Notes under the pieces: model-generated
What the model was told of the DNA's origin: nothing
The model's input: the letters and a program-made list of their open reading frames with translations, nothing else
The model's database searches: none
Source of the DNA: Patescibacteria group bacterium
Lineage (GTDB): Bacteria > Patescibacteriota > Minisyncoccia > Phycocordibacterales > UBA2100
Direction of reading: 5' to 3'
Assembly: GCA_038064535.1 (NCBI GenBank)
Contig: JBBTSX010000005.1
Location: 13,051 to 77,050, forward strand
Length of the DNA stretch: 64,000 nucleotides
Position numbers and translations under genes: made by a program
Shown here: positions 1 through 64,000 of the stretch, piece after piece
Position numbering within the stretch: position 1 is the stretch's first letter
How the letters are laid out: each line of letters starts with the position of its first letter

Positions 1-1682
1 ACGCGCTCGGTGTCCGGCTCCTGCGCGAACTCCACGCCGAGGCCAAGCTTCCTCGCGGGTTCGTCATTTGGGACCGCGACGACAGTATCCGCTCCATCAA
101 AGCGGTGCTTGAGAAGCTCGACAGCAAGCAATGGGCGCCGCGTAGCATGCTCTCGGCTATCTCGCGACAGAAAGGCGACGGGGTGGACGTGCACATGTAT
201 GCACAGGGCGCGAAGACATACCGGGAGAAAGCCGTCGCCCGCGTGTGGGAAGAGTACGAACGCGCACTCTCGGCAGACGGCGCGCTCGACTTCGACGATT
301 TACTCCTGCGCACGCTTGCGCTCCTGCGCGGGAGCGAACGGGTACGCTCGCTTCTGCAAAACCGCTGGTCGCACATCACCATTGACGAGTATCAGGATAC
401 CAATAAATCGCAGTACGAAATCGCGCGCATCCTCGCGGGGGAGAAGAAAAACATTTGTGTCGTCGGCGACACCGATCAGAACATTTACAGCTGGAGGGGC
501 GCGGACATCGAGCACCTGCTCGGATTCGAAGCGTCGTTCCCCGGCGCGCGCGTCATCGTACTCGAACAGAACTACCGTTCGACGCGCACCATCCTCGCCG
601 CCGCGAATTCCGTCATAGAAAAAAATCTTCGCCGCCGTCCGAAGCACCTCTTCACCGACAACCCGACGGGCGAGCCAATCGCACTCTATCCGGCACAGAA
701 TGAAATCGACGAGGCGTGGTTTGTCGCGCAAATCACACAGGAGGCGATCGGGCGGGGGGTGAGCGCCGGCGAGATAGCGGTCTTGTACCGTGAAAATTTT
801 CAATCCCGCGCGCTCGAGGAGGCGATGCTGCACTTCGGCATTCCGTATCGCGTGCTCGGCACGAAATTCTTCGAGCGCAAGGAGGTCAAAGACGTGCTCA
901 GCTACCTGCGCGCCGCGATGAATCCGCAAAGCGGCAACGATATCGCGCGCACGGTTGCCGTGCCGCCGCGCGGTATCGGCAAGGTGACCGTCGACAAGAT
1001 GTTGCGCGGCGAAGACGCGGCTCTTCCGGCTGCGGCCCGCGCGAAAGTCGCGGCATTCCGCGACACGCTCGCGCGCATCAAACATGCCATCGACACACTA
1101 CCGACCTCCGAGGCCGTGCGCTATGCAGTGGAAGCGAGCGGCATGGGAAAAATGTACGAGGCAAAACGCTCGGCGAAATCTGATGACGAAGCGCAGGAGC
1201 GTCTCGAAAATATTCACGAGCTTGTGAACCTCGCGACGAAGTACGACCATGAACTGCCGCCATCGGGCATCGAACGACTACTCGAAGAAGCCGCGCTGCA
1301 GAGCGACCAGGACGAACTGCCGGAAGAAAAGAGCGCCGTCTCGCTCATGACCGTACACGCCTCAAAGGGTCTTGAATTTGATGCCGTCTTCGTTACGGGC
1401 CTTGAACAGGGGCTTTTTCCGTCGCTGCGCGACCTGCCCGCGCGCGGCGCGCAGGCGGGGGGCGATTCCGACCGCGACCCCGAAGAAGAGCGGCGGCTCT
1501 TGTATGTGGCGCTTACGCGAGCGCGCAAACAGCTGTTTCTCACTTATGCCTCCGCCCGCATGAAGTACGGCTCGCGCGAGTACACACTGCCGTCGGAATT
1601 TCTCGAAGACATCGACCAACGGCTCCTCACAACAATCAACCTGTTCGCCTCGCAGGAGAAAGAGGAGGAAATACAAATATGA
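1..1682 (+). CDS. uvrD: ATP-dependent DNA helicase UvrD/PcrA family, 5' partial (continues upstream of window)
   Basis: Frame-3 translation is open from position 3. UvrD motifs present: IDEYQDTN, VVGDTDQNIYSWRGA, QNYRST, VTGLEQGLFP. Stop at 1680-1682. Confidence 0.85.
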   Translation, partial: ALGVRLLRELHAEAKLPRGFVIWDRDDSIRSIKAVLEKLDSKQWAPRSMLSAISRQKGDGVDVHMYAQGAKTYREKAVARVWEEYERALSADGALDFDDLLLRTLALLRGSERVRSLLQNRWSHITIDEYQDTNKSQYEIARILAGEKKNICVVGDTDQNIYSWRGADIEHLLGFEASFPGARVIVLEQNYRSTRTILAAANSVIEKNLRRRPKHLFTDNPTGEPIALYPAQNEIDEAWFVAQITQEAIGRGVSAGEIAVLYRENFQSRALEEAMLHFGIPYRVLGTKFFERKEVKDVLSYLRAAMNPQSGNDIARTVAVPPRGIGKVTVDKMLRGEDAALPAAARAKVAAFRDTLARIKHAIDTLPTSEAVRYAVEASGMGKMYEAKRSAKSDDEAQERLENIHELVNLATKYDHELPPSGIERLLEEAALQSDQDELPEEKSAVSLMTVHASKGLEFDAVFVTGLEQGLFPSLRDLPARGAQAGGDSDRDPEEERRLLYVALTRARKQLFLTYASARMKYGSREYTLPSEFLEDIDQRLLTTINLFASQEKEEEIQI

Positions 1683-1698
1683 CACGGCGTGGCGCCCG

Positions 1699-1796
1699 CC
1701 CCGTTAGAAGCCTTTTACAATCAAGTTCAACGGAGCGAATCGGAATATCAGAGCATATAATAAAAAACTATGGCGCGTAGAGCTTCTAACGGGGCA
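1699..1796. repeat. palindromic intergenic element, copy 1 (arms GCCCCGTTAGAAGC / GCTTCTAACGGGGC) between uvrD and rsmA; the loop contains the rsmA start codon
   Basis: Exact 14-nt inverted arms read directly; element family present at least 8 times in the window. Confidence 0.85.
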
Positions 1797-2585
1797 AGAC
1801 TCGGACAGCACTTCTTGAAACACGGCTGGGCCGCGCGTTCGCTCGCATACGCCGCCGCCATCCGTGATGGAGAAACATTTCTTGAAATAGGTCCCGGCAA
1901 GGGAATCCTGACCAAAGAACTGCTCACTCTCGGGCCTGTCGTCGCAGTAGAGAAAGACGAAATGCTCGTCGGACAATTGAAAGAAACTTTTGCCGAGGAC
2001 ATTGCGAGCGGGCGGTTGCGACTCGTTGCCGGCGACGTGCGCGATGCGACGCCGGAGAATCTCGGGCTTACCAAGTATGTGGTGGCGGCGAATATTCCGT
2101 ACTACATCACCGGTGAAATTATCCGGCAATTTCTGACGACTACGATACAACCGCGCGCCATGGCACTGCTTGTGCAAAAAGAGGTTGCACAACGTATCAT
2201 CGGTCACCCCTCGACTGCGCTCGGGGTCACGAAAGAGAGTATTCTCTCTCTTTCCGTGAAAGCGTACGGCACACCGCGACTTGTGGAAAAAGTTTCGCGC
2301 ACGCATTTCTCACCGCCGCCCTCGGTTGATTCTGCGATACTCGCCATCACTGACATCTCGAAAAAATTCTTTGACACCATATCGGAAGAAGACTTCTTCC
2401 GTGTGGTGCGCGCGGGATTTGCTTCCAAAAGAAAGATGCTTGCGAACAATCTCTCGGTGATATTCGATAAAGCTCGCGTGAACGAGTCACTACTCGCGTG
2501 CGACATCTCTGCGAAAGCACGGGCGGAGAATGTGCCGCTTGAGAAGTGGAAATCTATAACTCAACTACTGCTCGGTCACAGATAA
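1770..2585 (+). CDS. rsmA: 16S rRNA (adenine1518/1519-N6)-dimethyltransferase RsmA/KsgA
   Basis: LGQHFL and ANIPYYIT motifs with Rossmann GPGKG. N-terminal ARRASNGAR is an unusual extension encoded by a palindromic repeat arm. Confidence 0.9.
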   Translation: MARRASNGARLGQHFLKHGWAARSLAYAAAIRDGETFLEIGPGKGILTKELLTLGPVVAVEKDEMLVGQLKETFAEDIASGRLRLVAGDVRDATPENLGLTKYVVAANIPYYITGEIIRQFLTTTIQPRAMALLVQKEVAQRIIGHPSTALGVTKESILSLSVKAYGTPRLVEKVSRTHFSPPPSVDSAILAITDISKKFFDTISEEDFFRVVRAGFASKRKMLANNLSVIFDKARVNESLLACDISAKARAENVPLEKWKSITQLLLGHR

Positions 2586-2711
2586 TTTCCTCGCCGTCGC
2601 GGGAAAAACATATGGCTCGGCTACAACTCTCGCCGCGCCGTCGCGCGGCTCGGTCGCAGCCCCACCTCGCGGCGCCGCAAGCTTGCGGCGCATCGCTCCG
2701 GTCGACAAGCC

Positions 2712-2745
2712 AAGTACAAAAAGCTGCGCAGGCAGCTTTTTGTTA
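2712..2745. terminator. bidirectional terminator-like palindrome CAAAAAGCTGCGCAGGCAGCTTTTTG
   Basis: Perfect hairpin with flanking A and T runs between rsmA (+) and the small minus-strand gene. Confidence 0.55.
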
Positions 2746-3057
2746 CTGGCTTGTCCCAAGCATCGTAATCATGATGCCGGCACGGACGTCGATGGGAAGA
2801 ATTGAGATAATGCAGTAGTAGGGCGCCCCCGCGAGGCCGAGAAGCCACTGACCCGCGTGCGTCGGCGGACCGTTTTTGTACGTCTTTGTCGACGGCGTCC
2901 ATATGTACACGCCGCCGCGCGGCGGGCCGACGTAGGCGATGATGGCGTTGTTGTAGCAGGGGGAAACTTGCGAGGCTTGGCCGCCGAACGGGAAGGCAAG
3001 CGCGAGTGCGGGGAAGAGAAGGGTCACTATCGCGACTGCTGTAGCCGGTGCACGCAT
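2743..3057 (-). CDS. small hypothetical secreted protein (signal peptide MRAPATAVAIVTLLFPALALA)
   Basis: ORF 2743..3084; start re-picked at the internal Met preceding a signal-peptide-like segment. No recognisable homology. Confidence 0.35.
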   Translation of the reverse strand: MRAPATAVAIVTLLFPALALAFPFGGQASQVSPCYNNAIIAYVGPPRGGVYIWTPSTKTYKNGPPTHAGQWLLGLAGAPYYCIISILPIDVRAGIMITMLGTSQ

Positions 3058-3123
3058 GCATGTAGTATACGGTATTTCAGACACGGCGCGTGGTCTTGCG
3101 AGGTATACTTATTCTATATATGG

Positions 3124-3246
3124 ACCCCGTTAGAAACCGCGGTCGCTCGGCGGCAATCCCGTTCCAGTCGAACAAACCTATACAAGTATGAGTGACTTTA
3201 ACGACCCGCAAGACTTTCGACCGCGACCTGTTTCTAACGGGGTGGG
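3124..3246. repeat. palindromic intergenic element, copy 2 (ACCCCGTTAGAAACC ... GTTTCTAACGGGGTG) enclosing the start of the 3188 gene
   Basis: Arm variant GAAAC; extended imperfect pairing CGCGGTCG/CGACCGCG inside. Confidence 0.8.
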
Positions 3247-4126
3247 ATGGGCACGCCTACACCCGTACCTATCCGCCCTGATTGCGGCGGGTGCGTTCCT
3301 TGTGTTCGGCATACTCGTGGTGGGGTACCGTGCATCACAACCGCAAGGTGGCAATCTGCAAGTGTGGGGAGGCGGACCGGACGCTTTCCTCAATCCGACA
3401 TCGTATGCACCCGGAGCTACGGTGGGCACACAAATAGAGACCATCGGCGGCGGGAACACGCCGGTATTCAGTGCCCTGCGTCCGCAACAGCAAACCGGCG
3501 AACAAAATGAGACAAGTGGAGGGTTTGATATTTCTCTGTTCATCGCGGGACTTTCTCAACCAAACGCGGACACCGCGGCGGCACCTGTTTCGGGCCGGCC
3601 GGATCTGAGTCTCGCGTATTCTTTCATTCCGAGCGGGCTGGTCGCGACGACGACACCCGGACCGAAGCGAAGCGCACTGCAGGAATCGCTCTATCAATAC
3701 GGCAACGATGTAGGCTCGTACATATCCACATACGAGGCCGCCGGCGCGAATACCGGACAGGTGCTCACGGACCAATTGAACGACCGGCAAAACCCGCAAA
3801 AAGCGCAGGCGGTGCGCGATATCGGCACGGCATTGCAGGCGGCCGGTAAAACCTTACAAGGAATCGAAGCCGTCCCTTCTATTGTGTCTTCGGCGCATAC
3901 CGCTCTCGCGGAGAGTTACATAGAAGCCGGTATCAAGCTCTCGCGCGTGCCCGACGCGCAGAGCGACCAAGACTTCATCACCGCTATACAGGACTACAAC
4001 ACCGCCGCCGAACGGCTCGGGCGCAACTACGTCGCGCTCGCGAACGTTTTCTCGGGTGCAGGTGTGAGATTTGCACCGCAGGACCCGGGGTCGGTGTTCA
4101 ATTTCTCCGGCAATGCCGGACTGTAG
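3188..4126 (+). CDS. hypothetical membrane-anchored protein, first gene of the plus-strand secreted-protein/T4SS-like cluster
   Basis: 312-aa ORF with an N-terminal TM helix (LSALIAAGAFLVFGILVVG). Its start is overlapped by a repeat arm; alternative GTG start near 3238. Confidence 0.55.
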   Translation: MSDFNDPQDFRPRPVSNGVGWARLHPYLSALIAAGAFLVFGILVVGYRASQPQGGNLQVWGGGPDAFLNPTSYAPGATVGTQIETIGGGNTPVFSALRPQQQTGEQNETSGGFDISLFIAGLSQPNADTAAAPVSGRPDLSLAYSFIPSGLVATTTPGPKRSALQESLYQYGNDVGSYISTYEAAGANTGQVLTDQLNDRQNPQKAQAVRDIGTALQAAGKTLQGIEAVPSIVSSAHTALAESYIEAGIKLSRVPDAQSDQDFITAIQDYNTAAERLGRNYVALANVFSGAGVRFAPQDPGSVFNFSGNAGL

Positions 4127-4264
4127 TCGAGAATCCGCGCAACAGGGGAGCGGGGCTCGCCCTGTGAGATAGATACTCGGGGCGCGCAAGCAAAACGATT
4201 CACTCTCCCATTCCGACTGGGCAAACACACGGAAACGCGTTATCTCACGGGGTATACTTGTACT

Positions 4265-5086
4265 GTGCGCGTACTGCAACAAATATTCCGGTCCCCGCTG
4301 GGTGTAACTGCCGCACTTTCCGTGGTGCTCTTGCTCGGCGTCTCGGTCTCCCAGATTTCCTCACTCATGCATCAGAACCGACAGGTGCTCGCATTTGTCG
4401 CCATACCGGCGGCACAGACAGCCGCGGCCGATGGTGCCGACTGGCAACAGGAAATGACATTACTCGGACTGAATACGGAAAACAATCCAGCAGCGACTTC
4501 GACGACCGACAGTATCGCAATGATCGGCCATATTGTAATCGCCGAGATGGTGGGGCAATACGCCGGCCTGCAGGATAGGGGAACGTACACCACGGAGACC
4601 GGACAAAACGCGTCCGCTGACATCGCCGCGAATCTCCGCGCGAACATTTTGTACAAAACATACTCGACGACCGACTTCAAAACAGACACGGACGTTTCCT
4701 ACGACCGCATGCTTACGTACCGGAGTGATTTGCGCGCGGCGCTCGCGCCGCTGTTACAAAACACCGGCGCGGAATTGGAACTGTACGGCAAATATATCGA
4801 AACCGCGGACACGAAGTATCTCGGCCAACTCTCCTCTGCGGCGGCAAATTACCGCGCGGCCGCGGAAGGCGCGGCCGCGCTCACCATCCCGCGCGACGCG
4901 GTAAATTATCACAAAGATATTCTGAACGCGATGGAGAAATTCTCCGCGACGCTTGACCAGATGGCGACGCATGCCGCGGACCCGCTCGCCTCCGCCGCGC
5001 TCTTGCGTACGTTCAACCAAGCCGAAACGGACATGTACACTTCGTTCAACGCGCTTTCCAATTATTACGGCCAGAAGACACCATGA
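4265..5086 (+). CDS. hypothetical secreted/membrane-anchored protein
   Basis: 273-aa ORF with an N-terminal hydrophobic segment. Stop TGA overlaps the ATG of the next palindromic element (ATGA). Confidence 0.5.
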   Translation: MRVLQQIFRSPLGVTAALSVVLLLGVSVSQISSLMHQNRQVLAFVAIPAAQTAAADGADWQQEMTLLGLNTENNPAATSTTDSIAMIGHIVIAEMVGQYAGLQDRGTYTTETGQNASADIAANLRANILYKTYSTTDFKTDTDVSYDRMLTYRSDLRAALAPLLQNTGAELELYGKYIETADTKYLGQLSSAAANYRAAAEGAAALTIPRDAVNYHKDILNAMEKFSATLDQMATHAADPLASAALLRTFNQAETDMYTSFNALSNYYGQKTP

Positions 5087-5220
5087 GCCCCGTTAGAAGT
5101 CAGAACCAGATACGCAATACCCCCGTACGACCCACGGGAGATACTGTAATGCAACATGGAGAGCAGCGGACAAAAAATAATTTACGGAATTATTTTTTGC
5201 CAATGACTTCTAACGGGGTG
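5087..5220. repeat. palindromic intergenic element, copy 3 (GCCCCGTTAGAAGT ... ACTTCTAACGGGGTG) between the 4265 and 5203 genes
   Basis: Arms exact over 13 nt; inner nested palindrome AAAAAATAATT-TACGG-AATTATTTTTT. Confidence 0.8.
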
Positions 5221-6849
5221 AGAATTCAAAGCGGCATACTCATAGCACTGTTTGTCCTTGCGCCCACGCTTGTTTTCGCGCAGTCCGACGGATCTTCGCC
5301 GTCGTTCTCGAGAGAGGGGGTGTTCGGCTGCAGCCAGACCGGTTCATATTCCATGTCGGTCGGCGCGCTCTCGGCGGTGGGCGGAGCTTTCGTGCCGGTC
5401 AACGACGCGGCGGTCACCTTGAATACCGGTTATCTCGTCTACAAGGAGTGCGTCCTGCGCGGCATTGTGGACAGAATGCGCGAAAATGCGACCGCAAATC
5501 TCCAACGACAAATCCTCGTCGCCTACCAACGCGGACGCAACGGCCAGCCGCTCTTTTCGCAGAGTATTCCGCTCGAATCCAGGGCCGTCGCTGACAAAGC
5601 GGTTCTCGACTACACGCAGAGCGGCCAATTCAACACTCTCAACCCGGCGCTCAGGCAAGCCGTTTCGCGTGCGGTGGTGCAAAACTACATGGCCGCGCGC
5701 AACAAGCCCAGCGCGGCGTACGGTTGCTCATACTCCGGCAATCTCAATTCCGTCTACAAAGGCAACCCCGATGGCGGAGCGTGGGCCGGACTCTCCGCAC
5801 TGCAAAATCCGGCGTGCGACCCGATATTTGCCTACGGCATCGCCAACGAGCAGGTCCTCGGCTCCGCCGCCTACGCGGTCAACAACATGCTCACGCGACT
5901 CGAGTGGGACAACGGCAACTATCCCATCATGGGCGTCGACGCGGACGGTAACCCCATCGTGCTCACTCCCGGCTACATCGTGGGGGAAAACGCTCTGCAG
6001 GCACTGCAGACCGGTTTCGACCAGCTCTCGCGGGCGAACGACATCGACCAAATGGTGGGCGCGCTGTTTGCCGGCATTACCTCACAGGTCATCGGCGACA
6101 ACAAAGGTCTCGTCGGTCTCACCAAGTCGACCGGCGGCATACCGAGCTACCTTGATCAGGTGGTGTCGCAGTCCGCGCAGGGACTCCGCAACAGCGCCAT
6201 CAACGCCGGCATCGGAATACTCGTGGCACAACAAAAAATCGAAAGCCAGATACTCGGCTTTGCAAAAATGATTCTCGACAAAATCAAAGCCATTTCGCAA
6301 GCGCTCCAAGTCAAAGAGAACGCCTGCTGGAAACTCGTCGTAAGTAGCGTCTGCTCGTCCTCGCTCGCCTCCGACAACACGTGTACGGATGACGGTGGTA
6401 GTAGGTACAAAGTGGCGACATCGACCTTCCAATTCACGCAAAAAGCGCTGGACGCGTCGCAAGTCGCCGCCTACCAGCGGGTGCACCAGCAGGTCGCGAG
6501 CTCGTCGCAAATCATTCTCACACAAATAAGCGTCCTCATCGCACAGCTCACTGACACATCGTCGTATACCGCCCAGCTCGCCGCGCTTCAGGCGCTCGAC
6601 AGGCTCGCCAACGATGGTATTGTATTCCACACGCCGCAGGACGTGACGAACGAGCAGAGCGCGGCCGGTACGCTCGTCGGTCAAAACGGCGGCTCGGGCA
6701 CGCTCGACCAGCTTGTCACCGACACCGTGGCGGCGTGGGCGGATTCGACCAACACCAAGACCGGATGGTGCAACGTCACCAGACAGCCAGTCGTGGATGC
6801 TTGGAAAGACTGTTGGAGAGAGGGGAGCACCTCATGCCTATGGCCGTAA
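5203..6849 (+). CDS. hypothetical large secreted protein (signal peptide MTSNGVRIQSGILIALFVLAPTLVFA)
   Basis: ORF track gives 5083..6849. The start is re-picked at 5203 because the first 40 codons lie inside a palindromic element and a signal peptide begins at 5203. Confidence 0.55.
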   Translation: MTSNGVRIQSGILIALFVLAPTLVFAQSDGSSPSFSREGVFGCSQTGSYSMSVGALSAVGGAFVPVNDAAVTLNTGYLVYKECVLRGIVDRMRENATANLQRQILVAYQRGRNGQPLFSQSIPLESRAVADKAVLDYTQSGQFNTLNPALRQAVSRAVVQNYMAARNKPSAAYGCSYSGNLNSVYKGNPDGGAWAGLSALQNPACDPIFAYGIANEQVLGSAAYAVNNMLTRLEWDNGNYPIMGVDADGNPIVLTPGYIVGENALQALQTGFDQLSRANDIDQMVGALFAGITSQVIGDNKGLVGLTKSTGGIPSYLDQVVSQSAQGLRNSAINAGIGILVAQQKIESQILGFAKMILDKIKAISQALQVKENACWKLVVSSVCSSSLASDNTCTDDGGSRYKVATSTFQFTQKALDASQVAAYQRVHQQVASSSQIILTQISVLIAQLTDTSSYTAQLAALQALDRLANDGIVFHTPQDVTNEQSAAGTLVGQNGGSGTLDQLVTDTVAAWADSTNTKTGWCNVTRQPVVDAWKDCWREGSTSCLWP

Positions 6850-9392
6850 GTATGACTTCAGCTCATCAAAAGACGGGGGTTATTGTGGCCAGCTGCATCA
6901 TCACACTGCTGACTATCATCCTCTGGTTGCCCGGAACAGCAAGCGCCGCAGCTAGTGCATGTCCACTCAACGGCAGATTGAACACGGACACCGGTGCATG
7001 CACCGCGCCCAGCGGGATTGTATATGTGTACGCGGGAGACAGTGCGCCAACGGGCTTTGGCTGTGCTCAAGGATTTTCTCTCTGGCAAATACAAAGCGGG
7101 GGTACGGTTGGTGGCGGGAGCATGTTAGACCCCGCAACCGGAAATAGTTATCAATGCTTTAACACCGATGACGGTTCTGCTTCAACGGAACCGCCGACAG
7201 GGAAAGGAAAAGTTGTAACACCCGGTACAACTTCATGTGAAGGAGCGACGAACCAAATAATTAACCTGCCCGTGTGTATATTCCGCGCCGCGATGGCGGG
7301 CCTCGGGTCTGTCCTGATCACGCTCTCGGCATGGCTTCTCCAGGTGGCAGGCATTGTGTTCAATTGGCTTTTGTATTACACGGTCGTCGCGTTTGGTGCC
7401 GAGAATGGATTTTTAACTCCCAAGGTCCTTGACGCCATCAACGCCACATGGACAGTCTTTCGTGATATCGCCAACATCCTCATCATCGGTTTGTTCACCT
7501 TTATCGCTATTTCCACCATTCTAGGTAATCACGAATTCGGGGCAAAAAAAATGCTTGCCAAAGCGCTCATCATTGCGGTTCTCATCAACTTTAGTCTGTT
7601 ATTCACAAAGATGATTATCGACGGCTCCAACTTCTTCGCCTATCAGTTCTACAACGCAGCTGGGGGCCTAAAGGGAAATAGCGCCTCCCCCGTCGGGGAG
7701 CTCAGCAGTACACAATCTGTTGTTACCGACAAGGCCATCGAATTCAAACAAGACGGTATCGCCGGTAAATTTATTAATTACCTCGGCGTTACGAGTATAG
7801 GTAACACGTTCAACACGCTCAAGACAGGGGCGGATAATGTGAACAACGGATGGGTAGCCATCCTTCACGGTGTCTTTTCGGCAACATTGTTACTCGGTGT
7901 CGCACTTGTCTTGCTCTATGGCAGTTTCTTGCTGGTGAGTCGGGCAATACTTATTGTTTTCTTGCTTATTACATCATCGCTTGCGTTCGCGTCTTATCTC
8001 CTGCCCGTTTCAATGCAGGGATCATATGGGTGGGGCACGTGGTGGAATAGCCTTCTCAAGTCCGCACTCTTCGCTCCGCTTCTCATGATGTTCCTTTGGG
8101 TAACCATGAGCCTCGCGGACAAGCTACGCCCAGCCGAAGGGTCTCTTGGCGCGCTAATCAACGACCCGACGAATGCGGGGAATATGAGTGCGCTTTTCGG
8201 ATACATCATCATTCTCGGACTCCTTTTTGCCTCATTCAAACTATCGAGTAGTTTCGCTACCTCTATCACGGGCTTCAACTTTGCCGCGATGATCCCCGCA
8301 CTCGGTCTCGGGGCAATCGCCGGTATCGGCGGATTCCTCGGACGACAGACGGTCGGCCGCGCCGGGCTTGGCATTAGCCAGGGCCTGCAAAACCGCTCAA
8401 AAACTACCGACAATGCTTTTGCAAAACGCATGTATGACTTTGGCGCACAGCGATTTAAGGGCGTTGCGGGTCGTGATTTCAATTTGATGCGCACCGGTTT
8501 CGGCGCGGCCGTTGCCGGCACCGCGGGCAAGAAAGTTGATGACTTGGTAGGAAAGGAGCTGAAGGGCTTCGAAGGAACACAAAAAGCGTTCTTGAAGCGC
8601 ACCGGTGAAGCGGCACAGCGCATGGCATTGAGCGCCGACGAGAAAAAGGAAATAAAGGAAAAGGGTATCGACCAGGCGCTCAAAGAAAACGCCGGTCTCG
8701 CACAGCATTATGCTGAATCAGAAAAAGCACAAAAAGAAAACGAGGAGTTGGTCAAGGTCTTGGGTCGCGACAAGGACGCGACGGCGCAAAGCTTCGGCGA
8801 AGCTATAAAAGACCTGGAGACAAAGCTGATCACTCACGAGCGAACGAGAGACGCCCTCACTGCGGGCACAAGCGACCACGGCGAGGCGACAAGGCGGGTC
8901 GCTGAGACGGAGCGGGAGCTCGCCGAAACTCGCCGACGTGCGAACGAACAGATGCGTGAGCAAGGACAGCGAATTAAAGAGGCGAGCGCCGCGACGCAAC
9001 GCGCAGGACGAATGTTCAAAGATGCCGCTGCCGACGCCGAGACTGCCGCGCGAGCAACAGGCAAAATTCCGGCCGCAGCATATAAGGATGTGGGAGATAT
9101 CGCAAAAGAAAATATCCAATCGAGTCTTACGGCAATGCTGCTTCATTCTACCGGCCTGACGTCGGCGAGCCGTGCCAAGCTTGCCACGAAAGGCGGGAAA
9201 GAGGCCGGGAAGATGGCCGAACAGCACCGCTTCAAGGAGAAATATGGAGATGCCTTTAAAGAAATGACGAAAGACGACCATGCGGCTGAACACAAAGAAG
9301 AGAAGCCGAGCGGAGCGCCAGCAGCACACACACCTGCACCCGAAGAGCACACCGCACCGCCGAGCCCGGGAGGCGGACACGGGCGCGTCTAA
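6834..9392 (+). CDS. polytopic membrane protein, VirB6/TrbL-like T4SS channel component with a long charged C-terminal extension
   Basis: Signal peptide, a Cys-containing extracellular N-domain, at least 6 TM helices, then a Lys/Glu-rich coiled-coil tail. Directly upstream of PrgI-like and VirB4 genes. Start re-picked after the upstream stop at 6849. Confidence 0.55.
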   Translation: MPMAVSMTSAHQKTGVIVASCIITLLTIILWLPGTASAAASACPLNGRLNTDTGACTAPSGIVYVYAGDSAPTGFGCAQGFSLWQIQSGGTVGGGSMLDPATGNSYQCFNTDDGSASTEPPTGKGKVVTPGTTSCEGATNQIINLPVCIFRAAMAGLGSVLITLSAWLLQVAGIVFNWLLYYTVVAFGAENGFLTPKVLDAINATWTVFRDIANILIIGLFTFIAISTILGNHEFGAKKMLAKALIIAVLINFSLLFTKMIIDGSNFFAYQFYNAAGGLKGNSASPVGELSSTQSVVTDKAIEFKQDGIAGKFINYLGVTSIGNTFNTLKTGADNVNNGWVAILHGVFSATLLLGVALVLLYGSFLLVSRAILIVFLLITSSLAFASYLLPVSMQGSYGWGTWWNSLLKSALFAPLLMMFLWVTMSLADKLRPAEGSLGALINDPTNAGNMSALFGYIIILGLLFASFKLSSSFATSITGFNFAAMIPALGLGAIAGIGGFLGRQTVGRAGLGISQGLQNRSKTTDNAFAKRMYDFGAQRFKGVAGRDFNLMRTGFGAAVAGTAGKKVDDLVGKELKGFEGTQKAFLKRTGEAAQRMALSADEKKEIKEKGIDQALKENAGLAQHYAESEKAQKENEELVKVLGRDKDATAQSFGEAIKDLETKLITHERTRDALTAGTSDHGEATRRVAETERELAETRRRANEQMREQGQRIKEASAATQRAGRMFKDAAADAETAARATGKIPAAAYKDVGDIAKENIQSSLTAMLLHSTGLTSASRAKLATKGGKEAGKMAEQHRFKEKYGDAFKEMTKDDHAAEHKEEKPSGAPAAHTPAPEEHTAPPSPGGGHGRV

Positions 9393-9397
9393 CACAT

Positions 9398-10024
9398 ATG
9401 AACGACGACAAGGAATACGACGATTTGATAAAAGAGCAGTTCAAAAAACTGCCGCGCGTCGTGCAGGAAGCAATCGTGTCGGCCGACGTCGAGAAGCACC
9501 TGCGTGAGCTTGCGGAGACACATAAACTGCATCTCGACCAATGGACCGCTCTCGAAAACGAAGTGCAGATGACGCTTCTCGGCATCGACGATTCCGGCGA
9601 GCTCATGCAAAACATCAGAGACAAGGTGCACGTACCCGAAGAAACTGCAAAAGCACTCGTACAAAGTATCTCGGAGGTCGTATTCGAGCCAATCAGACAG
9701 GAGCTTGAGCGACAGCTGGAACATCCCGGTGCTGTCGCGAAGGCGACGAGCGGGGTGGAGGACATGCGCACACGCATCCTTGCCGACGCATCGGAAAATC
9801 AGCCGGTAGTCGTAAGCCTGCAGCCGGTAGAAAAAAAGAGTCCGGTTCCTGCTACTGGCTACGAGCTACAAGCCACGGGCTCCGTGGTAGCCGCCACACC
9901 ACCCGCACCCGCACCAACCGTGAAGGTGGAACGCGCTCCCGCCGCACCCCCCTCGTATGTTTCAGCGCCCAGTCACGAGCGAAAAACAGTAGAAGGGGAC
10001 CCGTATAGAGAACAAATCGAATAA
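9398..10024 (+). CDS. hypothetical acidic protein, T4SS-cluster associated
   Basis: 208-aa ORF in the same strand and cluster; Pro/Ala-rich C-terminus. Confidence 0.5.
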   Translation: MNDDKEYDDLIKEQFKKLPRVVQEAIVSADVEKHLRELAETHKLHLDQWTALENEVQMTLLGIDDSGELMQNIRDKVHVPEETAKALVQSISEVVFEPIRQELERQLEHPGAVAKATSGVEDMRTRILADASENQPVVVSLQPVEKKSPVPATGYELQATGSVVAATPPAPAPTVKVERAPAAPPSYVSAPSHERKTVEGDPYREQIE

Positions 10025-10065
10025 CAGCAGGGCCGCGTGCATGCGCTTGGTATACTTATAGAGCC

Positions 10066-10566
10066 ATGCAATTCCAAGTTCCTCAATTTATAGAAGTCGA
10101 AGACAAGATTTTCGGGCCCCTGACCTTCAGGCAGTTCATTTTTATCGCCGGAGGACTCGGAATGGCCTACGTACTGTGGCGATTACTGCCCATTTATTTC
10201 GCCGCGCCGCTCATCCTCGGGGTAGGAGCGCTCGCGGCGGCGCTTGCGTTCTTCCAATTCAACGGCCGCCCGTTTATCATCGCGCTTGAGAATGGTTTTT
10301 ACTACATAATCCGCTCGAAATTGTACCTTTGGAACAACGCTAACAAGAAACGGGCGGTGAAGACAGCCGCAGTCGCCACGAGGAACGATGTGTACATCCC
10401 CAAGATTTCCGACAGCAAACTGCATGAGCTCGCATGGAGCCTCGACATCAAAGAACGTATCGCCGCCGGCACCGCGGGGGACGACGAGCGCGGTAGCGCA
10501 CTCACCGGTGTCCGCACGCCAAAAGAAATCCTGTCGCACATGAGCACACGTACGGTCACGCAATAA
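10066..10566 (+). CDS. PrgI-like small membrane protein (VirB3 analogue of Gram-positive-type T4SS)
   Basis: N-terminus MQFQVPQFIEVEDKIFGPLTFRQFIFIAGG followed by two TM helices is typical of the PrgI family. Positioned just upstream of VirB4. Confidence 0.55.
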   Translation: MQFQVPQFIEVEDKIFGPLTFRQFIFIAGGLGMAYVLWRLLPIYFAAPLILGVGALAAALAFFQFNGRPFIIALENGFYYIIRSKLYLWNNANKKRAVKTAAVATRNDVYIPKISDSKLHELAWSLDIKERIAAGTAGDDERGSALTGVRTPKEILSHMSTRTVTQ

Positions 10567-10569
10567 CCT

Positions 10570-11238
10570 ATGGCAGAAACTCCAATCATGACGCCGCGCG
10601 CAAACGCCAAGTCGACACAGGACTTCGTGCCGATTTCCGAAGTACGCGATGGCGTCGTGGTCCTCAAAGACGGCGGACTGCGCGCGATCCTGCTCGCGTC
10701 GAGTATCAACTTCGCACTCAAGAGCGAGGATGAGCAAACCGCGTTCATCGTGCAATTCCAAAATTTCCTCAACTCTCTCGACTTTTCGGTGCAAATATTC
10801 GTGCAGTCGCGCATGCTGGACATCCGTCCGTACGTCGCGACACTCGAAGCCGCATACAAGGAACAGCTCGACGACCTCATGCGTATCCAAATCCGCGAAT
10901 ATATCGAATTCATCAAGAGTTTCACCGAGGCCGCCAATATCATGACGAAAAACTTCTTCGTCGTCGTGCCGTATTCGCCCGCGGTCATCACGAAGCGCGG
11001 TGGTGCAAGCGCGCTGAATCCGTTCGGCAAAAAACAGACGGCGAGCGAGGCAGACCACTCATTCGAGGAGCAGGTGTCCCAGCTCGAGCAACGCATATCT
11101 ATCGTCCAGCAGGGCCTCGTGCGTACCGGTGTGCGCACCGTGCAACTCGGTACCGAAGAAGCAATAGAGCTACTCTACAAAATGTTCAACCCCGGCGAGG
11201 AGGGAAAACCGATGCCCGTAGAGACAGGGAATAGGTGA
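10570..11238 (+). CDS. hypothetical T4SS-associated protein
   Basis: 222-aa ORF between the PrgI-like and VirB4 genes. Contains a FVPISEVRDGVVVLKDGGLRAILL motif reminiscent of T4SS assembly proteins. Confidence 0.5.
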   Translation: MAETPIMTPRANAKSTQDFVPISEVRDGVVVLKDGGLRAILLASSINFALKSEDEQTAFIVQFQNFLNSLDFSVQIFVQSRMLDIRPYVATLEAAYKEQLDDLMRIQIREYIEFIKSFTEAANIMTKNFFVVVPYSPAVITKRGGASALNPFGKKQTASEADHSFEEQVSQLEQRISIVQQGLVRTGVRTVQLGTEEAIELLYKMFNPGEEGKPMPVETGNR

Positions 11239-11319
11239 TAGGGATTAGGGAATAGTAAAATACAATACACCACCATGCCCTCACTACAACCTACAACCTA
11301 CAACCTATAACCTATTCCT

Positions 11320-13239
11320 ATGGCATTCAGCGACCTTCTTCCGTTCAAGAAAAAAACCGCCGCAGGACCGGATATTTTGCCGGTACTACCCGAAGAAATC
11401 TACCAGACGGGGGTACTCGACCTGCAAGACGTCATCGCGCCGCACGCGCTCAAAGTAAACTCGCGCGAACTCGACTTGGGCGAGAAAATCGCGCGCACCT
11501 TCTTCGTCATCTCATACCCCAGATTCCTCACGACGGGATGGTTTGCCCCCATCATCAACATGGACAAGGTCATCGACATCTCCATCTTCGTACACCCGAT
11601 GGATACCAATGAAATGCTCCGTAAATTCCAGAAAAAAGTCGCCGAGGTGCAGAGCCAGATTTCGACACGCGAGCAGAAGGGGATGGTCCGCGACCCGATG
11701 CTCGACACGGCGTACTCCGACCTCGAACAGTTGCGCGACAGCCTTCAACAGGCGCAGGAGCGCATTTTTGACGTCGGACTCTATCTCACCATCTACGGCA
11801 ACACGCGCGAGGAAATCGACAAAGTGGAGAGCGATGTACGTTCCATTCTCGAGTCGCGTCTCGTGTACATCCGACCCGCGCTCTTCCAGCAGGAACAGGG
11901 CTTCCGCTCCGTCCTGCCGCTGTGCACCGACGAGCTCGACGTGCACACGAAGCTCAATTCCGCGCCGCTCTCGTCCATCTTTCCGTTCATCTCGTTCGAC
12001 CTCACGTCGGACCGCGGCATTCTCTACGGCATCAACCGTCACAATTCGTCTCTGATTCTCTTCGACCGTTTCTCGCTCGAAAACTATAACTCCGTGACAT
12101 TCGCAAAATCCGGCGCCGGCAAAAGCTACACGACAAAACTCGAGATTTTGCGCTCTCTCATGTTTGATACCGAGGTCATCGTCATCGACCCCGAGCGCGA
12201 ATACGAATACCTCGCCGAGACCGTCGGCGGGCGCTACTTCAACATTTCGCTTTCCTCCGAGCACCACATTAATCCTTTCGACCTCGCCATTCCGCGCGAA
12301 GATGAAAATCCGAGCGACGTGCTACGCAACAACATCATCACGCTCGTGGGGCTCTTCCGCATCATGCTCGGCGGGCTCACGCCGGAGGAAGACGCTGTTA
12401 TCGACAAGGCGATAACGGAAACCTACGCGCTCAAAGACATCACCTCGGATACCAACTTCGCGCAGGTCGAGCCGCCGCTTCTCTCCGACTTCGAGCTTGT
12501 ACTCTCCGGCATGGAAGGGAGCGAATCTCTCGTGCAACGTCTCTCCAAATACACCAAGGGCACGTGGTCGGGATTCATGAACCGCCCGACCAATGTTGAC
12601 ATGAACAAAAAACTCGTCGTCTTCTCGGTGCGCGACATGGAAGACGACCTCAAGCCGGTCGCGATGTACATCATTACGCACCACATCTGGAATCAGGTGC
12701 GCAAAGAGCTCCGCAAGCGCCTCCTCGTCATCGACGAGGCGTGGTGGATGATGCGTAGCGAAGACACCGCGTCGTTCCTCTTCTCCATCGCAAAGCGCGG
12801 CCGCAAATACTACCTCGGCATTTCGACCATCACGCAGGACGTCTCGGACTTCTTGAATTCCCCGTACGGTATCCCGATGATAACCAACTCTTCCATCCAG
12901 CTTCTTTTGCGTCAGTCACCGACATCGGTCGACCTTGTGCAGAGCACGTTCAAACTCTCCGACGAGGAGAAATACCTACTGCTCGAGAGTGACGTGGGGG
13001 AGGGCATATTCTTCGCCGGTCTCAAGCACGTCGCGCTCAAGGTCATCGCCTCGTATACCGAAGACCAAATCATCACCTCGGACCCGTCGCAAATTCTCGC
13101 AATCAAAAAAGCGAAGCAGGATCTCGAAAAATCGAGTGATGTCCCTGCGCCGGTGCGCCCCATCGCTCCTCACGCGCCGGGTACCGACACCGCGCCCGCG
13201 CCGCAAGCTCCTTCAAGCAACGCCTTACGGGAGGTATGA
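11320..13239 (+). CDS. virB4: type IV secretion ATPase VirB4/TraC/PrgJ-like
   Basis: Walker A AKSGAGKSYTT. Gram-positive VirB4 N-domain pattern KIARTFFVISYPRFLTTGWFAPIINMDKVIDISIFVHP. Walker B-like LLVIDEAWWMM. Confidence 0.85.
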   Translation: MAFSDLLPFKKKTAAGPDILPVLPEEIYQTGVLDLQDVIAPHALKVNSRELDLGEKIARTFFVISYPRFLTTGWFAPIINMDKVIDISIFVHPMDTNEMLRKFQKKVAEVQSQISTREQKGMVRDPMLDTAYSDLEQLRDSLQQAQERIFDVGLYLTIYGNTREEIDKVESDVRSILESRLVYIRPALFQQEQGFRSVLPLCTDELDVHTKLNSAPLSSIFPFISFDLTSDRGILYGINRHNSSLILFDRFSLENYNSVTFAKSGAGKSYTTKLEILRSLMFDTEVIVIDPEREYEYLAETVGGRYFNISLSSEHHINPFDLAIPREDENPSDVLRNNIITLVGLFRIMLGGLTPEEDAVIDKAITETYALKDITSDTNFAQVEPPLLSDFELVLSGMEGSESLVQRLSKYTKGTWSGFMNRPTNVDMNKKLVVFSVRDMEDDLKPVAMYIITHHIWNQVRKELRKRLLVIDEAWWMMRSEDTASFLFSIAKRGRKYYLGISTITQDVSDFLNSPYGIPMITNSSIQLLLRQSPTSVDLVQSTFKLSDEEKYLLLESDVGEGIFFAGLKHVALKVIASYTEDQIITSDPSQILAIKKAKQDLEKSSDVPAPVRPIAPHAPGTDTAPAPQAPSSNALREV

Positions 13240-14282
13240 AACGGCTCGCGCTCGCAGTCGTTGTTATCGTATGCGCGGTCGCTCCCGCGTATCTGCCCGC
13301 GCAGGCGCGCGCCCAGTTCTCGATTCCGGGCGCGGAAAGCGTTCTCTCTATTTCGTTCTCTCCACAGTATCCGGCCCCGCAGAGCACTGTCAGACTCACT
13401 CTGCAGAGTTCGCTGTACGACCTCGGCTCGAGCTCTGTTACATGGACGGTCAACGGGCAAGAGGTGGCTCAAGGAGACGCGGTAACGTTCATCGACGTGA
13501 AGACAGGCTCGCTCGGAAGCAAGACCGAGGTACAGGCCGACATCACAAGTGCGGGCGGCACGGCTTTTGCTACCGCGACCGTGGTTCCGACCTCCATCGA
13601 CCTCCTGTGGGAATCCGACTCGTACGTCCCTCCTTTTTACAACGGTCGCGCACTGCCGTCCGCGGGTTCTCGCGTGCACCTTGTCGCGCTCACACATTTT
13701 GTGCGTCCGGACGGCGGAGAAATCCCCGCGAACCAGATTGTTTTCACATGGACAAGGGATAGCGAAGTTCTGGGCAACCTCTCCGGCCGCGGTAAATCAT
13801 CGATAACAGTCGACGGACCGACCCTCTTCGGAACGGAGACGATTGTAGTGGAAGCGGCGTCCGTCGACGGAAGCATTGCGGGGCAGGCACTTCTGCGCAT
13901 TCCCGATACGGAGCCGAGGCTTATGCTGTACGAAGACCATCCGCTGTTCGGGGTGCTCTACCATCAGGCGCTTGGCGTCACCACGTTCGTGCCGAAAAAC
14001 GAAATGTCGTTCATCGCAATTCCGTACTTCGCCTCCGCCGTCTCCTCCGGCGACACGGGTTTGCAATACGAGTGGCAGGTCAATCAAAGTTCCGTCACCA
14101 CCAACGCGGCGTACAGCAACGAAATAACCGTCAACGCCGCCTCGTCTACCGGACTTATGGCACTCATCAATCTCTCGCTCACGCATGTGTCGAATTATTT
14201 CCTGAGTGCTGCGGGCTCGTGGAGCGTTACGTTCAACAAGAGTAGCGCCGGTTCATCCGGCGGGGACGTCTTTCATCAATAA
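13236..14282 (+). CDS. hypothetical secreted protein (signal peptide)
   Basis: 348-aa ORF, ATGA overlap with virB4. N-terminal MKRLALAVVVIVCAVAPAYLPAQA. Confidence 0.55.
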   Translation: MKRLALAVVVIVCAVAPAYLPAQARAQFSIPGAESVLSISFSPQYPAPQSTVRLTLQSSLYDLGSSSVTWTVNGQEVAQGDAVTFIDVKTGSLGSKTEVQADITSAGGTAFATATVVPTSIDLLWESDSYVPPFYNGRALPSAGSRVHLVALTHFVRPDGGEIPANQIVFTWTRDSEVLGNLSGRGKSSITVDGPTLFGTETIVVEAASVDGSIAGQALLRIPDTEPRLMLYEDHPLFGVLYHQALGVTTFVPKNEMSFIAIPYFASAVSSGDTGLQYEWQVNQSSVTTNAAYSNEITVNAASSTGLMALINLSLTHVSNYFLSAAGSWSVTFNKSSAGSSGGDVFHQ

Positions 14283-14288
14283 CGTCGT

Positions 14289-15506
14289 ATGCCAGCTTCA
14301 CACCATTTATTCAGGTACGCGGTTGCCGCCGTCATCGTGATGGTGCTCGGTGGGCTTCTCGGTTGGTATGTATTTGTGCGTTCGCAGGTCAGGACGACAC
14401 AGGCAAACGACAGCGCGCGCGGCTTCGGCACGGCCGCATCGTTCGGGTCGCCTGCAGGAAGCACGTACACAAACTCCGCCGGGTCTGTTCCTTCGACTGA
14501 CATACAGTCCGCGTCCGGTAATCCGGCGCCGCGTCTCTGGAAAGTAACCGCGACGCCGGTTGCCGGTGCGGGCTTTGCCGCGTCTTCGACCCAACTGTAC
14601 TTCGCCGAGCGTTCGTCGGGCAATGTCTTACTCGCGGACCCGTCCGTATCCTCGGTGACCCGCCTCACGAATACATTGTTCCCGAAGGTATACGACGCGC
14701 TATTCGCATCCGACGGCTCCGTCTTGCTCCGCTCGGCGACGGACGCGGGCATTGTCACCACCTACGCCGGCACGATAAGCACGACGACTGCCGAGGGTCC
14801 CGTACCGCTCGCCGGTACCTATTTGCCGCAACACATCAAAGCGGTGAGCGTGCGCTCTCCGCAACAACTGTTCTTTCTCGTGGCTACGCCCACGGGCGGC
14901 ACTGCCGGTGTCACGGCAAATTGGAAGGGTGCGTCGCAAAAACCCGTCTTCGCTTCCACGCTACAGCAATGGCGTGTGTGGTGGCTCTCCGACGGACGCA
15001 TGTATGTCGCGCAACAGCCGTCCGACGGTATCATGGGGTACGCATTCACGCTCAAGGGTGGCGCACTGCAAAGCCTCGTGAGCGCCCCCGGTCTCTCGAT
15101 ATTGCCGCGCACCGGTTCTACCGCGCTCATCTACAGCAGTTCGGCCGGCGGCGTAAACCTGTTCGGGCAGACTTCGGCAAGCACCACGCCGGTGCGGTTT
15201 ACCGTTCGTACTCTTGCCGAGAAGTGTGTCTGGGCCCCCGGCAAAGATCTCGTTGCCTACTGTGCAGTGCCGCAGGTTCTGCCTACGAGAGCCGGTTATA
15301 TGGAAGAATGGTACCGCGGCGCGACGCACACGTCGGATGCGTGGTGGAAGGTAGACGTATCCGCCGGCACCGCACAAAGCCTGTTCACACCTGACTCCGG
15401 CACCTCGTTCGACGTTGAGCGTCCTGCCATTGACGGCAACGGCAGTTATATCGCTTTCATGAACGCCGCCGACAAATCACTCTGGATGCTTCGCATAACA
15501 CCATGA
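14289..15506 (+). CDS. hypothetical membrane-anchored extracellular protein
   Basis: 405-aa ORF with one N-terminal TM helix; overlaps the next gene by 4 nt. Confidence 0.55.
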   Translation: MPASHHLFRYAVAAVIVMVLGGLLGWYVFVRSQVRTTQANDSARGFGTAASFGSPAGSTYTNSAGSVPSTDIQSASGNPAPRLWKVTATPVAGAGFAASSTQLYFAERSSGNVLLADPSVSSVTRLTNTLFPKVYDALFASDGSVLLRSATDAGIVTTYAGTISTTTAEGPVPLAGTYLPQHIKAVSVRSPQQLFFLVATPTGGTAGVTANWKGASQKPVFASTLQQWRVWWLSDGRMYVAQQPSDGIMGYAFTLKGGALQSLVSAPGLSILPRTGSTALIYSSSAGGVNLFGQTSASTTPVRFTVRTLAEKCVWAPGKDLVAYCAVPQVLPTRAGYMEEWYRGATHTSDAWWKVDVSAGTAQSLFTPDSGTSFDVERPAIDGNGSYIAFMNAADKSLWMLRITP

Positions 15507-15928
15507 CATCGCTTCGTTCACACGTTCGTGTCGCCCTCGCGTTACTCGCGTTTTGTATCGTATTCGTCGCCGCGGCTGTACACGCAGAGGCACCGCTGTG
15601 CGACGGGAAGGGTTTCTGTGCGCTTGCGATTCCTCCCACCTCGTCAAAACTGGGACAGCTCTATGGCACGACAAGCCTCGCCGGATTTCTCAACGGCCTC
15701 TTTACCGCCGCAATTTCCATCGGCGCGATACTCGCGGTGCTCAGAATTGCCTACGCGGGATATGAATACATGACGAGCGATGCGTGGGGGAACAAAGCGC
15801 GCGCAAAAGAAATCATCGGTGACGTTGTCCTCGGATTGATGCTCCTCCTCGGCACGTACCTGATTCTCAACCAAATCAATCCGCAACTGCTCAACTTAAA
15901 TATTCTGCAAAACCTCGGGGGCAAGTAG
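15503..15928 (+). CDS. T4SS pilin-like small protein (signal peptide plus two TM helices)
   Basis: 141 aa with a cleavable signal peptide, a conserved Cys pair and two hydrophobic helices. Architecture matches conjugative/CPR-type T4SS pilins. Confidence 0.45.
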   Translation: MTSLRSHVRVALALLAFCIVFVAAAVHAEAPLCDGKGFCALAIPPTSSKLGQLYGTTSLAGFLNGLFTAAISIGAILAVLRIAYAGYEYMTSDAWGNKARAKEIIGDVVLGLMLLLGTYLILNQINPQLLNLNILQNLGGK

Positions 15929-15933
15929 ACCGG

Positions 15934-16437
15934 TTACTCCGTCGAATACTTGATGACGACGCGGCGATTTCGCCCCTCTCCTTGTGATTCTGTTTTTACG
16001 TTCGGTGCATCTTGAAGCGTTGTGTGAATAATGAGGCGCTCATAGGCACTCATCGGCGTGAGCTCCACGTCGTATTGAAAAGAGCGTGCGCGCTCCGCGA
16101 GCATGAGCGCTTTGGTCTGCAAATCTTTTATCTGCTTCGCGCGGTAGTCGTTGATGTCAACGAGGAACATCGGACTATCCGCTCCCTCTACGAGCGGTTG
16201 CCGCTTTTCCAAAATCTTTTTCACGAGCATGTCGAGCGCGTAAATGGTGTCGCCGTGCGCGCCGATGAGCGTACGCGCATCATCGGTCTCTATCGTGAAA
16301 ATGGTCTGGCCGGCGATTTCGGTGCGGGTGACACCCTTGTAGGAAACACCGAGCGCGGTCAACATCTCTTTGAGGATTGTTTCGACAGTGTCGGCGTACG
16401 TGTCCACCCCGTTAGAAGCTGACGTTGATTGGGTCAT
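15934..16437 (-). CDS. jag: RNA-binding protein Jag/KhpB (KH + R3H domains)
   Basis: Position downstream of yidC. C-terminal R3H-like region. ORF track start 16491 lies inside a palindromic element; start re-picked at the Met at 16437. Confidence 0.8.
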   Translation of the reverse strand: MTQSTSASNGVDTYADTVETILKEMLTALGVSYKGVTRTEIAGQTIFTIETDDARTLIGAHGDTIYALDMLVKKILEKRQPLVEGADSPMFLVDINDYRAKQIKDLQTKALMLAERARSFQYDVELTPMSAYERLIIHTTLQDAPNVKTESQGEGRNRRVVIKYSTE

Positions 16438-16488
16438 AAAAAATTGTTGTCCCACCGAGAGTCGCTCCGGGGAGCTTCTAACGGGGTC
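16406..16488. repeat. palindromic intergenic element, copy 4 (ACCCCGTTAGAAGCT ... AGCTTCTAACGGGGT) between yidC and jag, enclosing the jag start
   Basis: 18-nt perfect arms including the ATG/CAT. Confidence 0.85.
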
Positions 16489-16532
16489 CATTGGGGCACT
16501 ATACGCTATTTTCCCGCGCCGTGCGAATACCC

Positions 16533-17273
16533 CTATGTTGAGCCCTTTTTTGAGTGTCCAAAGCGGCGACCGGTCATGAGCTCCTGCGCAATCATAAAGA
16601 TGTTGCCGGTAATCCAGTAGAGCGGCGCGGCTGCGGCTATGAAGTAGGCGATAACTCCGACCATCACAGGAAGCATGTAGCGGGCCTGCAAATCGAAGCT
16701 TCTCGCCATGTCGTTGCTGAACGAGGCTTCGGTCGCCGTCTTTTCTCCGCGCGGCCCCATGGAGAGGCGCGTGTAGATGAACTGCGCGACGACCGCGAGC
16801 ACGGCAAGCACGAGCGAGCGACTCGACATGTTGATGAGACCGAGAAATTCCATATTCACGGCATCCGGTACTGTGACGAACGGGTAGAGGATGACTGTGT
16901 GTATTTCGGGCAATCCGCCGAGCGCGAATACCCAGTAGAGGCCGAGCAGTATGGGGAGTTGAATGAGAATGAGCAAAAAGCCGGAGAACGGTTTGACCCC
17001 CCGCTCACGGTACAGTGCAAAGATTGCCTTGCTTTGCTCTTCGGGCTTATCTTTGAGTCTTTTCTTGAGCTCTTCGACCTCGGGAGCGACCTCTTTCATT
17101 TTCATCTGTGTCTTGATGGCGCTCCTCGATAGCGGATAGAGCACGATGCGGACAATAATGGTCACGATGATGACGGCGATACCGACATCGTGAGTCGGTA
17201 GAATGCCTACAAAATAAACAAGCCCGTTGTATATCGGGTTGTAGACGAGCGTGTCGAATACGGCGCTTATCAT
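16533..17273 (-). CDS. yidC: membrane protein insertase YidC (short form)
   Basis: Multi-TM protein in the conserved rpmH-rnpA-yidC-jag arrangement. Confidence 0.85.
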   Translation of the reverse strand: MISAVFDTLVYNPIYNGLVYFVGILPTHDVGIAVIIVTIIVRIVLYPLSRSAIKTQMKMKEVAPEVEELKKRLKDKPEEQSKAIFALYRERGVKPFSGFLLILIQLPILLGLYWVFALGGLPEIHTVILYPFVTVPDAVNMEFLGLINMSSRSLVLAVLAVVAQFIYTRLSMGPRGEKTATEASFSNDMARSFDLQARYMLPVMVGVIAYFIAAAAPLYWITGNIFMIAQELMTGRRFGHSKKGST

Positions 17274-17318
17274 AATTCAACGATTGTATACCGTATCCCG
17301 CCGCGCGTACACAGTAAG

Positions 17319-17600
17319 CTAACAGCGGCTGATGAGCGCAGCGATATCGTCGCGGATATCCGCGAACGAGGCTCCGGCGGCATCACGCTTGGCGACGAAT
17401 ACATACGTGCCGGCGGGAGCGACGCCGAGATGCTTGAGAAGGGAAGCGCGGAAGCGGCGTTTGATGAGATTGCGGTCGACGGCTTTCGCGGCGACTTTCT
17501 TGGAAACGACTATGCCGAAGCGCGCGGTTTTGCCGCCGGAGGTGGCCGAAACGGAGAAAAAAGCTCCGCTCACGCGACGAGCGGCTCGAGTGTTCCTCAT
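17319..17600 (-). CDS. rnpA: ribonuclease P protein component RnpA (short)
   Basis: Motif ARFGIVVSKKVAAKAVDRNLIKRRFR. Start re-picked at the Met just after the rpmH stop; ORF track 17319..17807 over-extends into rpmH. Confidence 0.75.
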   Translation of the reverse strand: MRNTRAARRVSGAFFSVSATSGGKTARFGIVVSKKVAAKAVDRNLIKRRFRASLLKHLGVAPAGTYVFVAKRDAAGASFADIRDDIAALISRC

Positions 17601-17632
17601 TTCTGCTCCGGTGAGACGGTGCTTGGGAGGCA

Positions 17633-17767
17633 TTACACGGAAAGGCGGGCGCGACCTTTGCGACGGCGGCGCTGTAAGAGCTTGCGGCCTGTCGGCGTGG
17701 AGCTCCTCACGCGGAACCCATGCGTCTTCTGGCGCTTGCGCTTTTTCGGCTGGTACGTGCGTTTCAT
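17633..17767 (-). CDS. rpmH: 50S ribosomal protein L34
   Basis: Hand translation of the minus strand: [44 protein letters not shown]. Not in the ORF track because it is shorter than the cutoff. Confidence 0.9.
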
Positions 17768-17830
17768 GACCCGAACTATACGGGTAAATGCACCGAATTA
17801 CAAGCATTTTTCTCTTTCCACCTCAAACAA

Positions 17831-17932
17831 GGACGGTTGCGTGCGTTTGCCGTGTTCGCAGCCGCGTCGGCGGCGAGATTCAGCGCTGCGCGAGCACGCG
17901 CAGACAGCGACGGCAAACGCACGCAACCGTCC
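17831..17932. repeat. perfect 23-bp inverted repeat (GGACGGTTGCGTGCGTTTGCCGT / ACGGCAAACGCACGCAACCGTCC) with a 56-nt loop containing nested palindromes, in the rpmH-dnaA intergenic region
   Basis: Read directly from the sequence; cruciform/long hairpin capable. Confidence 0.8.
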
Positions 17933-17950
17933 GCCGCACTTCTCCCCACT

Positions 17951-17959
17951 TTATCCACA
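17951..17959 (+). promoter_or_regulatory. perfect DnaA box TTATCCACA upstream of dnaA
   Basis: Exact consensus 9-mer about 90 bp upstream of the dnaA ATG. Confidence 0.7.
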
Positions 17960-17992
17960 CGTTGTTCACCCCATCCGGAAAATCGCGAACGC

Positions 17993-18020
17993 TTCACGGA
18001 AGACAAACGGCGCGTATAAT
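17993..18020 (+). promoter_or_regulatory. putative dnaA promoter: -35 TTCACG, about 16-nt spacer, -10 TATAAT
   Basis: Sigma70-like hexamers about 30 bp upstream of the dnaA start at 18050. Confidence 0.45.
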
Positions 18021-18049
18021 GTCTGAGCTTACGACATGCGCATGACACT

Positions 18050-19399
18050 ATGACGACAAACAGAGAATTATGGCAAAATGCGCTCGTTCAGATCGAATTG
18101 GGAACATCGCAGGCATCGTTCCGCACGTGGTTCAGGAACACCGACATCGCCTCGCGCGATACGGGCACCGTCCAGGTGGCTGTCCCGTCAAAAATCGTGA
18201 AAGAATGGCTCATGGAGAAGCACCACAAGCTCATACTGAAGGCGCTCCGCGGTCTCGACAACACCGTACGAACCGTTGAGTACGTCGTGCACCGCACACC
18301 ACCTTCGGCAGAGCGTAAGGTGCCGCGTCCTCAGCCGGCGGAAAATGCTTCATTCGATCTTCAGTCTCTTTATATAGACAAGCGCGACAATTTAAACCCG
18401 AGGTATACGTTCGAAACCTTCGTCGTGGGTCCGTTCAACCAACTCGCGCACGCAGCGGCAAAGGCCGTGCTCGAACGACCGGGTCTTGCATACAATCCGC
18501 TTTTCATCTATGGGCAAACCGGCCACGGTAAGACGCACCTCATCCAAGCGGTAGGGAACTATTTCAAAAAATCGCACGCAAACAAAAAAGTGCTGTATGT
18601 TACCTCGGAGCGGTTTGCCGTTGATTACATTAATTCGGTGCGCGCGGGTCGCGCCAACAGCTTCAAAGACCAGTACCGGCAGTACGACGTACTCATCATG
18701 GACGACGTGCAGTTCATCGCCAACACGGAAAAGACACAGGAGGAATTGTTTCACCTGTTCAACGCGCTTCACGACAACAACAAGCAAATCGTGTTCTCCA
18801 GCGACAAGCACCCGACACTGCTCCCCGGATTTGAAGACCGGCTCAAAGGGCGCTTCTCGGCCGGCATGATAGCGGAGATACCGGAGCCGGACGTGGAGTC
18901 GAGAATTGCCATAATTAAAGCCAAGATAGAGCAACACGGCTTCTCGCTTCCCGACGACATCATCCAGTACATCGCCGAGAACGTGCGCGGCAACATCCGC
19001 GAGCTTGAGGGTGCACTCAATATGATTGTCTGCAAGTCACAGCTCAAAGGCAAGGCGATATCGCACGCCGACGTGCGCGCGCTCATCAAACACAACGTGA
19101 AGCCAAACAGGGGTGTCTCCGTTGACGAAGTGGTACGGAGAATCGCGCAGTACTACGAGATACCGGAGAAGAGCATCTACGAGAAGACCCGTAAGAAGGA
19201 GGTGGTGAAACCGCGCCAGATTATTATGTACATGTTGCGCGAAGAATTCAGTGTCTCGTACCCCTCGATAGGGGAGAAGCTCGGTGGACGCGACCACACG
19301 ACGGTCATTCACTCGTGTGAAAAAATAAAAGAGGAGTTGAAAATGAACAATTCGCTTGAGCAGGAGATCGACCACATCCGCACACTCATTCACGCATAA
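18050..19399 (+). CDS. dnaA: chromosomal replication initiator protein DnaA
   Basis: AAA+ Walker A GQTGHGKTHL. Box VII and C-terminal DNA-binding helix GGRDHTTVIHSCEKI. Confidence 0.95.
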   Translation: MTTNRELWQNALVQIELGTSQASFRTWFRNTDIASRDTGTVQVAVPSKIVKEWLMEKHHKLILKALRGLDNTVRTVEYVVHRTPPSAERKVPRPQPAENASFDLQSLYIDKRDNLNPRYTFETFVVGPFNQLAHAAAKAVLERPGLAYNPLFIYGQTGHGKTHLIQAVGNYFKKSHANKKVLYVTSERFAVDYINSVRAGRANSFKDQYRQYDVLIMDDVQFIANTEKTQEELFHLFNALHDNNKQIVFSSDKHPTLLPGFEDRLKGRFSAGMIAEIPEPDVESRIAIIKAKIEQHGFSLPDDIIQYIAENVRGNIRELEGALNMIVCKSQLKGKAISHADVRALIKHNVKPNRGVSVDEVVRRIAQYYEIPEKSIYEKTRKKEVVKPRQIIMYMLREEFSVSYPSIGEKLGGRDHTTVIHSCEKIKEELKMNNSLEQEIDHIRTLIHA

Positions 19400-19638
19400 T
19401 GTCGCCGATAACCCTGTGGACAAACCCTGCGTAGAGCACTCACAACACACCGAACAACATCATGATAACTTCACCAAACAGTATCCGGAGTGAGTTGTCC
19501 CCGTTCTCTGCACATTTCGCACATCAGTTCTCAACAGTTCAAAATATCCAAACCACCTAATCAAACATTCACTTTAATTCACTTCTCCACATTATCCCCA
19601 GTACTAATAGAAGTAATAGTATTTAAATAAGAAAAGGT
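19400..19638. promoter_or_regulatory. oriC-like region between dnaA and dnaN: degenerate DnaA boxes (TGTGGACAA, TTATCCCCA, ATATCCAAA) and an AT-rich unwinding-element-like stretch at 19600-19640
   Basis: One-mismatch DnaA boxes plus TAATAGAAGTAATAGTATTTAAATAAGAAAAGG immediately before dnaN. Confidence 0.5.
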
Positions 19639-20736
19639 ATGAAGATAATAACAACAAAAGAAAAAATTCTAAACACCATTCTTATGGCAGAGAGAGTTAC
19701 GGGAAAAAAAGAGTCTCTTCCTGTTCTTGCTTGCATTTTCGTTGAAGCCGCAAAAGATATTACCCTCCGCGCGACGAATCTCGAGGCAGGCTTCGAATCA
19801 GTGGTGCCGGGAGAAGTTGGTGAAGTGGGGGCCGTTGCGGTACCGGCCGCCATCCTTTCACAAACGATACGCTCAATCGGCAGTGACAAGGTCGCCTTTT
19901 CTACCGATGATTCGAATCTCCTCGTGGAGTCACGGGGGACCAAAACACTCATAAAAGCGATACCACACGACGAGTTTCCTGCGTTACCGAAAAGCGCCGG
20001 GAAGAATAAAATTTCTCTTTCACGCGAGCGACTTATACACGGGATACAGGCGGTTTGCTACGCCGCTTCACCATCAATGATTCGTCCCGATCTTGGCTCT
20101 GTATACCTTTCGATCAAGGACGGTGCGATGGTATGTGTCGCGACCGACTCGTTCCGTTTGGCCGAGAAAACAGTGAGTGAAAGCGGTGCCAAGGCCGAGG
20201 GCGACGTGCTTATCCCCTTGAAGCACGCGCTCGAGCTTGTGCATATTCTCGAACACGCCGGTGACGACTCGGTGTCGCTCTCCGCCGAAGAATCACAGCT
20301 ATCGGTTTCGGCCGGGGGCATGCGTTACGTGTCCCGCGTGGTGGATGCGACGTTCCCGAACTACAAAGAAATTATTCCGAAAAAATTTACGACCGAGGCG
20401 ACGGTACTCAAAGGCGACCTCGTTGAAATGTTACGCAAGGCGCGTGTGTTTGCGGGGAACGACATGCACGTGGGTCTCCACATTTATCCGAAGAAGAAAA
20501 TATTTTCCGCGCTCGCACGCAGCTCCGATGTGGGAGAAATGTCCGACTCAATCGATGCGGCGCTCTCCGGCGAGGACCTCGACATCAATTTCCATATCGG
20601 CTACATCGCCGACTGTCTCTCATCCGTAGAATCCGATTCCGTGACACTCGGTTTTGCCGGTGCCGGTAAACCACTCGTCATCCGCGGCGTCTCCGATTCC
20701 TCTTTTCTCTATCTCGTCATGCCGCTGAACCGGTAA
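19639..20736 (+). CDS. dnaN: DNA polymerase III beta sliding clamp
   Basis: 365 aa directly after dnaA; clamp-like three-domain length. Confidence 0.9.
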   Translation: MKIITTKEKILNTILMAERVTGKKESLPVLACIFVEAAKDITLRATNLEAGFESVVPGEVGEVGAVAVPAAILSQTIRSIGSDKVAFSTDDSNLLVESRGTKTLIKAIPHDEFPALPKSAGKNKISLSRERLIHGIQAVCYAASPSMIRPDLGSVYLSIKDGAMVCVATDSFRLAEKTVSESGAKAEGDVLIPLKHALELVHILEHAGDDSVSLSAEESQLSVSAGGMRYVSRVVDATFPNYKEIIPKKFTTEATVLKGDLVEMLRKARVFAGNDMHVGLHIYPKKKIFSALARSSDVGEMSDSIDAALSGEDLDINFHIGYIADCLSSVESDSVTLGFAGAGKPLVIRGVSDSSFLYLVMPLNR

Positions 20737-20743
20737 TTCCGAT

Positions 20744-21127
20744 ATGCACACACAAACCCTTTCCAGATTGTTGTTGTGGCTGATCGCGGCCATTGTCGTT
20801 TTGTCCGGACTGAGCTTGACCGCTGACAACTGGCTGTGGCCCCACTGGGACGCATCACAGGGCGCGTGGGTGACGTCAACGAGTGATGCGTATTGGGACA
20901 ACTCGATGGGGCGATGGCAGGCCGACAAGAGCGCGATGTTTTGGAATGAAGAACGCGGCGTGTGGATGTATCAAAACGGCGTGTACTGGGACGATTCTCG
21001 CGGTGTTTGGCTCGACAAATTCGGTGACCATATCGATGCGCAGTTGAACGTGTGGGTGAGCGCCGCAGGCGATGCCTACTGGGACTCAGTCCGCCGTGAG
21101 TGGCGCCCCCTCGTCATCGCTCAGTGA
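20744..21127 (+). CDS. hypothetical membrane-anchored protein with three Trp-rich about 20-aa repeats (W..YWD.S.G.W)
   Basis: N-terminal TM helix, then repeats AWVTSTSDAYWDNSMGRW / GVWMYQNGVYWDDSRGVW / NVWVSAAGDAYWDSVRREW. Confidence 0.5.
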   Translation: MHTQTLSRLLLWLIAAIVVLSGLSLTADNWLWPHWDASQGAWVTSTSDAYWDNSMGRWQADKSAMFWNEERGVWMYQNGVYWDDSRGVWLDKFGDHIDAQLNVWVSAAGDAYWDSVRREWRPLVIAQ

Positions 21128-21228
21128 GCCGAGAGCGCGTCGTATATATCTATCCACGGTGCGTTTGTGAGAAATGATTTGCCACATCGCGTGCAACCAA
21201 TAACCGCGATGATGTTCCCCGGCATACG

Positions 21229-23664
21229 CTACTGAATCGTGAAGTTGATTTGCGTTGAGTCGTTGCCGCCGTTTACGAGCGCGGCCATTGCCTGCAGTAT
21301 CGACGGGCCGCGGGAGTTGGGGACGTACGTGATTGTGTACGGCGGCTGTGTCGCAGTGCCAACGGGTGCGCCGTTGAGGAAGTATGTCATTTTGGTGACA
21401 TTTTGCGGACTCGGATATGAGGAACTAAAGATTATAGAAGTATTCGCCGGTACGTATGAGCTCGGTGCCGGCGAGGTAATTTGGAATCCCTGCGTGATCG
21501 CGGTGCCTACTCCTGGCCCCGCCGGACCAGCGACATTGCCGACGAGAGCTTGCCCCGCGGCCCACAGCGAGACGGGGTAATCCCACGCCGCCGTTTGGCC
21601 GTCGGCAAACGGGTTCAACGGCGGCGCACCACGCGGGTCGCTCTTGTTGACCCAGTAGAGGATGTCGTGCACGCCTCGCTCGGGATGACTATTCCAGTTG
21701 CCGGTGAGGACCGGAGGCAGAGACGTTTGCGCCGGGTCGGGAGATGGCGGCGGGAAATCGCCGGACGGATATTTCTCAAGCGCATAGGCGACGAATTCGT
21801 GCCACATCGGCGCGATGATGAACGCCGCGATTTTTTTCGCCATCGGAGAGTTGTCGTTGTTGCCCGCCCACGCCCCCACCGCGATGCCGGGCGTGTAGCC
21901 CAGTATCCAGACGTCGCGGAAATCGTTGGTTGTGCCCGTCTTGTCGGCGACGTGGTAGCCATCGAACTGGAGCGGCGAATCGGCTCCAAATTCCGGCGTG
22001 CGCGCCACGTTGTCGGAGAGAATGTCGTTTATTTCACGGGCTATTTGGGGCTCAAGCACACGCGTCGCAGTGTTTTGGTATTCCTCCAAGACGTTCCCCT
22101 TCCCGTCTTCTACGCGGAGGATGCCGGTCGGCGGATTGCGTACGCCGTCATTCGCAAAGACGCTGTACGCGCCGGTCATTTCGAGAAGAGTCACTTCACC
22201 GCCGCCGAGTACGAGCGTAAGTCCGTAGCGCGCCGCGTTACCGAGCGTGGTAATGCCGAGCGATTGCGCGGTTGAAATGGCGTCCTGAATACCGGAGAGG
22301 TAGAGCGTTTTGACCGCCGCCACGTTTATCGATTGTGCAAGAGCGTTTCGCAGAGTCATCGGGCCCTTGAAGTTGCCGTCGAAGTTGGATGGCGAATAAC
22401 ACGGTGGCGCGTCGTTGAGGTTGTCGGTCGGCGCACACGCGGTCGAAAACTGTGTCGGTAGGTCGAAGACCACGGTCTCCGGCGTGTATCCTTTTGCAAA
22501 CGCGGTCGCGTAGACGAACGGCTTGAACGAAGAGCCCGGCTGGCGGTGGCTCGTCGCGATGTTGACCTTGCCGTCGATGGTGTCGTCGAAATAGCCGCGT
22601 GAGCCGACCATGACGAGAATTTGTCCGGTCGTCGGGTCGATGGCCACGAGCCCTTCGTTGGTCGCGTTGAAGTTCTCCTGCATCCGCGGCGCCCACTTGG
22701 ACACAATGTCTTCCGCCTTCTTCTGGAGGTCGTAATCGAGTGTCGTGATGACACGCAAGCCGCCCTGCGCGACCACATCCGCGCCGTACTTCTGTTCGAG
22801 ATATTCGCGGACGTAGAAGACGAAGTGCGGCGCCTTGATACCCACCTCTCTCTCATCGCGGAATTGGACCTGTTCGGAGACGGCCTGCGTGTATTCGGCA
22901 TCGGTGATGACGCCGAGCGACTTCATGCGTGAGAGTACGAATTTGGCGCGTGCGTCGAGGGCGGCGCGGTGACTGCCGTAGGGCGAGAAGTAGGTGGGCG
23001 CCTGCGGAAGCGCGGCGAGGTAGCTCGCTTGCGCGAGGTCCACGTCTTTGGCGTCGACGCCGAAGAAGTACTGACTCGCTTCCTGTACGCCGTAGATAGT
23101 GCCGCCGTACGGCGTCTCGTTGAGATACGTCTCGAGAATTTTTTCTTTCGGGTACGTTCTGGTGAGGCGAAGAGCGAGTATGATCTCTTCGATTTTGCGC
23201 GCGATGGTTTTGTTCTGTGTCAGCAGCGCGTTTTTTACCACTTGCTGGGTGATGGTCGAACCGCCCTGCGTGTACGAACCCGTCGTGATGTTTACGAAGA
23301 CCGCGCGGGCGAACGAGACCGGACGGAAACCGGCGTTTGCGTAAAACGTGTCGTCTTCGGTAGCGATTGCCGCCTTTTGAATGAACGGACTTATCTGGTC
23401 GAGCGTGACCGACGTGCGGCGCACGGAGCCGTGTACGTCGTAGAGGACGACATTGCCCGTGCGGTCGTATATCTTGGTCGACTGCGAGACCTGCCGGTTC
23501 TCGAAATTCTCTATCGACGGGATGGGGGTAAACAGCGCCCACACAATGATTCCGCCGATTCCGAAAAAGAAGAGACCCATCGCCGCGGCGATAGAAAGGC
23601 GCATCCACTCGGGGACGCGGTTGAACAAACGGCGCGTACGCCGGAACCTGCGAGACTCACTCAT
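21229..23664 (-). CDS. ponA: class A penicillin-binding protein (glycosyltransferase + transpeptidase) with a C-terminal extension
   Basis: GT51 motifs (GGSTITQQVVKN), transpeptidase SSFKPF, SxN and KTGTT. N-terminal TM anchor. Confidence 0.9.
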   Translation of the reverse strand: MSESRRFRRTRRLFNRVPEWMRLSIAAAMGLFFFGIGGIIVWALFTPIPSIENFENRQVSQSTKIYDRTGNVVLYDVHGSVRRTSVTLDQISPFIQKAAIATEDDTFYANAGFRPVSFARAVFVNITTGSYTQGGSTITQQVVKNALLTQNKTIARKIEEIILALRLTRTYPKEKILETYLNETPYGGTIYGVQEASQYFFGVDAKDVDLAQASYLAALPQAPTYFSPYGSHRAALDARAKFVLSRMKSLGVITDAEYTQAVSEQVQFRDEREVGIKAPHFVFYVREYLEQKYGADVVAQGGLRVITTLDYDLQKKAEDIVSKWAPRMQENFNATNEGLVAIDPTTGQILVMVGSRGYFDDTIDGKVNIATSHRQPGSSFKPFVYATAFAKGYTPETVVFDLPTQFSTACAPTDNLNDAPPCYSPSNFDGNFKGPMTLRNALAQSINVAAVKTLYLSGIQDAISTAQSLGITTLGNAARYGLTLVLGGGEVTLLEMTGAYSVFANDGVRNPPTGILRVEDGKGNVLEEYQNTATRVLEPQIAREINDILSDNVARTPEFGADSPLQFDGYHVADKTGTTNDFRDVWILGYTPGIAVGAWAGNNDNSPMAKKIAAFIIAPMWHEFVAYALEKYPSGDFPPPSPDPAQTSLPPVLTGNWNSHPERGVHDILYWVNKSDPRGAPPLNPFADGQTAAWDYPVSLWAAGQALVGNVAGPAGPGVGTAITQGFQITSPAPSSYVPANTSIIFSSSYPSPQNVTKMTYFLNGAPVGTATQPPYTITYVPNSRGPSILQAMAALVNGGNDSTQINFTIQ

Positions 23665-23709
23665 GGTACAGTCAGTTTAGCTTTTTTTGCGCTTTGCGGC
23701 GACCCCGTA

Positions 23710-24210
23710 CTAGACGCGAGCATCAGTACGGGGCGAGGCACTGCGAGAACGGGCCAAATGCGTGACGCCGATGGCTATCGCGTCGTACTCGTCGTCATGG
23801 CGGATGACCTTGTCGATTTTTACGAGCGCATGCAACATTTTGGCGACTTGTGTCTTGTCTGCGGAGCCCGAGCCCGCGGCCGCGCTTTTCACTTCACCCG
23901 GCGAGTACTCGAACACCGGTATTGCGGTAGAGCCCGCGAGCGAGAGAAGCGCGCCGCGCACCTCGGCGACCCGCATTGCCGTCTTCTGGTTCTTCGCGAA
24001 GAACAGTTTTTCCATCGCAATACAATCGGGCGCATGTGCTTTCACCAGCCGCTCGCACGCACGCACCACCTGCTGGAGCCGCTCTGCGAAGTCTTCTTCT
24101 GCGGACGTCTCGATGCATTCCGAATAGATGAGCACGTTTTTTACGCCGTCACGTTCCACTATGGCAACCCCACAGCGGCCGTACCCAGGGTCAATGGCAA
24201 GCACTTTCAT
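23710..24210 (-). CDS. ruvC: crossover junction endodeoxyribonuclease RuvC
   Basis: MKVLAIDPGYGRCGVAIVE and catalytic acidic residues; 166 aa. Confidence 0.88.
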   Translation of the reverse strand: MKVLAIDPGYGRCGVAIVERDGVKNVLIYSECIETSAEEDFAERLQQVVRACERLVKAHAPDCIAMEKLFFAKNQKTAMRVAEVRGALLSLAGSTAIPVFEYSPGEVKSAAAGSGSADKTQVAKMLHALVKIDKVIRHDDEYDAIAIGVTHLARSRSASPRTDARV

Positions 24211-24357
24211 ACTACAAGTATACAGGCAAAGGAAAAGGACCGTAGCTTCCTCGTCGTGCGTCAGAAGTTATGGAACGCACTCGAACCGGTCGTCGGACAA
24301 CACGGTGCGTAATAGAGCTAGTGGTCGTACCGTTTCCTTGTGTATCGATTCAAAATC

Positions 24358-24387
24358 CCTATACTTAGGTTTATGACTAAGTATTGG
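24358..24387. promoter_or_regulatory. palindromic operator-like site ATACTTAGG..CTAAGTAT overlapping the start codon of the ArsR-family gene
   Basis: Inverted repeat centred on the ATG at 24373; same half-sites as the downstream palindrome 24773-24808. Confidence 0.5.
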
Positions 24388-24771
24388 AACCCGAGAAGGA
24401 TTAAACGTATCAAAGAACGTGAAAATCGGACGGCGGAACTTGCCGCAGAAAAAGCAGTCGCGCTACGAGAGCGCACGCGTTCACATACTCCGGGCGATAC
24501 ACGAAAAAATACAGTGCTCATACTAGACGCTCTTGGCCTACCTCTACGGCGACGGATGATTGGGCGACTCAAGCGGGGAGGTGCGATGTCAGTTTCCAAA
24601 TTGGCTGAACCGTTTCGCATAACGCTTCCGTCGGCGCTCGAACAAGTCCGCATCCTGGAGCGTTCAGGCATCATTTCAACGCATAAGCACGGCCGCGTCC
24701 GTCTGTGCGTCTACAGGCCGCAAGCGCTGAGAGAACTCGCGCACGGGCTCACCACTGGGGAAGTAGATTAA
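24373..24771 (+). CDS. ArsR/SmtB-family HTH transcriptional regulator
   Basis: Winged-HTH pattern ILDALG...VSKLAEPFRITLPSALEQVRILERSGIIS. Start re-picked at the ATG inside the upstream palindrome. Confidence 0.7.
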   Translation: MTKYWNPRRIKRIKERENRTAELAAEKAVALRERTRSHTPGDTRKNTVLILDALGLPLRRRMIGRLKRGGAMSVSKLAEPFRITLPSALEQVRILERSGIISTHKHGRVRLCVYRPQALRELAHGLTTGEVD

Positions 24772-24772
24772 C

Positions 24773-24830
24773 ATCCCAATACTTAGGTAAAAACCTAAGT
24801 ATTGGGATAGGGTCGAGTCGATTTTTTGGG
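24773..24830 (+). terminator. perfect 15-bp-arm palindrome ATCCCAATACTTAGG TAAAAA CCTAAGTATTGGGAT followed by a T-run; probable terminator and operator for the downstream VIT gene
   Basis: Hairpin plus TTTTTT at about 24821-24827. Shares half-sites with the 24358-24387 site. Confidence 0.55.
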
Positions 24831-24858
24831 GAGCGTGCAGAAGTGGTACGATACTGGA

Positions 24859-25356
24859 ATGAAAGCAACGGCTCTACGCAGTGCTCTGTTCTTGCGCAAC
24901 TTGGTGTTTGGAGTGGAAGACGGCCTCGTTTCTACGGTGGGTCTGCTCTCCGGCATCGCCATCGCCGGCGTGGACCGCGAAACCATTTTTCTCACAGGAG
25001 TGGTGCTCATTTTTGTGGAGGCGTTCTCGATGGCCGCCGGTAGTTTCCTCTCGGAGGCATCGGTCGAAGAAATGGGCGGGGGAGTTGACGATACCCGCGG
25101 TTCAGTGGCGGCGGGGGCTGTCATGTTCACCTCATATTTTGCGGCGGGCCTCGTCCCGCTCTTGCCGTACCTTTTCTTCAGCGTCGCGACGGCATTCGCC
25201 ACGTCGGTTGCGTGCTCTATTCTCGCGCTCTTTATACTCGGGTATTGGAGTGGGAGGGAAACGAGGGCCGTCTGGCGCAAGACATTACGGATGGGACTTG
25301 TAGGCGGACTCGCGATACTTGTGGGCGCGCTTGCGGGTACATTCGTGCATTTATAA
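24859..25356 (+). CDS. VIT1/CCC1-family iron/manganese transporter
   Basis: FGVEDGLVSTVGLLSGIAIAG motif and 5 TM segments are typical of the VIT family. Start re-picked at MKATALR. Confidence 0.7.
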   Translation: MKATALRSALFLRNLVFGVEDGLVSTVGLLSGIAIAGVDRETIFLTGVVLIFVEAFSMAAGSFLSEASVEEMGGGVDDTRGSVAAGAVMFTSYFAAGLVPLLPYLFFSVATAFATSVACSILALFILGYWSGRETRAVWRKTLRMGLVGGLAILVGALAGTFVHL

Positions 25357-25461
25357 GGAGCGGCGCTTTTGGCGTCGGTGGCGAAAAATCTCGTACCTCT
25401 GGCTTAGCGTAGAAATCGGTATAGGATACGTACAGCAAATAATAAGAAGGGTGAGACGGCC

Positions 25462-25857
25462 ATGACATATAAATACTTCGCCGGAGCCTACCTGGCGGCC
25501 GCGCTGTACTCGGAGAATCTGGAACGGCAATGCAGACTGCCGAATGGCGCATGGAGCTGCGAGGCGGGCAGGATCCTCACGGATGAGTTCACTCGCCATA
25601 CCGAAGACGCTCTGCGATGCGATACGGCAGCGCTCCTACGCATCCGTGCGATTGCCGGGCTCGTCGCACAAGCACCGAAAGATTGCTTGCGCCCCGAAGC
25701 GCGTCTGTATATGACTGTCCTGCTCGAGCACGCGAAACACGTGACCGAGAACTATCACCGCTTGTTCCACCGCAATCGCGAATTGGAACCGACGATGAGC
25801 AGTCTCGCAGAGCGGTTTGCAGCTGGCATAGAACAATTGAGAAAGGCGGGCGCATAG
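25462..25857 (+). CDS. hypothetical protein
   Basis: 131-aa ORF convergent with the HD-domain gene; no homology recognised. Confidence 0.3.
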   Translation: MTYKYFAGAYLAAALYSENLERQCRLPNGAWSCEAGRILTDEFTRHTEDALRCDTAALLRIRAIAGLVAQAPKDCLRPEARLYMTVLLEHAKHVTENYHRLFHRNRELEPTMSSLAERFAAGIEQLRKAGA

Positions 25858-25898
25858 GCGCCAAAGGGAACGGGCCACTCCATGGGAGCGGCCCGTCT

Positions 25899-26561
25899 TC
25901 ATGTGTCACCGTTAGCGAGCTCGGTGGCAAGAAGTTCCATACTGCTTCGCAATCCTGCCGAGAGCTTCCTGAACGGTTCGAGGTCGTGTTCTTCGATAAG
26001 CGGGAGTATGAACTCCCACGTTTCGACGAGCTTTGCCGCACGTTCTTTCGCCGTGTGTTTCCACATAGTGAGAACGTTGTCCCACCGGTCGACGCCTTTG
26101 AGGAGCTTTGTATAACGGCGTGCGCCCGCGAGCTGGAGATGGTAGAGAACATCGACAGCGCGCTTATTCAGTTTGCGTGTCTCCTTGGGTCGCGTCATTT
26201 CGGCGATGTGGGTCGCGGCATTCTCGTTGAACTCGCGAACAAGCCGCTCGTAACGCCAGCGATTCCGGTGTTTTTCCATGATGTCGTGCAGCAGCGCCCC
26301 CACGACGAGGTCGGGGTCCCACACGTCCAAGTACAGCATCAGTATGAGCGCGATTCTCACCGAATGACGGGAATATGGTTCCCCGCTCTTCCTGCGCTCA
26401 TGCTTGAAAGCCGACTCGTTAATCCGGTATGCCTTTTTCACCTGCTCGTAAGCGGCACTTCCAACCGGATGCTTCGTTTCCACCACCTCAAGGAATTGCG
26501 TTTCGGTCTTGATTTCGAACAAGAATGCAAGCTCGGGGCGCATCGCTGACGACAGGCTCAT
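25899..26561 (-). CDS. HD-domain phosphohydrolase, RelA/SpoT-hydrolase-like (small (p)ppGpp hydrolase-like)
   Basis: SGEPYSRHSVRIALILMLYLDVWDPDLVVGALLHDIMEKH matches the HD motif of the SpoT hydrolase domain. Start uncertain. Confidence 0.55.
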   Translation of the reverse strand: MSLSSAMRPELAFLFEIKTETQFLEVVETKHPVGSAAYEQVKKAYRINESAFKHERRKSGEPYSRHSVRIALILMLYLDVWDPDLVVGALLHDIMEKHRNRWRYERLVREFNENAATHIAEMTRPKETRKLNKRAVDVLYHLQLAGARRYTKLLKGVDRWDNVLTMWKHTAKERAAKLVETWEFILPLIEEHDLEPFRKLSAGLRSSMELLATELANGDT

Positions 26562-26708
26562 TCGCTTGAACACCGTCTTGGCATGCGGACCGCGTAGCTT
26601 GAATCGGGCGGAGCCATTGCCGCCCACATGATTGGGCATGGCATGTCTCCTTCATGAAGTCTATGCACTGCCCGCGACAGTATCATCAGCCCCCGTGTGC
26701 GGCAATAG

Positions 26709-27242
26709 TCAGGCCGCGTTGGTGTAGACGTTCTCCACGTCGTCGTGTGCGTCGATTTTTTCCAGAACTTCCATGAGCTTCGCACTATCTGTGTCAGAAA
26801 GGGGAACGGTGGTCTTGGGCACACACCCTTCCTCAATACTTTTTTCGAATGCCCACATCGCGGAGCCGGGCGCGGCGAGCGCGAGACCGTTTTCGGTGAG
26901 CAGGTGCTTTATTTCCTGCGCAGTCCTGTTGCGGCTATCGGTGAGCGCTTCGATGAGGATGGCCGCGCCACCGGGACCGTATGTCTCGTAGGTGATTGAT
27001 TCGAGCGACGCCGCATCGGCCGAGGTGCCTTTTGCAACCGCGCGGTCGATAGTGTCTTTGGGCATGTTGGCTTTTTTGGCGGTCTCGATGATGGCGCGAA
27101 GCCCCGGCAAACTGGTGTCACCGCCGGCTTTTTTGCTCTCCACCGCAATGCGCCTGCCGAGCTTGCCCCACAAATTGCTCTTGGCCGCATCGGCCGCGCC
27201 CTTCTGCCGTTTGATTTGCGCCCATTTGTTGTGACCTGACAT
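26709..27242 (-). CDS. yebC: YebC/PmpR-family transcriptional regulator (short form)
   Basis: MSGHNKWAQIKRQKGAADAAK ... ITYETYGPGGAAILIEALTDSRNRTAQEI. Start re-picked at MSGHNKW. Confidence 0.8.
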   Translation of the reverse strand: MSGHNKWAQIKRQKGAADAAKSNLWGKLGRRIAVESKKAGGDTSLPGLRAIIETAKKANMPKDTIDRAVAKGTSADAASLESITYETYGPGGAAILIEALTDSRNRTAQEIKHLLTENGLALAAPGSAMWAFEKSIEEGCVPKTTVPLSDTDSAKLMEVLEKIDAHDDVENVYTNAA

Positions 27243-27297
27243 GGGGAACAGTTTATAGTTTTTAGTCGGTAGTGAACAGGGGGGGGGTATGTAAAAA

Positions 27298-27326
27298 ATG
27301 TCGGCGGCCATGGGCCGCCGTTTTTT
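27298..27326. terminator. bidirectional intrinsic terminator (CGGCGGCCATGGGCCGCCG flanked by an A-run and a T-run)
   Basis: Perfect GC-rich hairpin with AAAAAA on the 5' side and TTTTTT on the 3' side. Confidence 0.6.
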
Positions 27327-27346
27327 ATTCGTTGCAATCAGGCGGC

Positions 27347-27733
27347 TCACTGGAGCCTGAAGACGCCCTTGTCCACATTGCGGTATTCAACGGGACGCCA
27401 GTCCCGCGAATGTGCAACATCGACCGCGAAGATCTTGCCGTCAAGTGTCGCCTGCCACCAGTCGAGATAATTTGAGAGCTTCGGAAAGTTCGGCAACATG
27501 TCGTCGGTCTGCCACGCCATGGTTTGCAGTAACCAAGGGCGGTCCGGCCGCCAGAATAGAATCTTTGCGAGTACCAGCACCGGAGCCGTGACCCGTTCGG
27601 GCGCACCAATCAGATAGGCCATTGTCGCACTCCCTCTCTCGAGAGACTCAACTGTCCCCATGTAAGTAGACGCCCGCGCGAGGGCTCGGTCAATGCACAT
27701 ATTGTGCACAGCATTATGCACATAGTTATCCAC
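27347..27733 (-). CDS. hypothetical protein
   Basis: 128-aa ORF, Trp-rich; no homology recognised. Confidence 0.4.
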   Translation of the reverse strand: MDNYVHNAVHNMCIDRALARASTYMGTVESLERGSATMAYLIGAPERVTAPVLVLAKILFWRPDRPWLLQTMAWQTDDMLPNFPKLSNYLDWWQATLDGKIFAVDVAHSRDWRPVEYRNVDKGVFRLQ

Positions 27734-28021
27734 CTACTTATACAGTGGTTTTCCACTGAAACGCGATATTTGCTCCAAACGGCGGCTTACAGAAAAGTTT
27801 TATACTCTACGAACTGATGCGCTTTACCGTGCGTCGGTCGCTCACTTGGGGGCGGTGGCAACATCGAGAATCCCGGAGAGCAGTTCCCAGAGTATATCGG
27901 AGCGTACGTTCCGAGACAGTGCGGGAATCGTCGGCTAGAGCACAGAGGTGTCGGGCGCGCAGCGAGGAGATCATATCGATTTGCTCCGGACCTAGCACTT
28001 ACTCGAAATAGTCGAGAACGA

Positions 28022-28050
28022 AAAAGCCTCCCGCAAGGGAGGCTTTTCGT
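28022..28050. terminator. intrinsic terminator hairpin AAAAAGCCTCCCGCAAGGGAGGCTTTTCG
   Basis: Stem-loop with flanking A and T runs in a gene-free stretch. Confidence 0.6.
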
Positions 28051-28162
28051 ACCGTGCGTACGTGCACCTATTGTACGCGCTCAATTTTCAATATTTCCTC
28101 TTATCCACAAAAAGAATCACGGCCGCCTCTGTTGAGGCGGCCGTTCAATTGGTGTCCCGACC

Positions 28163-28909
28163 CTACATTTTCTTTGGGTCGAATTCGAACAGCATGCACA
28201 CTTTCAGTATTTTTGTCTTGAATGGCGTCACCAAAGGGTTTGTGAGCTCCTTATGCACACGGGCTACGGCGATGCAGACGGTGTTATGCGCCTTTCTGAG
28301 ATACCGCGCGACAAGGCCTTGGTAACTTGACTCGACGACCATATGGTAGAGGACAGCGATAACGATATAGCGTGCCTGAGAGGCCTCAGGAGTCGGGCTT
28401 GGTCCCAGCACGTCGTCACGCGTTGCATCTCCGAGACACAAGAGAGTTTTCGCAATAAACTCTTCGCCCTGCTCTTTTAGTTTTGCTTCAAGTTGCGCTT
28501 TTCGTTTCGCGCCCAGCTCACCCGTACTCGGCTTCTTCGGCGCACCATCCGCATTGACGGCGGCGAGCAGTTTTTTCAACTGGTCCATCTCGTTGGCGTT
28601 TCCGAGCGTGTCGATATGGTGCACCATATGCGCCATGAGCCTTAGAAGGTCGCCAGTGTGAATGCGCAGCAGTCTGGCCGTTGGTGTCGGGTCGAGACCC
28701 ACGCGCCTCCGTATGGCGTAGGCAAGCGTGCCGACCAAGCTATTCTTCGGTGCCCGTCCCAATATCCTGGGAATTTCTTCTGCAGTGCATCCGTGGACGC
28801 TGCACCACACGTTGAGAAGCCGCTGTGCACGAACTTCTTTACTGTCCGGCACGGCGGCCACAGGTTCGTGCGCGTCTTGAAGCGCGAGCTCACTCATGAT
28901 GGGCTCCAT
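28163..28909 (-). CDS. hypothetical protein with two DnaA-C-terminal-like helix-turn-helix repeats
   Basis: Segments LAYAIRRRVGLDPTPTARLLRIHTGDLL and LVARYLRKAHNTVCIAVARVHKEL resemble the DnaA domain IV helix. Confidence 0.4.
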   Translation of the reverse strand: MEPIMSELALQDAHEPVAAVPDSKEVRAQRLLNVWCSVHGCTAEEIPRILGRAPKNSLVGTLAYAIRRRVGLDPTPTARLLRIHTGDLLRLMAHMVHHIDTLGNANEMDQLKKLLAAVNADGAPKKPSTGELGAKRKAQLEAKLKEQGEEFIAKTLLCLGDATRDDVLGPSPTPEASQARYIVIAVLYHMVVESSYQGLVARYLRKAHNTVCIAVARVHKELTNPLVTPFKTKILKVCMLFEFDPKKM

Positions 28910-29048
28910 TGTTTCGTTCAAACCTCTTGCGCTATGGTATGTCGGGCACGCCACCACCGCAAGACTTAGAGCAATGGTTTTTGTGTTGCGGGCGAGTCAG
29001 CGCCGAGGTGCTCGTAGGATTTCTTTGTCGCGGACGCGCGGAGCGCGT

Positions 29049-29435
29049 TTACTGCACAGCCTCGGGTGTCTTCAGGGAGTTCATATAGAGAACGGTCGCG
29101 GCGGGTGTGAGCGCGACGACCGCGTACTCTATCCACACATACGACGTGAGGAATGCGGCGAAGCCGGCGGCAGGGACGACATAGACGGCGTCGAGCGCCA
29201 TATGTAGTATCGCCCACCCGAGTCCCGCGAGGATTGCGAATTGTAGAGAACCAATCGGGAACATGCGCGTCGCAATTGTCATTGCGAGCGCGGTCACCGC
29301 GTAGCTCACAATCTGCGCACCCAAGCCGTAGCTCATACCGTATGCTGCGAGCAATGACCACAACATGAAGATGGTGGCGTAGGTCAGGAAGCCGTACAAT
29401 AGAAAGCGAGTATAAGGAAAACCCTGCATATGCAA
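29049..29435 (-). CDS. small polytopic membrane protein, paralog A (partner of the divergent HExxH secreted protein)
   Basis: 128 aa, about 4 TM helices. Clear paralog of 31702..32103 (YATIFMLWSL..AQIVSYAVTALAM vs YATVFMLWSL..AQLASYAVTALMT). Confidence 0.55.
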   Translation of the reverse strand: MHMQGFPYTRFLLYGFLTYATIFMLWSLLAAYGMSYGLGAQIVSYAVTALAMTIATRMFPIGSLQFAILAGLGWAILHMALDAVYVVPAAGFAAFLTSYVWIEYAVVALTPAATVLYMNSLKTPEAVQ

Positions 29436-29459
29436 ATTCTACCATCCAATCAGTAGCAT

Positions 29460-31709
29460 ATGTCATTTCAAGAAGCTTCACGTTGGGTACTTGTCGCCGT
29501 TTTCCTTGTGGCGGGACAGTGGGCGTTCTCTTTTCCCGTCCGGCAACAGCAGGCCGCATTTCTGGCGCAAGCGGCGACTCCGGTGGTTTGTCAGAGTAAG
29601 ACAAAGGCGCCAAGTGTTGAAGAAGAGTGCAGGCCGGGTTGCGAGTACTTCGTGCGGCCGAGCTACTCCAAGCAGGGGTCCGTGGATGTCATCGCATCCG
29701 TCTCGGACCCCACGGGCAAACTGCCCGGCATCGTGAAGTACAAAGACGGCAAAGGCACCGTCATCATGCTGTGCAACGGGACGGTGGGAAAGTCGCTCGA
29801 CAATCACGCGGGAGTTCTACAGTCGGGAGCACCTCTTCAGCCACAGGGACAGGAAATCACGACACTTCTAACGGGAGTGCCAACCCCCGCATCCGGTTAT
29901 TCCGGAGTCAGCGAGGCCTTTTCGGTCTCGGGTGGATATACGCCGACTCCGCTTGAGCACCGCGAATCAGTTCCGAGTGATTTCTTCGGCGCAGGGTCTT
30001 CGGGCTCGCTCGGAGCCGCGCCCAACCCCGCCGTGAGTTTCGACGGCTATCTCGGGGGGAACTACTGCCTCGGGCAGTTTTGTCCTGTAGAAGGAGAGGG
30101 CGTGCAACGGAATTTTGATGCGCTACCGAATGACGGAAACCCGAATACGAACCCTTTCGGAAACATCGCGGAAATGAACTCCGCTCGCGTTCCGCAAAAT
30201 GTCGGCATAGAGAACGCGCTAATCGCGGACAGGGCGCGTCTGAACATGTCCACAGACGTGCGGATGAATTCCGCCGTAGAGCAGTGGAGCGGTTTCGAGC
30301 GGAGTGGACAATTGGATCGGCCACAGTATGAGGGCGTCGATGGTGAGCGCACGGTCGCTCAGTCAATCAATGCGGCCGTCCGCGACTATGCGCAACAGGA
30401 TGTCGGCTACGCCGTAGCGCAGGTGACCGGAGAAACCGCCGCGGGCGAGCCGGGTGTGTTAGTTTCGTACACGAAGGACGGAGTGCTCGCGCGCGACCCG
30501 TACGACGGCTCGCTTCTGTTCGCTCACACCAAAGAGCAATTGCCGGTTCTCTACACGGCAGAGGGTGAGGCGGTGCCGACGTCGAATCAGTCCGGAGAGT
30601 GGTTGGGGGTGATGAAGGAGAGGATTCAGACTCCGGCGGAGTTGCGGGAATTTGAGAGGGCATATACCGGAACCTATTCGGCGGTATTTACGCCCGCCGA
30701 TATCAAGGTTCCCGGATTGAACCTCAATATGTTACCGGATGATGTGAGGAACAGACTCGATAGTTATGCGAGATGGGACGGCAACGGTCCGGAGTCGATG
30801 GGCGCATCAAACGATGTGATTATACGCAGCTTGAGCGGAGAGGAGAAGTTACGAATATCAGATGACGTATTTCGGGCTATCCAAACACACGAGAACGAGG
30901 TTTACGGCATCGACGCGACCGCGAGTCGTATCGAGCGCGACACGCAAGGGAAAATGAATCTCAACATCTCCGGCCTTCCGCAAGAGACAAGTGCCGGGGG
31001 CGCGCTTGCTCCAGCGTACGCGCTCGTGCCACTGCCCGGCGAGTTACGGGCGTGGACGGCAAGCGCTATTGAAACCGAACTGGGCAAATACCCGCCGGAG
31101 TATTGGGAGAATGCGAACAAGGGTGCCCTATACGACTTTATGCCGCGCCCTGATATGCAGGGTGTTGTGCGGGAGGGCGGACATGCGACCGCTCCCGGGG
31201 ATCCCAAGGCGCATATGTATATCAATGGCTTGAATAGCGCCGCCGGTATTGCAGTAATCCTTAATCACGAACTCTCCCACTACAACGATAACAAGACTTT
31301 TGTGTCGGACAGCACATTCGGAACTGTAGTATACGGGTCATCGTACGGAATGTCGTATGCGGGCTCCAGCGGGTACGAAGCCATCACGTCGGGGAAGTTT
31401 GACATAGGACGACCCGATGGGTTCGCGGACAGTTACGGCTACCGCGGCGGCGTGCAGGAAGACAAAGCGAGCATCGTGGAAGCGATGTTCACCAATTATT
31501 CTGTCGTTCGAGAAGCGATGCTGACGGACCCGATTCTCGCCCAGAAGGTACAGATTCTCCAAAGCGGATTTGAAAAAAGCACGAACGGCGTCATGAATGA
31601 GGCCTACTGGCAGAATCTAAAACCGATTGACCCGTGGTACCGCCTGTCTCCCGCGGTGTCGAGACCGAATTTCTTCCGGACATTGCTATCGAAACTTTGG
31701 TTCAAATAG
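29460..31709 (+). CDS. large secreted protein with HExxH motif (putative zincin-like metallopeptidase), paralog A
   Basis: Signal peptide. HELSH motif, then a conserved Y.GG..E.KA block shared with the 32118 ORF. Confidence 0.6.
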   Translation: MSFQEASRWVLVAVFLVAGQWAFSFPVRQQQAAFLAQAATPVVCQSKTKAPSVEEECRPGCEYFVRPSYSKQGSVDVIASVSDPTGKLPGIVKYKDGKGTVIMLCNGTVGKSLDNHAGVLQSGAPLQPQGQEITTLLTGVPTPASGYSGVSEAFSVSGGYTPTPLEHRESVPSDFFGAGSSGSLGAAPNPAVSFDGYLGGNYCLGQFCPVEGEGVQRNFDALPNDGNPNTNPFGNIAEMNSARVPQNVGIENALIADRARLNMSTDVRMNSAVEQWSGFERSGQLDRPQYEGVDGERTVAQSINAAVRDYAQQDVGYAVAQVTGETAAGEPGVLVSYTKDGVLARDPYDGSLLFAHTKEQLPVLYTAEGEAVPTSNQSGEWLGVMKERIQTPAELREFERAYTGTYSAVFTPADIKVPGLNLNMLPDDVRNRLDSYARWDGNGPESMGASNDVIIRSLSGEEKLRISDDVFRAIQTHENEVYGIDATASRIERDTQGKMNLNISGLPQETSAGGALAPAYALVPLPGELRAWTASAIETELGKYPPEYWENANKGALYDFMPRPDMQGVVREGGHATAPGDPKAHMYINGLNSAAGIAVILNHELSHYNDNKTFVSDSTFGTVVYGSSYGMSYAGSSGYEAITSGKFDIGRPDGFADSYGYRGGVQEDKASIVEAMFTNYSVVREAMLTDPILAQKVQILQSGFEKSTNGVMNEAYWQNLKPIDPWYRLSPAVSRPNFFRTLLSKLWFK

Positions 31710-32103
31710 TATTCTGCTGAGTGCCGGCGGCTCCTCTTTGCACGAGCATGCCCGCTATCGCCGCCACGATTATAGGTATAAGGAGAATGACACCGTAGCT
31801 GATGAGATTGAATGATGTGCCCAATGACTCTATTCCGGCAACGGGGACGACGAGCACAACGTCGAGCGCGATATATATGAGAGCCCAGATAGCGCCGTAC
31901 ACCCATGCGTTTGCATTTGTCGCGTCGACAAATCTCGTCGCGAAGAATGTCATGAGCGCGGTTACCGCGTAGCTCGCGAGTTGTGCCTGTATCCCGTACA
32001 CAAAATCGTACGTCGTCATCAGAGACCACAACATAAACACCGTCGCGTAGATGAAAAATCCGGCAGCTGTTAAATATCGGTAGTTGACCTGCATACCATC
32101 CAA
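31702..32103 (-). CDS. small polytopic membrane protein, paralog B
   Basis: 133 aa; paralog of 29049..29435; divergent from the 32118 gene. Confidence 0.55.
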   Translation of the reverse strand: MDGMQVNYRYLTAAGFFIYATVFMLWSLMTTYDFVYGIQAQLASYAVTALMTFFATRFVDATNANAWVYGAIWALIYIALDVVLVVPVAGIESLGTSFNLISYGVILLIPIIVAAIAGMLVQRGAAGTQQNTI

Positions 32104-32117
32104 TATACCATTGCCTC

Positions 32118-34478
32118 ATGAAGCGCAATGCGAATGGAAGAACATCCGCTTTTGTTCTAGTCGCCGTCGCGTTGTCTCTCGGCACGGGGGCGACCCTCTT
32201 TGTTGGCGAGGCATCACGACTCTCCGGATTCGACGGACTCCAGCTGGTCGCACAGGCGGCCGCATCCGCGGAACCCTCGAGTACGATTACGAAGGATGTT
32301 TTGAAGCACCCGTGTGAGAGCGGATATCTCTACGAAATCCTTACCGCACCGGCGGGCTCCAAGGAACCGTTCTCAATAAAAAAGTCGCCGAATCCAAACG
32401 ATCCCGAAAAACGGTGGTCCGGAGTCGTGAAATTCAGGAAACCGGCGAGAACCGCGGGAGGGAAAGCGACAATTACGACCATGTCGTGTTCCGGCGGAGC
32501 CGCCGCGTCCATGCTCACGCTGATGAAAGAAACTTCATCTTACGGAGGCGGGGTGGCGTTGTCCTATACCGATTTTGCCGTCAACACGCCGCTCGACCCG
32601 CGGAATACCGACCAGCTGACCTCCGCGTTTACGCCTCCGGCCAACAACACGAATACGGCGGTCGCGCCCGCCGGCAATCTCGACAAGACTCCGCCCGTCG
32701 TGGGGGAGATGCCGGCGGGCGCGACCGCACCTCCGGCAAATCGTGAACTGTATGAAGAAAACAATCAGGGCACAATCGCTCCTCCCGCAAAGAATTCCTC
32801 CGGACGGACGTCATCCGAGTGTCCTACGTGCGGAGTCGAGTTAAGAAGTTCACCGAGTTCCCCCGCCGCGCCCCCGGCCGGTTCGCCCACTCCGGAATAT
32901 ATAACCAATCTCAATAACCGCGTTTCGAGTGTCGCGACCGCCGCTCTCGAGAAACATCCGGACGTGGCGGCATTTGGCGGTGCGGATGTCGTCAAGGCGT
33001 GCGTCGCCGCACAAAATTGCGATGAGGTGGTACCGAAGACGAAGGGAATTGAATCGTTCTTCAAGACAGAAAACGACGCCAACGAAAAATATTCAAAAAT
33101 CGTATCGGATACCACGTATGCGGCAATCAAGGCGCAACCCGGGCTCGGTTCTGTCGACCGCCCGAATCAGGAAATTGCGCGGGCGTTGAGCATGATAAAT
33201 CTGGAGAGCGGTAGCTCGTGGCGCGGCGGGAGCAATGAGAACTGGGGACGAACCACGTTTAATCTGAACGACGCGGATAACCCGGCGTTCATGTGGACCG
33301 ACAAGATGCAAGCTACGAACAGAACCCCCTCCGACATTGTCGTGTACAAAGGCGACGGTTCCAGTGTGAGCGTGCGGGCGAACGGCGAGCTGGTAAACCC
33401 GGGCGGATTCGTCTCACAGGTGGAGGACAGGATTACTACGGAGAAGACGTACAATGAGTTTTTCTCGGCGATGGTCGGGGCCAACAAATCCGCCGCCGAT
33501 AAGGCCAACTTCACGTTGGAAGATTCTTCGCTCCCTGCCGGCGAGAGGACCGTAAAGGTGGTGAACGATACCCGCGTTCAGTTGGCGACTCTCCCGGAGA
33601 AGGCCTATGGGGCACTGCAGGGGTGGGGCGATAGGGTATACGAAAACAACTTCCAGGACGAAATAAAGAAGGCGACGGAGGGCAAACTGTCGTTTGTTCC
33701 ATCTGGCGCCTTTCCCAAAGACGTCAATATTGACTTCAGGTTTGCGCCCGCGGGGGCCCTCTCGCCACTGACGCCGGACCAGCGGTATGAAAAACAGGAA
33801 GCATTACTGGCGGCGGTCCAACGGTATACGCCGGAGTATTGGGCAAACCTTCGCGAACCCGCAATACTCGCCGATTTCGGTACGATTCCCGGTAATGCAC
33901 AGGTCAAAGCGGGGGCATATACGGGTCTCGGGACCGGCAACATGCGCATGTGGATCAACGGTAACTACCCGACGGACTGGCTGAATGCTTCCTTTGATCA
34001 CGAGACTCTGCATCTCGTGGAAGGACCGAGCGGAAGCCGTTTCTATCCGTCGGACAGGGAGTGGGGAACAACAATGTTTGGTGAACAGTACGGAAGAGTG
34101 TACACAGCGGAGTCGGGGGTGGACTCCATGGCCGCGGGAGGGACGACGGGTTCCTCCGACTGTTCGCAGTTCAACCGGCCGGAGGGGTTCCCCACATGCT
34201 ACGCCTATAAGGGCGGTCCGACCGAGCATAAGGCGGACATGCAAAAATTTGTGATGGGCAATTATGCGCTTGCCCAGCAGGAGGCCCAGAGGAATCCGAC
34301 CTTCAAAAAGGCTTTCGATCTCATGGTGCAAAGTCTCTACAAGGCGTCGAACGGCACGATGACCGTCGAGTACCTGGCGTCTCTTCCCCCGACGCTTCCT
34401 GCCTCGGAGCTCAGACCGGTTAATATTCCGCTGACCATGAGGATCGACATGATTCTCAGGTCGCTCGGTCGCCGGTAG
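32118..34478 (+). CDS. large secreted protein with HExxH motif (putative zincin-like metallopeptidase), paralog B
   Basis: Signal peptide, HETLH motif, C-terminal block homologous to the 29460 ORF. Confidence 0.6.
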   Translation: MKRNANGRTSAFVLVAVALSLGTGATLFVGEASRLSGFDGLQLVAQAAASAEPSSTITKDVLKHPCESGYLYEILTAPAGSKEPFSIKKSPNPNDPEKRWSGVVKFRKPARTAGGKATITTMSCSGGAAASMLTLMKETSSYGGGVALSYTDFAVNTPLDPRNTDQLTSAFTPPANNTNTAVAPAGNLDKTPPVVGEMPAGATAPPANRELYEENNQGTIAPPAKNSSGRTSSECPTCGVELRSSPSSPAAPPAGSPTPEYITNLNNRVSSVATAALEKHPDVAAFGGADVVKACVAAQNCDEVVPKTKGIESFFKTENDANEKYSKIVSDTTYAAIKAQPGLGSVDRPNQEIARALSMINLESGSSWRGGSNENWGRTTFNLNDADNPAFMWTDKMQATNRTPSDIVVYKGDGSSVSVRANGELVNPGGFVSQVEDRITTEKTYNEFFSAMVGANKSAADKANFTLEDSSLPAGERTVKVVNDTRVQLATLPEKAYGALQGWGDRVYENNFQDEIKKATEGKLSFVPSGAFPKDVNIDFRFAPAGALSPLTPDQRYEKQEALLAAVQRYTPEYWANLREPAILADFGTIPGNAQVKAGAYTGLGTGNMRMWINGNYPTDWLNASFDHETLHLVEGPSGSRFYPSDREWGTTMFGEQYGRVYTAESGVDSMAAGGTTGSSDCSQFNRPEGFPTCYAYKGGPTEHKADMQKFVMGNYALAQQEAQRNPTFKKAFDLMVQSLYKASNGTMTVEYLASLPPTLPASELRPVNIPLTMRIDMILRSLGRR

Positions 34479-34503
34479 CTGTTGAGAGATAAGGAACATT
34501 GAT

Positions 34504-37056
34504 ATGCAAACGATCCGTCAACCATTCTCCTCGCGCGGTATGATACTCAACATGACCCGCTCGCAGGCAGTCGGAGGGCTGCTCGTATTCGTAGCGATGT
34601 TCATGTTTGCCGGCGTTACCGACGCAGCCACGACCCCGCCCGACAACTCCAACACCTGTCCTGCATTCGGTAAGACGGGCAAAGGTGCGGAGAAACGCCC
34701 GTGCCGTCCGGGGAGCACGCACAAGGTGGCGTTCGGTGTCGGAGGAAAATATACGCCCGCGGTGGGTGTGAAATCGAGATGTCTCAGCGCAGAACAGGAG
34801 GCACAGTACATCAAGGAACACGGAGCGAGATGTACTGTGGAGTACTGCACACCGGCTCAAGACGGCAAAGAGAAGTGCACAAAGAAAACAGTCAAGATTG
34901 ACCTCAACAAACCGGACCCATACGGCGGAGTCTCCCCGTTCTCGCAACAAGCACAGGCCGACAGCACGCGGTTGGCCGCATACTCGGCGATGAACGATAC
35001 GGCCGCCGCGTACCGCGCGGGCGATACGGCAAAGGTTCAGGAGATTGCAAATCAGACAAAGGCCAATCCCGAGGTCAGCGCCCTCATCAACAGCGCGTTT
35101 TCAAACATCAAAACTACCACTGCGGGAGGTGCCCCCGTCGCTCTCAGCGACCAGGACAAACTCAACGCCGTTATTGCGAGTCTCGACCCGGAGCAGCCCA
35201 CCGTTGCTCAACAGCCCAAAAAAGACGTGGTGACTCCAAAGAGTGAAACCATTGCAGTCGACGTGACATTCGAAAAGCCCCCAAAAGAAACCGCAAACAT
35301 TCCGTGTCCCGCCGGTACACCCTGTGATGCGCCGGCGAAGACCACGGGTCCCGCATCCACCTTCCAGCCCGCCACTGAAGCGAACAAGAAAACGACGACA
35401 CAACCGGCTCAGCAAACGTCGTGGTGGAACACGGCCACCAACAAAGTGAGCGACTATCTTCCCGCTTCCGTGAACCGCTGGCTTGGTCTCGCCAATGCTC
35501 CGACGTTCCGGCCGTACGACCCCCAGACCGACGTGCCGCTTCTGGTGAAGGAAAGCGACTCGGCGTCTTTGAAAGACAAACCACATCTGGACCCATTCGA
35601 CACTGGGAGTCCCATTGTGCTCATGAACAAAGATGTAAGTGTCAGCGGTGGCGAAACTGCATTGCAAGCGATGACAAAGAGACAATCACAAGCTGTGCAG
35701 ACTGCGGACTTTGACCCGGACACGCCGGTCCCTTCCGGCGGCATTGTGGTCACGCCGCTTAGTGCAAACGGCACACCCGATATTGCCGCGTCAAAGGTGA
35801 TGGAAGTGGGAACGTGGAGAGATTTCCTCAACGAGGTGGGGAGCAACCGTGACTACGAGAAAACAGTTATATCGGTGAATATACCGGCTTCGGAGAAGAA
35901 GGCGGAGGCTCCCGCGGGGGTGGACGTCGTGACGACACCGTTCAATGATTTGCCGGCATCAGTGAAGGAAGTGTTTAAGAAACAAGATGAATTAAACAAA
36001 AGTACGATAGTGCCGCCGAGAGTGGCGGATAACCCGCCGCCGCCCGGTAAAGAAATACCGGTAACAGAAGCCGCCCCAGCGGGAAATCCGCAGGATAAAG
36101 ATGAGCCGGTGCCGCCGGCTCAACAACCGCCCACGCCAACCGTTGAACAACCAACGCCACCCACGCCCACGCCGCTTCCTCCCGTCCCCCCGGAGGTGTC
36201 CACGGAAGAACCTACTCCTCCGAAAGAACCGCCAAAGACCGAAGAGCCGAAGCCGGTGGAAGAAAAACCGGTTCAGCCGCCTATACCTATCCTCTCGTCG
36301 CCGACAAAATTAGCGGAATCCGTGCCCACGCCACTACCCGAACCGGAGCTGAAGGACAAACTCCCCACAACCGAAGAGCCGAAGAAAGAAAAACTCCCTA
36401 CGTCCGAACCGGCCGTTCAACCGACGCCGGAAACGCCTGACGACTGCAAGGGTAATATCGACTGCAGGCTCAATGCCCTCAAACAATGGGTGAAGGATTT
36501 GGATAGCCCAAAAGAGCCTCCGAAAGAATCTTCAGTGACCGCCCCGCCATCAGCATCGTCGCTAAACGACATTTTCAATCCATATCCCAAGCGACTTTTC
36601 GGCGAGTCCAATGAAGACTTTGACAAGAGGGTTGACGCATGGAGAGAGCGCTCGAACAGTCAGTCGTTAGAGAGTTTTATAAACAGCCGTGGCGGCCGAG
36701 TGGGTCAATGCGAAAGCTGTCACAATCCCCAGATGGGTGGCGGTGCCGGTCCGCAGACAGACTATGACGGTGTCGGAATCAGAATACAGTACGAAAGAAA
36801 AGAATTTGACGGGAAGGTTTCCCCCGGGGGAATGGTTCTCAGTGTATTCCCTAATACTCCGGCGGAGCGGGCGGGACTGCGGGCGGGCGACTTCTTGTTG
36901 AGTCTTGATAGAGGACGTACGTCTATGATCTCCGGATTTAGGGGGACCCCCGGCACGGCAATCGAAGTCAGGTATATACCGCAGGGCTCGACGGTACAGA
37001 GGACCATAACGGTTAAACGGGCAACCATCCAATGCAGTATCTACGGTTGCCCCTAA
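34504..37056 (+). CDS. large secreted Pro/Lys-rich protein with a C-terminal PDZ domain
   Basis: Signal peptide. Long PT/PE/PK low-complexity region. C-terminal GMVLSVFPNTPAERAGLRAGDFLLSLD PDZ-like segment. Confidence 0.6.
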   Translation: MQTIRQPFSSRGMILNMTRSQAVGGLLVFVAMFMFAGVTDAATTPPDNSNTCPAFGKTGKGAEKRPCRPGSTHKVAFGVGGKYTPAVGVKSRCLSAEQEAQYIKEHGARCTVEYCTPAQDGKEKCTKKTVKIDLNKPDPYGGVSPFSQQAQADSTRLAAYSAMNDTAAAYRAGDTAKVQEIANQTKANPEVSALINSAFSNIKTTTAGGAPVALSDQDKLNAVIASLDPEQPTVAQQPKKDVVTPKSETIAVDVTFEKPPKETANIPCPAGTPCDAPAKTTGPASTFQPATEANKKTTTQPAQQTSWWNTATNKVSDYLPASVNRWLGLANAPTFRPYDPQTDVPLLVKESDSASLKDKPHLDPFDTGSPIVLMNKDVSVSGGETALQAMTKRQSQAVQTADFDPDTPVPSGGIVVTPLSANGTPDIAASKVMEVGTWRDFLNEVGSNRDYEKTVISVNIPASEKKAEAPAGVDVVTTPFNDLPASVKEVFKKQDELNKSTIVPPRVADNPPPPGKEIPVTEAAPAGNPQDKDEPVPPAQQPPTPTVEQPTPPTPTPLPPVPPEVSTEEPTPPKEPPKTEEPKPVEEKPVQPPIPILSSPTKLAESVPTPLPEPELKDKLPTTEEPKKEKLPTSEPAVQPTPETPDDCKGNIDCRLNALKQWVKDLDSPKEPPKESSVTAPPSASSLNDIFNPYPKRLFGESNEDFDKRVDAWRERSNSQSLESFINSRGGRVGQCESCHNPQMGGGAGPQTDYDGVGIRIQYERKEFDGKVSPGGMVLSVFPNTPAERAGLRAGDFLLSLDRGRTSMISGFRGTPGTAIEVRYIPQGSTVQRTITVKRATIQCSIYGCP

Positions 37057-37088
37057 GGACTGGTATCAGCCAGCGTACGACGCGAGTA

Positions 37089-38099
37089 TCATAGTAATGA
37101 CGACTCCGATGGTGTAGTGATACCCAAATGCTCGTATGCTTTCGTCGTTGCTGTACGACCTCTTGGAGTCCTCTCCAGCAATCCGTTTTGCATCAGGTAC
37201 GGCTCGTTCACTTCTTCTATCGTTGCTTCTTCTTCCGAGAGCGCGGCCGCAATCGTTTTCAGGCCCACGGGGCCGCCGCCGAATTTCTCGATGATGACGG
37301 TGAGAATGTCGCGGTCCGTCTGGTTGAGTCCGCCCTCATCTATTTCGAGAAGTGCGAGCGCTTTTTTCACCGTCTTGAGGTCGAGATCCTCTTCATTCAC
37401 CGACGCAAAATCGCGCGCACGCTTCAGCAGATAGTTCGCGGTGCGCGGCGTCGAGCGCGAGCGGTGCGAGATTTCCATCAGCGAATCCGCGTCAATGACG
37501 ATGTTCAGTATTTTTGCCGAGCGGCGGAGGATTTCGGCGATTTCCGCGTCGGTGTAGTACTGCAGGCGGAACGTGCCGCCGGAAAAACGCGAGCGGAGTG
37601 GTGCGCTAAGCATCGAAATTCTTGTTGTTGCAGAAATCAGGGTGAACGGAGGGAGCTCTAATTGCACGGTGCGCGCGGCAGGACCTTTGCCTATCACAAT
37701 ATCGAGCACACCCGCTTCCATCGCGGGGTAGAGGACTTCTTCAATCGTGTGATTGAGGCGGTGGATTTCATCTATAAATAGAACATCACCCGGCGAGAGG
37801 TTGGTCAGTATCGAGGCGAGGTCGCCAACGCGCTCGATGGCGGGGCCGGAAGTGCTGCGCAAATTTGCGCCGAGTTCTTTGGCGATGAGGTGCGCGAGCG
37901 TGGTCTTGCCCAAGCCGGGCGGCCCGTAGAGGAGGACGTGCTCGGGCTGATGATTGCGGCCCTTGGCTGCCGTGAGAAGGATGCGGAGGTTTTCTTTGAT
38001 ACCCTCCTGACCCACGTATTCAGCCCACGAAACAGGGCGAAGCGCCTGGTCGAGGGAACGGGGAGACTTTTCTATTGAATTTTCGGCTTGCTTGGTCAT
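37089..38099 (-). CDS. ruvB: Holliday junction branch migration ATPase RuvB
   Basis: AAA+ motifs [17 protein letters not shown] and a C-terminal winged helix. Confidence 0.92.
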
Positions 38100-38187
38100 A
38101 ATTTCGGCTCCTTAGCTCATTATTATGAGGCAAGAAGGCGGATACTTGTCCCGTTAGATGGCTTGAAATAAGCCTATCTAATGGGAT

Positions 38188-38215
38188 TGACAAATGGCTC
38201 TAATATGCTATACTT
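38188..38215 (+). promoter_or_regulatory. strong sigma70-like promoter TTGACA-N16-TATACT in the ruvB upstream region. No plus-strand CDS follows, so it may drive a small RNA.
   Basis: Consensus -35 with near-consensus -10. Downstream 200 nt are lower-GC, structured and non-coding. Confidence 0.35.
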
Positions 38216-38431
38216 CACGCCAGTCCTCCATAGCTTTAGCGACGGAGGATTTCTGTTTTCTCCTGCTTCGCCGAAGGCTTCGCAGGACTCCGGAGACGCA
38301 CAGCTTTGGGCAATGGTGATTTTTCCGAGGACGCGGAGGTTTCGGCTCCCGCTATCCTTAGGTCCTTATCGCAACATTCTCCCGAATGCATTGCCCAAAC
38401 TTGTGCATCTCCATCTGATTTGAACCATAGC

Positions 38432-38531
38432 ACCCCGTTAGAAAATGCAAAGCGCGTTCTTGATTAGGACGCGCTTTGTTCGCATTGGCAAATTATCGGC
38501 CTGTTGTCGTTCACACTAATTTCTAACGGGG
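38432..38531. repeat. palindromic intergenic element, copy 5 (CACCCCGTTAGAAAATGC ... AATTTCTAACGGGGCG) in the ruvB upstream region, with an inner hairpin AAAGCGCG...CGCGCTTT
   Basis: Plus a degenerate solo arm at 38150-38161 (CCCGTTAGATGG). Confidence 0.75.
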
Positions 38532-38566
38532 CGAGCCCGATAGCAGGCGCAAGGGGCTTTGCCTGC

Positions 38567-38600
38567 CCCGTTGGAAGCGAAGCTTTCCAACCGGGGTGGT
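38567..38600. repeat. compact variant of the palindromic element (CCCCGTTGGAAGC-GA-AGCTTTCCAACCGGGG)
   Basis: Tight hairpin with A to G arm variant. Confidence 0.65.
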
Positions 38601-38665
38601 CTAGAAATAAATGAATCTGGCGCCGGCAGAATTGCCGGCGCCGTGTTGTATGAGTACGTGCGCAC

Positions 38666-39070
38666 TCAGTGTTTCTTTTCGAGACGCGTGAGCGTGTCGT
38701 TGACGACTTTCAATGCCACGAGGCGAGTCGGTTCCGACGCCATGCCGGTGACGCCCTCGAAAACTGCCTTCAGGTTTAGCACTCCGGTCAGCCCGAAGTA
38801 TTTCCCGATGGTGAGGCGCACTTCCGGTTCGACAAAGTCCTTGACCATAGTTTCGCTGACCTTGAACAGGTCGCCGAGTTCCGCGGCCCAAGTGTCGTAG
38901 CTGCCGACGCTTCCTTCATTCAGCCTGTTGCGTAACGTGCGAAGAATATTGACCGTCAGCAACCGATGCGCGTCCTGAAAACTTGGCTCCGGTACAACAC
39001 ATGCAGGATTCGCGGGCTTTTTCGGCTCTTGGCGTGATGGTTTGGTCGGGCGTTTCGCTTCCTTCGCCAT
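38666..39070 (-). CDS. hypothetical protein co-oriented with pilB
   Basis: ORF 38666..39133; start re-picked at MAKEAKRPTKPS. Confidence 0.45.
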   Translation of the reverse strand: MAKEAKRPTKPSRQEPKKPANPACVVPEPSFQDAHRLLTVNILRTLRNRLNEGSVGSYDTWAAELGDLFKVSETMVKDFVEPEVRLTIGKYFGLTGVLNLKAVFEGVTGMASEPTRLVALKVVNDTLTRLEKKH

Positions 39071-39136
39071 TGAGGGGTCCCTCCCGTTGGCTTCAACTTC
39101 GCACGTAGTACCACGCGGGGAACAATTGCGCAAAGA

Positions 39137-40828
39137 CTATGCAATCGTCTCGAGCATCACTTCATCATTGAGGTCTACAACGCGGGAGAGTTCGTCGAAC
39201 GAGGTAACGCCCTGCAAAATTTTCACCGCACCGTCTTGTGCCATGCGGCGGATGTTCTGATGCTTGGCTGCGTGCCAGATGTCGCGCTCGGACGACGTGT
39301 GACGCACGCATTCTTCGATTTCTCTGTCCATCAAAATCACTTCCACCACGGCGATGCGGCCCTTGTAGCCGAGGCCGCCGCATTTTTCGCAGCCCTTCGG
39401 TATCCACATCTGTTCGCGATTCGCGGGCAGGTCTTCGGTATGCGGGACATTTTTCAGCAGGAAATTCATTTTCTCAAGCACTTTGCCGGTAATCGGCGCG
39501 GCCTGCCTACAATTGGTGCAGAGTTTGCGCACGAGGCGCTGTGCCATCGCGGTCGTTACCGCCGCACCGAGCACCTCGGCCCCCACGCCCATGTCTATGA
39601 GTCGCGGGAAGGTACCGGCGGCGTCGTTGGTGTGGAGCGTTGAGAACACGAGGTGACCGGTGAGCGAGGCATGCACGGCGGTCGACGCCACTTCGGCATC
39701 GCGGATTTCGCCGACCATTATCACGTCGGGGTCTTGGCGCAATGTGCTACGCAAACCCTGTGCGAATGAATAGTCTTTGGAAACCTGTGTCTGCACGATA
39801 CCGGGGAGGTGATACTCGACCGGGTCTTCGATGGTGACGATTTTGATTTCCGGTTTGTGTACCTTGCGCAAGAATGCGTAGAGCGTCGTCGTCTTACCGC
39901 TACCGGTCGGGCCGGTGTTGAGAATCATGCCGTTTGGCTTCGCGATTTCGCGGTCGAAAATATCCATGAGGTATTTGTCGAAGCCGAGCGCCTCCATCGG
40001 GAGTGCGATAGTCGTCGGGTCGAGGAGACGCATGACGATGGTTTCCGCATACGAACCGGGCAAAACGCTAGTGCGTATCTCGACTTCTTTGCCGCCGACG
40101 ACGATGGAGAAGCGGCCGTCTTGTGCCGCATTTTTTATGTTGAGCTTGAGGCCTGACAAGAGTTTGAGACGGCTTGAGATGAGCGCATAGGTCGGTGTGT
40201 CGAATATCAGCACTTCGACAAGCACACCGTCGAGGCGATAGCGCATGCGCACGCCCACCTCTTCGGGCTCGAGGTGCACATCGGAGGCACCGAGCGAGAG
40301 CGCTCCGGCCATGATGATTTCCAGGACGCGCGATATGCGGTGCGTGTCTTTGCTCGCGGTGTGCGAATTGATTTCGACGCGCACATCGTCGAGTGTCTTG
40401 AGCTTCTGCAACATCTGCTGGATGGTGTCGTTGGAGAGCGTGAGGATGCCGGCTTCGGTCTCGGTGGCGTATGAAATATCGTGGAATCGGTCCCACGCAT
40501 GTTCGAGCGAGGCCTGCGAGACGATAAACCGCCGCGGTTCGTAGCCGAGATGCTCGAGGTCTTTGAGCACTTCCAGCGCGTCGGCGCGCTCAGGTGCGCG
40601 CATACCCACGAAGAGCAGTTTGTTCACTTTGTGGAACGGTGCCACCTCGGTTGCGCGCGCCTGCGCTTCGGGAACGAGGCGAAGCGCGTCGGTGTCGATG
40701 GATTTGTTCGTCAGGTCCACGTACTCGATGCCGTATTTGCCGGCAAGCATCGAGGCGAGCTGTTCCTCTTCCTTGGCGCGCAATTCACGCACCCGCTCCT
40801 CCTGCTTTTTCTCGTTGAACTGCGTCAT
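39137..40828 (-). CDS. pilB: type IV pilus/type II secretion assembly ATPase PilB/GspE
   Basis: Walker A GPTGSGKTT, Asp box, His box, tetracysteine CxxC...CxxC. ORF track 39137..41422 has a spurious 198-codon N-terminal extension; start re-picked at MTQFNEKK. Confidence 0.88.
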   Translation of the reverse strand: MTQFNEKKQEERVRELRAKEEEQLASMLAGKYGIEYVDLTNKSIDTDALRLVPEAQARATEVAPFHKVNKLLFVGMRAPERADALEVLKDLEHLGYEPRRFIVSQASLEHAWDRFHDISYATETEAGILTLSNDTIQQMLQKLKTLDDVRVEINSHTASKDTHRISRVLEIIMAGALSLGASDVHLEPEEVGVRMRYRLDGVLVEVLIFDTPTYALISSRLKLLSGLKLNIKNAAQDGRFSIVVGGKEVEIRTSVLPGSYAETIVMRLLDPTTIALPMEALGFDKYLMDIFDREIAKPNGMILNTGPTGSGKTTTLYAFLRKVHKPEIKIVTIEDPVEYHLPGIVQTQVSKDYSFAQGLRSTLRQDPDVIMVGEIRDAEVASTAVHASLTGHLVFSTLHTNDAAGTFPRLIDMGVGAEVLGAAVTTAMAQRLVRKLCTNCRQAAPITGKVLEKMNFLLKNVPHTEDLPANREQMWIPKGCEKCGGLGYKGRIAVVEVILMDREIEECVRHTSSERDIWHAAKHQNIRRMAQDGAVKILQGVTSFDELSRVVDLNDEVMLETIA

Positions 40829-40853
40829 TGTCCCTGTATTGTACACTGGCGGG

Positions 40854-41309
40854 ATGCAGAGGCGGACACATTCGGGCGAGCAATTGAAATCGTTTGCACA
40901 GGAGTACGTACGGACGCTGTCTCCGCGCTCATATGCGACAGTCGTTGCACTCTCCGGCGAGCTCGGGGCAGGGAAGACCACGTTTGTGCAGGGAGTGGCC
41001 GCGGCGCTTGGGGTGCAAGAAACAGTCGCAAGCCCGACGTTTGTTATAGAGAAAGTGTATGAACTGTCGAGGCAAAAATGGGAACGGCTCATACATATAG
41101 ATGCATACCGCCTGAAAAGCGCACACGAGCTCGAAGTTCTCGGCTGGAAAGAAATCACCGAGGACCCCGCGAACCTCATACTGCTGGAGTGGCCGGAACG
41201 CGTGGAAGAAGCGATACCGGATGAAGCAATACATATCCGTATAGACATCGAGGGCGACGGGCGTATCATCTCAATTGAACATGGCAAAAAAGACGGCGAA
41301 AAAAACTGA
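40854..41309 (+). CDS. tsaE: tRNA threonylcarbamoyladenosine biosynthesis protein TsaE
   Basis: GELGAGKTTFVQG P-loop and SPTF motif. Start re-picked downstream of the antisense overlap with pilB. Confidence 0.8.
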   Translation: MQRRTHSGEQLKSFAQEYVRTLSPRSYATVVALSGELGAGKTTFVQGVAAALGVQETVASPTFVIEKVYELSRQKWERLIHIDAYRLKSAHELEVLGWKEITEDPANLILLEWPERVEEAIPDEAIHIRIDIEGDGRIISIEHGKKDGEKN

Positions 41310-43746
41310 AACCTCGGGTAAAAAACTACGGCTCGTACTGCTCGACAGCCACGCGATATTGCACCGTGCGTATCACGCGCTGCCGGATTTCTCGTCGAGC
41401 AAGGGCGAACCGACGGGCGCACTCTACGGGCTCATTCTGATGCTCCTCAAAATCAAGAGCGATTTGAAGCCCGATTACATCGTCGCCGCGCGCGACTTGC
41501 CCGGCACGACGTATCGTCACGAATTGTTCGCGGACTACAAAGCGAAGCGGGTGAAAGCCGAAGACGAGCTCGTCGCACAGCTCAAGCGCGCGCCGAAAGT
41601 TTTTGAGGCATTCGGTATTCCCGTCTACCAGAAAGAAGGGTACGAGGCCGACGATGTGTTGGGTACCATTGTGAAAGAGCTTCGCGGGCGCTCCGATATC
41701 GAAACCATCATCGCCTCCGGCGACATGGACACGCTGCAGCTTGTGGGCGAGCGCGTAAAAGTATTCACCCTGCGCAAAGGTCTCTCGGATACGGTCATGT
41801 ACGACATCGACCGCGTGAAAGAGCGCTACGGATTCGGTCCGGAGTGTGTTGTCGATTACAAAGCACTGCGCGGTGACCCGTCCGACAACATCCCCGGCGT
41901 CAAAGGCATCGGCGAGAAAACTGCGACCGAGCTCATTCAGCAATTCGGCTCGGTGGATGCGATATACAAAGTGCTCAACAAGAATCCGAAAGAAATGGAG
42001 AAAGCCGGCGTGAAGCCGCGCGTCGTCGAGCTGTTGCGCGCGGGCAAGGAGAACGCCGCGTTTTCCAAACAGCTGGCGACCATTCACCCCGACGTGCCGA
42101 TACATTTCGCACTACCGGACCACAAGTGGGACATGCCCGAGCATGTCGCGACCATCGATGCGCTGTGCGACGAACTCGAATTCCGCTCGGTCAAAGAACG
42201 ACTGCACAGTGTGCTTCACAGCGGCGAAGCGAAAGCAGAATCTGCGGACGAGATGTCGGTGGACCCCGCGGCGCTCGAGGAGACGTCAGTCGCACTCTGG
42301 CTCCTGCGTAGCGACCTCACGAGCCCGACGCTCGACGATATCTTGCAGTATGCGGAAACAAAAGATTTTGAAGAGGCGCGGAAGAAAGTATTTGCCGACC
42401 TCAAGAAAACGGGACGTCTCGCCGACGTGTATGAGCACATAGAAAAGCCGCTTATTCCGGTCGTTCACCGTATGAACGAAACGGGTGTCTATATCGACGT
42501 AAAATATCTTGCGGGTCTTTCAAAAGAGTACGGAGATGAGCTCGGCAAAATCGCCGCACGCATCTACAAGCACGCGGGACACGAGTTCAATATCAATTCA
42601 CCCAAACAGCTTGGTGTCATTCTGTATGATGAGCTTAAGATAACGCCCGCAAAGCAGAAGAAAACGGCGACGGGCCTGCCTGTGCGGGCGGAAGTCCGCC
42701 GCACGCAGACAGGCGCGCGCACCACGCGCGAGGAAGAGCTCCAAAAGATGGCCGATTTGCATCCCGTCATCGCCGATATTTTGGCGTATCGCGAATTGCA
42801 GAAGCTTCTTTCGACCTACATCGAAAAAATCCCGCCGCTCATAGCGGAAGATAAGCGCCTGCACGCGCAATTTCTCCAAACAGGGACAGTGACCGGCCGT
42901 ATGGGATGTCAGGACCCGAACCTGCAGAACATTCCCATCCGCACGGAGTACGGCAAACGCATCCGTTCCGCATTCTCAGCCGAAAAAGGTTTCGTACTGG
43001 CGTCGATTGATTACTCGCAAATAGAACTTCGCATCGCGGCGGGTCTTTCGGGCGATGAAAACCTCGTGCGCGTATTCAAAGAGAGTCGCGACGTACACAC
43101 CGAAGTTGCGTCGAAAGTATTCAACGTGCCGGCGGACAAGGTGGATTATGAAATGCGGCGCAGGGCGAAAATAATCAACTTCGGCATTCTCTACGGCATG
43201 GGGGTCAATGCACTGCGCGCGAATTTGGGCGCTTCCGTTACACGCGACGAAGCGGCGCGTTACCTCGACGATTATTTCAAGAATTTTTCCGGACTCGCGC
43301 GTTTCATCGAGAAAACGAAAGCGGACGCCGCGCGGCTCGGCTACACCGAAACACTTTTCGGTCGCCGGCGGTATTTCAGCGGATTCAAATCTTCGTTGCC
43401 GGGTCTGCGTGCACAGGCGGAGCGCATGGCGATGAACGCGCCGATGCAGGGAACGCAGGCCGACATCATCAAGCTCGCGATGGTGGAGGCGGATGCGCTC
43501 ATCGAGAAAAACGGCTGGCGCGCCCCTTCGACGGGCTCAGGGCAGGCAAAAGTGCGGCTCCTGATGCAGGTGCACGACGAACTTGTCTACGAAGTTGATG
43601 AAAAAGAAGCGGAAAGCATTGCGCGTACACTGCGCGACGTGATGGAGAGTGTTGTCGACATTAAACTGTTGTCGGGTGTTCCTGTCGTTGCTGAAATTGC
43701 CATCGGGCCGGACTGGGGTAACGTGAAGAGGATAGAGCGTTCATAA
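41275..43746 (+). CDS. polA: DNA polymerase I
   Basis: 5'-3' exonuclease N-domain and a family A polymerase domain (DYSQIELR, QVHDELV). 823 aa. Confidence 0.92.
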   Translation: MNMAKKTAKKTETSGKKLRLVLLDSHAILHRAYHALPDFSSSKGEPTGALYGLILMLLKIKSDLKPDYIVAARDLPGTTYRHELFADYKAKRVKAEDELVAQLKRAPKVFEAFGIPVYQKEGYEADDVLGTIVKELRGRSDIETIIASGDMDTLQLVGERVKVFTLRKGLSDTVMYDIDRVKERYGFGPECVVDYKALRGDPSDNIPGVKGIGEKTATELIQQFGSVDAIYKVLNKNPKEMEKAGVKPRVVELLRAGKENAAFSKQLATIHPDVPIHFALPDHKWDMPEHVATIDALCDELEFRSVKERLHSVLHSGEAKAESADEMSVDPAALEETSVALWLLRSDLTSPTLDDILQYAETKDFEEARKKVFADLKKTGRLADVYEHIEKPLIPVVHRMNETGVYIDVKYLAGLSKEYGDELGKIAARIYKHAGHEFNINSPKQLGVILYDELKITPAKQKKTATGLPVRAEVRRTQTGARTTREEELQKMADLHPVIADILAYRELQKLLSTYIEKIPPLIAEDKRLHAQFLQTGTVTGRMGCQDPNLQNIPIRTEYGKRIRSAFSAEKGFVLASIDYSQIELRIAAGLSGDENLVRVFKESRDVHTEVASKVFNVPADKVDYEMRRRAKIINFGILYGMGVNALRANLGASVTRDEAARYLDDYFKNFSGLARFIEKTKADAARLGYTETLFGRRRYFSGFKSSLPGLRAQAERMAMNAPMQGTQADIIKLAMVEADALIEKNGWRAPSTGSGQAKVRLLMQVHDELVYEVDEKEAESIARTLRDVMESVVDIKLLSGVPVVAEIAIGPDWGNVKRIERS

Positions 43747-43748
43747 CC

Positions 43749-44420
43749 ATGCTGTATTTTTTCACCGGCACCGATACGGAAAAAGCGCGCGAGGCGATGA
43801 GCACCGCCGTCACAAAGACGAAACAAAAAAATATCGTCCGCATCACCGATGCGCACTCCGCCGCCGACCTTGATGCGGCGCTCGGGGGAGCGGGGATGTT
43901 CGGGGAAGATCGTGTCGTCGTTCTCGACAACGTGCTGGGGAACGATGAGTTGCGGGAGAGGCTTCTTGCCAGGCTCAAAGACTTTTCAAAGTCCGATGAT
44001 GTATTTTTTATGCTCGAGAGTGGCATAGATACGGATACGCGCAAATCGGTGGAGAAGTTTGCGGCAAAAACAGAACGGTTCGATGTGCCAAAAAGAGACC
44101 GCGACAACTCGATTTTCGCGCTCGCGAATGCACTGCAACGTGGACAACGCAAAGAGCTTTGGGTGGGTTACCAGCGGGAATTGCTCAAGGGGAGCGCGCC
44201 CGAGGCAATTCACGGGACGCTGTTTTGGGCCGCAAAACAAGCGTTTTTGCGCTCCGACACCCCCCGCAGTCGCAAACTCGTGGCACAGCTCGCCGAGCTT
44301 CCTCATGAAGCCCGCCGCAAGGGATTTGACCTCGAATATGCGCTCGAGCACTTTGTGCTGTCGCGGGCCTGCCCCGCACCAAAATCAGCCTATTCTGGGC
44401 CGAGGAAGAGTAGCCATTAG
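43749..44420 (+). CDS. possible DNA polymerase III delta subunit HolA-like protein (short)
   Basis: Weak resemblance of the N-terminus to HolA; the call rests mainly on position after polA. Confidence 0.35.
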   Translation: MLYFFTGTDTEKAREAMSTAVTKTKQKNIVRITDAHSAADLDAALGGAGMFGEDRVVVLDNVLGNDELRERLLARLKDFSKSDDVFFMLESGIDTDTRKSVEKFAAKTERFDVPKRDRDNSIFALANALQRGQRKELWVGYQRELLKGSAPEAIHGTLFWAAKQAFLRSDTPRSRKLVAQLAELPHEARRKGFDLEYALEHFVLSRACPAPKSAYSGPRKSSH

Positions 44421-44498
44421 GCGCAATACCATATCGGCTGTCCACTGTTGTCCTTGCGGTGAGATTTTTGGTGCTGGGGTGTGATATCGTTTTAGTAT

Positions 44499-45800
44499 AT
44501 GACCTCTGTAACCCGAGCGCCTCTGTTTTTTGTGGCGGTCTTTTTCGTAGGTACATTGCTCCTTTTGTTTGTGCCAAATCGAACAGACGCTCTTGGATTA
44601 GATGCGGATAAAATGTGTAATCCCGTCATCCTGCAGTGTGGGTGCGGACAAATAATGGGTCCAAAAGGTTGTATCGGCGGTCCCAACATGTGGAAATGTC
44701 CGTGCTACGACACGACGAACACATTTGGTTCCAGCGGAATATGTGTTGCGCCCATGAAATGTTTAGCGCAATCCACCGGCGGGCCCGATGGGTTCGGACT
44801 CGACATTGTTAAATCAATGCTCGGCGAGCTGATGAAAAAGCTCATGCAACAGGGTAGTGGTGGCGGGGGTGGCGGCGGGGGTGGCACCGGCACAGGTATC
44901 GACGGCACAACAGGTCCGACCGGTTGCGGCTCATACGTCGCGACATCCGACGTCACACAAGTTTCCACGTCCAACACCGGAGGAGTTTGCTACTACTATC
45001 AGTCATCGGTCTCGGACCTGCTCGGTGGGAACGATACGACCAACGGCAACGGGTTGAGTCTGTCCGACCAACTCAATGCACTCACCGACTCCAATGCAAA
45101 CACGCTTACCAACAACAATGCCAACACGAGTAGTACTCTTAATCGTCAGTTGAACGAGCGCGCCGCTACCTCCACACCGACAACTACGCGGACAATTTTG
45201 ACACAAGGCGTTCAGGGGGGTCTCATGTCGGGAATTCGGGGCGACATGCAGGTCCTCGGCAACGGGGTCACCATTCTCGCAGCCTCGGTGGACGCGCAGG
45301 GCAACAGCAGCACTGCCGGATTCTACGGTGCGAGCTCCGTCACGGGTCAGCCGGTGAGTACGATAGTAAATCTCTGCAAGGGCCGCCCGTGGTCGAAACA
45401 TATGCTCTCGTATGCACTCCCGCCGACGTTCTTTGACAGTCTGTGTATCATGCGCGGCTATTCAGTGGGTACCGCACAAGCCGCCGCGCCAAGCGTCAAA
45501 ATAGTGCAGAAGATTGCTACATCGAGCGCCACCACGACGCCTCCCGTCCTGCCGCCGAAAGTCGATATCTGGGCGGTGCCGGCATCTGTGCCGCTCGGCT
45601 CGCGTGCGTCGGTATTCTGGACCTCGCAGGGAGTGAAGGACTGCACGATTACGTCGCCCGACGGCGCCTTCTCCCAAGCAGCTCCCTCCGGAAGCGCTTC
45701 GACGGTGGCACTCACGAAGACGACGACATTCACTATCTCCTGCACCGCACCGGACGGAAAGCCGGTCAACAAGTCGGTAACAGTGAACCTTTCGCAGTAA
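44499..45800 (+). CDS. secreted Cys-containing protein with poly-Gly run, family member 1
   Basis: Signal peptide. GLDIVKSMLGELMKKLMQQG then G9. C-terminal 140 aa nearly collinear with the 45947 ORF. Confidence 0.6.
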   Translation: MTSVTRAPLFFVAVFFVGTLLLLFVPNRTDALGLDADKMCNPVILQCGCGQIMGPKGCIGGPNMWKCPCYDTTNTFGSSGICVAPMKCLAQSTGGPDGFGLDIVKSMLGELMKKLMQQGSGGGGGGGGGTGTGIDGTTGPTGCGSYVATSDVTQVSTSNTGGVCYYYQSSVSDLLGGNDTTNGNGLSLSDQLNALTDSNANTLTNNNANTSSTLNRQLNERAATSTPTTTRTILTQGVQGGLMSGIRGDMQVLGNGVTILAASVDAQGNSSTAGFYGASSVTGQPVSTIVNLCKGRPWSKHMLSYALPPTFFDSLCIMRGYSVGTAQAAAPSVKIVQKIATSSATTTPPVLPPKVDIWAVPASVPLGSRASVFWTSQGVKDCTITSPDGAFSQAAPSGSASTVALTKTTTFTISCTAPDGKPVNKSVTVNLSQ

Positions 45801-45900
45801 ACCCCGTTAGAAGCTCACGCGAGGCATTGGTTCTGCGTCCGCAATCTTTTTGCGTTCATCCCCGCGGCAAGCAGTGGGGCGCCCTGCTTCTAACGGGGTA
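45801..45900. repeat. palindromic intergenic element, copy 7 (ACCCCGTTAGAAGCTC ... CTGCTTCTAACGGGGTA) between the two Gly-run paralogs
   Basis: Starts immediately after the TAA stop of the 44499 gene. Confidence 0.85.
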
Positions 45901-45946
45901 AAAGAAGTTCTCTGTATACAACAGGGTACGTTGCACTCCCGCGGGC

Positions 45947-47671
45947 GTGCTACTATTTAGTGACATGAGTACGGTGCACAAAGTTGCTCTAGGCACATTT
46001 CTCGTTTTTGGTTTCGCGCTAACGGCATTTGCCCTCCTGCCGGTCTCGGTCACTGCGCAAAATCTCGGCAGTCCCGAGGACATCCGCTGCGTGAAAGAGT
46101 GCGCGGTCGCCGCGTCGAAGAAAAAACCGTGTCCCACGCCCACGAAAATTGTGTGTCATGTTACGGTAAACGGCGGCACTTCTTTCGGGTTTTGCATGCC
46201 CAACGGCTGCAAGGCAACGGGCTATGGTGGCGGCGGGGGAGGTTCGGGCAACGTCGGACTCGACTTGATCAAGCAGGTTCTCGGCAGTCTGATGCAAAAA
46301 CTCATGCAAGGGGGTCAGGGAAGTGGAAGCGGCAGTGGAAGCGGTTCGGGTTCGGGCGGCACCCCCATAAACACGACTCAGCCGACCTGCTCGCTTACGT
46401 CCACGACAGACTCTACCGACGCCTCAAGTACAAAAGCGACACTATCGTGGACATCTTCATATGATGTGACAAGCGCAACAATCAGTCCGGACATTGGTTC
46501 TGTCTCGCCGAATGGTTCCCAACAGGTTACCGTCACAAGTGCCCTCGGCATCTACAGTATGACGGTGACGGGGCCCGGCGGAACGGGGGCATGCTACAAA
46601 ACCATTTCCGGTCCCGGCGGCGGAGGTGAGTGCGATGCCGTCAGTCAGGCGCTGGGTCTGTGCGGAGGAGGTGGTGGAGGTGCGGACACTACGACGGGGG
46701 ATTTGAGTGTCGAAACCTCGACGGGCGAAGTGCCGTTCCAGGCGGTGTTCTCGGTATCCGCCGGTGCATGCCGAACGGCCGATCTGTTGCTCAACTACGG
46801 CGACGGAAGTTCTCCCGTGACGGTGTTTGTGGCGAATGAGACAACCATGCCCGGCACGTGCACGGGCGACTCCATTTCCGCTTCGCCGGAGCACGCGTAT
46901 CACAATCCCGGCTCGTACACGGCAGAGCTCACTAATTCCGTAAGCCGCGCTTCGGTATCGTCGGTCAACATCACGGCGACTACTCCCGCCAATTCCTCAA
47001 ATAACAACAATGGAAGAACGATTACATCTACACCGAGCAGCACTCTACCGGTCATCGTGCCGCAGGGCGTGATACAAGGACTTACGTCGGGTGTGAGCGG
47101 CGATATCCGGATACTCGGAAACAGCGGGACGATTCTCGCGGGTTCGGTGGACCCGGGAGGCAACAGTGTCACTGCCGGTTTCTTCGGCTCCAACACCTTC
47201 ACCGGCCAGCCGACCGGAGTCATCGCTAATCTTTGCAAGAGCCGTCCGTGGGCGGGCAATATCCTCTCGTACATCCTTCCGGCGACATTCTTTGACAGCC
47301 TGTGCGTGCTGCGCGGCTATCAGGTGGGTACGCCGAAGCCGGCCGCCCCGACCGTCACCGTATTCCAAAGTGCACCCAAAAAAGTGACGAAGACACCCGT
47401 CGCGACGACGACACCCGCCGTCCCACCGAAAGTCGATATCTGGGCGGTGCCCTCTTCCGTGCCCTTGGGCTCGCGCACGTCGGTATTCTGGAGTTCGCAG
47501 GGCGTGACGAACTGCACCGAAACATCACCCGACGGTAGCTTCTCGCAGAACACGCTCTCCGGCGGCGCTTCTACGGTCGCTCTCACCGGCGCGACGACGT
47601 TTACGATGTCCTGCATCGCTCCCGACGGCTCACACGTGACGGACTACGTGACGGTGAACCTCTCGATCTAG
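45947..47671 (+). CDS. secreted Cys-containing protein with Gly/Ser run, family member 2 (tandem paralog)
   Basis: GLDLIKQVLGSLMQKLMQGG then (GS)n. C-terminal LCKSRPWAGNILSYILPATFFDSLCVLRGYQVG... matches the previous gene. Confidence 0.6.
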   Translation: MLLFSDMSTVHKVALGTFLVFGFALTAFALLPVSVTAQNLGSPEDIRCVKECAVAASKKKPCPTPTKIVCHVTVNGGTSFGFCMPNGCKATGYGGGGGGSGNVGLDLIKQVLGSLMQKLMQGGQGSGSGSGSGSGSGGTPINTTQPTCSLTSTTDSTDASSTKATLSWTSSYDVTSATISPDIGSVSPNGSQQVTVTSALGIYSMTVTGPGGTGACYKTISGPGGGGECDAVSQALGLCGGGGGGADTTTGDLSVETSTGEVPFQAVFSVSAGACRTADLLLNYGDGSSPVTVFVANETTMPGTCTGDSISASPEHAYHNPGSYTAELTNSVSRASVSSVNITATTPANSSNNNNGRTITSTPSSTLPVIVPQGVIQGLTSGVSGDIRILGNSGTILAGSVDPGGNSVTAGFFGSNTFTGQPTGVIANLCKSRPWAGNILSYILPATFFDSLCVLRGYQVGTPKPAAPTVTVFQSAPKKVTKTPVATTTPAVPPKVDIWAVPSSVPLGSRTSVFWSSQGVTNCTETSPDGSFSQNTLSGGASTVALTGATTFTMSCIAPDGSHVTDYVTVNLSI

Positions 47672-47687
47672 ACTTTCTCACACACAC

Positions 47688-47722
47688 AAAACACCTGCCG
47701 CAGGGCAGGTGTTTTTGTCTTT
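47688..47722 (+). terminator. intrinsic terminator ACACCTGCCGCAGGGCAGGTGT + TTTTGTCTTTGTGG
   Basis: Hairpin plus a T-rich tail 17 nt after the stop of the 45947 gene. Confidence 0.65.
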
Positions 47723-47853
47723 GTGGTCACACATAATTTTCTGCTGAAAATTTGCGCGACCCCGGCTCGCGGTTTTGCCTGCTGGCAAAACATCGCTCCG
47801 CCTCGCACAAAAGCAGAAAACCTGGCCGTTGTGGCAGGTGTTTCTATCTTTTG

Positions 47854-47926
47854 TGCGCCCGGTTGGAATCGAACCAACGACCCTCTGCTTAAAAGGCAGG
47901 TGCTCTACCGACTGAGCTACGGGCGC
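47854..47926 (-). tRNA. tRNA-Lys (anticodon TTT)
   Basis: Cloverleaf folded by hand: acceptor GCGCCCG/CGGGCGC, anticodon loop CTTTTAA, T-loop GGTTCGATTCC. Confidence 0.85.
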
Positions 47927-48053
47927 GCACGAGGAACAAAAAAAGAATACCGCATTTTCTCACTTTCTCCGAACATCCCGCCCGAACGAAGTACCGGCGG
48001 ACGACGCTTGATTCTATGCGAGACCGGAACGTACGTCCACGTTGAATTGCACT

Positions 48054-48437
48054 TTAGAGAGGTAAGTCGAAGGCGAGAGCGCCGGCACCTGTCACCAAAA
48101 GCGAGAAGCACATGACGAGCGCAAGGAGCGCCGTCGAACGGGGACCTGTGCGTAGCGAGGGCACGAACAATCCGGCAAGTAGCAACACTGCCGCACCGAG
48201 CGCGACCGCCTGCGTCCACGTGCCGGAGAGGAGCGCCGCCGCGACCGCGATTTCAATAATAGCGAACACGCGCATCATGATGGCGGGCTCTGAAATGTGC
48301 CGCCATGATGCACCGGCAAAGAGTATGGCGAGGGCAATACGGATAATGAACGCCGAGAGCGGGGCGAGAAAAAGTATTTGCGGGAACAGCGATAACATAC
48401 AAGACAGTATAGCGTATTCCGCCTGCCTGCCGTGCTT
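48054..48437 (-). CDS. DoxX-like small membrane protein
   Basis: 3-4 TM helices. Start re-picked to avoid the antisense overlap with the methyltransferase gene. Confidence 0.4.
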   Translation of the reverse strand, partial: KHGRQAEYAILSCMLSLFPQILFLAPLSAFIIRIALAILFAGASWRHISEPAIMMRVFAIIEIAVAAALLSGTWTQAVALGAAVLLLAGLFVPSLRTGPRSTALLALVMCFSLLVTGAGALAFDLPL

Positions 48438-48471
48438 CATTTCCGGCGCAGGCAGGTATACAGTATCCCGC

Positions 48472-48936
48472 ATGGAGATAGCGGTGCTTTTGCACAACGT
48501 GCGCAGTGCGCACAATGTCGGTTCAATATTCCGCACGTGTGACGCCGCGGGCGTCTCCCGTGTGTATCTCACCGGCTACACGCCGGCGCCGACAGACCGT
48601 TTCGGGCGTGCGCAAAAAGATATCGCCAAAACAGCCCTCGGCGCAGAGCACAACGTGCCGTGGGAATACCGGAAATCGCCGACGGCTGTCATCGCGCGGC
48701 TGAACAAAACTCGTTGGCGGATTGTTGGAGTTGAACAGTCCCCGCGGGCAGTTCCATATATGGAACTGCCCGCCCAAGACAAGTCACTGTACATTTTCGG
48801 AAACGAAGTGCGGGGGATTTCAAAAAGCATCCTGAATGCGTGCGACTCCGTCATCGAAATTCCGATGCACGGAAAGAAAGAGTCACTCAACGTCTCCGTC
48901 GCGGCAGGAATTATTCTGTTTTCAACGGTACGCTGA
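48472..48936 (+). CDS. SpoU/TrmH-family RNA 2'-O-methyltransferase
   Basis: VRSAHNVGSIFRTCDAAG ... IFGNEVRGIS ... IPMHGKKESLNVSVAAGIILF SPOUT motifs. Start re-picked at MEIAVLL within ORF 48112..48936. Confidence 0.8.
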   Translation: MEIAVLLHNVRSAHNVGSIFRTCDAAGVSRVYLTGYTPAPTDRFGRAQKDIAKTALGAEHNVPWEYRKSPTAVIARLNKTRWRIVGVEQSPRAVPYMELPAQDKSLYIFGNEVRGISKSILNACDSVIEIPMHGKKESLNVSVAAGIILFSTVR

Positions 48937-49022
48937 TTTGGCGAGGCCCGCATTTTTTGCCTGCGGAACTCGCTTCGCTCAAACAGGTCCTCGGCTTCAA
49001 AACGCGGGCCTCGCCTAGGGCG

Positions 49023-49991
49023 TCAGTAGCTTATTGCGGCAACCGTGCGCCCTTGTGCATCGAGGAGGCGGATGATGTCGTGCTGATTATCCCAAAGCTC
49101 GGAAGCGGACGAGAGGTAGATGCGCCACGTGTCGAGCTCAAACGACGACCGCGAGCGCTCGATGTCGACGCAGTTGCTGTAGGTAAATGTGTTCACGAGG
49201 TATGCGCGGCAACCCGGCGTGAGCGAGGAGGGAAGATTGGTCGGGAAACTGCATTGTGGCAGTGAGCGGGCAAAATCCATACAGTCGCTTCCGTACTGGT
49301 GCAAGTTCTCCGCTGTAAGCGGGGCCAGTTCGGAAGATGCGGGGCACGCATTTGCAAGCGAAGGCTCGAACGACTGCACCTGTTCCAAAAATCCCGTACA
49401 GCGGTTCTCGCGGAATGAAACGCCGACGGGCGAGGGACCTGTCACGACGAGCGCGGAGTGTCCCGGAGAGAGCACGACGGGCGAGAGCTGATTCACGACA
49501 CCGATAATAAACGGTGCAGCCGCTCCGGGGATGGGGACGCGTACGCCGCTTACCATGCTCTGTAGCGACCATCCCGTGAGCGGGACGGCCGATATGCCTT
49601 CGCGCGCATCGAGCCCAATGTATTCGTGGGCGGTGCCGCTCTCCGTCGCGTTTGCCTGCGAGAGTGTGACCATGCCGCGATAGGGCGAGGGTACCCCGTA
49701 CGACGTTTGCGCCGTAGCACCGGTAGTCCCGCTTTGTTCGTCCGGCGTTTGGTCGAGCTGGGCATCGCCTGCGTCGGTGAGGCCCGAGATGTCAGGTCCC
49801 TGCGGGATGGCTTGTTGCCACGGCAGATTTATCTGATACGTCGACGTCGCATTGCCCCAGATGATGTCAAGGGGATTCGGAATGGTGCGTACGAAGTTCC
49901 TGACGCTGGTAAATCCGCCGGCCCATAGCCACAGGAGGATGAGCAGAATAACGGCCGAGATGAGTACCCACTTGATGACGGTCCGTATCAT
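49023..49991 (-). CDS. hypothetical membrane-anchored extracellular protein (downstream of murE)
   Basis: Start re-picked at MIRTVIKWVLISAVILLILLWLWAGG, a TM anchor. Confidence 0.5.
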   Translation of the reverse strand: MIRTVIKWVLISAVILLILLWLWAGGFTSVRNFVRTIPNPLDIIWGNATSTYQINLPWQQAIPQGPDISGLTDAGDAQLDQTPDEQSGTTGATAQTSYGVPSPYRGMVTLSQANATESGTAHEYIGLDAREGISAVPLTGWSLQSMVSGVRVPIPGAAAPFIIGVVNQLSPVVLSPGHSALVVTGPSPVGVSFRENRCTGFLEQVQSFEPSLANACPASSELAPLTAENLHQYGSDCMDFARSLPQCSFPTNLPSSLTPGCRAYLVNTFTYSNCVDIERSRSSFELDTWRIYLSSASELWDNQHDIIRLLDAQGRTVAAISY

Positions 49992-49998
49992 ATCCGCA

Positions 49999-51285
49999 TT
50001 ATACCCGCCGGGCGGCGCCCCCCGCGACGAGCCTCTTGAGCTCCTCCTGCGTGACCCTGATGTCGCTCCACGGGATTTTCGCACCGTCCGGCGCGCTGAC
50101 TTCCGTGTCTATTCCCATACCGGTGATGAGCACCGCAACATCTTTGCGGACTGTGTGACTCTGCGCGAGTTCGAGTGCGCGGCGTATTGCGGCGCGTCTG
50201 TCCAAAATAATTTCCGGTTTCGTGCTCATGTCGCGGGCGATGTCGTCGGCGATTTTTTTCGGATTCTCATCATATGCGATGTCGTTCGTCACGATGACTG
50301 TTTCGCAATAGGTCCCGGCAAGCTTCCCGAGCACCGGACGTTTCCACTTGTCGCGTCCCCCGCCGGTGCATCCGAATACGCAGATTTTTTTCGCCGAACC
50401 GAACGTCTTGTACAAAGCCTCGAGTGCTTCCGGCGTGAGCGCGTAGTCCACGATGACCGAAAACTCCTGCCCTGCGTCAATGCGGTCCATACGGCCGGGG
50501 ATTTTTGTTACTCGCGCGATGCCTTTTTGTATCGCGTCCACTCCGATACCGAGTGCGTGAGCCAATTCCGCTGCTGCGAGCGCGTTTTTGATATAAAACT
50601 GACCGCCGAGCTTGACGGACATTTCGGTGCCCTCGAAGGTGAAGGTGCCGCCGCGTTCATCGGCTTTCCACGGCGTCTGTTTGCCCAGAGAAAATGCGCG
50701 CCGTTTTTCCGCGCGGAGTGCGAGATAGCGGGCACCCTGCGAGTCGTCACCGTTTGCGACGATAATACGCGGCCGTTTACCCGACCTCTCCAGTGCACGG
50801 CCGATTTCGAACTTCGCGTCCGCGTAGGCCGCAAATGACCCGTGCGATTCTATATGCTCCGGCGAGAGATTGGTGAACACGAGCGCGTCCAGCTCAATTC
50901 CGCGGTGCCGGTACTGCTTGACTCCCTCCGAGGTCATTTCGACTATTGCTACGGTACAGCCGCTTTGGAGTGCGCGGCGGAAGAATCGTTGGATAAAAAA
51001 CCTGCCGGGCATGGAGCGGCCGGTCGACGGCAGAGAATGAGCGTCGATTTTGACCCGGATGGAATTCGACATGGCCGTCTTGTATCCGGCTGTCTCGAAT
51101 ATCGCGTTGATATATTCGGCGGTCGAGGACTTACCATCCGTTCCGGTGATACCGATGACGGTGAGTTTGCGCGACGGGAATCCGTACACAAGCGCACCGA
51201 GCATCGCGAGGCAGAAGTGATATGCCGAGAGCAGTGGTCGCGGCACAAATCGTCTTACAAATTTCTTGATGCCGGACATGTTCAT
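49999..51285 (-). CDS. murE: Mur ligase, probably UDP-N-acetylmuramoyl-L-alanyl-D-glutamate--2,6-diaminopimelate ligase MurE
   Basis: GITGTDGKSST P-loop and DYALTPEAL (MurE DYAHTP-like) motif. Confidence 0.8.
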   Translation of the reverse strand: MNMSGIKKFVRRFVPRPLLSAYHFCLAMLGALVYGFPSRKLTVIGITGTDGKSSTAEYINAIFETAGYKTAMSNSIRVKIDAHSLPSTGRSMPGRFFIQRFFRRALQSGCTVAIVEMTSEGVKQYRHRGIELDALVFTNLSPEHIESHGSFAAYADAKFEIGRALERSGKRPRIIVANGDDSQGARYLALRAEKRRAFSLGKQTPWKADERGGTFTFEGTEMSVKLGGQFYIKNALAAAELAHALGIGVDAIQKGIARVTKIPGRMDRIDAGQEFSVIVDYALTPEALEALYKTFGSAKKICVFGCTGGGRDKWKRPVLGKLAGTYCETVIVTNDIAYDENPKKIADDIARDMSTKPEIILDRRAAIRRALELAQSHTVRKDVAVLITGMGIDTEVSAPDGAKIPWSDIRVTQEELKRLVAGGAARRV

Positions 51286-51851
51286 TTCCCGAGAAGCTTG
51301 AGCGCGGCACGCAAACGGTCGCTTCCGTTTTCTATATCGTTCGGTACTTTTCGCAGTGCATCGCGTGCCTCTGCGGCGGAGTAACCGAGGCTTCGCATCG
51401 CCTCGAGCGCCTCTTGGTCGCCCTTGAGCGCGGCGGGAGAATCTCCCATTTCCGCTACCACCTTGTCCTTGAGCTCGAGCACGATTTTCTCGGCCGTCTT
51501 TTTGCCGATGCCCGACACGGTAGTGAGGTAGCCGGCATTGCCTGCGGATATTGCACTACGCAGTGTCTCCACCGACGCGATGTCGAGAACGGCGAGCGCG
51601 GATTTAGGGCCGATGCCTGAGACGGTGAGCAGGAGTTCGAAAAAACGCAGTTCTTCTTCGTGCAGGAATCCGTAGAGGTCGAGCGCGTCTTCGCGCACCG
51701 CAAGATAGGTCCACAAAGAAATGTTTGAATCTGTCTTAGTGCGGGCGAGACACTCCTTGAGCACGGCAACTTTGTAGCCGACACCACCCACTGATACGAT
51801 TAAAAAACTTTGTCGCACGGCTATAATCTCACCAGTCAAATGTCCTATCAT
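51282..51851 (-). CDS. ruvA: Holliday junction DNA helicase RuvA
   Basis: MIGHLTGEI... ELLLTVSGIGPKSALAVL HhH motifs. Start re-picked; 4-nt overlap with murE. Confidence 0.85.
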   Translation of the reverse strand: MIGHLTGEIIAVRQSFLIVSVGGVGYKVAVLKECLARTKTDSNISLWTYLAVREDALDLYGFLHEEELRFFELLLTVSGIGPKSALAVLDIASVETLRSAISAGNAGYLTTVSGIGKKTAEKIVLELKDKVVAEMGDSPAALKGDQEALEAMRSLGYSAAEARDALRKVPNDIENGSDRLRAALKLLGK

Positions 51852-52009
51852 CGCTCTATAGTAGCAGTCAGAAGTACCAAGCTCCAAAACCCAAATCACA
51901 AACAATTTTCAAGCTCCAATTTTCAAATGCCTTACACTTTTATATCGTTTGATATTGTTTGGAATCTGGTACTTGATTATTGAGATTTCCGCATGTACTA
52001 TGCGGCCTC

Positions 52010-52276
52010 ATGGCAAATACATCTTCAGCCAAAAAGGCCCACCGCGGCAGCGTACGCAAGTACGTGTTTAATGCACGCCGCAAAAAGGCGATGAAAGACG
52101 CCGTCAAAGAACTCGGTAAACTCATTACCAAAAAGAGCGCGAAAGATGCCACGGCCGCTCTTCCGGAGCTCTACCAGACGATAGACAAGGCCGCCAAGAA
52201 CGGCACCATCAAGAAAAATACCGCGGCCCGCATGAAGTCGCGCCTCACCAAGCGCGCCGCCGCCCTCTCGAAATAG
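52010..52276 (+). CDS. rpsT: 30S ribosomal protein S20
   Basis: MANTSSAKKAHRGSVRKYVFNARRK... typical S20. Start re-picked inside ORF 51980..52276. Confidence 0.85.
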   Translation: MANTSSAKKAHRGSVRKYVFNARRKKAMKDAVKELGKLITKKSAKDATAALPELYQTIDKAAKNGTIKKNTAARMKSRLTKRAAALSK

Positions 52277-52332
52277 TTTCCTGACTGTCAATCGCGGCGG
52301 ACAAACCCCGCGTATGCTAGAATGTCCTTTCT

Positions 52333-53091
52333 ATGCTGAAAGAACTGCAGGACATGGGACTTTCGGAAAAAGAGGCGCGTGTCTACCTCGCCGCTTTGGA
52401 ATTGGGCCAGACGACGGCCGAGAAACTCGCGAAACACGCCAAGGTCAACCGCTCAACGACCTACGTGCAGCTCGAATCGCTCATGAAAATGGGCCTCATG
52501 AGTACGCATGAAGAGGGCAAGAAAACGATGTTCGCTCCCGAATCACCCGAGCTCCTCAAGCGTCTTCTCCTCAAGCAGAGGGACGAGGTCAGCATGAAAG
52601 AGAGCCATCTTGTGGAGCTCTTGCCCGCGCTTTTACAGCAATACGAAGGTGCAGGGGAGCGCCCAGTGGTACGGTTCTTCCCTGGTAAAGAGGGGATTGC
52701 AACGGTGCGTGAGGAGGTTTTGAGTACGAAAGATAAACAACTGTACGTGATAATGTCCTCCGATAATATGTCAAAACTATTCACTGAAAAAGAGCTTGAT
52801 GGGTATACCGCAAGACGAACGGCTCTCAATATAAGTTCGAAGGCCATTTATACGCACCGCGGCTATTTCGACCAGGCCGGAGCCGACGCACTTACCGAGC
52901 ACCGCTTCCTGCCCAATCTCCCGCTCACTATCGATATCCGCATATTCGACGACAAAACTGCGCTTTTCTCGCTGCAGGGTGCACTTTTTGCGATGGTTAT
53001 CGAGAGCAAGCAAATCGCTTCAAGTATGAAAATGATATTCAATCTCCTGTGGAATCAGGGTGAGCGTTCGAAGAAAGACGCGAAAAGATAA
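52333..53091 (+). CDS. TrmB-family transcriptional regulator
   Basis: N-terminal HTH GLSEKEARVYLAALELGQTTAEKLAKHAKVNRSTTYVQLESL. Confidence 0.7.
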   Translation: MLKELQDMGLSEKEARVYLAALELGQTTAEKLAKHAKVNRSTTYVQLESLMKMGLMSTHEEGKKTMFAPESPELLKRLLLKQRDEVSMKESHLVELLPALLQQYEGAGERPVVRFFPGKEGIATVREEVLSTKDKQLYVIMSSDNMSKLFTEKELDGYTARRTALNISSKAIYTHRGYFDQAGADALTEHRFLPNLPLTIDIRIFDDKTALFSLQGALFAMVIESKQIASSMKMIFNLLWNQGERSKKDAKR

Positions 53092-53445
53092 AAAGAATGT
53101 CGGGGACGTGTTACGGCCCCCGACGACGCTTCTCAACTTGCTAGCACCACGTGGCTAGCGGTGGCTCCGCAGAGGAGCCAAAAAGTGACAACGACTTCTG
53201 CAGCTAGTCGCCGCCGAACAGCCACGGTTGCTTCGTTTCCTGTGCCATGATGTCCCCGCCGATGATCGCCGGGACGCACAGGGTGGGAAGCAGCGTGGCG
53301 GTCTGATATTTCATCAGGTCCTCCATTGCCGACTTACGAGCCTGAGAATTTGCGGCAGGCCCTGTATAACCGCATCGAGGACAAGAAAGAACACCTCGAT
53401 ACCAAGAGACTATCATAGTCAAAGTAAATTGACAACTTATGTGTC

Positions 53446-53532
53446 TGTGGATAACGGTATTTGTTATACGATACTGATGTTTCTATATGTCAAATAGGGC
53501 TCTATTTAGAGCCAAAATGGACTTATCCACAC
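53446..53532. promoter_or_regulatory. pair of perfect, inverted DnaA boxes (TGTGGATAA at 53446-53454; TTATCCACA at 53524-53532) in an AT-rich non-coding island
   Basis: Exact consensus 9-mers about 70 bp apart, followed by a perfect 20-bp palindrome CTGTCAACGCGCGTTGACAG at 53538-53557. Confidence 0.5.
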
Positions 53533-53684
53533 AACAACTGTCAACGCGCGTTGACAGAAATACAACTGGGTATAAAGTGCAGATGTCTATGAATAATAAC
53601 AACAAAGCACCGCCGTAGGTTCTAGGTTGTCAGTGTTCAGGGACAGGTCGAAATTACAAGGTTTGTATAGAGAAAAGACGGATT

Positions 53685-53980
53685 ATGACAAAAGATAACG
53701 GGCCGCCGAGCGATGGGAAGGAAGAGGAGGGGAAGGAAGAGGAAAAAGAAAGTGAGAAAGAAGAGTTGGGAGGCAGGGGGGATTAATCAACTAACAGCAT
53801 CAGTATGGAACAAAGTAAGAATCATGGGCCGCCGGAAGGAGAAGCGTGAGGATGAATTATCAACATAACAAGAATCGATATGAAAGGAGGAAGAGGTAAG
53901 CCATCTGGTGACGGAAACGACTAATATGGACACCAGTGGGATACATGGGCCGCCGGACGCCCACGAAGAAAATCGTCCGA
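53685..53980 (+). repeat. about 2.5 degenerate tandem repeats of roughly 120 bp, each containing (A/T)GGGCCGCCG(G)A and a purine-rich tract. In one frame they encode short acidic peptides sharing H/N-G-P-P-(E/D/S).
   Basis: Core copies at about 53697, 53824 and 53945. Tiny ORFs MTKDNGPPSDGKEEE..., MEQSKNHGPPEGEA, MDTSGIHGPPDAHEENRPTPR. Confidence 0.45.
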
Positions 53981-53981
53981 C

Positions 53982-54056
53982 ACCGAGGTAGCTCAACGGG
54001 CAGAGCATCAAGTTCGGAACTTGACCGCGGAGGTTCGATTCCTCCCCTCGGAACCA
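53982..54056 (+). tRNA. tRNA-Pro (anticodon CGG), CCA encoded
   Basis: Cloverleaf by hand: D-arm GCTC/GAGC, anticodon loop TTCGGAA, T-arm GGAGGTTCGATTCCTCC, 3' CCTCGGA-A-CCA. Position 1:72 is an A.A mismatch. Confidence 0.75.
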
Positions 54057-54059
54057 AAA

Positions 54060-54096
54060 ACAGAAAACACCTCTTGGGAGGTGTTTTCTGTTTTTC
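54060..54096 (+). terminator. intrinsic terminator AGAAAACACCTCTTGGGAGGTGTTTTCTGTTTTTCC
   Basis: Perfect hairpin followed by a T-run immediately after tRNA-Pro. Confidence 0.75.
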
Positions 54097-54292
54097 CGCG
54101 AGGGAGCGAGACATCTGCATGTCTCGCGTGGGGATTCGAACGCCGGAGCGATGTGCGGCGAGCTCGCCGCACCGCGCGTCGGTGCCCAGACAAAGCTGCG
54201 CGTCGGCGCGGTTTTAGTCGAGGGAGAATCCTCGCCTGGCTATGCGAAGCACAGTATCCGTGACCGGATCCTCCCCTCGGAACAAAATGTGT

Positions 54293-54883
54293 TCAAGAAA
54301 CTTTTTTAACTATCAAGAGACCAAGCTCCTTTCCGAATTTCGACGACATTGCGCGGTCAAGCATGGCGAGGTCGACAGTAAGACGCTGTTTTCTTGTAGG
54401 TTTTGGGTCTACGAGGACAGCCGTCCGGGATTGCAGGTCGACGGACTCAACAAGAGCGTCATGTATGCGTGCCACAGACTCCTTCCCTGCATGGATTTCG
54501 TGCGAATGATACTCGACCCAGACGTCCTCGTTATATTTGATATGTTCCGCGATGAGATTCGAGAGACCTCGTATCTCGGAGTGCATATGCGCCTCAAGCG
54601 TGAGGCCGATGTTTTTACTTTTGAGCAACGCGTTGATTGTGTCACAAGAATTGACCGTGGAAATTCCCTCGTCGAAGTTGAAACGCGTCATGATAGGCAT
54701 GTCGACGCGGAATGCGTTTACGTCATCAAGACCAATCTTGGCGCCGAGTTGTATTGCCAAGTCCTCTTGGTCGTACAGGCCGAATCCGCCGCGATAGAGA
54801 ACCATCTGCAAACATGCAGCCGCACAACATTTCGGTTTTTGTACCAGCGGAATATACCTGGGATTCAAAGTAATCGCGCTCAT
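54293..54883 (-). CDS. papain-like cysteine peptidase, C39-like (bacteriocin-processing peptidase family-like)
   Basis: QKPKCCAAACLQMVLYRGG resembles the C39 catalytic Cys motif (Q...CGAACL). Lower-GC gene between two tRNAs. The opposite-strand ORF 54242..54949 is judged spurious. Confidence 0.45.
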   Translation of the reverse strand: MSAITLNPRYIPLVQKPKCCAAACLQMVLYRGGFGLYDQEDLAIQLGAKIGLDDVNAFRVDMPIMTRFNFDEGISTVNSCDTINALLKSKNIGLTLEAHMHSEIRGLSNLIAEHIKYNEDVWVEYHSHEIHAGKESVARIHDALVESVDLQSRTAVLVDPKPTRKQRLTVDLAMLDRAMSSKFGKELGLLIVKKVS

Positions 54884-55010
54884 GAAATCGGTGCGCGAAT
54901 CGTAGCATCCTTCAGAAGTGCAGCAATTCATTCCGTCAAAATCTCCTGACGTTTTGAGCAGCTAAAATGCGGCGCTCGTAAAGAGAGAGAATGTATAGTA
55001 TTCTCTCCTT

Positions 55011-55072
55011 GTTTCTCGTTCGCTCCCGTAAGCATAGCTTTCGGAAGCGTCAGTCGGGAGAAATGAAAGCAA
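55011..55072 (+). pseudogene. mini pseudo-tRNA: duplicate of the tRNA-Arg 5' flank and acceptor (CTCGTTCGCTCCCGT) and 3' acceptor and flank (CGGGAGAAATGAAAG), with the tRNA body replaced by about 26 nt
   Basis: 15-nt and about 15-nt direct repeats of the ends of the tRNA at 55095-55166, located 75 bp upstream. Confidence 0.5.
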
Positions 55073-55094
55073 GCTTTCGTTTCGTCCCTCGTTC

Positions 55095-55166
55095 GCTCCC
55101 GTCGTTCAATGGATAGGACGCATCCTTGCGGAGGATGCAATGTAGGTTCGATTCCTACCGGGAGCA
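55095..55166 (+). tRNA. tRNA-Arg-like (anticodon read as GCG)
   Basis: Acceptor GCTCCCG/CGGGAGC, anticodon arm CATCC-TTGCGGA-GGATG, T-arm GTAGGTTCGATTCCTAC. The GCG anticodon is unusual for bacteria. Confidence 0.6.
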
Positions 55167-55249
55167 ATGAAAAGAAAAGGACTTTGCTTTTCATCCGATT
55201 CTGCGAAGCAGAAAACGCCGATGTCGAGCGTAGCGAGACTGGCGTTAGG

Positions 55250-55285
55250 GTGACGCACAAGACCTGCCCTGCGGCAGGTTTTCTG
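55250..55285 (+). terminator. intrinsic terminator ACCTGCCCTGCGGCAGGT + TTTCTGCTTTTGTG
   Basis: Hairpin plus T-rich tail downstream of tRNA-Arg. Same stem family as the terminators at 47688 and 47826. Confidence 0.6.
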
Positions 55286-55506
55286 CTTTTGTGCTGGGCG
55301 GAGCGATGCCGAGCCAACGGGCGAGGCCGCGAGCCGGGGCCTGCGACCGAGCTTTGCGACGGCAAAGCGAGAGTCGTGGGCCACTGTGTGCTGGGCGGAG
55401 CGTTGTGAGGCAAGCGTGCCGAACCGTGATCCGAGGTCGGGGAATTTTGATTGCGACGGCAATCAAAATATCCGTGACCACAAACAGCTACAGAGAAGAA
55501 TACTTA

Positions 55507-55540
55507 ATAACAAACTTGTCCGACCGGACGAGTTTGTTAT
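55507..55540. repeat. 34-bp palindromic repeat ATAACAAACTTGTCCGACCGGACGAGTTTGTTAT, left copy flanking the PaaX-like gene
   Basis: Near-identical copy at 56150-56183 (one mismatch). Confidence 0.8.
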
Positions 55541-55554
55541 GTTACGATGGGCCC

Positions 55555-56145
55555 ATGGGCATTGAGAAGCGGGTGGCCGTGCGCGCTCGCAGGGGCGAGA
55601 TCAAAAATGCCGTTCTTCAAGTTGCAGCTCTCGCTGGGTTACTTTCTATTGCTTTTGTCGCCCCCAATGTGCCAAAAGTTATTCCACGAAGCCTGCTTAA
55701 TAAGGTGTTTGGTCGCTCGCGGAGTGCAAGAGACGTGACCGTGAGTCGTTTGCTGAAGGATGGATTGCTTGCGGTGGAAATGCGCGATGGTACGCGGATG
55801 TTACGCATAACCGAGAAAGGGAAGCGATATCTCGCAAAAACAAAGTTACGCGCCGCGAATGTGCCGCGGCGGTGGGACCGTCGATGGCGCGTTGTCATAT
55901 TCGACATCAAGGAGCATAGGCGGCATGTTCGTAGGAATTTAAGAAGTGAGCTTCAGGCGTATGGATTCTACCGATTGCAGGACAGCGTATGGGTGTTCCC
56001 ATATGCGTGTGAGGATTTTATCGCGCTTCTCAAGGCCGACCTACATGTCGGAAAGGATATTTTGTATCTTGTGGCCGAGGAGGTCGAAAACGAGCGTCAT
56101 TTGAGAGATTATTTTGGCATAGGAACTGGCGGCCGCTCTGCATGA
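55555..56145 (+). CDS. PaaX-family-like transcriptional regulator
   Basis: C-terminal WDRRWRVVIFDIKEHRRHVRRNLRSELQAYGFYRLQDSVWVFP resembles the PaaX_C fold. Start re-picked at MGIEKR inside ORF 55291..56145. Confidence 0.55.
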   Translation: MGIEKRVAVRARRGEIKNAVLQVAALAGLLSIAFVAPNVPKVIPRSLLNKVFGRSRSARDVTVSRLLKDGLLAVEMRDGTRMLRITEKGKRYLAKTKLRAANVPRRWDRRWRVVIFDIKEHRRHVRRNLRSELQAYGFYRLQDSVWVFPYACEDFIALLKADLHVGKDILYLVAEEVENERHLRDYFGIGTGGRSA

Positions 56146-56149
56146 GGAA

Positions 56150-56183
56150 ATAACAAACTTGTCCGACCGGACAAGTTTGTTAT
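56150..56183. repeat. 34-bp palindromic repeat ATAACAAACTTGTCCGACCGGACAAGTTTGTTAT, right copy
   Basis: Perfect 14-bp arms; direct repeat of 55507-55540. Confidence 0.8.
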
Positions 56184-56338
56184 AAGGGTACGGGTGACGG
56201 TGAGAGATGGTTAGAGGTTGGGAATGTGTTCGGAGTTGGCGGCGCGGTGTGGCAGGGGTGGAAAGCGGGTAAGTTGGAATTGTCGAGGCTCAAAGAGTCC
56301 GTTTTTCCACATTTCGCGCAGTTATTCGCATTGCACAG

Positions 56339-58984
56339 ATGGCCTGCGGGGCGCATCATGGCGATATGTACGCGTTTTTCAGCCGCGGCCTGCCTGTGCG
56401 TATGCAACGCACGCAGACAGGCTCTTCAGTCCTTGCCGCACTGGTGCTTGTCGGAGGCCTCGCCGTTGCCACACTCGCCGTGCAGGCCCTTTCGGGCCCG
56501 CAGAATTCTCAAGCACAAAGTGCTCAGGTGGCCGTACCTATCGTACCGCCGGTGGTTAGAGTCGCCGCTCCACGCATCACGTCACGCTCACCCGCTACGT
56601 GCAAAGATGCAATAGAGGCGGCTATGAAAGAGAAGCGTAGCGAAGACCCGGAGGCAGAAAGTTATACCAATGGAAAATCGGGAGTCCTCGACAAGTGCTA
56701 CGGAGCGATAATAAAAACCGGCAAAGACCCCGCCAAGGCAACGGCGGCTGATTACAACTGCACAGGCAGATTCGGTTACGCAGATGTTACAAGAAGGTCA
56801 GTGTCTGTCGTTACCAAACCGGACCCCAAAAACATACTAAAGGCGGGAGCGAAGGGTAGCTGCAAAATCACCATTTGTGAATATTTAGCGGAAGATGACG
56901 CCCATAAGTGCGGGCCGGCAAAAGTATTCGAGGGGGGGATAACGCTCCCAACGGAGCTTACGCCGAGAAGCAGTGTCGACGAGGTTGCGAGCAGTTTGAA
57001 GAACGATGCAGGTAAGCTTCCAACGCTGACGGGAAATCCCACCGACGCGGCGGCGATAAGCAGAGTTTTTGGTGAGGCGACACCGGAAGAAATCAAGGCC
57101 ATTGATGACGACCTGAAGAGACAGACAGCTAATTTGCAGGAGCTAGAGAAGTACGTAGGCGACTGCACTAAAGCGGGGGAAACGGATGGTTGTGGCCCAG
57201 GTAAGGACCAGACTCTCGAACAGCTCACTAGAGAGAGAGATGCGGCCGCCGCACTAGAGGCTGAATTGAAACAACAGTCCGATGCCCTCAAGCTGTCGCA
57301 AACACAGGATTTGACGTCGCTGTATAAGGACTGTAGTGGTTCCGACTGTATTGCAGTTGCCTATAAGCCGGAAGATGTCGCGGCGCTCAAAAAGGATGGT
57401 TATGAATGCGGAAGTCCGGAGTCGGATGGAAGTATTGCGTGCTACAAAGACAAGGCTTCCACACCTGACCCAAGCAAAGACTATTGGGTTCAACAGCGAG
57501 ACGGTCAGTGGTGCAATCAGAAGGCGGAATGCAGGCCGGCGTCGACGTTTACTCCGCCGCCCAAACAGTCAACAGGATGCACGGGTCCGAACTGCGACAA
57601 GGGAGGTGGCGGTGGAGGAGGGGGTGGAGGCGGACAACAGCAGACACCCGAGAAGCCAGGCGGTGGTGGCGGTGGAGGATTCAACGACATCATGAAAGCG
57701 ATTTTGGGCGGACTGGCAAAAGGTCTCGCGCAGGGGCTCGCACAACAGCCGGCGCAAGCGTGCCCGTCGGACCCCAATGCATATGCGCAACAACAACAGC
57801 AATACAATCAGCAGATGCAGCAATACAACTACCAGCTCCAGCAGTTCAACTACCAACAGCAGTTGAGCTACATGAACGGCATGCCCGCTCCGACTCCTCC
57901 GATTGCACCGCAGCCATGCACGCCGAACTCAAACTCCAATACATGCTCGGCCGCACCTGCGCAACCTAATCCGGCGGGATGCACCAATGGCACATGGAGA
58001 CCGATAACAACTCAGCAGGGCAACGGTTATCAGTGCACCTCGGGTTGGCAGTGCGTGCCGGGGGGCGGCACCGTGCCCACGGCACAGATTTCCTGCAGTC
58101 CCAAAGTCGCCGACGTCGGCATGACGGTCACTATCGCGTACGGATGCGGCAACGCGACAGGCAGTACCGGTCAAGGATTCGACACGAATAATCAGTTGTC
58201 CGGTTCGACTACCACTGTCATCACGGCGCCGCCGGCGGGAGCGACCGGTGCAAACTTCGAACTGAATTGCACCAATCAGGGGGCATCGAAACGGGCACAG
58301 TGCACCGTGCAGATTGGGCGCCCGACCATCGTGCTAGTCGCCAATCCCAAGGTCGTTGACCCGGGCAAGGCATCGACCATCGGCTGGATAACGAGCGGTA
58401 TGCAATCGTGTGTCGTCTCCAGTCCCGAGGATGGCGCGTTTACCGCCGAGAACGCGACCAACACAAGCGTCAACGGCATGGCGAGCACATCGCCGCTCAC
58501 ATCTCCGATTCATATACTTCTGCACTGCGTCACCATAGGCGGCGGCACGCGCGATGCGACGACCACGGTGAGTGTCGTCGGACAACCGGATATCGACGAC
58601 CAGGATCCGAATAGCGGCACGGTGACGGTCCGGTCGACTGCCGACGGGGAGTCCACTTCCCGCGGTAGCACGGTCACCGTATCGTGGAATGCGACAAACC
58701 CGCCCTCGGGCGCGCACATCGCACTCTGGCTCTACGACGTGCGCCTCAACACGACGACCGCGCTCATCGCCGACGACCTCGCCGCAAGCAGTACCTATGC
58801 GTGGCACCTGCCGAACGCCAATAGCACATGTGACCCGGAGTCCATCGATGTCTGTGGCGCAGACCTTGTGCCGGGCAGGCAGTATGGCATCGAAGCCGAC
58901 CTCTATACCGACACTTCCGACCCGAATAACCCCAACATCGTTGATTACGGGTTTACGCCCGAGCCGTTCACAATAAGCAGTTAA
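56339..58984 (+). CDS. large secreted protein with poly-Gly and poly-Gln tracts and C-terminal beta-rich repeats; family member 3 of the Gly-run secreted proteins
   Basis: TM/signal anchor. G13 and G7 runs. FNDIMKAILGGLAKGLAQGL helix motif shared with the 44499 and 45947 ORFs. Q-rich QQQQQYNQQMQQYNYQLQQFNYQQQ. Confidence 0.6.
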   Translation: MACGAHHGDMYAFFSRGLPVRMQRTQTGSSVLAALVLVGGLAVATLAVQALSGPQNSQAQSAQVAVPIVPPVVRVAAPRITSRSPATCKDAIEAAMKEKRSEDPEAESYTNGKSGVLDKCYGAIIKTGKDPAKATAADYNCTGRFGYADVTRRSVSVVTKPDPKNILKAGAKGSCKITICEYLAEDDAHKCGPAKVFEGGITLPTELTPRSSVDEVASSLKNDAGKLPTLTGNPTDAAAISRVFGEATPEEIKAIDDDLKRQTANLQELEKYVGDCTKAGETDGCGPGKDQTLEQLTRERDAAAALEAELKQQSDALKLSQTQDLTSLYKDCSGSDCIAVAYKPEDVAALKKDGYECGSPESDGSIACYKDKASTPDPSKDYWVQQRDGQWCNQKAECRPASTFTPPPKQSTGCTGPNCDKGGGGGGGGGGGQQQTPEKPGGGGGGGFNDIMKAILGGLAKGLAQGLAQQPAQACPSDPNAYAQQQQQYNQQMQQYNYQLQQFNYQQQLSYMNGMPAPTPPIAPQPCTPNSNSNTCSAAPAQPNPAGCTNGTWRPITTQQGNGYQCTSGWQCVPGGGTVPTAQISCSPKVADVGMTVTIAYGCGNATGSTGQGFDTNNQLSGSTTTVITAPPAGATGANFELNCTNQGASKRAQCTVQIGRPTIVLVANPKVVDPGKASTIGWITSGMQSCVVSSPEDGAFTAENATNTSVNGMASTSPLTSPIHILLHCVTIGGGTRDATTTVSVVGQPDIDDQDPNSGTVTVRSTADGESTSRGSTVTVSWNATNPPSGAHIALWLYDVRLNTTTALIADDLAASSTYAWHLPNANSTCDPESIDVCGADLVPGRQYGIEADLYTDTSDPNNPNIVDYGFTPEPFTISS

Positions 58985-59135
58985 CGGGTGCGTAAAAAAC
59001 TCGGCTGCATCGTTGCGTCTCCTTACAGGAGCGGTACACCTTTTGGATATTTTCTTCGCAGGAGCTCGAAAATACCTCAAAAGGTCTTGCGGAAGCTCCG
59101 TGTATTCGCTTCCTCACCTCGCGTCGTTCATTCAC

Positions 59136-59675
59136 CTAGAGCCCGAGGAACTCGAGGATTTTGTGCGGGAGCGGCTCTTTCATGTGCCGCTCTTCCGCAT
59201 GCTCTTTGAGGTAGCTGCGAATCTCGCGCGGGTCGACGTGTTCAATCGGAATGATGAGATTGGGCGCGAGGATTTTTGTGGTGTCGACGAGCAGAAGCGG
59301 ACGGTGGTGCGGATGTTCGTCCTCCACCCAGAAGGCGATAATCTCGCGATAGCGATGCAAGGTGCCGTTGATGCGGATGCCGCGGTCGGAAATCTCGAAT
59401 TGCGTGATGTCCGGCGCCTGCCGCGACTGCAGTGCGATGGTAATCGCCGCGACGAGAATCAGAATCGCAAAAAGGACGTCGTGAAAGAGAATGCTCGTGA
59501 CGGCGATGGACACAGCAACGATACCGAGTGCCAAATACCAGTCACTTCCGCGCTCGACATGTTCGTGCTCATACGCACTCCAATGCAAAACTACGTTCTG
59601 GTTGGGCATGTAGGATATTGTATCGCGTTTCCAGTGAATATCTTCCAGATATAGAGCAATTTGCTTGTGGTACAC
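59136..59675 (-). CDS. hypothetical membrane protein (two TM helices plus a bacterial PH-like C-domain?)
   Basis: 179-aa ORF; hydrophobic pair LALGIVAVSIAVTSILF / AILILVAAITIAL. Confidence 0.4.
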   Translation of the reverse strand: MYHKQIALYLEDIHWKRDTISYMPNQNVVLHWSAYEHEHVERGSDWYLALGIVAVSIAVTSILFHDVLFAILILVAAITIALQSRQAPDITQFEISDRGIRINGTLHRYREIIAFWVEDEHPHHRPLLLVDTTKILAPNLIIPIEHVDPREIRSYLKEHAEERHMKEPLPHKILEFLGL

Positions 59676-60168
59676 TGGATGGATGGCTGAGCGGTATAAA
59701 AGAAATCCGAACGTGAACTGTTTTGTCTGCCATAAACCCGTATACAGACGACCGTCTCTGCTCAGAGCCAGTAGTGGTCGAGCGTTTTGTGGGCAGCTTT
59801 GCTATGGCATTTCACAAAGAATAGAAACGCCGTGTATCGTTTGCGGTTCGCCAATTGTCGCCAGCAAGAACGCACAGACCTGTAGCAGGGCGTGCGCCAA
59901 CAAACATAGAGCAGGTATTAAATATAAAATTGGTCGACCGCGGGACAAGGTCGTGAGAGAACGCTCTATGAAGATTCGACTTATTGAGCAGCGAGGTGCG
60001 AAATGTGAACGATGCGGCTATAGCAAGGTTGAAATATTGCATGTGCATCACAGAGACAGAAACCGGAAAAATAATACATTAGAGAATTTGGAGTTGGTTT
60101 GTCCGAATTGCCACTACGAGGAACATTATTTAGAAAAAAGCTGGCTTAGTGATACTGTAAACGATTGA
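59665..60168 (+). CDS. HNH endonuclease with an N-terminal Cys-rich zinc-finger-like region
   Basis: CERCGYSKVEILHVHHRDRNRKNNTLENLELVCPNCH is a canonical HNH motif. AT-richer than its surroundings; abuts tRNA-Ser. Confidence 0.7.
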   Translation: MWYTGWMAERYKRNPNVNCFVCHKPVYRRPSLLRASSGRAFCGQLCYGISQRIETPCIVCGSPIVASKNAQTCSRACANKHRAGIKYKIGRPRDKVVRERSMKIRLIEQRGAKCERCGYSKVEILHVHHRDRNRKNNTLENLELVCPNCHYEEHYLEKSWLSDTVND

Positions 60169-60172
60169 ACAG

Positions 60173-60257
60173 GGAGGGGTGGCTGAGCGGTCTAAAGCAC
60201 CGGTCCTGAAAACCGGCGTGGGGAAACCCACCGTGAGTTCGAATCTCACCCCCTCCG
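60173..60257 (+). tRNA. tRNA-Ser (anticodon TGA), type II with long variable arm
   Basis: Acceptor GGAGGGG/CCCCTCC, D-arm GCTGAGCGGTCTAAAGCAC, anticodon arm CCGGT-CCTGAAA-ACCGG, variable stem GCGTGGGGAAACCCACC, T-arm GTGAGTTCGAATCTCAC. C at position 33. Confidence 0.75.
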
Positions 60258-60261
60258 CACG

Positions 60262-60292
60262 TGATGCAAAGATACCCCGCACGGGGTATTCT
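60262..60292 (+). terminator. intrinsic terminator AGATACCCCGCACGGGGTATTCTTTGTG
   Basis: Hairpin plus T-rich tail after tRNA-Ser. Confidence 0.65.
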
Positions 60293-60387
60293 TTGTGTCA
60301 CGAGGACGAGATTCGAAAGGCGGAGGCCGTAGGCCGAGCCAGGGCAGTGAGCACTTAGCGAGTGAAACAAGCTTAGTGACTCACGCC

Positions 60388-60406
60388 GAATCTCACCCCC
60401 TCCGCA
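60388..60406 (+). repeat. 19-bp exact direct repeat of the tRNA-Ser 3' end (GAATCTCACCCCCTCCGCA)
   Basis: Identical to 60241-60259; 128 bp downstream, ending 1 nt before the riboflavin kinase ATG. Confidence 0.85.
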
Positions 60407-60407
60407 T

Positions 60408-60746
60408 ATGCATTCTTTTACCGGTATTGTTCAACGGAGCTCAAAGCGGGCGACTGCACTTGGATATCCGACGGTGAACATTCCCTTGGGCGACGATTCT
60501 TCCGGCGTGTATGCGGCACGTGTTTTTGTCGACGACCGAGTCTACCGTGCGGCGGCATTTGCCGACCCGAAGCGCAAAATACTCGAAGCGCACATCGTGG
60601 ATTTCGAGGGTGACTTGTACAACAAAGAGGTAACTATTGAGCTTGTAAGGAAACTCCGTGATACGCAGACATTTGATACAGACGCAAAATTGCGGACGGC
60701 AATAGCGGACGACATTGCAAAAGTCCGGGAATACTTTAAGAATTGA
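60408..60746 (+). CDS. riboflavin kinase (stand-alone RibF C-terminal-domain homolog)
   Basis: ALGYPTVNI ... EAHIVDFEGDLYNKEVTIELVRKLRDTQTFD pattern of the riboflavin kinase domain; 112 aa. Confidence 0.7.
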   Translation: MHSFTGIVQRSSKRATALGYPTVNIPLGDDSSGVYAARVFVDDRVYRAAAFADPKRKILEAHIVDFEGDLYNKEVTIELVRKLRDTQTFDTDAKLRTAIADDIAKVREYFKN

Positions 60747-60749
60747 GCA

Positions 60750-61331
60750 ATGTTTACCGGAATCGTTGAGCGACAGGGCCGAATACGCGCTGTTTCGGGC
60801 ATCAAGAACAAGCGCTTTACGGTAGAGAAACCGGTTTCTTGGAAGTTGAAGACAGGTGCCAGCGTCGCCGTCGACGGCATCTGCGTGACGGTAACGTCTC
60901 ATACAAAGAATTCGTTTTCGTGCGACCTGATGCCCGAAACGCTCTCACGTACAACTGCGAGACAATTCCGTGTCGGCGCTACGGTGAATCTCGAACGGCC
61001 GTTAAAACTCGGCGACGAGCTCGGCGGGCACATCGTGCTCGGGCATGTTGATGTGCGGGGAAAGATTATGCGAGTCTACAAACGCGGCACTGCGCGCGAA
61101 GCGACCGTTTCAGTTCCGGCACGTTTTATGCGACTCGTAGCTGAAAAAGGCTCAATCGTTCTCAACGGAGTCTCGCTCACCGTATCAAAGAAGCAACGGA
61201 ACACGTTTGCGGTCGCGCTCATTCCGCACACACTCAAGGCGACGAACCTCGGTTCATTGCAGAAAGGTGACGGGGTAAATGTCGAATTTGACGCGACAAT
61301 GCGATATCTGGCAGCACGCAAAAAAAAGTGA
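60750..61331 (+). CDS. ribE: riboflavin synthase (alpha subunit)
   Basis: MFTGIVE... internal duplication with GHIVLGHVD / NGVSLTV lumazine-binding repeats. Confidence 0.85.
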   Translation: MFTGIVERQGRIRAVSGIKNKRFTVEKPVSWKLKTGASVAVDGICVTVTSHTKNSFSCDLMPETLSRTTARQFRVGATVNLERPLKLGDELGGHIVLGHVDVRGKIMRVYKRGTAREATVSVPARFMRLVAEKGSIVLNGVSLTVSKKQRNTFAVALIPHTLKATNLGSLQKGDGVNVEFDATMRYLAARKKK

Positions 61332-61343
61332 TACCGTGCGCTC

Positions 61344-61808
61344 ATGCAACGCAAAGAATTTCTGAAAAAAACAGCACCGCGCGATGCCTCGAAACTCAGC
61401 ATCGGCATCGTTGTCGCGGAATTCAACCCTGATATCACGGGAAGTTTGTTCGAGGGTGCCTTGAAAGCGCTCAAAGAGTGGGGCGTAAAGGAACGCAATA
61501 TCAATATATTTCGCGTGTACGGCTCGTTTGACCTCACGTACGGGTGTGACCTCATGTTTCGCAAGCATAAGCCGGATGCGGTAGTCGCACTCGGTTGCAT
61601 CATCAAAGGGGAGACCAATCACGACCACTACATTGCTTCGGCCTTGTCGCACGGACTTACCGGCCTCGCCATCAAGTACGGCAAGCCCGTTTCGTTCGGC
61701 GTTATCACGACCAATAATCTCGCGCAGGCAAAAGCGCGTTCGCGCGGCAAGACAAATCACGGCGAGAAGGCCGCTGTCGCCGCGCTCCAGGCGGCACTTT
61801 TGAAGTAG
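61344..61808 (+). CDS. ribH: 6,7-dimethyl-8-ribityllumazine synthase
   Basis: [20 protein letters not shown] ... [17 protein letters not shown] typical RibH. Confidence 0.88.
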
Positions 61809-61816
61809 ACATGACC

Positions 61817-61878
61817 CGCCCCGTTAGAGGCCCGCAAAGAGGCAGTCGCCAACGGCGACTTGCCTCTAACGGGGCCCG
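61817..61878. repeat. palindromic intergenic element, copy 8 (CGCCCCGTTAGAGGCC ... GCCTCTAACGGGGCCCG) between ribH and the nucleotidyltransferase gene; inner stem GCAGTCGCC-AACG-GCGACTTGC
   Basis: Arm variant AGAGGC; continuous about 28-bp hairpin. Confidence 0.85.
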
Positions 61879-61882
61879 TATC

Positions 61883-62284
61883 ATGGTATTCGGTACCTTC
61901 GACATGCTCCACGAGGGGCATCTCGACTTTTTCCGGCAAGCCCGCAATCTCGCACCGGAGCCGCATCTCATCGTTTCCGTCGCGCGCGACGCGAGTGCCG
62001 CGCGCACCAAAGGTACGAAGCCGCGGCGCACAGAGACCGAGCGGCTCGCACTGGTGCAAGTCTGCGGATTAGTCGATGAAGCGGTACTTGGCGACGAGAC
62101 GGGATACATCGAACACATTCATGCCGCGCGGCCGGATATCATCGCGCTCGGCTACGATCAGAGTGGAGAATATGTGGAGCATTTGGAAAACGATTTGATG
62201 CGCGCCGGCGTCAGCGCGAAGGTGATGAGACTCAAGGCTTTCAGACCGGAGACCTTCAAGACATCAAAACTGCAGATTGAATAA
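61883..62284 (+). CDS. cytidylyltransferase-like nucleotidyltransferase, candidate FMN adenylyltransferase (RibL-like FAD synthetase)
   Basis: [13 protein letters not shown] (HxGH) nucleotidyltransferase motif; directly follows ribH. ORF track start 61811 lies in a palindromic element; start re-picked at 61883. Confidence 0.55.
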
Positions 62285-62422
62285 TTCCCGTATTTGTTGC
62301 TATAGCAACAAATACGGGAATTAGAAATATTGCACCCAGCTTTGCTATACTCGCATCATGAATCCCGCCCTTTCAAATCTTCCGACTTGCGCAACTTCTC
62401 TTATGAGCGTAGAAATGGCGGG

Positions 62423-62812
62423 ATGAAATACCTCGGCATCGATTATGGGGCGAAACGCGTCGGCATCGCGGTTTCCGACGCCGACGGCACCATAGCGTTT
62501 CCGCGCGGCACACTTGAGAATGGTCCCGACATCGTCGAGCGCATCGCCCGGCGCGCTACGGAAGAGAACGCGGAGATGATAGTCGTCGGGGATACACGTT
62601 CGTTCTCGGGCCTTGAAAATCCGGTCACGAAGGAATCGGACGAATTTGTCGAACGCCTCAAAAAAACGACCGGTCTTCCGGTCGTCCGGGCGTGGGAAGC
62701 GGGAAGCTCTATCGAAGCTTCGCGTTATGCGCCGGAAGGACAGGAGCACGATGACGCGTCGGCCGCCGCCGTCATCCTGCAGAGATTTCTGGATATGCGG
62801 ACGGGGAAGTAG
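62423..62812 (+). CDS. ruvX: Holliday junction resolvase-like / pre-16S rRNA nuclease YqgF (RuvX)
   Basis: MKYLGIDYGAKRVGIAVSD motif. Start re-picked within ORF 62330..62812. Confidence 0.8.
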   Translation: MKYLGIDYGAKRVGIAVSDADGTIAFPRGTLENGPDIVERIARRATEENAEMIVVGDTRSFSGLENPVTKESDEFVERLKKTTGLPVVRAWEAGSSIEASRYAPEGQEHDDASAAAVILQRFLDMRTGK

Positions 62813-62821
62813 AATACTCCT

Positions 62822-63217
62822 ATGCCGGATGAAATCTCATACAGCGATTTTGCGAAGCTCGATATCCGCATCGGTATGGTGCTCGCCGCCGAGCGCGTGC
62901 CGGAGACCGACAAGCTCATCAAGTGCACGGTGGATTTCGGCCTAAAACCGTCTGCGAAAACAGACGGTTCGGCCGATTATCCGCCGATGGTGGATGATTT
63001 AGGCAAACACGATATTCGCACCATTGTGTCAGGCATCGCCGAATGGAAAACTCCCGAAGCGTTGGTCGGTAAACGATTGCCGTACATCGTGAATCTCGCT
63101 CCACGCGTGCTGAAGGGGATAGAAAGTCAGGGAATGTTGCTTGCGGCAAGCGACGAGAACGGTGTCGCGCTCCTCTATCCGGAGCGGGATGTCGCACCGG
63201 GCAGCCGACTTCGCTAA
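62822..63217 (+). CDS. tRNA-binding domain protein (CsaA/YgjH-like, EMAP-II/MetRS C-terminal fold)
   Basis: FAKLDIRIGMVLAAERVPETDKLIKCTVDFG ... IVSGIAEWKTPEALVGKRLPYIVNLAPRVLKGIESQGMLLAA. Confidence 0.75.
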   Translation: MPDEISYSDFAKLDIRIGMVLAAERVPETDKLIKCTVDFGLKPSAKTDGSADYPPMVDDLGKHDIRTIVSGIAEWKTPEALVGKRLPYIVNLAPRVLKGIESQGMLLAASDENGVALLYPERDVAPGSRLR

Positions 63218-63337
63218 AGCTTCGACGGCCACGGCAAAATTGCGCTGAGCGTGCCCCGCCGACGGCGGGGCGTGCAAACTTCTTGATATACTGTGCGCAT
63301 GCGGCCGTCTCAACAGCGGTCCTCTGCGCACACGCAG

Positions 63338-64000
63338 ATGGGCCGTTCACTCTTGCATTCGCTCGCGCGGGCGTTTCCCACCCCGCCGTTGCTTTTGCCG
63401 CGCGCGGCCGGAGTGGATATTTCGGACTCGTCCATCAAATGGCTCGCTTTTTCCGAGCGCGGCGGAGCGCGGCAGGTACAAACATACGGCGAGATTTCAC
63501 TCGAGAGCGGAATCGTCGTGAGCGGTGCGGTGCAGGATGTCGCAGGCCTCACCGCGGCGTTGAAAGAGCTCAAGAAAGAGCTTGGCAGTGTTTCGTGCGC
63601 GCATGCGGCGCTTCCCGAAGAGTTGGCCTACGTGTTCAGCATGCATATGCCGTATGGCACATCGCGCGAGCAGGCGCTCAAAATGATTGAGTTTGAATTT
63701 GAAGACCGCGTCCCCATTCCGCCTTCCGCCGCGGTGTACGACTACAACGAGCTCTCGCAGAACGGAATCGTAAGCGACGAAGTCGCCGTGGTCGTTTTTC
63801 CGCGTGACGTCGCGGAAGCGTATGTAGAGGCATTCGAGGGCGCCGGCATCACACTACTCTCGCTCGAAATCGAGGCGCGTTCAATCGCGCGCGCGGTATC
63901 TTCGGGCGCGCCCGACGAACCCATCACACTACTTGTCGATTTCGGGCGCGCCCGGACGGGGTTCGCGGTGCTCAAATACGGACTCCCTATTTTCACCTCT
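63338..64000 (+). CDS. pilM: type IV pilus assembly protein PilM (actin-like ATPase), 3' partial
   Basis: Hand translation of the open frame from 63299 runs to the end of the window without a stop: ...AAGVDISDSSIKWLAF...LLVDFGRARTGFAVLKYG. Absent from the ORF track because it has no stop. Confidence 0.65.
   Translation, partial: MGRSLLHSLARAFPTPPLLLPRAAGVDISDSSIKWLAFSERGGARQVQTYGEISLESGIVVSGAVQDVAGLTAALKELKKELGSVSCAHAALPEELAYVFSMHMPYGTSREQALKMIEFEFEDRVPIPPSAAVYDYNELSQNGIVSDEVAVVVFPRDVAEAYVEAFEGAGITLLSLEIEARSIARAVSSGAPDEPITLLVDFGRARTGFAVLKYGLPIFTS

Follow-up and report, generated by a model that had tools for sequence, protein, structure and literature searches.

The closest described relatives of the large proteins analyzed here are the Peptidase_Mx1 proteins of Bacteroidota (PF15890, with PDB entries 4L7A and 9URD), lipoproteins of ~270–330 aa that are linked to SusC/SusD-type importers. 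A second related group, the LIC13305 lipoprotein of Leptospira (NF047804), consists of a short lipoprotein without a known partner gene. A literature search on Peptidase_Mx1, PF15890, LIC13305, 4L7A, and 9URD found nothing functional. The order of active-site residues is also familiar from M34-type gluzincins (anthrax lethal factor, Certhrax, and the Pro-Pro endopeptidases), which are soluble toxins or secreted peptidases lacking a membrane partner; in lethal factor and the Pro-Pro endopeptidases, the HExxH motif is followed by a Tyr, with the Glu ligand 7–8 residues past it. At the level of gene organization, a small membrane protein of three to four helices encoded on the opposite strand beside a large exported protein is familiar from pore-forming colicins and their immunity proteins, and polymorphic toxin systems display strain-level hypervariability of the kind described below.

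The locus lies in a 64,000-nucleotide stretch of patescibacterial DNA (hereafter the window, to which all coordinates refer), in which an earlier note had described five open reading frames, all of which are present. A gene for a small membrane protein on the minus strand (sA, 29049–29435) stands head-to-head with a plus-strand gene for an exported protein of 749 aa (A, 29460–31709), followed by a second such pair (sB, 31702–32103, minus strand; B, 32118–34478, plus strand, 786 aa) and a third plus-strand gene for an exported protein of 850 aa (34504–37056). The proposal that the two pairs are duplicated, divergently arranged modules holds far above chance: A and B are 27% identical over 296 aligned positions of their C-terminal part (E = 6e-28), with a weaker N-terminal match (E = 6e-4), and sA and sB are 48% identical over 97 aa (E = 1e-24), in line with the 40–50% estimated by eye. 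A PEYW block, the HELSH/HETLH motifs, and a conserved C-terminal block were likewise found in both large proteins, as claimed. Judging from orthologs, which begin MQ... in the case of sA, translation of the small proteins most likely starts at ATG 29429 (sA, 126 aa) and ATG 32094 (sB, 130 aa) rather than at the upstream TTG codons, leaving 30 bp (29430–29459) and 23 bp (32095–32117) between the start codons at the sA/A and sB/B junctions, respectively.

Each large protein has a single N-terminal hydrophobic segment (aa 9–28 in A), which in A is followed by an LAQA spacer, a small Cys-pair domain, a long variable middle region, and the C-terminal zincin-like domain (aa 521–749, 31020–31706, plus strand). 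The architecture of B is the same, apart from a different middle region, and its zincin-like domain comprises aa 547–786 (33756–34475, plus strand). A and B gave no match when scanned directly against Pfam (at E ≤ 1) and NCBIfam, and the N-terminal 520 residues of either protein contain no Pfam or NCBIfam domain. The N-terminal segment is conserved within subgroups only, with no anchor motif found family-wide, and thus gives no direct sign of a helix–helix interface with the small protein.

An exhaustive search identified 129 relatives of the C-terminal domain, and HExxH is present in nearly all of those that cover the site (127 matches examined). Across an alignment of 43 diverse members (alignment A4), the two His and the Glu of this motif, together with a downstream Tyr and Glu, are the sole invariant residues. 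In A, these correspond to H603, E604, and H607 of HELSH (aa 603–607, 31266–31280), Y659 (31434–31436), and E667 (31458–31460), which are its predicted catalytic residues; in B, to HETLH (aa 628–632, 33999–34013), Tyr695 (34200–34202), and Glu703 (34224–34226), all on the plus strand. The invariant Glu of A lies 60 residues past the second His of HExxH and 8 residues past the invariant Tyr, making it a candidate for the third ligand of a predicted zinc site. Ten of the 43 family members match Peptidase_Mx1 (PF15890, best E = 6.5e-7), and the A4 profile aligns to PDB entries 4L7A (E = 9.7e-7) and 9URD ([quoted passage not shown] E = 4e-4) through the HHExxH, GF, and ED elements. NF047804 is matched by the homologs at loci L006 and L009 over ~170 residues of their catalytic regions (E = 4e-9 and 8e-8), at scores of 32–36 bits that lie far under the 250-bit cut-off. 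A and B themselves do not match NF047804 and fall below any Pfam or NCBIfam threshold, PF15890 included.

An alignment of nine sequences yielded an unusable AlphaFold model of the zincin domain of A (pLDDT 41), a problem that was resolved with the 43-sequence alignment (pLDDT 91.4). The resulting model displays a three-strand sheet, a helix carrying HExxH (residues 74–88), and the downstream Glu where a long helix (145–169) begins. Top-ranked Foldseek matches are mostly zincins (lethal factor/Certhrax, 3E11, PPEP-3, and IrrE), none of them significant; the M34-type proteins among them match at E values of 0.1–1.2 and TM scores of 0.36–0.40, and they share the order HExxH ... Tyr, Glu with A and B in the absence of any sequence-level relationship. 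The earlier suggestion that the HExxH proteins are metallopeptidase-like is supported by the invariant motif and downstream Glu, by the profile links, and by the modeled placement of both elements on helices. Together these lines support a gluzincin-type zinc metallopeptidase domain of ~230 aa, predicted to be catalytically active. By its profile relationships, the domain forms a deep, so far unannotated branch within the Peptidase_Mx1/LIC13305-lipoprotein group. It shares with the Bacteroidota proteins the core HHExxH ... GF..Y......ED.A and an extracytoplasmic location, but A and B are far longer, lack a lipobox, derive from monoderm-like CPR bacteria, and come with a dedicated four-helix membrane partner. 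Relatives of the domain range from ordinary lipoprotein and TAT-signal peptidase-like proteins to giant proteins of 2900–3300 aa.

Hydropathy analysis indicates four hydrophobic segments in each small protein, which is predicted to be almost wholly embedded in the membrane with only short loops and to adopt an N-in/C-in topology. Seven residues are invariant (W24, A53, W72, D80, P86, G89, and Y102), and conserved positions sit within helices or at helix ends, with an Asp...Pro..Gly motif predicted at the outer face of the membrane. This pattern, combined with purifying selection (dN/dS of 0.23–0.38 for sA), indicates that the small gene is real. The small protein has no Pfam or PDB relative, and NCBIfam scans of sA and sB gave no match. 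Members of the Lipocone/VanZ group use an active-site triad of His (H2), Glu (H3), and Asp (H4) (bioRxiv 10.1101/2025.01.14.632903); this identity was rejected, as the small protein conserves no His, its helix 4 is free of acidic residues, and VanZ gave no match at E ≤ 5. An MreD identity, for which the support is positional (locus L009), is not backed by sequence, with 0 of 16 members matching Pfam MreD at E ≤ 5. The small proteins form a new, previously undescribed membrane-protein family.

As the earlier note had anticipated, the small membrane gene co-occurs with HExxH-bearing large genes in other genomes. Counting the two pairs in the window, at least 12 loci carry this gene and a large homolog in head-to-head orientation (also L001, the L002 family, L007, L006, L009, L016, L018, L020, L021, and L022), with 15–58 bp between the start codons, and the same pairing is seen on four short contigs (L011, L014, L015, and L017). 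These loci fall into four neighborhoods, namely yebC–ruvB, mreC–pbp2, cobalamin adenosyltransferase–L19, and cupredoxin/Zip; in one case (L009) the pair is placed inside an mreB–mreC–[pair]–pbp2 cluster, and otherwise it is found among housekeeping genes. In all loci examined, the small gene lies upstream of the large one and points away from it. No orphan small gene was seen among 18 family members and eight metagenome loci. Two large homologs, P0045 and P0058, stand without a small partner, and in P0045 the N-terminal segment is missing as well. The pairing also holds in distant relatives, for which the match drops to E = 4e-9 for the large protein and E = 6e-11 for the small one. Because it persists where both partners are barely recognizable, functional coupling of the two genes is strongly supported. 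As a conserved unit of two genes, the module occurs in some Patescibacteria (Kaiserbacteria-like genomes and relatives); a literature search combining Kaiserbacteria or Patescibacteria with zincin returned no description of this gene pair.

Between near-identical strains, the locus varies sharply. The flank of the window is 99.7% identical in nucleotide sequence to that of L007, yet the sA proteins are 82% and the B proteins only 69% identical, and mosaic breakpoints are present at the locus. Such a nearly identical flank next to a 31% difference in B points to mosaic allele replacement, and the locus is a strain-level mosaic hotspot. The dN/dS values of 0.15–0.38 overall rule out gene-wide positive selection. 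The earlier description of the genes as "diversifying" therefore stands with respect to strain-level mosaicism and does not stand with respect to raised dN/dS.

Taken together, we consider it slightly more probable than not that the locus encodes a surface-displayed zinc peptidase with a dedicated intramembrane partner, in a two-gene unit that has been duplicated and exchanged between strains. The large protein would be extracytoplasmic, exported or anchored through its one N-terminal hydrophobic segment, after which a small Cys-pair domain and a long, fast-evolving stalk would lead to the gluzincin-type domain. Transcribed divergently from the shared 15–58 bp junction, the small gene would supply a dedicated partner within the membrane that may act on the peptidase at the cell surface by tethering, assembling, or gating it, and the complex would perform extracellular or cell-envelope proteolysis. 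The unit would have been duplicated before the divergence of the Kaiserbacteria-like genomes, and the B copy would have gained a PDZ-domain accessory protein; the locus is exchanged between strains as divergent alleles.

The earlier note had suggested an effector with a cognate membrane immunity or maturation partner. In the toxin–immunity reading, the large protein would be a secreted metallopeptidase acting on other bacteria or a host, the small protein would protect the producer's own membrane target, and an arms race would lie behind the duplication and the exchange of alleles. The strict one-to-one pairing across lineages, the tandem duplication followed by divergence, and the hypervariability between strains, with its mosaic breakpoints, are what such a system could leave behind. 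An adjacent islet in relatives carries Fic/GIY-YIG or ImmA-like cargo, the domain recurs in the giant proteins, and pore-forming colicins have small immunity proteins of 3–4 TMs. However, the immunity gene of a pore-forming colicin is downstream and convergent, whereas the partner here is upstream and head-to-head; the colicin is a pore former, whereas the large protein here carries a peptidase domain, and no homology was detected. Polymorphic toxin systems, in turn, have a same-strand downstream immunity gene and an LXG, Rhs, WXG100, or PT-TG domain, and neither occurs at this locus, where Pfam detected none of the trafficking domains, LXG, Rhs, and WXG included. Orphan small genes were unseen, dN/dS is not in excess, the neighbors are housekeeping genes (once those of the mreB–mreC–pbp2 operon), and the domain relatives include ordinary peptidase-like proteins. 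Since the small protein would expose only short loops, it could not plug a soluble protease. Immunity as the function of the small protein fits the layout poorly, and we regard the reading as unlikely. A broader version merits the same low probability: a previously unrecognized surface system, specific to certain lineages of episymbiotic CPR bacteria, in which a strain-variable, membrane-tethered zinc peptidase and its obligate four-helix partner would recognize or attack the envelope of a host or competitor, with the partner conferring self-protection and whole alleles being swapped between strains under frequency-dependent selection.

Somewhat more doubtful still is a role in nutrient scavenging, in which a surface exo- or endopeptidase would feed an auxotrophic cell in the manner of the SusCD-associated metallohydrolases, the small protein being an anchor or unrelated. 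CPR bacteria are broadly auxotrophic, import-associated zinc metallohydrolase lipoproteins and Peptidase_Mx1 are the closest relatives with a structure or a name, and the extracytoplasmic architecture would suit such a function, but no transporter consistently adjoins the pair, and this reading leaves both the very strict four-helix pairing and the strain-level allele replacement unexplained. Improbable, finally, is a part in envelope morphogenesis, with the peptidase trimming peptidoglycan stem peptides or envelope proteins and the small protein, which resembles MreD in size and helix count, serving as an MreD-like membrane organizer and linking the peptidase to the elongation machinery: at L009 the pair does sit exactly between mreC and pbp2 (mrdA), the usual mreD site, with no other mreD-like gene near, and PBP1A lies ~6–7 kb away in the window and relatives, but a cell-wall link occurs in only one of at least four neighborhood types, the L009 small gene is on the strand opposite to the mre operon, the 16 small proteins lack any match to MreD, and strain hypervariability is unusual among core morphogenesis genes.

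The surface biology of Patescibacteria, which have tiny genomes, is mostly obscure, and a two-gene unit that is kept, duplicated, and exchanged between strains could well be central to their cell-surface lifestyle. Three results emerge from the analysis: a new deep branch of Peptidase_Mx1-like zincins, with 129 representatives; a new family of small membrane proteins, in which an Asp...Pro..Gly motif on the predicted outer face is invariant; and the genetic coupling of the two. Even if the function proved to be ordinary extracellular proteolysis, this would provide a useful annotation for many "hypothetical" CPR proteins.

The third gene, which may start at Met17 (34552) by comparison with orthologs, encodes a protein without homology to A or B. 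Its N-terminal part has a signal-like segment and a Cys-rich region, followed by a linker rich in Pro, Thr, Glu, and Lys and a C-terminal PDZ-like domain (aa ~752–844, ~36757–37035, plus strand). The linker is present as the earlier note described it, and the PDZ assignment is consistent though below threshold: PDZ_6 reaches 24.4 bits, short of its 27-bit cut-off (E = 2.5e-5), Pfam PDZ_2 and PDZ are likewise sub-threshold, TIGR00225 matches at E = 2.9e-6, and PDB matches are to the PDZ domains of DegP (E = 0.017), CtpB, and RseP. The gene is present beside B in L002–L005, L007, L008, and L016, is absent in L006, L009, and L018, and is not evident among the genes adjoining the pair in L021. The PDZ protein is an accessory of B-type modules only, outside the conserved unit.

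A scan for sigma-70 promoters and terminators gave no enrichment over shuffled sequences. The sB/B junction contains a promoter-like match, TTGACC-16-TACCAT, that ends 7 nt 5' of the ATG of B, and the two head-to-head junctions have an exact 10-mer in common, ACCATCCAAT (29441–29450 at sA/A and 32095–32104 at sB/B). Between the two modules, the 3' ends of sB and A overlap by 8 bp, an overlap that is kept in L002.

The five open reading frames described in the earlier note were all found at exactly the positions it gave. Two encode large exported HExxH proteins, A (29460-31709, plus strand; 749 aa) and B (32118-34478, plus strand; 786 aa), each preceded head-to-head by the gene for a small membrane protein, sA (29049-29435, minus strand) and sB (31702-32103, minus strand), while the fifth, 3' of B, encodes a PDZ protein (34504-37056, plus strand). 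The proposed paralogy of the two pairs also holds: the C-terminal ~300 residues of A and B align with 27% identity (E=6e-28) and their N-termini match more weakly (E=6e-4), and sA and sB align over 97 residues with 48% identity (E=1e-24). A and B have one N-terminal hydrophobic segment apiece; sA and sB have four, connected by very short loops. Judging from orthologs, sA starts at ATG 29429 and sB at ATG 32094, which would place the divergent start codons merely 30 bp (sA/A) and 23 bp (sB/B) apart. The 3' ends of A and sB overlap convergently by 8 bp (31702-31709), an arrangement kept in the related locus L002 and its relatives; the window belongs to a Patescibacteria MAG whose relatives are Kaiserbacteria-like.

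Neither A nor B has a direct match in Pfam or NCBIfam, and a word-indexed search returned close orthologs only. An exhaustive HMMER search with a family alignment (E<=1e-3) gathered 129 cluster representatives, which have the C-terminal ~200-230 residues in common, with HExxH seen in nearly all matches covering the site. Across 43 diverse aligned domains, just five residues are invariant: both His and the Glu of HExxH, a Tyr, and a Glu that lies 60 residues further downstream. The motifs RPxGF and ED.A are nearly invariant. All five invariant residues are kept in A (H603, E604, H607, Y659, and E667) and in B (H628, E629, H632, Y695, and E703). Pfam Peptidase_Mx1 (PF15890) is matched by 10 of the 43 members (best E=6.5e-7), and the family profile matches two solved structures in the PDB through HHExxH, GF, and ED: 4L7A (E=1e-6) and, at E=4e-4, 9URD, which is named [quoted passage not shown]. 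The more distant orthologs at loci L006 and L009 match the Leptospira LIC13305 lipoprotein family with a score below the cut-off. The HExxH...Y-x7-E spacing resembles that of M34-type gluzincins.

Structure prediction, which the earlier note had suggested as a check, was applied to the C-terminal part of A. The AlphaFold2 model of A 521-749, built from the 43-sequence alignment, is confident (pLDDT 91.4, pTM 0.89) and shows the HExxH helix, a sheet of three strands, and a long helix starting at the invariant Glu. Foldseek found no significant match to it in the PDB (best E=0.11); zincins make up most of the top-ranked hits (lethal factor/Certhrax, 3E11, PPEP-3, IrrE/PprI, and snapalysin). From sequence and model together, we conclude that the C-terminal domain of A and B is a predicted gluzincin-type metallopeptidase on a deep, unannotated branch near Peptidase_Mx1.

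The N-termini of A and B (encoded at 29460-29780 and 32118-32520) have the layout common to partnered homologs: a basic tail, one hydrophobic segment, and, 10-15 residues on, an LAQA-like spacer that could be a processing site; next comes a domain of ~60 aa in which a Cys pair is conserved (C..G.EY ... PG.V.Y ... C). Many family members of ~300 aa carry twin-arginine-like signals (RRxFLK). In three giant proteins of 2900-3300 aa (P0050, P0055, and P0056), one of them named "predicted metalloprotease" by one source, the zincin domain is internal, at about residues 2100-2600.

The small-protein family has 18 members by word-indexed search, all from Patescibacteria, and no Pfam or PDB relative was found, even at lenient thresholds. 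Its invariant residues are W24, A53, W72, D80, P86, G89, and Y102. The positive-inside rule suggests an N-in/C-in topology, which would bring the LD...VP.AG motif to the outer face of the membrane. Membership in the Lipocone/VanZ superfamily was ruled out because the defining His/Glu/Asp triad is absent.

Co-occurrence of the two genes in other genomes, which the earlier note had proposed as a check, was observed wherever the flanking sequence suffices, with the small gene and a large homolog always in head-to-head orientation. Two such pairs are present in the window, in the L002/L003/L004/L005/L008/L012 group, and in L007/L010; the incomplete locus L001 has at least one; L006, L009, L016, L018, L020, L021, and L022 have single pairs; and on four contigs of 1-3 kb the large gene of the pair is represented by its N-terminus. 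L023 plausibly carries a pair as well (hhalign probability 50%). Two large homologs, P0045 and P0058, have no small partner, and P0045 also lacks the N-terminal hydrophobic segment. The neighborhood is yebC...ruvB in the window, L006, and L018, mreB-mreC-[pair]-pbp2 in L009, cobalamin adenosyltransferase...L19 around P0042, and cupredoxin/Zip in L021, where the pair is retained near the detection limit of both partners (large, E=4e-9; small, E=6e-11). That the pairing has survived such rearrangement of the surrounding genes is strong evidence that the small and large genes are functionally coupled. In L009 (2418-8627), from a different Patescibacteria MAG, the pair occupies the usual mreD position between mreC and pbp2 (mrdA), and no other mreD-like gene adjoins it.

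The paralogs had been thought to be diversifying, but dN/dS (NG86) is 0.15-0.38 in all five genes versus 0.03 for ruvB and yebC, with no gene-wide positive selection; selection is relaxed but purifying. Comparison with L007 reveals a different kind of variation. The left flank is 99.7% identical over 3.2 kb, where both yebC and the HD gene have dS=0; ~28.05-29.06 kb is unalignable because the two strains carry different cargo genes there. Nucleotide identity is 93.5% across sA-A-sB and 72-77% in B (69% at the protein level); for the PDZ gene, identity is 88%. Resolved to 100 nt, identity reaches 98-100% in the middle of A. The strains diverge again inside sA, whose 3' part shows 57-91% identity, and over the stretch that begins just 5' of A's HExxH and runs on into sB and B, at 72-89%. 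This pattern, spanning 29000-36200 with breakpoints near 29300-29400 and 31200, is mosaic allele replacement at a strain-level hotspot. The stretch from the yebC side to sA (28050-29060) is an islet of variable gene content, holding in the window a minus-strand ORF (28163-28957) for a 264-aa hypothetical protein with a weak DnaA_C-like HTH, in L007 Fic and GIY-YIG genes, in L001 an M78/ImmA-like peptidase, and in L002 an unrelated 170-aa ORF.

We favor, with somewhat better than even confidence, the reading that the large protein of each module is a zinc peptidase displayed on the cell surface and that the small protein is its dedicated partner within the membrane; literature searches returned no description of the large-protein family or the pairing. 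The earlier note's observation is confirmed, and its interpretation is supported in part. A toxin (the large protein) with its immunity protein (the small one) seems unlikely: the hypervariability of the locus and the strict pairing would fit it, but gene order, the housekeeping context, the near absence of loops in the small protein, and the absence of trafficking domains and of orphan small genes all speak against it. A role in nutrient scavenging, suggested by how the nearest relatives are annotated, is slightly less probable still. Involvement in cell-wall morphogenesis, for which a single locus is the basis, is the most doubtful of these.

The PDZ protein shows no relationship to A or B. 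Its N-terminus is signal-like, and a Pro-rich linker precedes the C-terminal PDZ domain reported earlier, which is sub-threshold yet consistently detected. Its gene lies 3' of B in every locus with two pairs and also in L016, whose sole pair is B-type; the A-like single-pair loci L006, L009, and L018 lack it. The PDZ protein is hence a lineage-specific accessory of the B-type module. Within 34504-34552, translation probably starts at Met17 (34552), as the L002 ortholog starts at the equivalent MTR... and the 16 codons upstream are not conserved.

The exact 10-mer ACCATCCAAT occurs three times in the window versus ~0.1 expected. Two copies (29441-29450 and 32095-32104) sit at equivalent positions of both junctions, the short gaps between divergent start codons, just upstream of the A and B ATGs, and the third (37024-37033) falls where the PDZ gene ends. 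The 10-mer may represent a regulatory element that has been retained. The L006 and L021 junctions carry TACCA[CT]-like elements; a generic promoter scan was uninformative. Elsewhere in the window (5083-9392, 11320-13239, 18050-20736, 45947-47671, and 56339-58984), several large ORFs (588, 885, 574, and 881 aa) lack any Pfam domain, and a TraG/VirB4-like P-loop ATPase is encoded at 11320-13239. dnaA, closely followed by a probable dnaN, precedes the locus by ~9-10 kb, which places the region near the replication origin.

Follow-up and report, generated by a model that had tools for sequence, protein, structure and literature searches.

Exported proteins with exchangeable heads form a core family in a clade of Patescibacteria

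Two adjacent genes in the window (the whole stretch of DNA that was analyzed, 64 kb in length) encode paralogous exported proteins, A and B, in which a variable Cys-rich head precedes a constant C-terminal part that we call the base. In the family of A and B, and in a second family represented by the nearby gene C, head and base evolve independently, and the junction between them lies at a Gly run and helix. The heads are under purifying selection, yet they are replaced wholesale between lineages. We propose that the base is held at the envelope or cell surface, where it presents an exchangeable recognition head, and we would put the probability of this reading at roughly one half. The proposal builds on observed export signals, domain architecture, distribution, synteny, head/base mosaicism and selection.

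How ultrasmall Patescibacteria recognize and attach to partner cells is largely unknown, according to a statement on episymbionts in one article (PMC12206443). The A/B family is a concrete candidate for recognizing or holding partner cells, because it is core to its clade and exported, and because its heads show conservation inside any one lineage and exchange from one lineage to another. The family also offers testable handles, namely the relation of head type to host identity, the binding partner of the base and oligomerization driven by the helix. Both the A/B family and the C family are unannotated and would be added to domain databases.

Architecture of proteins A and B

Gene A (44499..45800, + strand) is an ORF of 433 aa that family alignment places among the short-type members, while gene B (45947..47671, +; 574 aa from a GTG codon) is a long-type member with Ig/PKD inserts. 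An ATG at 45965 is a likelier start for B, giving 568 aa. Directly upstream of A lies a holA-like ORF (43749..44420, +), a conserved partner gene that matches the holA model TIGR01128 with E 2.7e-10, under the curated cutoff. After gene B, a hairpin with a 12-bp stem and a T-rich tail behind it (47688..47715, +) resembles an intrinsic terminator. The ORFs of A, B and C have the boundaries that an earlier, sequence-only reading assigned to them, and its claim that A and B are tandem paralogs is borne out by BLASTP: the C-terminal 233 aa are 59% identical (E 7e-85), and an N-terminal stretch of 122 aa that includes the helix motif is 33% identical (E 2e-5). All parts of the two proteins are matched in full-length collinear order, from the head core Cys through the helix, Cys hairpin and mid domain to the Ig-like domain.

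The order of parts in A and B is signal peptide, Cys-rich head, helix with Gly/Ser linkers, Cys hairpin, N/T/S spacer, mid domain and Ig-like domain. The signal peptide of A (44499..44591, +; residues 1-31) has a hydrophobic core and, behind it, an AxA-type site, with cleavage between ...TDA and LG. That these are signal peptides is upheld at the level of the A/B family: Ala occupies position -1 in 142 of 164 sequences, and A, V, S or T occupies position -3 in 119 of 164. In the cleavage region the AxA is followed by xGxxADAxC, so the first Cys lies about 9 residues past the site; Cys residues occur in even numbers and are conserved pairwise. We consider an extracytoplasmic location of A and B well supported, because a signal-peptidase I site, conserved Cys pairs and an Ig-like domain all point to it.

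The head of A (44592..44792, +; residues 32-98) contains 8 Cys and is beta-rich, with strands predicted by AlphaFold2 (AF2) over residues 51-93. Although C69, C82 and C88 are invariant in the family alignment, the head is the least conserved of the folded parts. A homologue search with the head only returned two fragments and nothing more. The B head occupies 46058..46255 (+) and is non-orthologous to the head of the B gene in the closest relative.

The amphipathic helix of A, GLDIVKSMLGELMKKLMQ (44796..44849, +; residues 100-117), is modeled by AF2 as a helix over residues 101-117, and that of B, GLDLIKQVLGSLMQKLMQ (46256..46309, +), was placed by its BLASTP paralogy to A and a hydrophobic-moment scan. 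In both proteins it is the top hydrophobic-moment window, in agreement with the amphipathic helix first read there. Its hydrophobic moment (muH) is 0.45 in A and 0.42-0.46 among A, B and C, and mean hydrophobicity is low (0.13-0.31). Conservation follows an a/d stripe along a zipper-like helix of 17 residues (L101, V104, L108, L111 and L115 in A). The helix motif first written for these proteins is present, but as a pattern it has one residue too many for A (GLDIVK) and B (GLDLIK). In the AF2 model of A, the Gly run (pLDDT about 30) and the spacer are disordered.

The mid domain of A (45225..45470, +; residues 243-324) is modeled as three strands and three helices with a C293-C316 disulfide (pLDDT 77.8, pTM 0.62). 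R296, P297, F311, F312 and D313 are among its invariant residues, and W298 is nearly so. Foldseek returned nothing significant for it, the best E values being 0.22 in PDB and 0.046 in BFVD, and the domain is predicted to be an orphan alpha/beta fold. The base is a defined and constant part whose central domain lacks a structural match in PDB or BFVD. In B, the mid domain is found at 47087..47329 (+; mid HMM, E 1.9e-39). The proteins end in an Ig-like domain, in A a beta-sandwich modeled with pLDDT of about 90 (45555..45797, +; residues 353-433; AF2) and in B at 47426..47668 (+; ig HMM, E 2e-46). Both the mid and Ig-like domains are strongly conserved across the family.

Foldseek with full-length A finds Ig-like matches only, to SoxY/Z and PKD domains at E of about 1e-3, and the sandwich aligns with the collagenase ColG PKD domains and SoxY/Z with TM scores of up to 0.70 on the target. 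These matches connect A with the bacterial Ig-like/PKD surface proteins (PF00801/PF18911, Big). A similar likeness is seen in an insert specific to B (46379..46966, +), which consists of one Ig-like repeat and a diverged PKD-like domain (NYGDGS...HAY...GSY), and in the homologue P0013, which carries PF00801/PF18911; a further homologue, P0057, matches the first repeat of the insert. However, the insert itself reaches only E 0.035 for PKD_4, which is sub-threshold (14.6 bits against a Pfam gathering cutoff of 27), and A and C have no PKD match. We therefore rejected membership in the Pfam PKD families (PF18911/PF00801), leaving a likeness at the level of the fold. Moreover, the head, the helix cassette and the mid domain have no counterpart in the Ig-like/PKD families.

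Distribution and genomic context

A profile search (E<=1e-30) collected at least 285 clusters of A/B homologues at 50% identity. Out of 185,579 species genomes, 69 contain the family, and almost all of these carry the label of a Patescibacteria lineage; it was found only in Kaiserbacteria/Paceibacteria-type Patescibacteria. At 60 of 60 loci holding a family gene, polA-holA lies immediately upstream of it, with holA on the same strand. The A/B gene is a core gene of its clade, mostly single-copy and fixed behind polA-holA.

It was claimed from the outset that the proteins are uncharacterized, and this held in every search. Scans of A, B and C against Pfam, NCBIfam, PHROGs and PADLOC gave nothing above threshold, a search of PDB with the sequence profile of the family gave linker artefacts only, and the fold searches described above added no family assignment. 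The literature that we searched contained no description of the A/B family. Judged by these searches, A/B and C are exported modular proteins outside any described family, and the A/B proteins are predicted to be Sec-exported and disulfide-bonded. As a separate observation, adhesins are not usually encoded by core, single-copy genes whose products are so highly conserved in the C-terminal part, which speaks against that role.

Independent evolution of head and base

The clearest case of head replacement is seen in gene B. Compared with the closest relative (L005), DNA homology is lost over 45802-46253 and returns at 46254, the first codon of the helix. More broadly, identities of heads and of C-terminal parts are uncorrelated over 12,090 pairs (Spearman rho 0.04), although the apparent decoupling is inflated by dereplication of the set at 50% and by the difficulty of aligning heads. 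In pairs whose C-terminal parts share at least 70% identity, the heads average 32%. Tandem pairs carry two different heads in five out of five cases. The C family behaves in the same manner: C and P0062 are 24% identical before the Gly run and 90-95% identical after it.

Such divergence could be imagined to result from relaxed constraint on the heads, but we rejected this on the omega of 0.07 for the A head against its orthologue in the closest relative. For gene A as a whole, dN/dS against that relative is 0.16, and for the base of B (from the helix onward) it is 0.13. The head of B differs from that of the relative with dN 0.86 and saturated dS, indicating that it has been replaced and not relaxed. 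Because the heads are under purifying selection, they are functional.

Glycine and glycine-serine runs

The runs comprise G9 in A (44859..44885, +; mixed GGT, GGC and GGG codons; TRF period 12, 2.4 copies), (GS)6G in B (46319..46357, +; mixed codons) and G11 and G7 in C (57602..57634 and 57659..57679, both +). As previously noted from the sequence, they abut the helix in all three proteins, and in a six-frame translation of the window only these ORFs contain G>=5 or (GS)>=3. The lengths first given are correct for G9, (GS)6 and the G7 of C, while its longer run is G11 and not G13. A further suggestion, that homopolymeric GGN repeats make these tracts prone to length variation, proved weak, since the codons are mixed and TRF detects 12-nt units at 1.9-2.4 copies only.

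In the closest relative, which is about 82% identical at the DNA level, the B run is an identical (GS)6, and the A run is G11, which differs from G9 by one substitution and a 1-aa indel. Across the family, linkers are between 0 and 57 aa long and in some members rich in Pro, as would be expected for a flexible linker. At strain level, variants in Gly-run length had 0 matches in JGI metagenome contigs, in which the sequence of the window itself is absent too. The runs behave as linkers, not as contingency tracts. That variation in the phase or length of the runs switches or tunes expression is extremely unlikely: 12-nt units in all three runs, the family-wide spread of linker lengths and the difference between G9 and G11 would suit such variation, but the mixed GGN and AGY/TCN codons form neither a homopolymer nor a long perfect repeat, every observed change is in frame, the B run is unchanged in the relative, and some members have Pro-rich linkers instead.

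Gene C and its relationship to A and B

Gene C (56339..58984, +; ORF of 881 aa, with the start at M10 according to NCBI and at M22, position 56402, according to the consensus of its family) had been taken for a third member of the A/B family. This is not the case: full-length profile-profile alignment recovers the Ig-like domain only, between A 346-429 and C 656-745 (hhalign; probability 93%, E 3.3e-7). In C, this domain (58304..58573, +; ig HMM, E 2.9e-8) is homologous to the C-terminal domain of A and B, and the reciprocal search with an HMM of the C domain matched A/B members by the dozen, with E of 1e-6 to 1e-9. On profile evidence, C belongs to a separate family that has in common with A/B one Ig-like domain and an analogous cassette of Gly run and helix.

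The amphipathic segment of C, FNDIMKAILGGLAKGLAQ (57680..57733, +; muH 0.42), is a helix predicted from sequence and is conserved in its family as L..LLGGLAKGL. Full-length hhalign leaves this motif unaligned between A/B and C. A comparison of motif-only profiles gave P = 0.006 over 18 columns, in register, and a motif HMM of the C family has A 94-119 as its best non-self match, but with an i-E of only 0.42; the reverse search finds nothing. Homology of the helices in the two families is statistically non-significant by these comparisons.

Family C follows the plan of A/B, with a variable N-terminal part, a Gly run and helix, and a constant part with the homologous Ig-like domain, and its gene lies a few kb downstream of the A/B genes in the same syntenic block. 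At one locus (L004), two unknown proteins adjoining the C-family gene are not members of the C family. The Gln/Asn-rich stretch that was originally called prion-like (57770..57874, +; QQYNYQL three times; TRF period 21, 2.8 copies) is instead a Q/Y motif conserved in heptads, and the invariance of its Q and Y columns sets it apart from compositional drift. The N-terminal signal region, RG-SS(V/I)LAAL, has no Glu at +5. This N-terminus may be a membrane anchor, in which case the variable part would sit next to the membrane, and this counts against the head-presenting reading.

A more far-reaching idea, which we consider improbable, is that the cassette of Gly run and zipper helix is a dedicated junction and assembly module that pairs A/B- and C-type proteins into a hetero-oligomeric surface structure for episymbiotic attachment. 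The module would mark the recombination boundary at which Kaiserbacteria swap host-recognition heads on a constant envelope-bound base, and helix-helix pairing would join the two protein types, whose genes always lie within a few kb of each other. If true, this would be a previously unseen attachment organelle of a large CPR clade.

Proposed role and alternatives

A variable head in front of a back end that is kept suggests, as far as such patterns can tell, cell-surface recognition proteins, and the original description of the proteins as surface or adhesin-like is a plausible fit to the data. Surface retention, a binding role and the action of the helix are what we infer. In our proposal, the conserved base would hold the protein to the envelope of its own cell, or else to a partner that is conserved, and a flexible tether would present a lineage-specific head for recognition of a host or ligand. 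The Gly runs would act as hinges and the helix as a packing or oligomerization element; the heads are exchanged wholesale by recombination, with the junction at the helix. In A, B and C, we found no LPXTG, lipobox, C-terminal transmembrane segment or Pfam wall-binding module, so the protein could simply be released.

The plan has parallels in the wall-anchored adhesins of Gram-positive bacteria, such as streptococcal M proteins and the MSCRAMMs of the Sdr-Clf type, which likewise combine a signal peptide, a recombining N-terminus and a conserved C-terminus, and the Ser-Asp stalks of the latter resemble the low-complexity (GS)n and N/T/S-rich stretches of A and B. However, A and B lack LPXTG, a hydrophobic tail, a charged end and a long coiled-coil rod; their repeats are very short, the protein is Cys-rich, and the gene is a syntenic core gene, not an accessory virulence gene.

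It is also conceivable, if unlikely, that the proteins are structural components of the envelope (a spacer, a wall-associated protein or an S-layer accessory) that recognize nothing, the differences between heads being accidents of recombination. A core, mostly single-copy gene held in strict synteny beside housekeeping genes would suit such a component, as would the strong conservation of the mid and Ig-like domains and the purifying selection on all parts. However, a purely structural protein would not be expected to have its heads replaced repeatedly while the bases stay 80-95% identical, nor always to keep different heads in tandem duplicates.

The helix allows another reading, in which the Cys-rich head and cationic helix are released, e.g., by cleavage of the Gly linker, and act on host membranes as a membrane-active or toxin-like effector, much as amphipathic antimicrobial peptides do. 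The helix contains Lys, has the hydrophobic moments of 0.42-0.46 given above and is flanked by disordered Gly linkers, an anchor signal is lacking, and there is a likeness to frog peptides of the aurein/citropin type (GLFDIIKK...). Like these peptides and the C-terminal in-plane anchor of E. coli PBP5/6, A and B possess an amphipathic helix that is short, contains Lys and lies beside flexible residues. However, it is internal, not terminal, and its conserved positions lie on a 3-4 heptad stripe, a narrow a/d stripe instead of a broad hydrophobic face. Given also the low mean hydrophobicity, a large conserved C-terminal part that would be left without a role, and our failure to find a protease site, immunity gene or toxin domain, we regard a secreted effector as quite improbable.

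Very unlikely, finally, is an accessory protein of a type IV or competence pilus, for instance one associated with its tip or base. In the window and three relatives, a gene for a PilB-type ATPase (T2SSE and MshEN) lies divergently upstream of polA, and some family loci have pilin and PilM genes no more than about 10 kb away. However, the ATPase gene is on the other strand with polA-holA between it and the family gene, pilus genes are common throughout small genomes of this kind, and A, B and C have no class III (prepilin) signal, A and B having a signal-peptidase I site instead.

Several other identities were rejected. The C-termini (...VTVNLSQ, ...VTVNLSI and ...PFTISS) are not those of sortase substrates, the only pattern matches being internal VPLGS in folded domains. 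A bacterial lipoprotein would have a lipobox ([LVI][ASTVI][GAS]C), which is absent; the site is AxA with the first Cys about 9 residues after cleavage. Type IV pilins and pseudopilins, which begin with a short basic leader, G and then F/M-T-L-x-E, are excluded by the signal-peptidase I sites of A/B, the lack of Glu at +5 in the C family and the lack of a Pfam N_methyl match. The helix ending in GG is not a double-glycine leader of class II bacteriocins, as it is internal (residues 100-120), after a Sec signal and a 67-residue domain; such leaders are N-terminal, read LSxxELxxIxGG and lack a Sec signal. Lastly, head DNA is not directly repeated anywhere in the window, where the only such paralogy is that of the A/B C-terminal parts, which argues against the target of a diversity-generating retroelement (DGR), whose variable region would have a near-identical template repeat and a reverse transcriptase close by.

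The palindromic element between genes A and B

A palindromic element had been noticed between the two genes, and it is indeed present (45801..45899), with perfect 14-bp arms at 45801-45814 and 45886-45899, a folding dG of -49 kcal/mol and a z-score of -3.96. It is a copy of a widespread mobile element and not a peculiarity of this locus. Its terminal inverted repeats of 14 bp, ACCCCGTTAGAAGC, are flanked by AA/AA and form 6 inverted pairs in the window, compared with 0.24 matches expected, and copies occur on at least 119 metagenome contigs. A 2-bp flanking direct repeat accompanies 93 of 141 copies (about 6% expected) and is not TA-specific. The spacer between A and B in the closest relative lacks the element, although homology in the flanks is too short for clean proof of an empty site.

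With terminal inverted repeats, dispersed copies, target duplication and no coding capacity, the element is MITE-like. It resembles bacterial MITEs and REP-type elements (the Correia elements of Neisseria, RUP/BOX and REP/BIME) in size, terminal repeats, dispersal and target duplication, but differs from them in that the terminal repeat has no match in Rfam, no autonomous partner or transposase was found between distant terminal-repeat arms, and the duplication is not TA-specific. We also considered an attC site, but the arms read GTT...AAC, and attC sites have the reverse order. The literature searched held no description of MITEs in CPR bacteria. The hosts appear to be groundwater Patescibacteria, and the element shows active or recent transposition in these groundwater genomes, which are likely Patescibacteria. 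The elements are about 55-135 nt long, non-coding and dispersed, with conserved terminal inverted repeats and variable interiors, and they occupy intergenic positions, often directly after stop codons.

The A/B family and its architecture

Two tandem ORFs, A (44499-45800, 433 aa) and B (45947-47671, 574 aa from a GTG codon, with the ATG at 45965 the likelier start), and a more distant ORF, C (56339-58984, 881 aa), had been proposed from the sequence alone to encode three related secreted proteins, and all three ORFs are present as described. The sequence of C matches MEK7601156.1 ("MAG: Patescibacteria group bacterium") exactly, and the window as a whole comes from a Patescibacteria (CPR) genome, in which the housekeeping neighbours are dnaA, dnaN, a PBP gene, ruvB, a gene for a pilB-type ATPase, polA, a SpoU methylase gene, a Mur ligase gene, ruvA and rpsT.

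The tandem paralogy of A and B is borne out, with 59% identity over the C-terminal 233 residues (E 7e-85) and 33% over the N-terminal 122 residues, which include the motif GLD(I/L)(V/I)K..LG.LM.KLMQ (E 2e-5). A word-indexed search with B returned 59 relatives, all unnamed or "hypothetical", whose named sources are all Patescibacteria, Paceibacterota or Kaiserbacteria. In a profile search of 1.84 billion representatives, 285 clusters were found at E<=1e-30, nearly all as full-length matches. When 185,579 genomes were scanned, one per species, 69 carried the family; nearly all have Patescibacteria-lineage labels, chiefly Kaiserbacteria, Paceibacterota or Parcubacteria, and about 20 auto-labelled assemblies are named Saccharibacteria. 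The family was rightly called uncharacterised, in that it has no match in Pfam, NCBIfam, PHROGs, PADLOC or PDB sequences.

We derived the domain architecture from a 164-sequence alignment and AlphaFold2 models, and give it here in residues of A. A signal peptide (1-31) ends in a signal-peptidase I site, with Ala at -1 in 142 of the 164 sequences and A/V/S/T at -3 in 119, which supports the claimed signal peptides at the family level. It is followed by a beta-rich, Cys-rich head (32-98) with invariant C69, C82 and C88, a helix (100-117; 101-117 in the AlphaFold2 model) and a G/S-rich, sometimes P-rich, linker (about 119-141; median 20 aa, range 0-57). Next are a Cys hairpin, GC..YY.VS.PSSDPCAYY (142-170), and a disordered N/T/S-rich spacer (171-242), which in B holds an extra Ig-like repeat and a diverged PKD-like domain. 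The mid domain (243-324) has invariant R296, P297, F311, F312 and D313, a nearly invariant W298 and a C293/C316 pair, and a second, P/T-rich linker (325-352) connects it to a C-terminal Ig-like domain (353-433; pLDDT about 90).

A structure search with full-length A recovered Ig-like folds only (SoxY/Z, PKD and alpha-2-macroglobulin domains; E about 1e-3). Modelled alone, the mid domain forms three strands and three helices (pLDDT 77.8, pTM 0.62); structure searches of PDB (best E 0.22) and BFVD (best E 0.046) with this model gave no significant neighbour. As for anchoring signals, of the sortase/LPXTG type or other, A and B have no LPXTG motif, C-terminal TM segment or lipobox.

The best-conserved helix positions are L101, V104, L108, L111 and L115, together with G109, and the helix has a hydrophobic moment of 0.42-0.46 and a mean hydrophobicity of 0.13-0.31. 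The conserved positions form a 3-4 heptad stripe, a pattern more in keeping with packing of the helix against another helix or a domain than with a broad face for membrane binding.

Relationship of C to A and B

It had also been proposed that C is a third member of the family, on the strength of the helix motif. When we aligned the A/B and C family profiles in full, only a single Ig-like domain was recovered (A 346-429 versus C 656-745; probability 93%, E 3.3e-7), and reciprocal HMM searches confirm that this domain is common to both. A motif-only profile comparison places 18 columns in register (P = 0.006), and an HMM of the C-family motif has A 94-119 as its best non-self match in the window, a weak one (i-E 0.42); a search with the A/B motif HMM did not find C. 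The relationship thus stands as regards the Ig-like domain, and C does not appear to be a third member by motif homology.

The C family comprises 18 clusters. In its members, a conserved hydrophobic segment at the N-terminus, RGSS(V/I)LAAL, precedes some 360 aa of variable, Cys-containing sequence; next come a Gly run with the segment L..LLGGLAKGL, a Cys-rich module, and two Ig-like domains with an optional C-terminal domain. Between the helix and the Cys-rich module of C lies a Q/N/Y-rich heptad stretch, coded by a 21-nt tandem repeat (57770-57874, residues about 478-512), in which QQYNYQL occurs three times. The sequence-only reading had called this stretch prion-like. It is indeed Q/N-rich, but the Q and Y positions do not vary within the C family, which makes the stretch more than low-complexity sequence; we regard it as a conserved extracellular Q/Y zipper-like motif.

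Gly runs and exchangeable heads

In a six-frame translation of the whole 64-kb window, runs of G>=5 or (GS)>=3 are confined to A, B and C, in each of which one run adjoins the amphipathic segment. The lengths G9 in A and (GS)6 in B (in full (GS)6G, with two more G6 runs) had been read correctly, and those in C are G11 and G7, not G13 and G7. These runs had been thought prone to length variation as homopolymeric GGN/GGC repeats, and we considered whether they might constitute a contingency mechanism. Their codons are mixed, however, and TRF finds only 12-nt units in 1.9-2.4 copies. In the closest relative (L005, Kaiserbacteria RIFCSPHIGHO2_02_FULL_55_25), the B run is identical, the A runs of the two genomes are set apart by a single S-to-G change and a 1-aa indel, and some A/B-family members have a Pro-rich linker in place of the Gly/Ser run. 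None of this shows any sign of a contingency mechanism, which is unlikely; on the same evidence, the runs are most simply interpreted as flexible linkers whose length drifts.

The junction beside these runs separates protein regions with different histories. A and its L005 counterpart are about 90% identical throughout. In B, DNA homology to L005 is absent from 45802 to 46253, i.e., the spacer, signal peptide and head, returns at 46254, two bases ahead of the first helix codon, and then continues at 82% to the stop. Among 97 family pairs that are at least 70% identical in the mid and Ig-like domains, mean identity is 32% in the head and 58% in the helix. Across 12,090 pairs, independently aligned, head identity is uncorrelated with that of the C-terminal base (Spearman 0.04), and of the 104 pairs whose heads are at least 55% identical, 45 have bases below 55%. 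In each of the five tandem pairs, the two proteins differ in head type but share the helix and Gly cassette. The C family behaves similarly: C is 24% identical to its homologue P0062 over residues 61-420 and 90-95% identical from the Gly run on, and the corresponding values for a second homologue, P0063, are 21% and about 80%. In both families, therefore, the heads are exchangeable and the base is constant, and the two meet at the Gly run and helix.

The heads are not decaying, and every module is under purifying selection. Comparison of the window with L005 gives an omega of 0.07 for the A head, 0.16 for the whole of A and 0.13 for the B base. For the B head, dN is 0.86 and dS is saturated, so this head has been replaced. 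A diversity-generating retroelement (DGR) is an unlikely source of head variation, since the window has no template-repeat-like copy of head DNA.

Gene neighbourhood

In relatives, polA and a short holA-like ORF (TIGR01128, E 2.7e-10, sub-threshold) invariably precede the A/B-family gene. This ORF is immediately upstream of the family gene and on the same strand in 60 of the 60 loci that hold it. The family gene is usually single-copy, and tandem pairs occur in 5 of 69 loci, L005 among them. In the window, a strong terminator-like hairpin (47688-47715) follows B. In at least 11 loci, a C-family gene is located downstream of rpsT within the syntenic block that also carries the A/B gene.

Possible function

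We observed export signals, a modular architecture, clade restriction, core synteny and an Ig-like domain common to both families, in addition to the head/base mosaicism and purifying selection described above. The conserved base would keep the proteins on the cell surface, where lineage-specific heads would be displayed for host or ligand recognition. We infer from these sequence features that the A/B and C proteins are a good candidate for CPR host recognition. That they are purely structural envelope proteins, membrane-active effectors released from the cell, or pilus accessories is in each case less well supported. Modular exported proteins that combine Ig-like domains with a variable end are of a familiar kind; by contrast, the resources searched contain no description of the family, its orphan mid domain, the strict polA-holA linkage or the common variable-head junction cassette.

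A MITE-like element between A and B

The palindrome reported between the tandem copies (45801-45899) is real: it starts one base after the stop codon of A and has perfect 14-bp arms, ACCCCGTTAGAAGC and GCTTCTAACGGGGT. With <=2 mismatches allowed, the window contains 14 occurrences of the arm, versus 0.24 expected, and these form six inverted pairs (1698/1795, 3124/3243, 5087/5219, 16406/16487, 45801/45899 and 61818/61875) whose interiors differ from one another. At least 119 metagenome contigs, most of them from groundwater, contain the exact arm pair. Across copies, the 14-bp terminal inverted repeats, (A/G)CCCCGTTAGAAGC, are conserved and the 30-110-nt interiors vary; copies often follow a stop codon directly. 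Identical 2-base direct repeats flank (A/G)CCCC...GGGG(T/C) in 93 of 141 extracted copies (66%, versus about 6% expected). The copy after A falls into a subclass 97-103 nt long, in which mean identity across contigs is 85% and which has an invariant closing stem, two inner hairpins and a few compensatory changes. Rfam has no match for the element, the A-B spacer of L005 lacks it, and a search for an autonomous copy found none. It is a MITE-like element with a 2-bp target-site duplication, and is not locus-specific.

Further copies occur in other contigs (L044, 8153-8230; L075-L154). One, at 2116-2218 of contig L085, lies inside a long trigger-factor-like ORF on the minus strand (1611..2726) and is read through as ...NPVRSPREAL...; the 45801-45899 copy translates to a similar peptide, in the ORF 45443-45901. 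Coding sequence may accommodate the element in frame; alternatively, the ORF could be miscalled.

Other features of the window

Between the A/B and C genes, 49023-50084 (minus strand) encodes another conserved extracytoplasmic protein, exported and with a sub-threshold lamin-tail-domain (LTD) match. It has orthologues in three other loci (L001, L003 and L004), and sits between the SpoU methylase and Mur ligase genes throughout the syntenic block.

The PilB-type ATPase (T2SSE and MshEN; 39137-41422, minus strand) is 761 aa long here versus about 563-570 aa in relatives; either its N-terminus is extended by ~190 aa, or the GTG start is called too far upstream. Pfam assigns no family to three consecutive large ORFs (29460-31709, 32118-34478 and 34504-37056; 749, 786 and 850 aa), the third of which gives a sub-threshold PDZ match. 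These ORFs lack the Ig, mid and head modules of the A/B family, and may encode further unannotated envelope proteins.

Just upstream of C, two copies of a 35-nt palindrome, AATAACAAACTTGTCCGACCGGAC(G/A)AGTTTGTTAT, at 55506-55540 and 56149-56183 (97% identical), flank a PaaX/Cas2-like ORF (55291-56145; true start probably near 55552), and could be an operator pair or terminators.

Follow-up and report, generated by a model that had tools for sequence, protein, structure and literature searches.

What lies in the apparently empty DNA upstream of a proline tRNA gene in an ultra-small groundwater Patescibacteria bacterium? In the window, the whole stretch of 64,000 nucleotides that was analysed, the longest segment without an ORF of at least 100 aa runs from 53092 to 54241 (1150 bp), with a GC content of 0.49 vs 0.56 for the window. 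An earlier note on this DNA had described the largest non-coding stretch here. That description stands for ORFs of at least 100 aa, but the part from 53100 to 53330 is not empty, since it holds a 40-aa minus-strand ORF and terminator hairpins.

Upstream of the tRNA gene, the island contains a conserved promoter and then a string of Pro-Pro mini-ORFs. The explanation that we favour, with a probability of about one half, is that the island represents the promoter of a non-canonical tRNA(CGG) gene together with its translated 5' leader, and that ribosomes stalled on this leader gate or stabilise the tRNA precursor, thereby providing feedback on proline decoding. The link between the Pro-Pro (CCG CCG) codons and the tRNA(CGG) directly downstream, which the earlier note missed, is the key to the locus.

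Boundaries of the leader module

A separate, divergently oriented unit occupies the left third of the island. Directly after the TrmB-like gene (52333–53091), for which the Pfam and NCBIfam scans indicated only a generic wHTH protein, lies a terminator-like G+C-rich hairpin of nine pairs with a T-run on the minus strand (53099–53124). It is the terminator of the small minus-strand ORF at 53204–53326 (40 aa, MEDLMKYQTATLLPTLCVPAIIGGDIMAQETKQPWLFGGD). This ORF is called as a gene in the public assemblies L001–L006, same-population contigs that carry no comparative signal because they are identical. It has no Pfam or NCBIfam match. Relatives possess poorly conserved small ORFs at this position, with a recurring [IL]G[GD]D[IVL] and a GGD/GDD C-terminus, and their alignment is too poor for defining a family.

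On the other side of the tRNA gene, the G+C-rich structured insert at 54096–54287 is not part of the leader module. Its last 19 nt repeat the 3' end of the tRNA (54269–54287 vs 54040–54058). The locus L084 retains the insert with one compensatory change; L086 and L087 lack it, and there the tRNA is directly followed by the next gene. In the Rfam search of the whole window at the gathering score only tRNAs passed, and nothing credible was found in 52900–54500 at E <= 5.

A promoter with a fixed DnaA box

The promoter and terminator scan found one good promoter on the plus strand, a sigma-70-type TTGACA-16-TAAAGT at 53551–53578, which was also recovered in the alignment of 12 loci. The TTGACA, the TANNNT and the G at offset 34 are invariant (12/12 loci), and the 150 bp upstream of the −35 element align without gaps. 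The predicted start, G53585, as judged from the sequence, would leave a leader of only 4 nt (GUCU) ahead of the first AUG. The same scan detected no promoter-like or terminator-like site on the plus strand between 53600 and 53980.

A DnaA-box 9-mer, TTATCCACA, starts exactly 28 nt before the −35 element on the plus strand. It occupies 53523–53531; the earlier note had recognised the box and placed it one base off, at 53524–53532. The box is perfect in 15 of the 19 distinct loci in which the architecture was found and carries one mismatch in the other four, and the 28-nt offset to TTGACA is constant. It lies 19 bp upstream of the −35 element, centred about 58 nt upstream of the predicted start. 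A second 9-mer, TGTGGATAA, is present on the minus strand at 53446–53454, exactly as claimed before. It is perfect in the window, and relatives have TGTGnATAw with 0–2 mismatches.

The region contains several further symmetric elements. The perfect 20-bp palindrome CTGTCAACGCGCGTTGACAG was correctly located at 53538–53557; its right half is the −35 element, and TGTCA-N8-TGACA is retained in most relatives. A 16-bp palindrome at 53498–53513 (GGCTCTAWWTAGAGCC, or GGCTCTATTTAGAGCC by motif reading) occurs in nine distinct loci including the window and is degenerate in L085, L087 and L037. Because its stem never varies, it reads as a putative protein operator rather than a proven RNA hairpin. Another candidate operator, the inverted repeat GTCAA-N6-TTGAC at 53418–53433, stays in register about 133 nt upstream of the −35 element in the ungapped alignment of 12 loci. 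Between these elements, the conserved block TTGTTATAC ... ATGTCAAATA (53461–53496), identified from the 12-locus alignment and by direct reading, is a candidate divergent promoter, with TTGACA-19-TATAAC on the minus strand and TTGTTA-17-TATATG on the plus strand.

Do the DnaA boxes point to replication? The two perfect inverted boxes lie 77 bp apart around an AT-rich segment, and the window as a whole is rich in boxes: four are perfect matches to TTATCCACA, including these two, and 22 have at most one mismatch vs 7.1 +/- 2.7 in shuffled sequences. The island had been proposed as a secondary DnaA-titration site (datA-like) or regulatory locus, or as the origin remnant of an integrated replicon, and a cryptic or second origin would be a related option. 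We regard all these replication readings as very improbable. Only two boxes are present, with no cluster; the plus-strand box is locked 28 nt from the −35 element in 19 loci and behaves as a promoter element, and the upstream box is degenerate in relatives. The cumulative GC skew has its minimum near 14–20 kb and rises steadily through 53 kb without a turn. The expected origin is marked elsewhere, by rpmH-rnpA-yidC, dnaA and dnaN (18–20 kb) with boxes at 17951 and 19415–19600. Furthermore, the equal architecture in an equal chromosomal context across genera argues against an integrated element. Of the earlier proposal, the regulatory half is what survives.

Promoters controlled by DnaA boxes are well known, including those of dnaA itself (autoregulation), nrdAB and B. 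subtilis sda, and the present case resembles them in having the consensus TTATCCACA at a fixed promoter-proximal position. The window encodes an intact dnaA gene. We know of no tRNA promoter under the control of a DnaA box, and DnaA binding and its sign are putative here.

An array of Pro-Pro mini-ORFs under coding constraint

Downstream of the promoter, the plus strand carries a series of very short ORFs. The first and most conserved, mini-ORF 1 (53589–53618), encodes MNNNNKAPP, with the two prolines written CCG CCG and the stop codon next; with a start at 53583 it would read MSMNNNNKAPP. Its orthologues include MSMGNNNRAPP, MSMTNNKTGPP, MFMENNKEQPPP, MINNNNGPPNY and MTVNNINAPP, all up to the stop codon, and the consensus is M-x-N-N-N-x-[G/A/S]-P-P-stop. 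In the predicted transcript this ORF is near-leaderless. It had been overlooked in the earlier note, which listed three tandem tiny ORFs of 33, 14 and 21 codons, all of which exist. Mini-ORF 2 (53685–53786, MTKDNGPPSDGKEEEGKEEEKESEKEELGGRGD, 33 aa) contains an in-frame 15-nt duplication (53715–53743) detected by TRF, is called as a gene in L003, L005 and L006, and is kept in L084 as a 34-codon ORF despite strong divergence and a 3-nt indel. Mini-ORF 3 (53805–53849, MEQSKNHGPPEGEA, 14 aa) differs from its L084 counterpart by a 6-nt in-frame indel. Mini-ORF 4 (53926–53991, MDTSGIHGPPDAHEENRPTPR, 21 aa) follows a mini-ORF without PP (53880–53924, MKGGRGKPSGDGND), at whose equivalent place L084 has MKNIMFPPRDENE.

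This general plan recurs in the relatives, where ORF 1 is followed by one to four further mini-ORFs lacking a Shine-Dalgarno sequence and bearing a RAPP-like [H/N/K/R]-[G/A/S]-P-P, mostly encoded by CCG CCG. A Shine-Dalgarno sequence was found at just 1 of 25 internal ORFs, and translation of these ORFs would therefore depend on re-initiation. The motifs are KAPP-stop, NGPP, HGPP and HGPP in the window, and RAPP (L083, L091, L093), RGPP (L080), HAPP, QGPP and TGPP in relatives. The residue before PP is G in 22 cases, S in 5 and A in 4, and the one before that is H in 10, N in 8, K in 5 and R in 2. The peptides of 8–35 aa are hydrophilic, rich in Asn, Lys, Glu and also His, and have no hydrophobic segment. 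The nascent chains measure 8–11 aa, which is short for arrest peptides.

On the strength of sequence comparison, the array is real and under coding constraint. Among the ATG-ORFs of at least 5 aa in 12 leaders, 35/48 contain PP and 30/48 contain [GAS]PP; in 1000 dinucleotide shuffles the number of PP-ORFs was 0.9 +/- 0.9, with a maximum of 5, and on the reverse strand of the same leaders 0/19 ORFs have PP. Indels between the window and L084 measure 3 and 6 nt within ORFs vs 2, 2, 4 and 8 nt between them, and the Pro, Gly, Asn and His codons show synonymous variation. The PP codons are biased to CCG (55/72, 76%, vs 33.4 or 46% expected from neighbouring genes), with a binomial p of 2e-7 that treats non-independent loci as independent; L008 is an exception, using CCG in only 1 of its 6 PP codons.

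These data bear on two further proposals. One would regard GGNCCGCCG as an untranslated nucleic-acid motif, such as a repeated binding site for a protein or RNA, with the ORFs being incidental. Indeed, GGGCCGCCG occurs in three exact copies in the window, at 53700, 53826 and 53947, with spacings of 126 and 121 nt. At the DNA level the previously reported tandem repeat of about 120 bp is weak, as the units are alike only over a 33-nt core of units 2 and 3 (76%), and TRF and a repeat finder revealed no true 120-bp tandem repeat, the duplication in mini-ORF 2 being all that TRF reported. Relatives write the motif as GGA CCA CCA, GGG CCT CCA, GCA CCG CCG or AGC CCG CCG, keeping the peptide and not the bases; CCNCCN hexamers fall in frame after an ATG in 37 of 39 cases, and indels respect the frame. 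A purely nucleic-acid role is accordingly a very remote prospect.

The other proposal interprets the array as encoding small peptides that are secreted or modified, namely RiPP or bacteriocin precursors that a C39 peptidase would process. Several tandem small ORFs are present, some ORFs end in GGD, and the [IL]GGD of the divergent small ORFs loosely resembles double-glycine leaders. The C39-like peptidase that the earlier note placed nearby was not found: scans of 45 large ORFs of the window against Pfam and NCBIfam yielded neither a C39 peptidase nor an ABC exporter. The suggested leader plus GG cleavage sites were likewise not borne out, as the peptides conserve X-G-P-P alone and show no leader/core organisation; the ORF number varies from 1 to 5, and the last ORF ends inside the tRNA. 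We consider secreted products scarcely credible. Of the idea of a small-peptide or sRNA array, the mini-ORF array is retained and the secreted-peptide interpretation is dropped. The fact that only the X-G/A-P-P motif and its position are conserved is as expected for putative cis-acting stalling leader peptides.

A non-canonical tRNA(CGG) at a conserved distance

The gene downstream of the array (53982–54056, plus strand) was identified by ARAGORN and Rfam as a tRNA(CGG), and its cloverleaf is supported by covariation over 12 sequences, with 94% of pair cells paired and compensatory changes in 14/21 pairs. It shares the NGG anticodon, A73 and the covarying cloverleaf with canonical tRNA-Pro, and the CCA is encoded. 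It departs from the canonical G37 and C1-G72 in having the anticodon loop UUCGGAA (A37) and an A x A mismatch at 1 x 72. A37 is found in all 11 aligned tRNA(CGG), the twelfth row being an odd tRNA from L012 with a 6-nt anticodon loop; position 1/72 is A1xA72 in nine and G1xA72 in one. By contrast, G37 and C1-G72 are present in the clade's canonical tRNA-Pro(UGG), whose gene lies on the same contigs. As far as is known, every tRNA-Pro has G37, the m1G37 site, and this base reportedly has a role in ProRS charging according to an E. coli study. A37 together with the open 1:72 pair may point to a tRNA specialised for Pro-Pro decoding, as opposed to ordinary elongation. A search for the closest family of this non-canonical tRNA among the 77 tRNAs of the fetched loci revealed no clear donor. 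The transcription unit would end at an intrinsic terminator (54056–54095, plus strand) with an 18-bp perfect stem followed by a T-run.

The geometry between the array and the tRNA is conserved. The PP of mini-ORF 4 ends at 53955, 26 nt before the tRNA. Of 16 loci, 13 have their last PP separated from the tRNA by 26, 26, 22, 20, 27, 21, 16, 23, 25, 21, 25, 21 and 26 nt; outside this range are L037, L091 and L012 with 101, 69 and 35 nt, respectively. The stop codon of the last ORF is located between −19 and +18 of the tRNA start, at or inside the tRNA; in the window, the UAG of mini-ORF 4 is U8-A9-G10 of the tRNA. The codon read by tRNA(CGG) is the most used proline codon of these genomes, CCG accounting for about 51% of the Pro codons in the window. 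No such ORFs or boxes precede the canonical tRNA-Pro(UGG) genes that the relatives carry on the same contigs, and the tRNA-Arg, tRNA-Lys and tRNA-Ser genes of the window likewise have neither cognate mini-ORFs nor boxes upstream.

Conservation of the unit and exchange of its cargo

The search of related genomes, which the earlier note had suggested for the GPP mini-ORFs, was productive: the architecture with PP mini-ORFs was found in 19 distinct loci of Kaiserbacteria-like Patescibacteria, which are phylogenetically related, so that counts overstate their independence. Their comparison establishes the order of the predicted unit, namely a promoter with a DnaA box, a near-leaderless mini-ORF, further mini-ORFs, the tRNA(CGG) and an intrinsic terminator. 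The chromosomal context is constant across genera, with the module following a TrmB-like gene; it is absent from the TrmB loci L089, L090 and L094. The minimal form is that of L085, in which the promoter is followed by a single ORF (MFMLNNNKGPPSDSFE) and the tRNA begins 4 nt past the stop codon, the whole leader measuring about 53 nt. In this arrangement, the tRNA must be transcribed through the ORF.

The cargo after the leader is the same tRNA type in 15 of the 19 loci and the odd relative of it in one. In the remaining three (L025, L028, L060), the identical promoter type and a PP leader precede an unrelated hairpin RNA, which has no Rfam match and is not present in the window. This exchange of cargo indicates that the module is not strictly an autoregulator of tRNA(CGG).

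The occurrence of one module type before two unrelated structured RNAs could also mean that the mini-ORFs are translated without being regulatory: the ribosomes would protect, chaperone or process a long precursor, or the ORFs would be by-products of selection for an unstructured, A-rich leader. The leaders are indeed A/G-rich and unstructured (the plus-strand purine content is 0.69–0.72 across 53585–53981), and Asn, Lys and His abound in the encoded peptides. What this explanation leaves unaccounted for is the presence of [G/A/S]-P-P, a ribosome-impeding motif class, in nearly every ORF, as well as the CCG bias and the fixed spacing from the last PP to the tRNA. We therefore judge it unlikely, if still deserving of some weight.

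Leader RNA structure and attenuation

The layout recalls transcription attenuation, since a short leader ORF contains successive codons for a single amino acid and precedes a gene related to it. In such control, a ribosome on the PP codons would select between terminator and antiterminator, or expose a Rho site, and thus set the read-through into the tRNA. The enrichment of CCG among the PP codons fits such a scheme, and in some loci the interval from the last PP to the tRNA contains a hairpin: CGGACG/CGTCCG in the window, kept via a G.U pair in L084, and GCGATGGG/CCCATCGC in L013. These hairpins are not common to the loci. MFE folding of 12 leaders, each with the tRNA included or left off, gave no shared hairpin and no alternative pairing between leader and tRNA, and many leaders fold at just about −5 kcal/mol, being essentially unstructured. 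The plus-strand leader has no terminator-like site, and that of L085 is too short for alternative structures. Rho prefers C-rich, G-poor sites, and the leader, purine-rich and C-poor, is unlike them. Attenuation in either form is thus an outside chance in our estimate.

The classical leader-peptide attenuators, such as those of his, trp and pheST/pheM, and the Pro-codon leaders mgtL and mgtP of Salmonella, share with the present locus the tiny ORFs with consecutive codons for one amino acid, through which ribosome speed reports the supply of charged tRNA. Clustered regulatory codons in a short leader ORF are found here, and mutually exclusive hairpins overlapping the ORF are not. The systems also differ in that the regulated product here is the tRNA reading the sensor codons and in that one to five units are present. 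In mycobacteria, leaderless polycysteine short ORFs are said to act as Cys-responsive attenuators; they resemble our case by the (near-)leaderless first short ORF, the consecutive codons and the control of a downstream part of the transcript. Their targets are protein-coding operon members, in contrast to the stable RNA and the peptide-level stalling motif of the island. T-box riboswitches are comparable in function alone, as 5' leaders that respond to the state of a particular tRNA and control a gene connected with translation. The island has no Rfam T-box match, specifier loop or T-box sequence, and the sensing would proceed via translation.

Arrest peptides and a model for the leader

The closest relatives of the mini-ORF peptides in function may be the RAPP-like ('RQH family') arrest peptides, which include SecM (RAGP), ApcA (RAPG), ApdA/ApdP (RAPP) and uORFs with RGPP, HAPP, HGPP, QAPP and TGPP (PMC10987492, PMC12992588, PMC10951233). 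In the known cases, stalling takes place with Pro-tRNA at the A site. The literature counts HGPP, RAPP, RGPP, HAPP, QGPP and TGPP among the RAPP-like arrest motifs (PMC10987492, PMC12992588), and HGPP occurs twice in the window. As in the known cases, a short upstream ORF on the strand of its target, and here on the same predicted transcript, carries X-[A/G]-P-P, often at or near the C-terminus. The first position is R, Q, H or T in part of the mini-ORFs, but Asn and Lys, which fall outside the published set, are as common there as His and Arg. The mini-ORF peptides have no N-terminal secretion or membrane signal, and in place of sec, yidC or another protein gene they precede a tRNA gene or a hairpin RNA as their target. 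The units are also arranged in tandem, the first being near-leaderless, and no RNA structure hides a downstream ribosome-binding site.

Within our favoured explanation, ribosomes would load at the 5' end of the transcript, move along the array by re-initiating at successive ORFs, and stall wherever they meet a Pro-Pro site. With a ribosome halted at the last PP, about 16–27 nt before tRNA +1, the tRNA and the RNase P site would stay free, and one that reaches the stop codon (−19 to +18) would cover or unwind the 5' acceptor strand of the tRNA. Slower Pro-Pro translation, due to scarce Pro-tRNA(CGG) or low EF-P activity, could then yield more mature tRNA(CGG), a homeostatic feedback, and the DnaA box might add an input from the replication or growth state. 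A further effect may be that ribosomes halted close to the 5' end protect the precursor against 5'-end-dependent decay. Stalled ribosomes are known as 5' stabilisers in Firmicutes, at the ermC leader and STAB-SD, and could shield the transcript similarly here. Genes for RNase Y are present in related loci. The differences are that the stall would arise from PP itself and not from a drug, and that a tRNA precursor would be protected. We infer the transcription start and all ribosome behaviour on the leader from sequence, and the sign of the regulation is a guess.

A more far-reaching formulation is possible, and we offer it tentatively, with the odds against it: the locus would exemplify ribosome-gated maturation of a stable RNA, a new mode of gene control in which an array of near-leaderless Pro-Pro arrest mini-ORFs decides, through the sites where ribosomes halt, on tRNA(CGG) folding and the RNase P cut, the tRNA autoregulates via its own codons from a DnaA-controlled promoter, and a hairpin RNA of 120 nt serves as the cargo in sister lineages.

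Implications

To our knowledge, no tRNA gene is under control by translation of its own 5' leader, and a full-text literature search on tRNA-gene leaders and this tRNA type retrieved none. The locus is a concrete, sequence-defined candidate whose logic is that the sensor codons are cognate to the product, and clear predictions for toeprinting and RNase P assays follow from its conserved geometry. The family of RAPP-like arrest motifs would be enlarged by it to include Patescibacteria, very short peptides and RNA targets, and attention is drawn to a tRNA(CGG), particular to this clade, that has A37 and an A1xA72 mismatch. The usual annotation would give an empty intergenic stretch plus 'tRNA-Pro', and the comparative signature can now be searched across CPR genomes. 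The island also suggests that DnaA, in these regulator-poor organisms, acts on a tRNA promoter as a transcription factor. For the cell, the leader probably provides a means to tune the production of this tRNA by the capacity for proline translation.

Results

The island contains a conserved promoter

The island (approximately 53100-53980) lies between a TrmB-like gene (52333-53091) and a non-canonical tRNA(CGG) gene (53982-54056, +) in the genome of a member of the Patescibacteria from Hainich groundwater. Identical copies of the TrmB-like protein occur in GCA_964357015.1 and several Hainich assemblies, and relatives of the protein carry the labels Kaiserbacteria, Adlerbacteria or Paceibacterota. 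Comparison loci were fetched around TrmB homologues in species-representative genomes and from contigs encoding close homologues, and further loci came from metagenomes scanned for the palindrome core. Contigs of the same population are identical and therefore uninformative. The same architecture was found in 19 distinct loci. In L094 the module is missing, and a Y1 (IS200-like) transposase gene (L094:2824-3279, -) takes the island's place after the TrmB-like gene.

The 150 bp upstream of the -35 element align without gaps in 12 loci. The 9-mer TTATCCACA, perfect in 15 of the 19 loci and with one mismatch in 4, always begins 28 nt ahead of TTGACA, which is itself invariant. TANNNT lies 16 nt past TTGACA and an ATG stands at offset 38, both in 12/12 loci, and the G at offset 34 is invariant. 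From the sigma-70 geometry of these elements, we infer that transcription starts at G53585 with a 4-nt leader, which would make the first mini-ORF effectively leaderless. Further upstream, the palindrome GGCTCTAWWTAGAGCC, ATGTCAAATA, TTGTTATAC, a second, looser box (TGTGnATAw) and the inverted repeat GTCAA-N6-TTGAC are conserved in register. By their sequence, these look like candidate operators plus a divergent promoter for a 40-aa minus-strand ORF (53204-53326), which public assemblies annotate as a gene and which has its own terminator; the middle conserved block could serve either strand.

Every motif listed in the earlier note is present, among them two perfect DnaA-box 9-mers at 53446-53454 (-) and 53523-53531 (+), the second one base away from its reported position, GGCTCTATTTAGAGCC at 53498-53513, and the 20-bp palindrome at 53538-53557, in which the right-hand of two proposed inverted -35-like elements is the real -35. 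The segment 53092-54241 is indeed the window's longest run lacking any ORF of 100 aa or more, although 53100-53330 is occupied by the minus-strand ORF and its terminator.

The mini-ORFs encode RAPP-like Pro-Pro motifs

Downstream of the promoter, the plus strand (53585-53981, 69% purine) carries four mini-ORFs with Pro-Pro (PP) motifs: ORF1 (53589-53618), ORF2 (53685-53786), ORF3 (53805-53849) and ORF4 (53926-53991). The earlier note had recognized the three of 33, 14 and 21 codons, and missed the most conserved, ORF1 (MNNNNKAPP, then stop). Its "120-bp repeats" do not hold as a DNA tandem repeat: TRF returns only a 15-nt duplication, and only a 33-nt core is alike, at 76%. GGGCCGCCG occurs three times, at 53700, 53826 and 53947. 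ORF1 orthologues read MSMGNNNRAPP, MSMTNNKTGPP, MFMENNKEQPPP, MINNNNGPPNY, MTVNNINAPP and MFMLNNNKGPPSDSFE, each followed by a stop, and MSMNNNSQRAPPS, which continues; later units contain, for example, NHGPPE, NNGPPA, DHAPPE, RGPPS, RAPPT or a terminal EPP.

Across 12 leaders, PP occurs in 35/48 ATG-ORFs of at least 5 aa and [GAS]PP in 30/48; the same count gave 0.9 +/- 0.9 (maximum 5) in 1000 dinucleotide shuffles and 0/19 on the opposite strand. CCNCCN hexamers lie in frame within an ATG-ORF in 37 of 39 cases. Compared with L084, its closest relative (86% identity), the window shows indels of 3 and 6 nt within ORFs and of 2, 2, 4 and 8 nt in the spacers. The peptide motif is constant while its codons vary (GGG/GGA, GCA, CCG/CCA/CCT). 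By these comparative patterns, the mini-ORFs are under coding constraint, and it is highly improbable that PP is an untranslated motif. A secreted-peptide array is just as improbable; the earlier note had placed its small-peptide array close to a C39-like peptidase gene, but Pfam and NCBIfam scans of 45 large ORFs across the window detect no C39 peptidase.

The residue preceding PP is mostly G (22; S 5, A 4), that at -2 is H (10), N (8), K (5) or R (2), and PP is followed by stop (8), E (7), S (4), N (4) or G (3). We take these sites to be strong X-PP-X or PP-stop contexts in the sense of EF-P work. RAPP-like arrest motifs include HGPP, HAPP, RGPP, QAPP and TGPP, and RAPP and RGPP are EF-P-refractory (PMC10987492, PMC12992588). 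Judged by motif, the mini-ORF PP sites are RAPP-like. Because a Shine-Dalgarno sequence precedes only 1/25 internal ORFs and stop-rich (C/T)TAAC strings lie ahead of them, the layout suggests that ribosomes terminate and then re-initiate as they move along an unstructured leader.

The divergent ORF and its counterparts (L085-L088, L013, L080) have little in common beyond [IL]G[GD]D[IVL] motifs and the ending GGD/GDD at the C-terminus. GGD-type ends also close many plus-strand mini-ORFs (window ORF2, GGRGD; L083, GGGD; L086, TGGD; L087, RGGD; L091, GGGGGD). In the low-coverage same-population assembly L002, position 4069 (window 53742) changes GAA to TAA in the acidic tail of ORF2, and the tRNA carries a G-to-T change; sequencing error may account for both, or the tail may be dispensable.

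The leader precedes a tRNA or a hairpin RNA

The cargo is the same unusual tRNA(CGG) type in 15 loci (window, L083/84, L085-L088, L091-L093, L007, L008, L013/79, L080, L082, L037), an odd relative in L012, and an unrelated hairpin RNA in three. The cloverleaf is well supported, with 94% of pair cells paired and compensatory changes at 14/21 pairs. It has A37 in the loop UUCGGAA, and position 1:72 is unpaired (A x A in 9/12 sequences, G x A in one), in contrast to the clade's tRNA-Pro(UGG) and distant CPR tRNA-Pro(CGG), which have G37, C1-G72 and a quite different body. The L012 relative (L012:2699-2771, -) has an A1-U72 pair and a 6-nt anticodon loop ("anticodon cg" in ARAGORN), and is likewise preceded by the module's promoter and by two PP mini-ORFs (MIRESRKPPPIRVAA, then stop, and MNTRTREPPNNN).

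In L025 (5385-5500), L028 (5392-5512) and L060 (1405-1535), the same DnaA-box promoter and PP ORFs precede a conserved long-hairpin RNA of ~120 nt (AGGUGU..GCCCCGCCCCAAGCGCA..GCUCUCGG..AGAGCG..GCGCUUGGGGCGGGG..ACAUCU; 3 compensatory pairs, z = -7.5), followed by a terminator and a pilB-like gene. The last PP-ORF extends into its 5' arm. This RNA matches no Rfam family and is absent from the window. Given these loci, the module is better described as a putative Pro-Pro-stalling leader that would gate a downstream structured RNA, with tRNA(CGG) as the common cargo.

A promoter/terminator scan found no such site between the mini-ORFs and the tRNA, and in L085 the whole leader is a single ORF whose stop lies 4 nt from the tRNA; the tRNA would thus be made from a translated precursor. 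CCG, the sole codon cognate to anticodon CGG, accounts for 55/72 PP codons versus 33.4 expected from neighbouring genes, with L008 as an exception, and CCC is almost absent. The last PP ends 16-27 nt before tRNA +1 in 13/16 loci (26 nt in the window), and the last stop falls at -19 to +18 relative to the tRNA start; in the window, its UAG is U8-A9-G10 of the tRNA. With a footprint that extends ~15 nt 3' from the first P-site base, a ribosome at PP would leave 6-17 nt free before the tRNA, and a terminating one would reach -10 to +27, the RNase P leader contact or the acceptor/D arms. Such ORFs and boxes are absent upstream of the canonical tRNA-Pro(UGG) carried by the same contigs, and of the other tRNAs in the window.

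Directly after the tRNA terminator, a G+C-rich segment (54096-54287) ends with 19 nt that repeat the 3' end of the tRNA (54269-54287 versus 54040-54058). In L084 the segment shows ~90% conservation, a 40-nt deletion and one compensatory change (GGCGAGCTCGCC to GACGAGCTCGTC); L086 and L087 lack it, and there the tRNA is directly followed by the next gene. By sequence it looks like a small structured insertion at the tRNA 3' end, with an att-like duplication, and is possibly an uncharacterized RNA; it has no Rfam match. Elsewhere, the 15-nt CTCGTTCGCTCCCGT (55088-55102; 0.02 occurrences expected from shuffles) spans the 5' end of tRNA-Arg(GCG) (55095-55166), with an exact copy 73 nt upstream (55015-55029); the anticodon GCG is uncommon in bacterial tRNA-Arg. 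An HNH endonuclease ORF (59665-60168) ends 4 nt before tRNA-Ser(UGA) (60173-60258).

Discussion

The DnaA boxes had raised the idea of a DnaA sink or an origin. The window holds 22 boxes with at most one mismatch versus 7.1 expected. However, rpmH-rnpA-yidC, dnaA (18050-19399) and dnaN (19639-20736) place the expected chromosomal origin ~34 kb away, and the cumulative GC skew is lowest at 14-20 kb and keeps climbing steadily past 53 kb, making a sink or origin at the island very unlikely. A perfect box at 17951, upstream of dnaA, and three one-mismatch boxes in the dnaA-dnaN spacer (19415-19600) mark the probable oriC region, in agreement with the skew minimum. Apart from dnaA, a second cluster (27369-28259) has five plus-strand 9-mers with at most one mismatch in ~900 bp, the sole perfect one at 28101, and includes 429 bp (27734-28162) that contain no long ORF.

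No terminator/antiterminator or other structure is common to the leaders, several of which are essentially unstructured. This favours a structure-independent mechanism, to which we assign a probability of roughly one half, and makes classic attenuation unlikely. That the ORFs serve a non-regulatory loading of ribosomes is about equally unlikely. Under the structure-independent mechanism, ribosomes predicted to stall at the PP sites would park there and gate how the adjacent tRNA folds and is cleaved by RNase P; they may, in addition, make the precursor more stable from its 5' end. When Pro-Pro is poorly translated, tRNA(CGG) output would presumably rise, and putative DnaA binding at the box would bring in a signal from replication or growth.

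Leader peptides and DnaA-box promoters are already known. So are RAPP-like arrest uORFs (PMC10987492, PMC12992588) and leaderless sensor ORFs (10.1101/834739). Full-text searches on tRNA-gene leaders and on this tRNA type turned up no account of a tRNA gene under the control of leader ORFs; leader peptides, arrest motifs, a leaderless ORF and a DnaA-box promoter are not known in combination before a cognate tRNA gene. Ribosome-gated RNase P processing, if true, would be categorically new.
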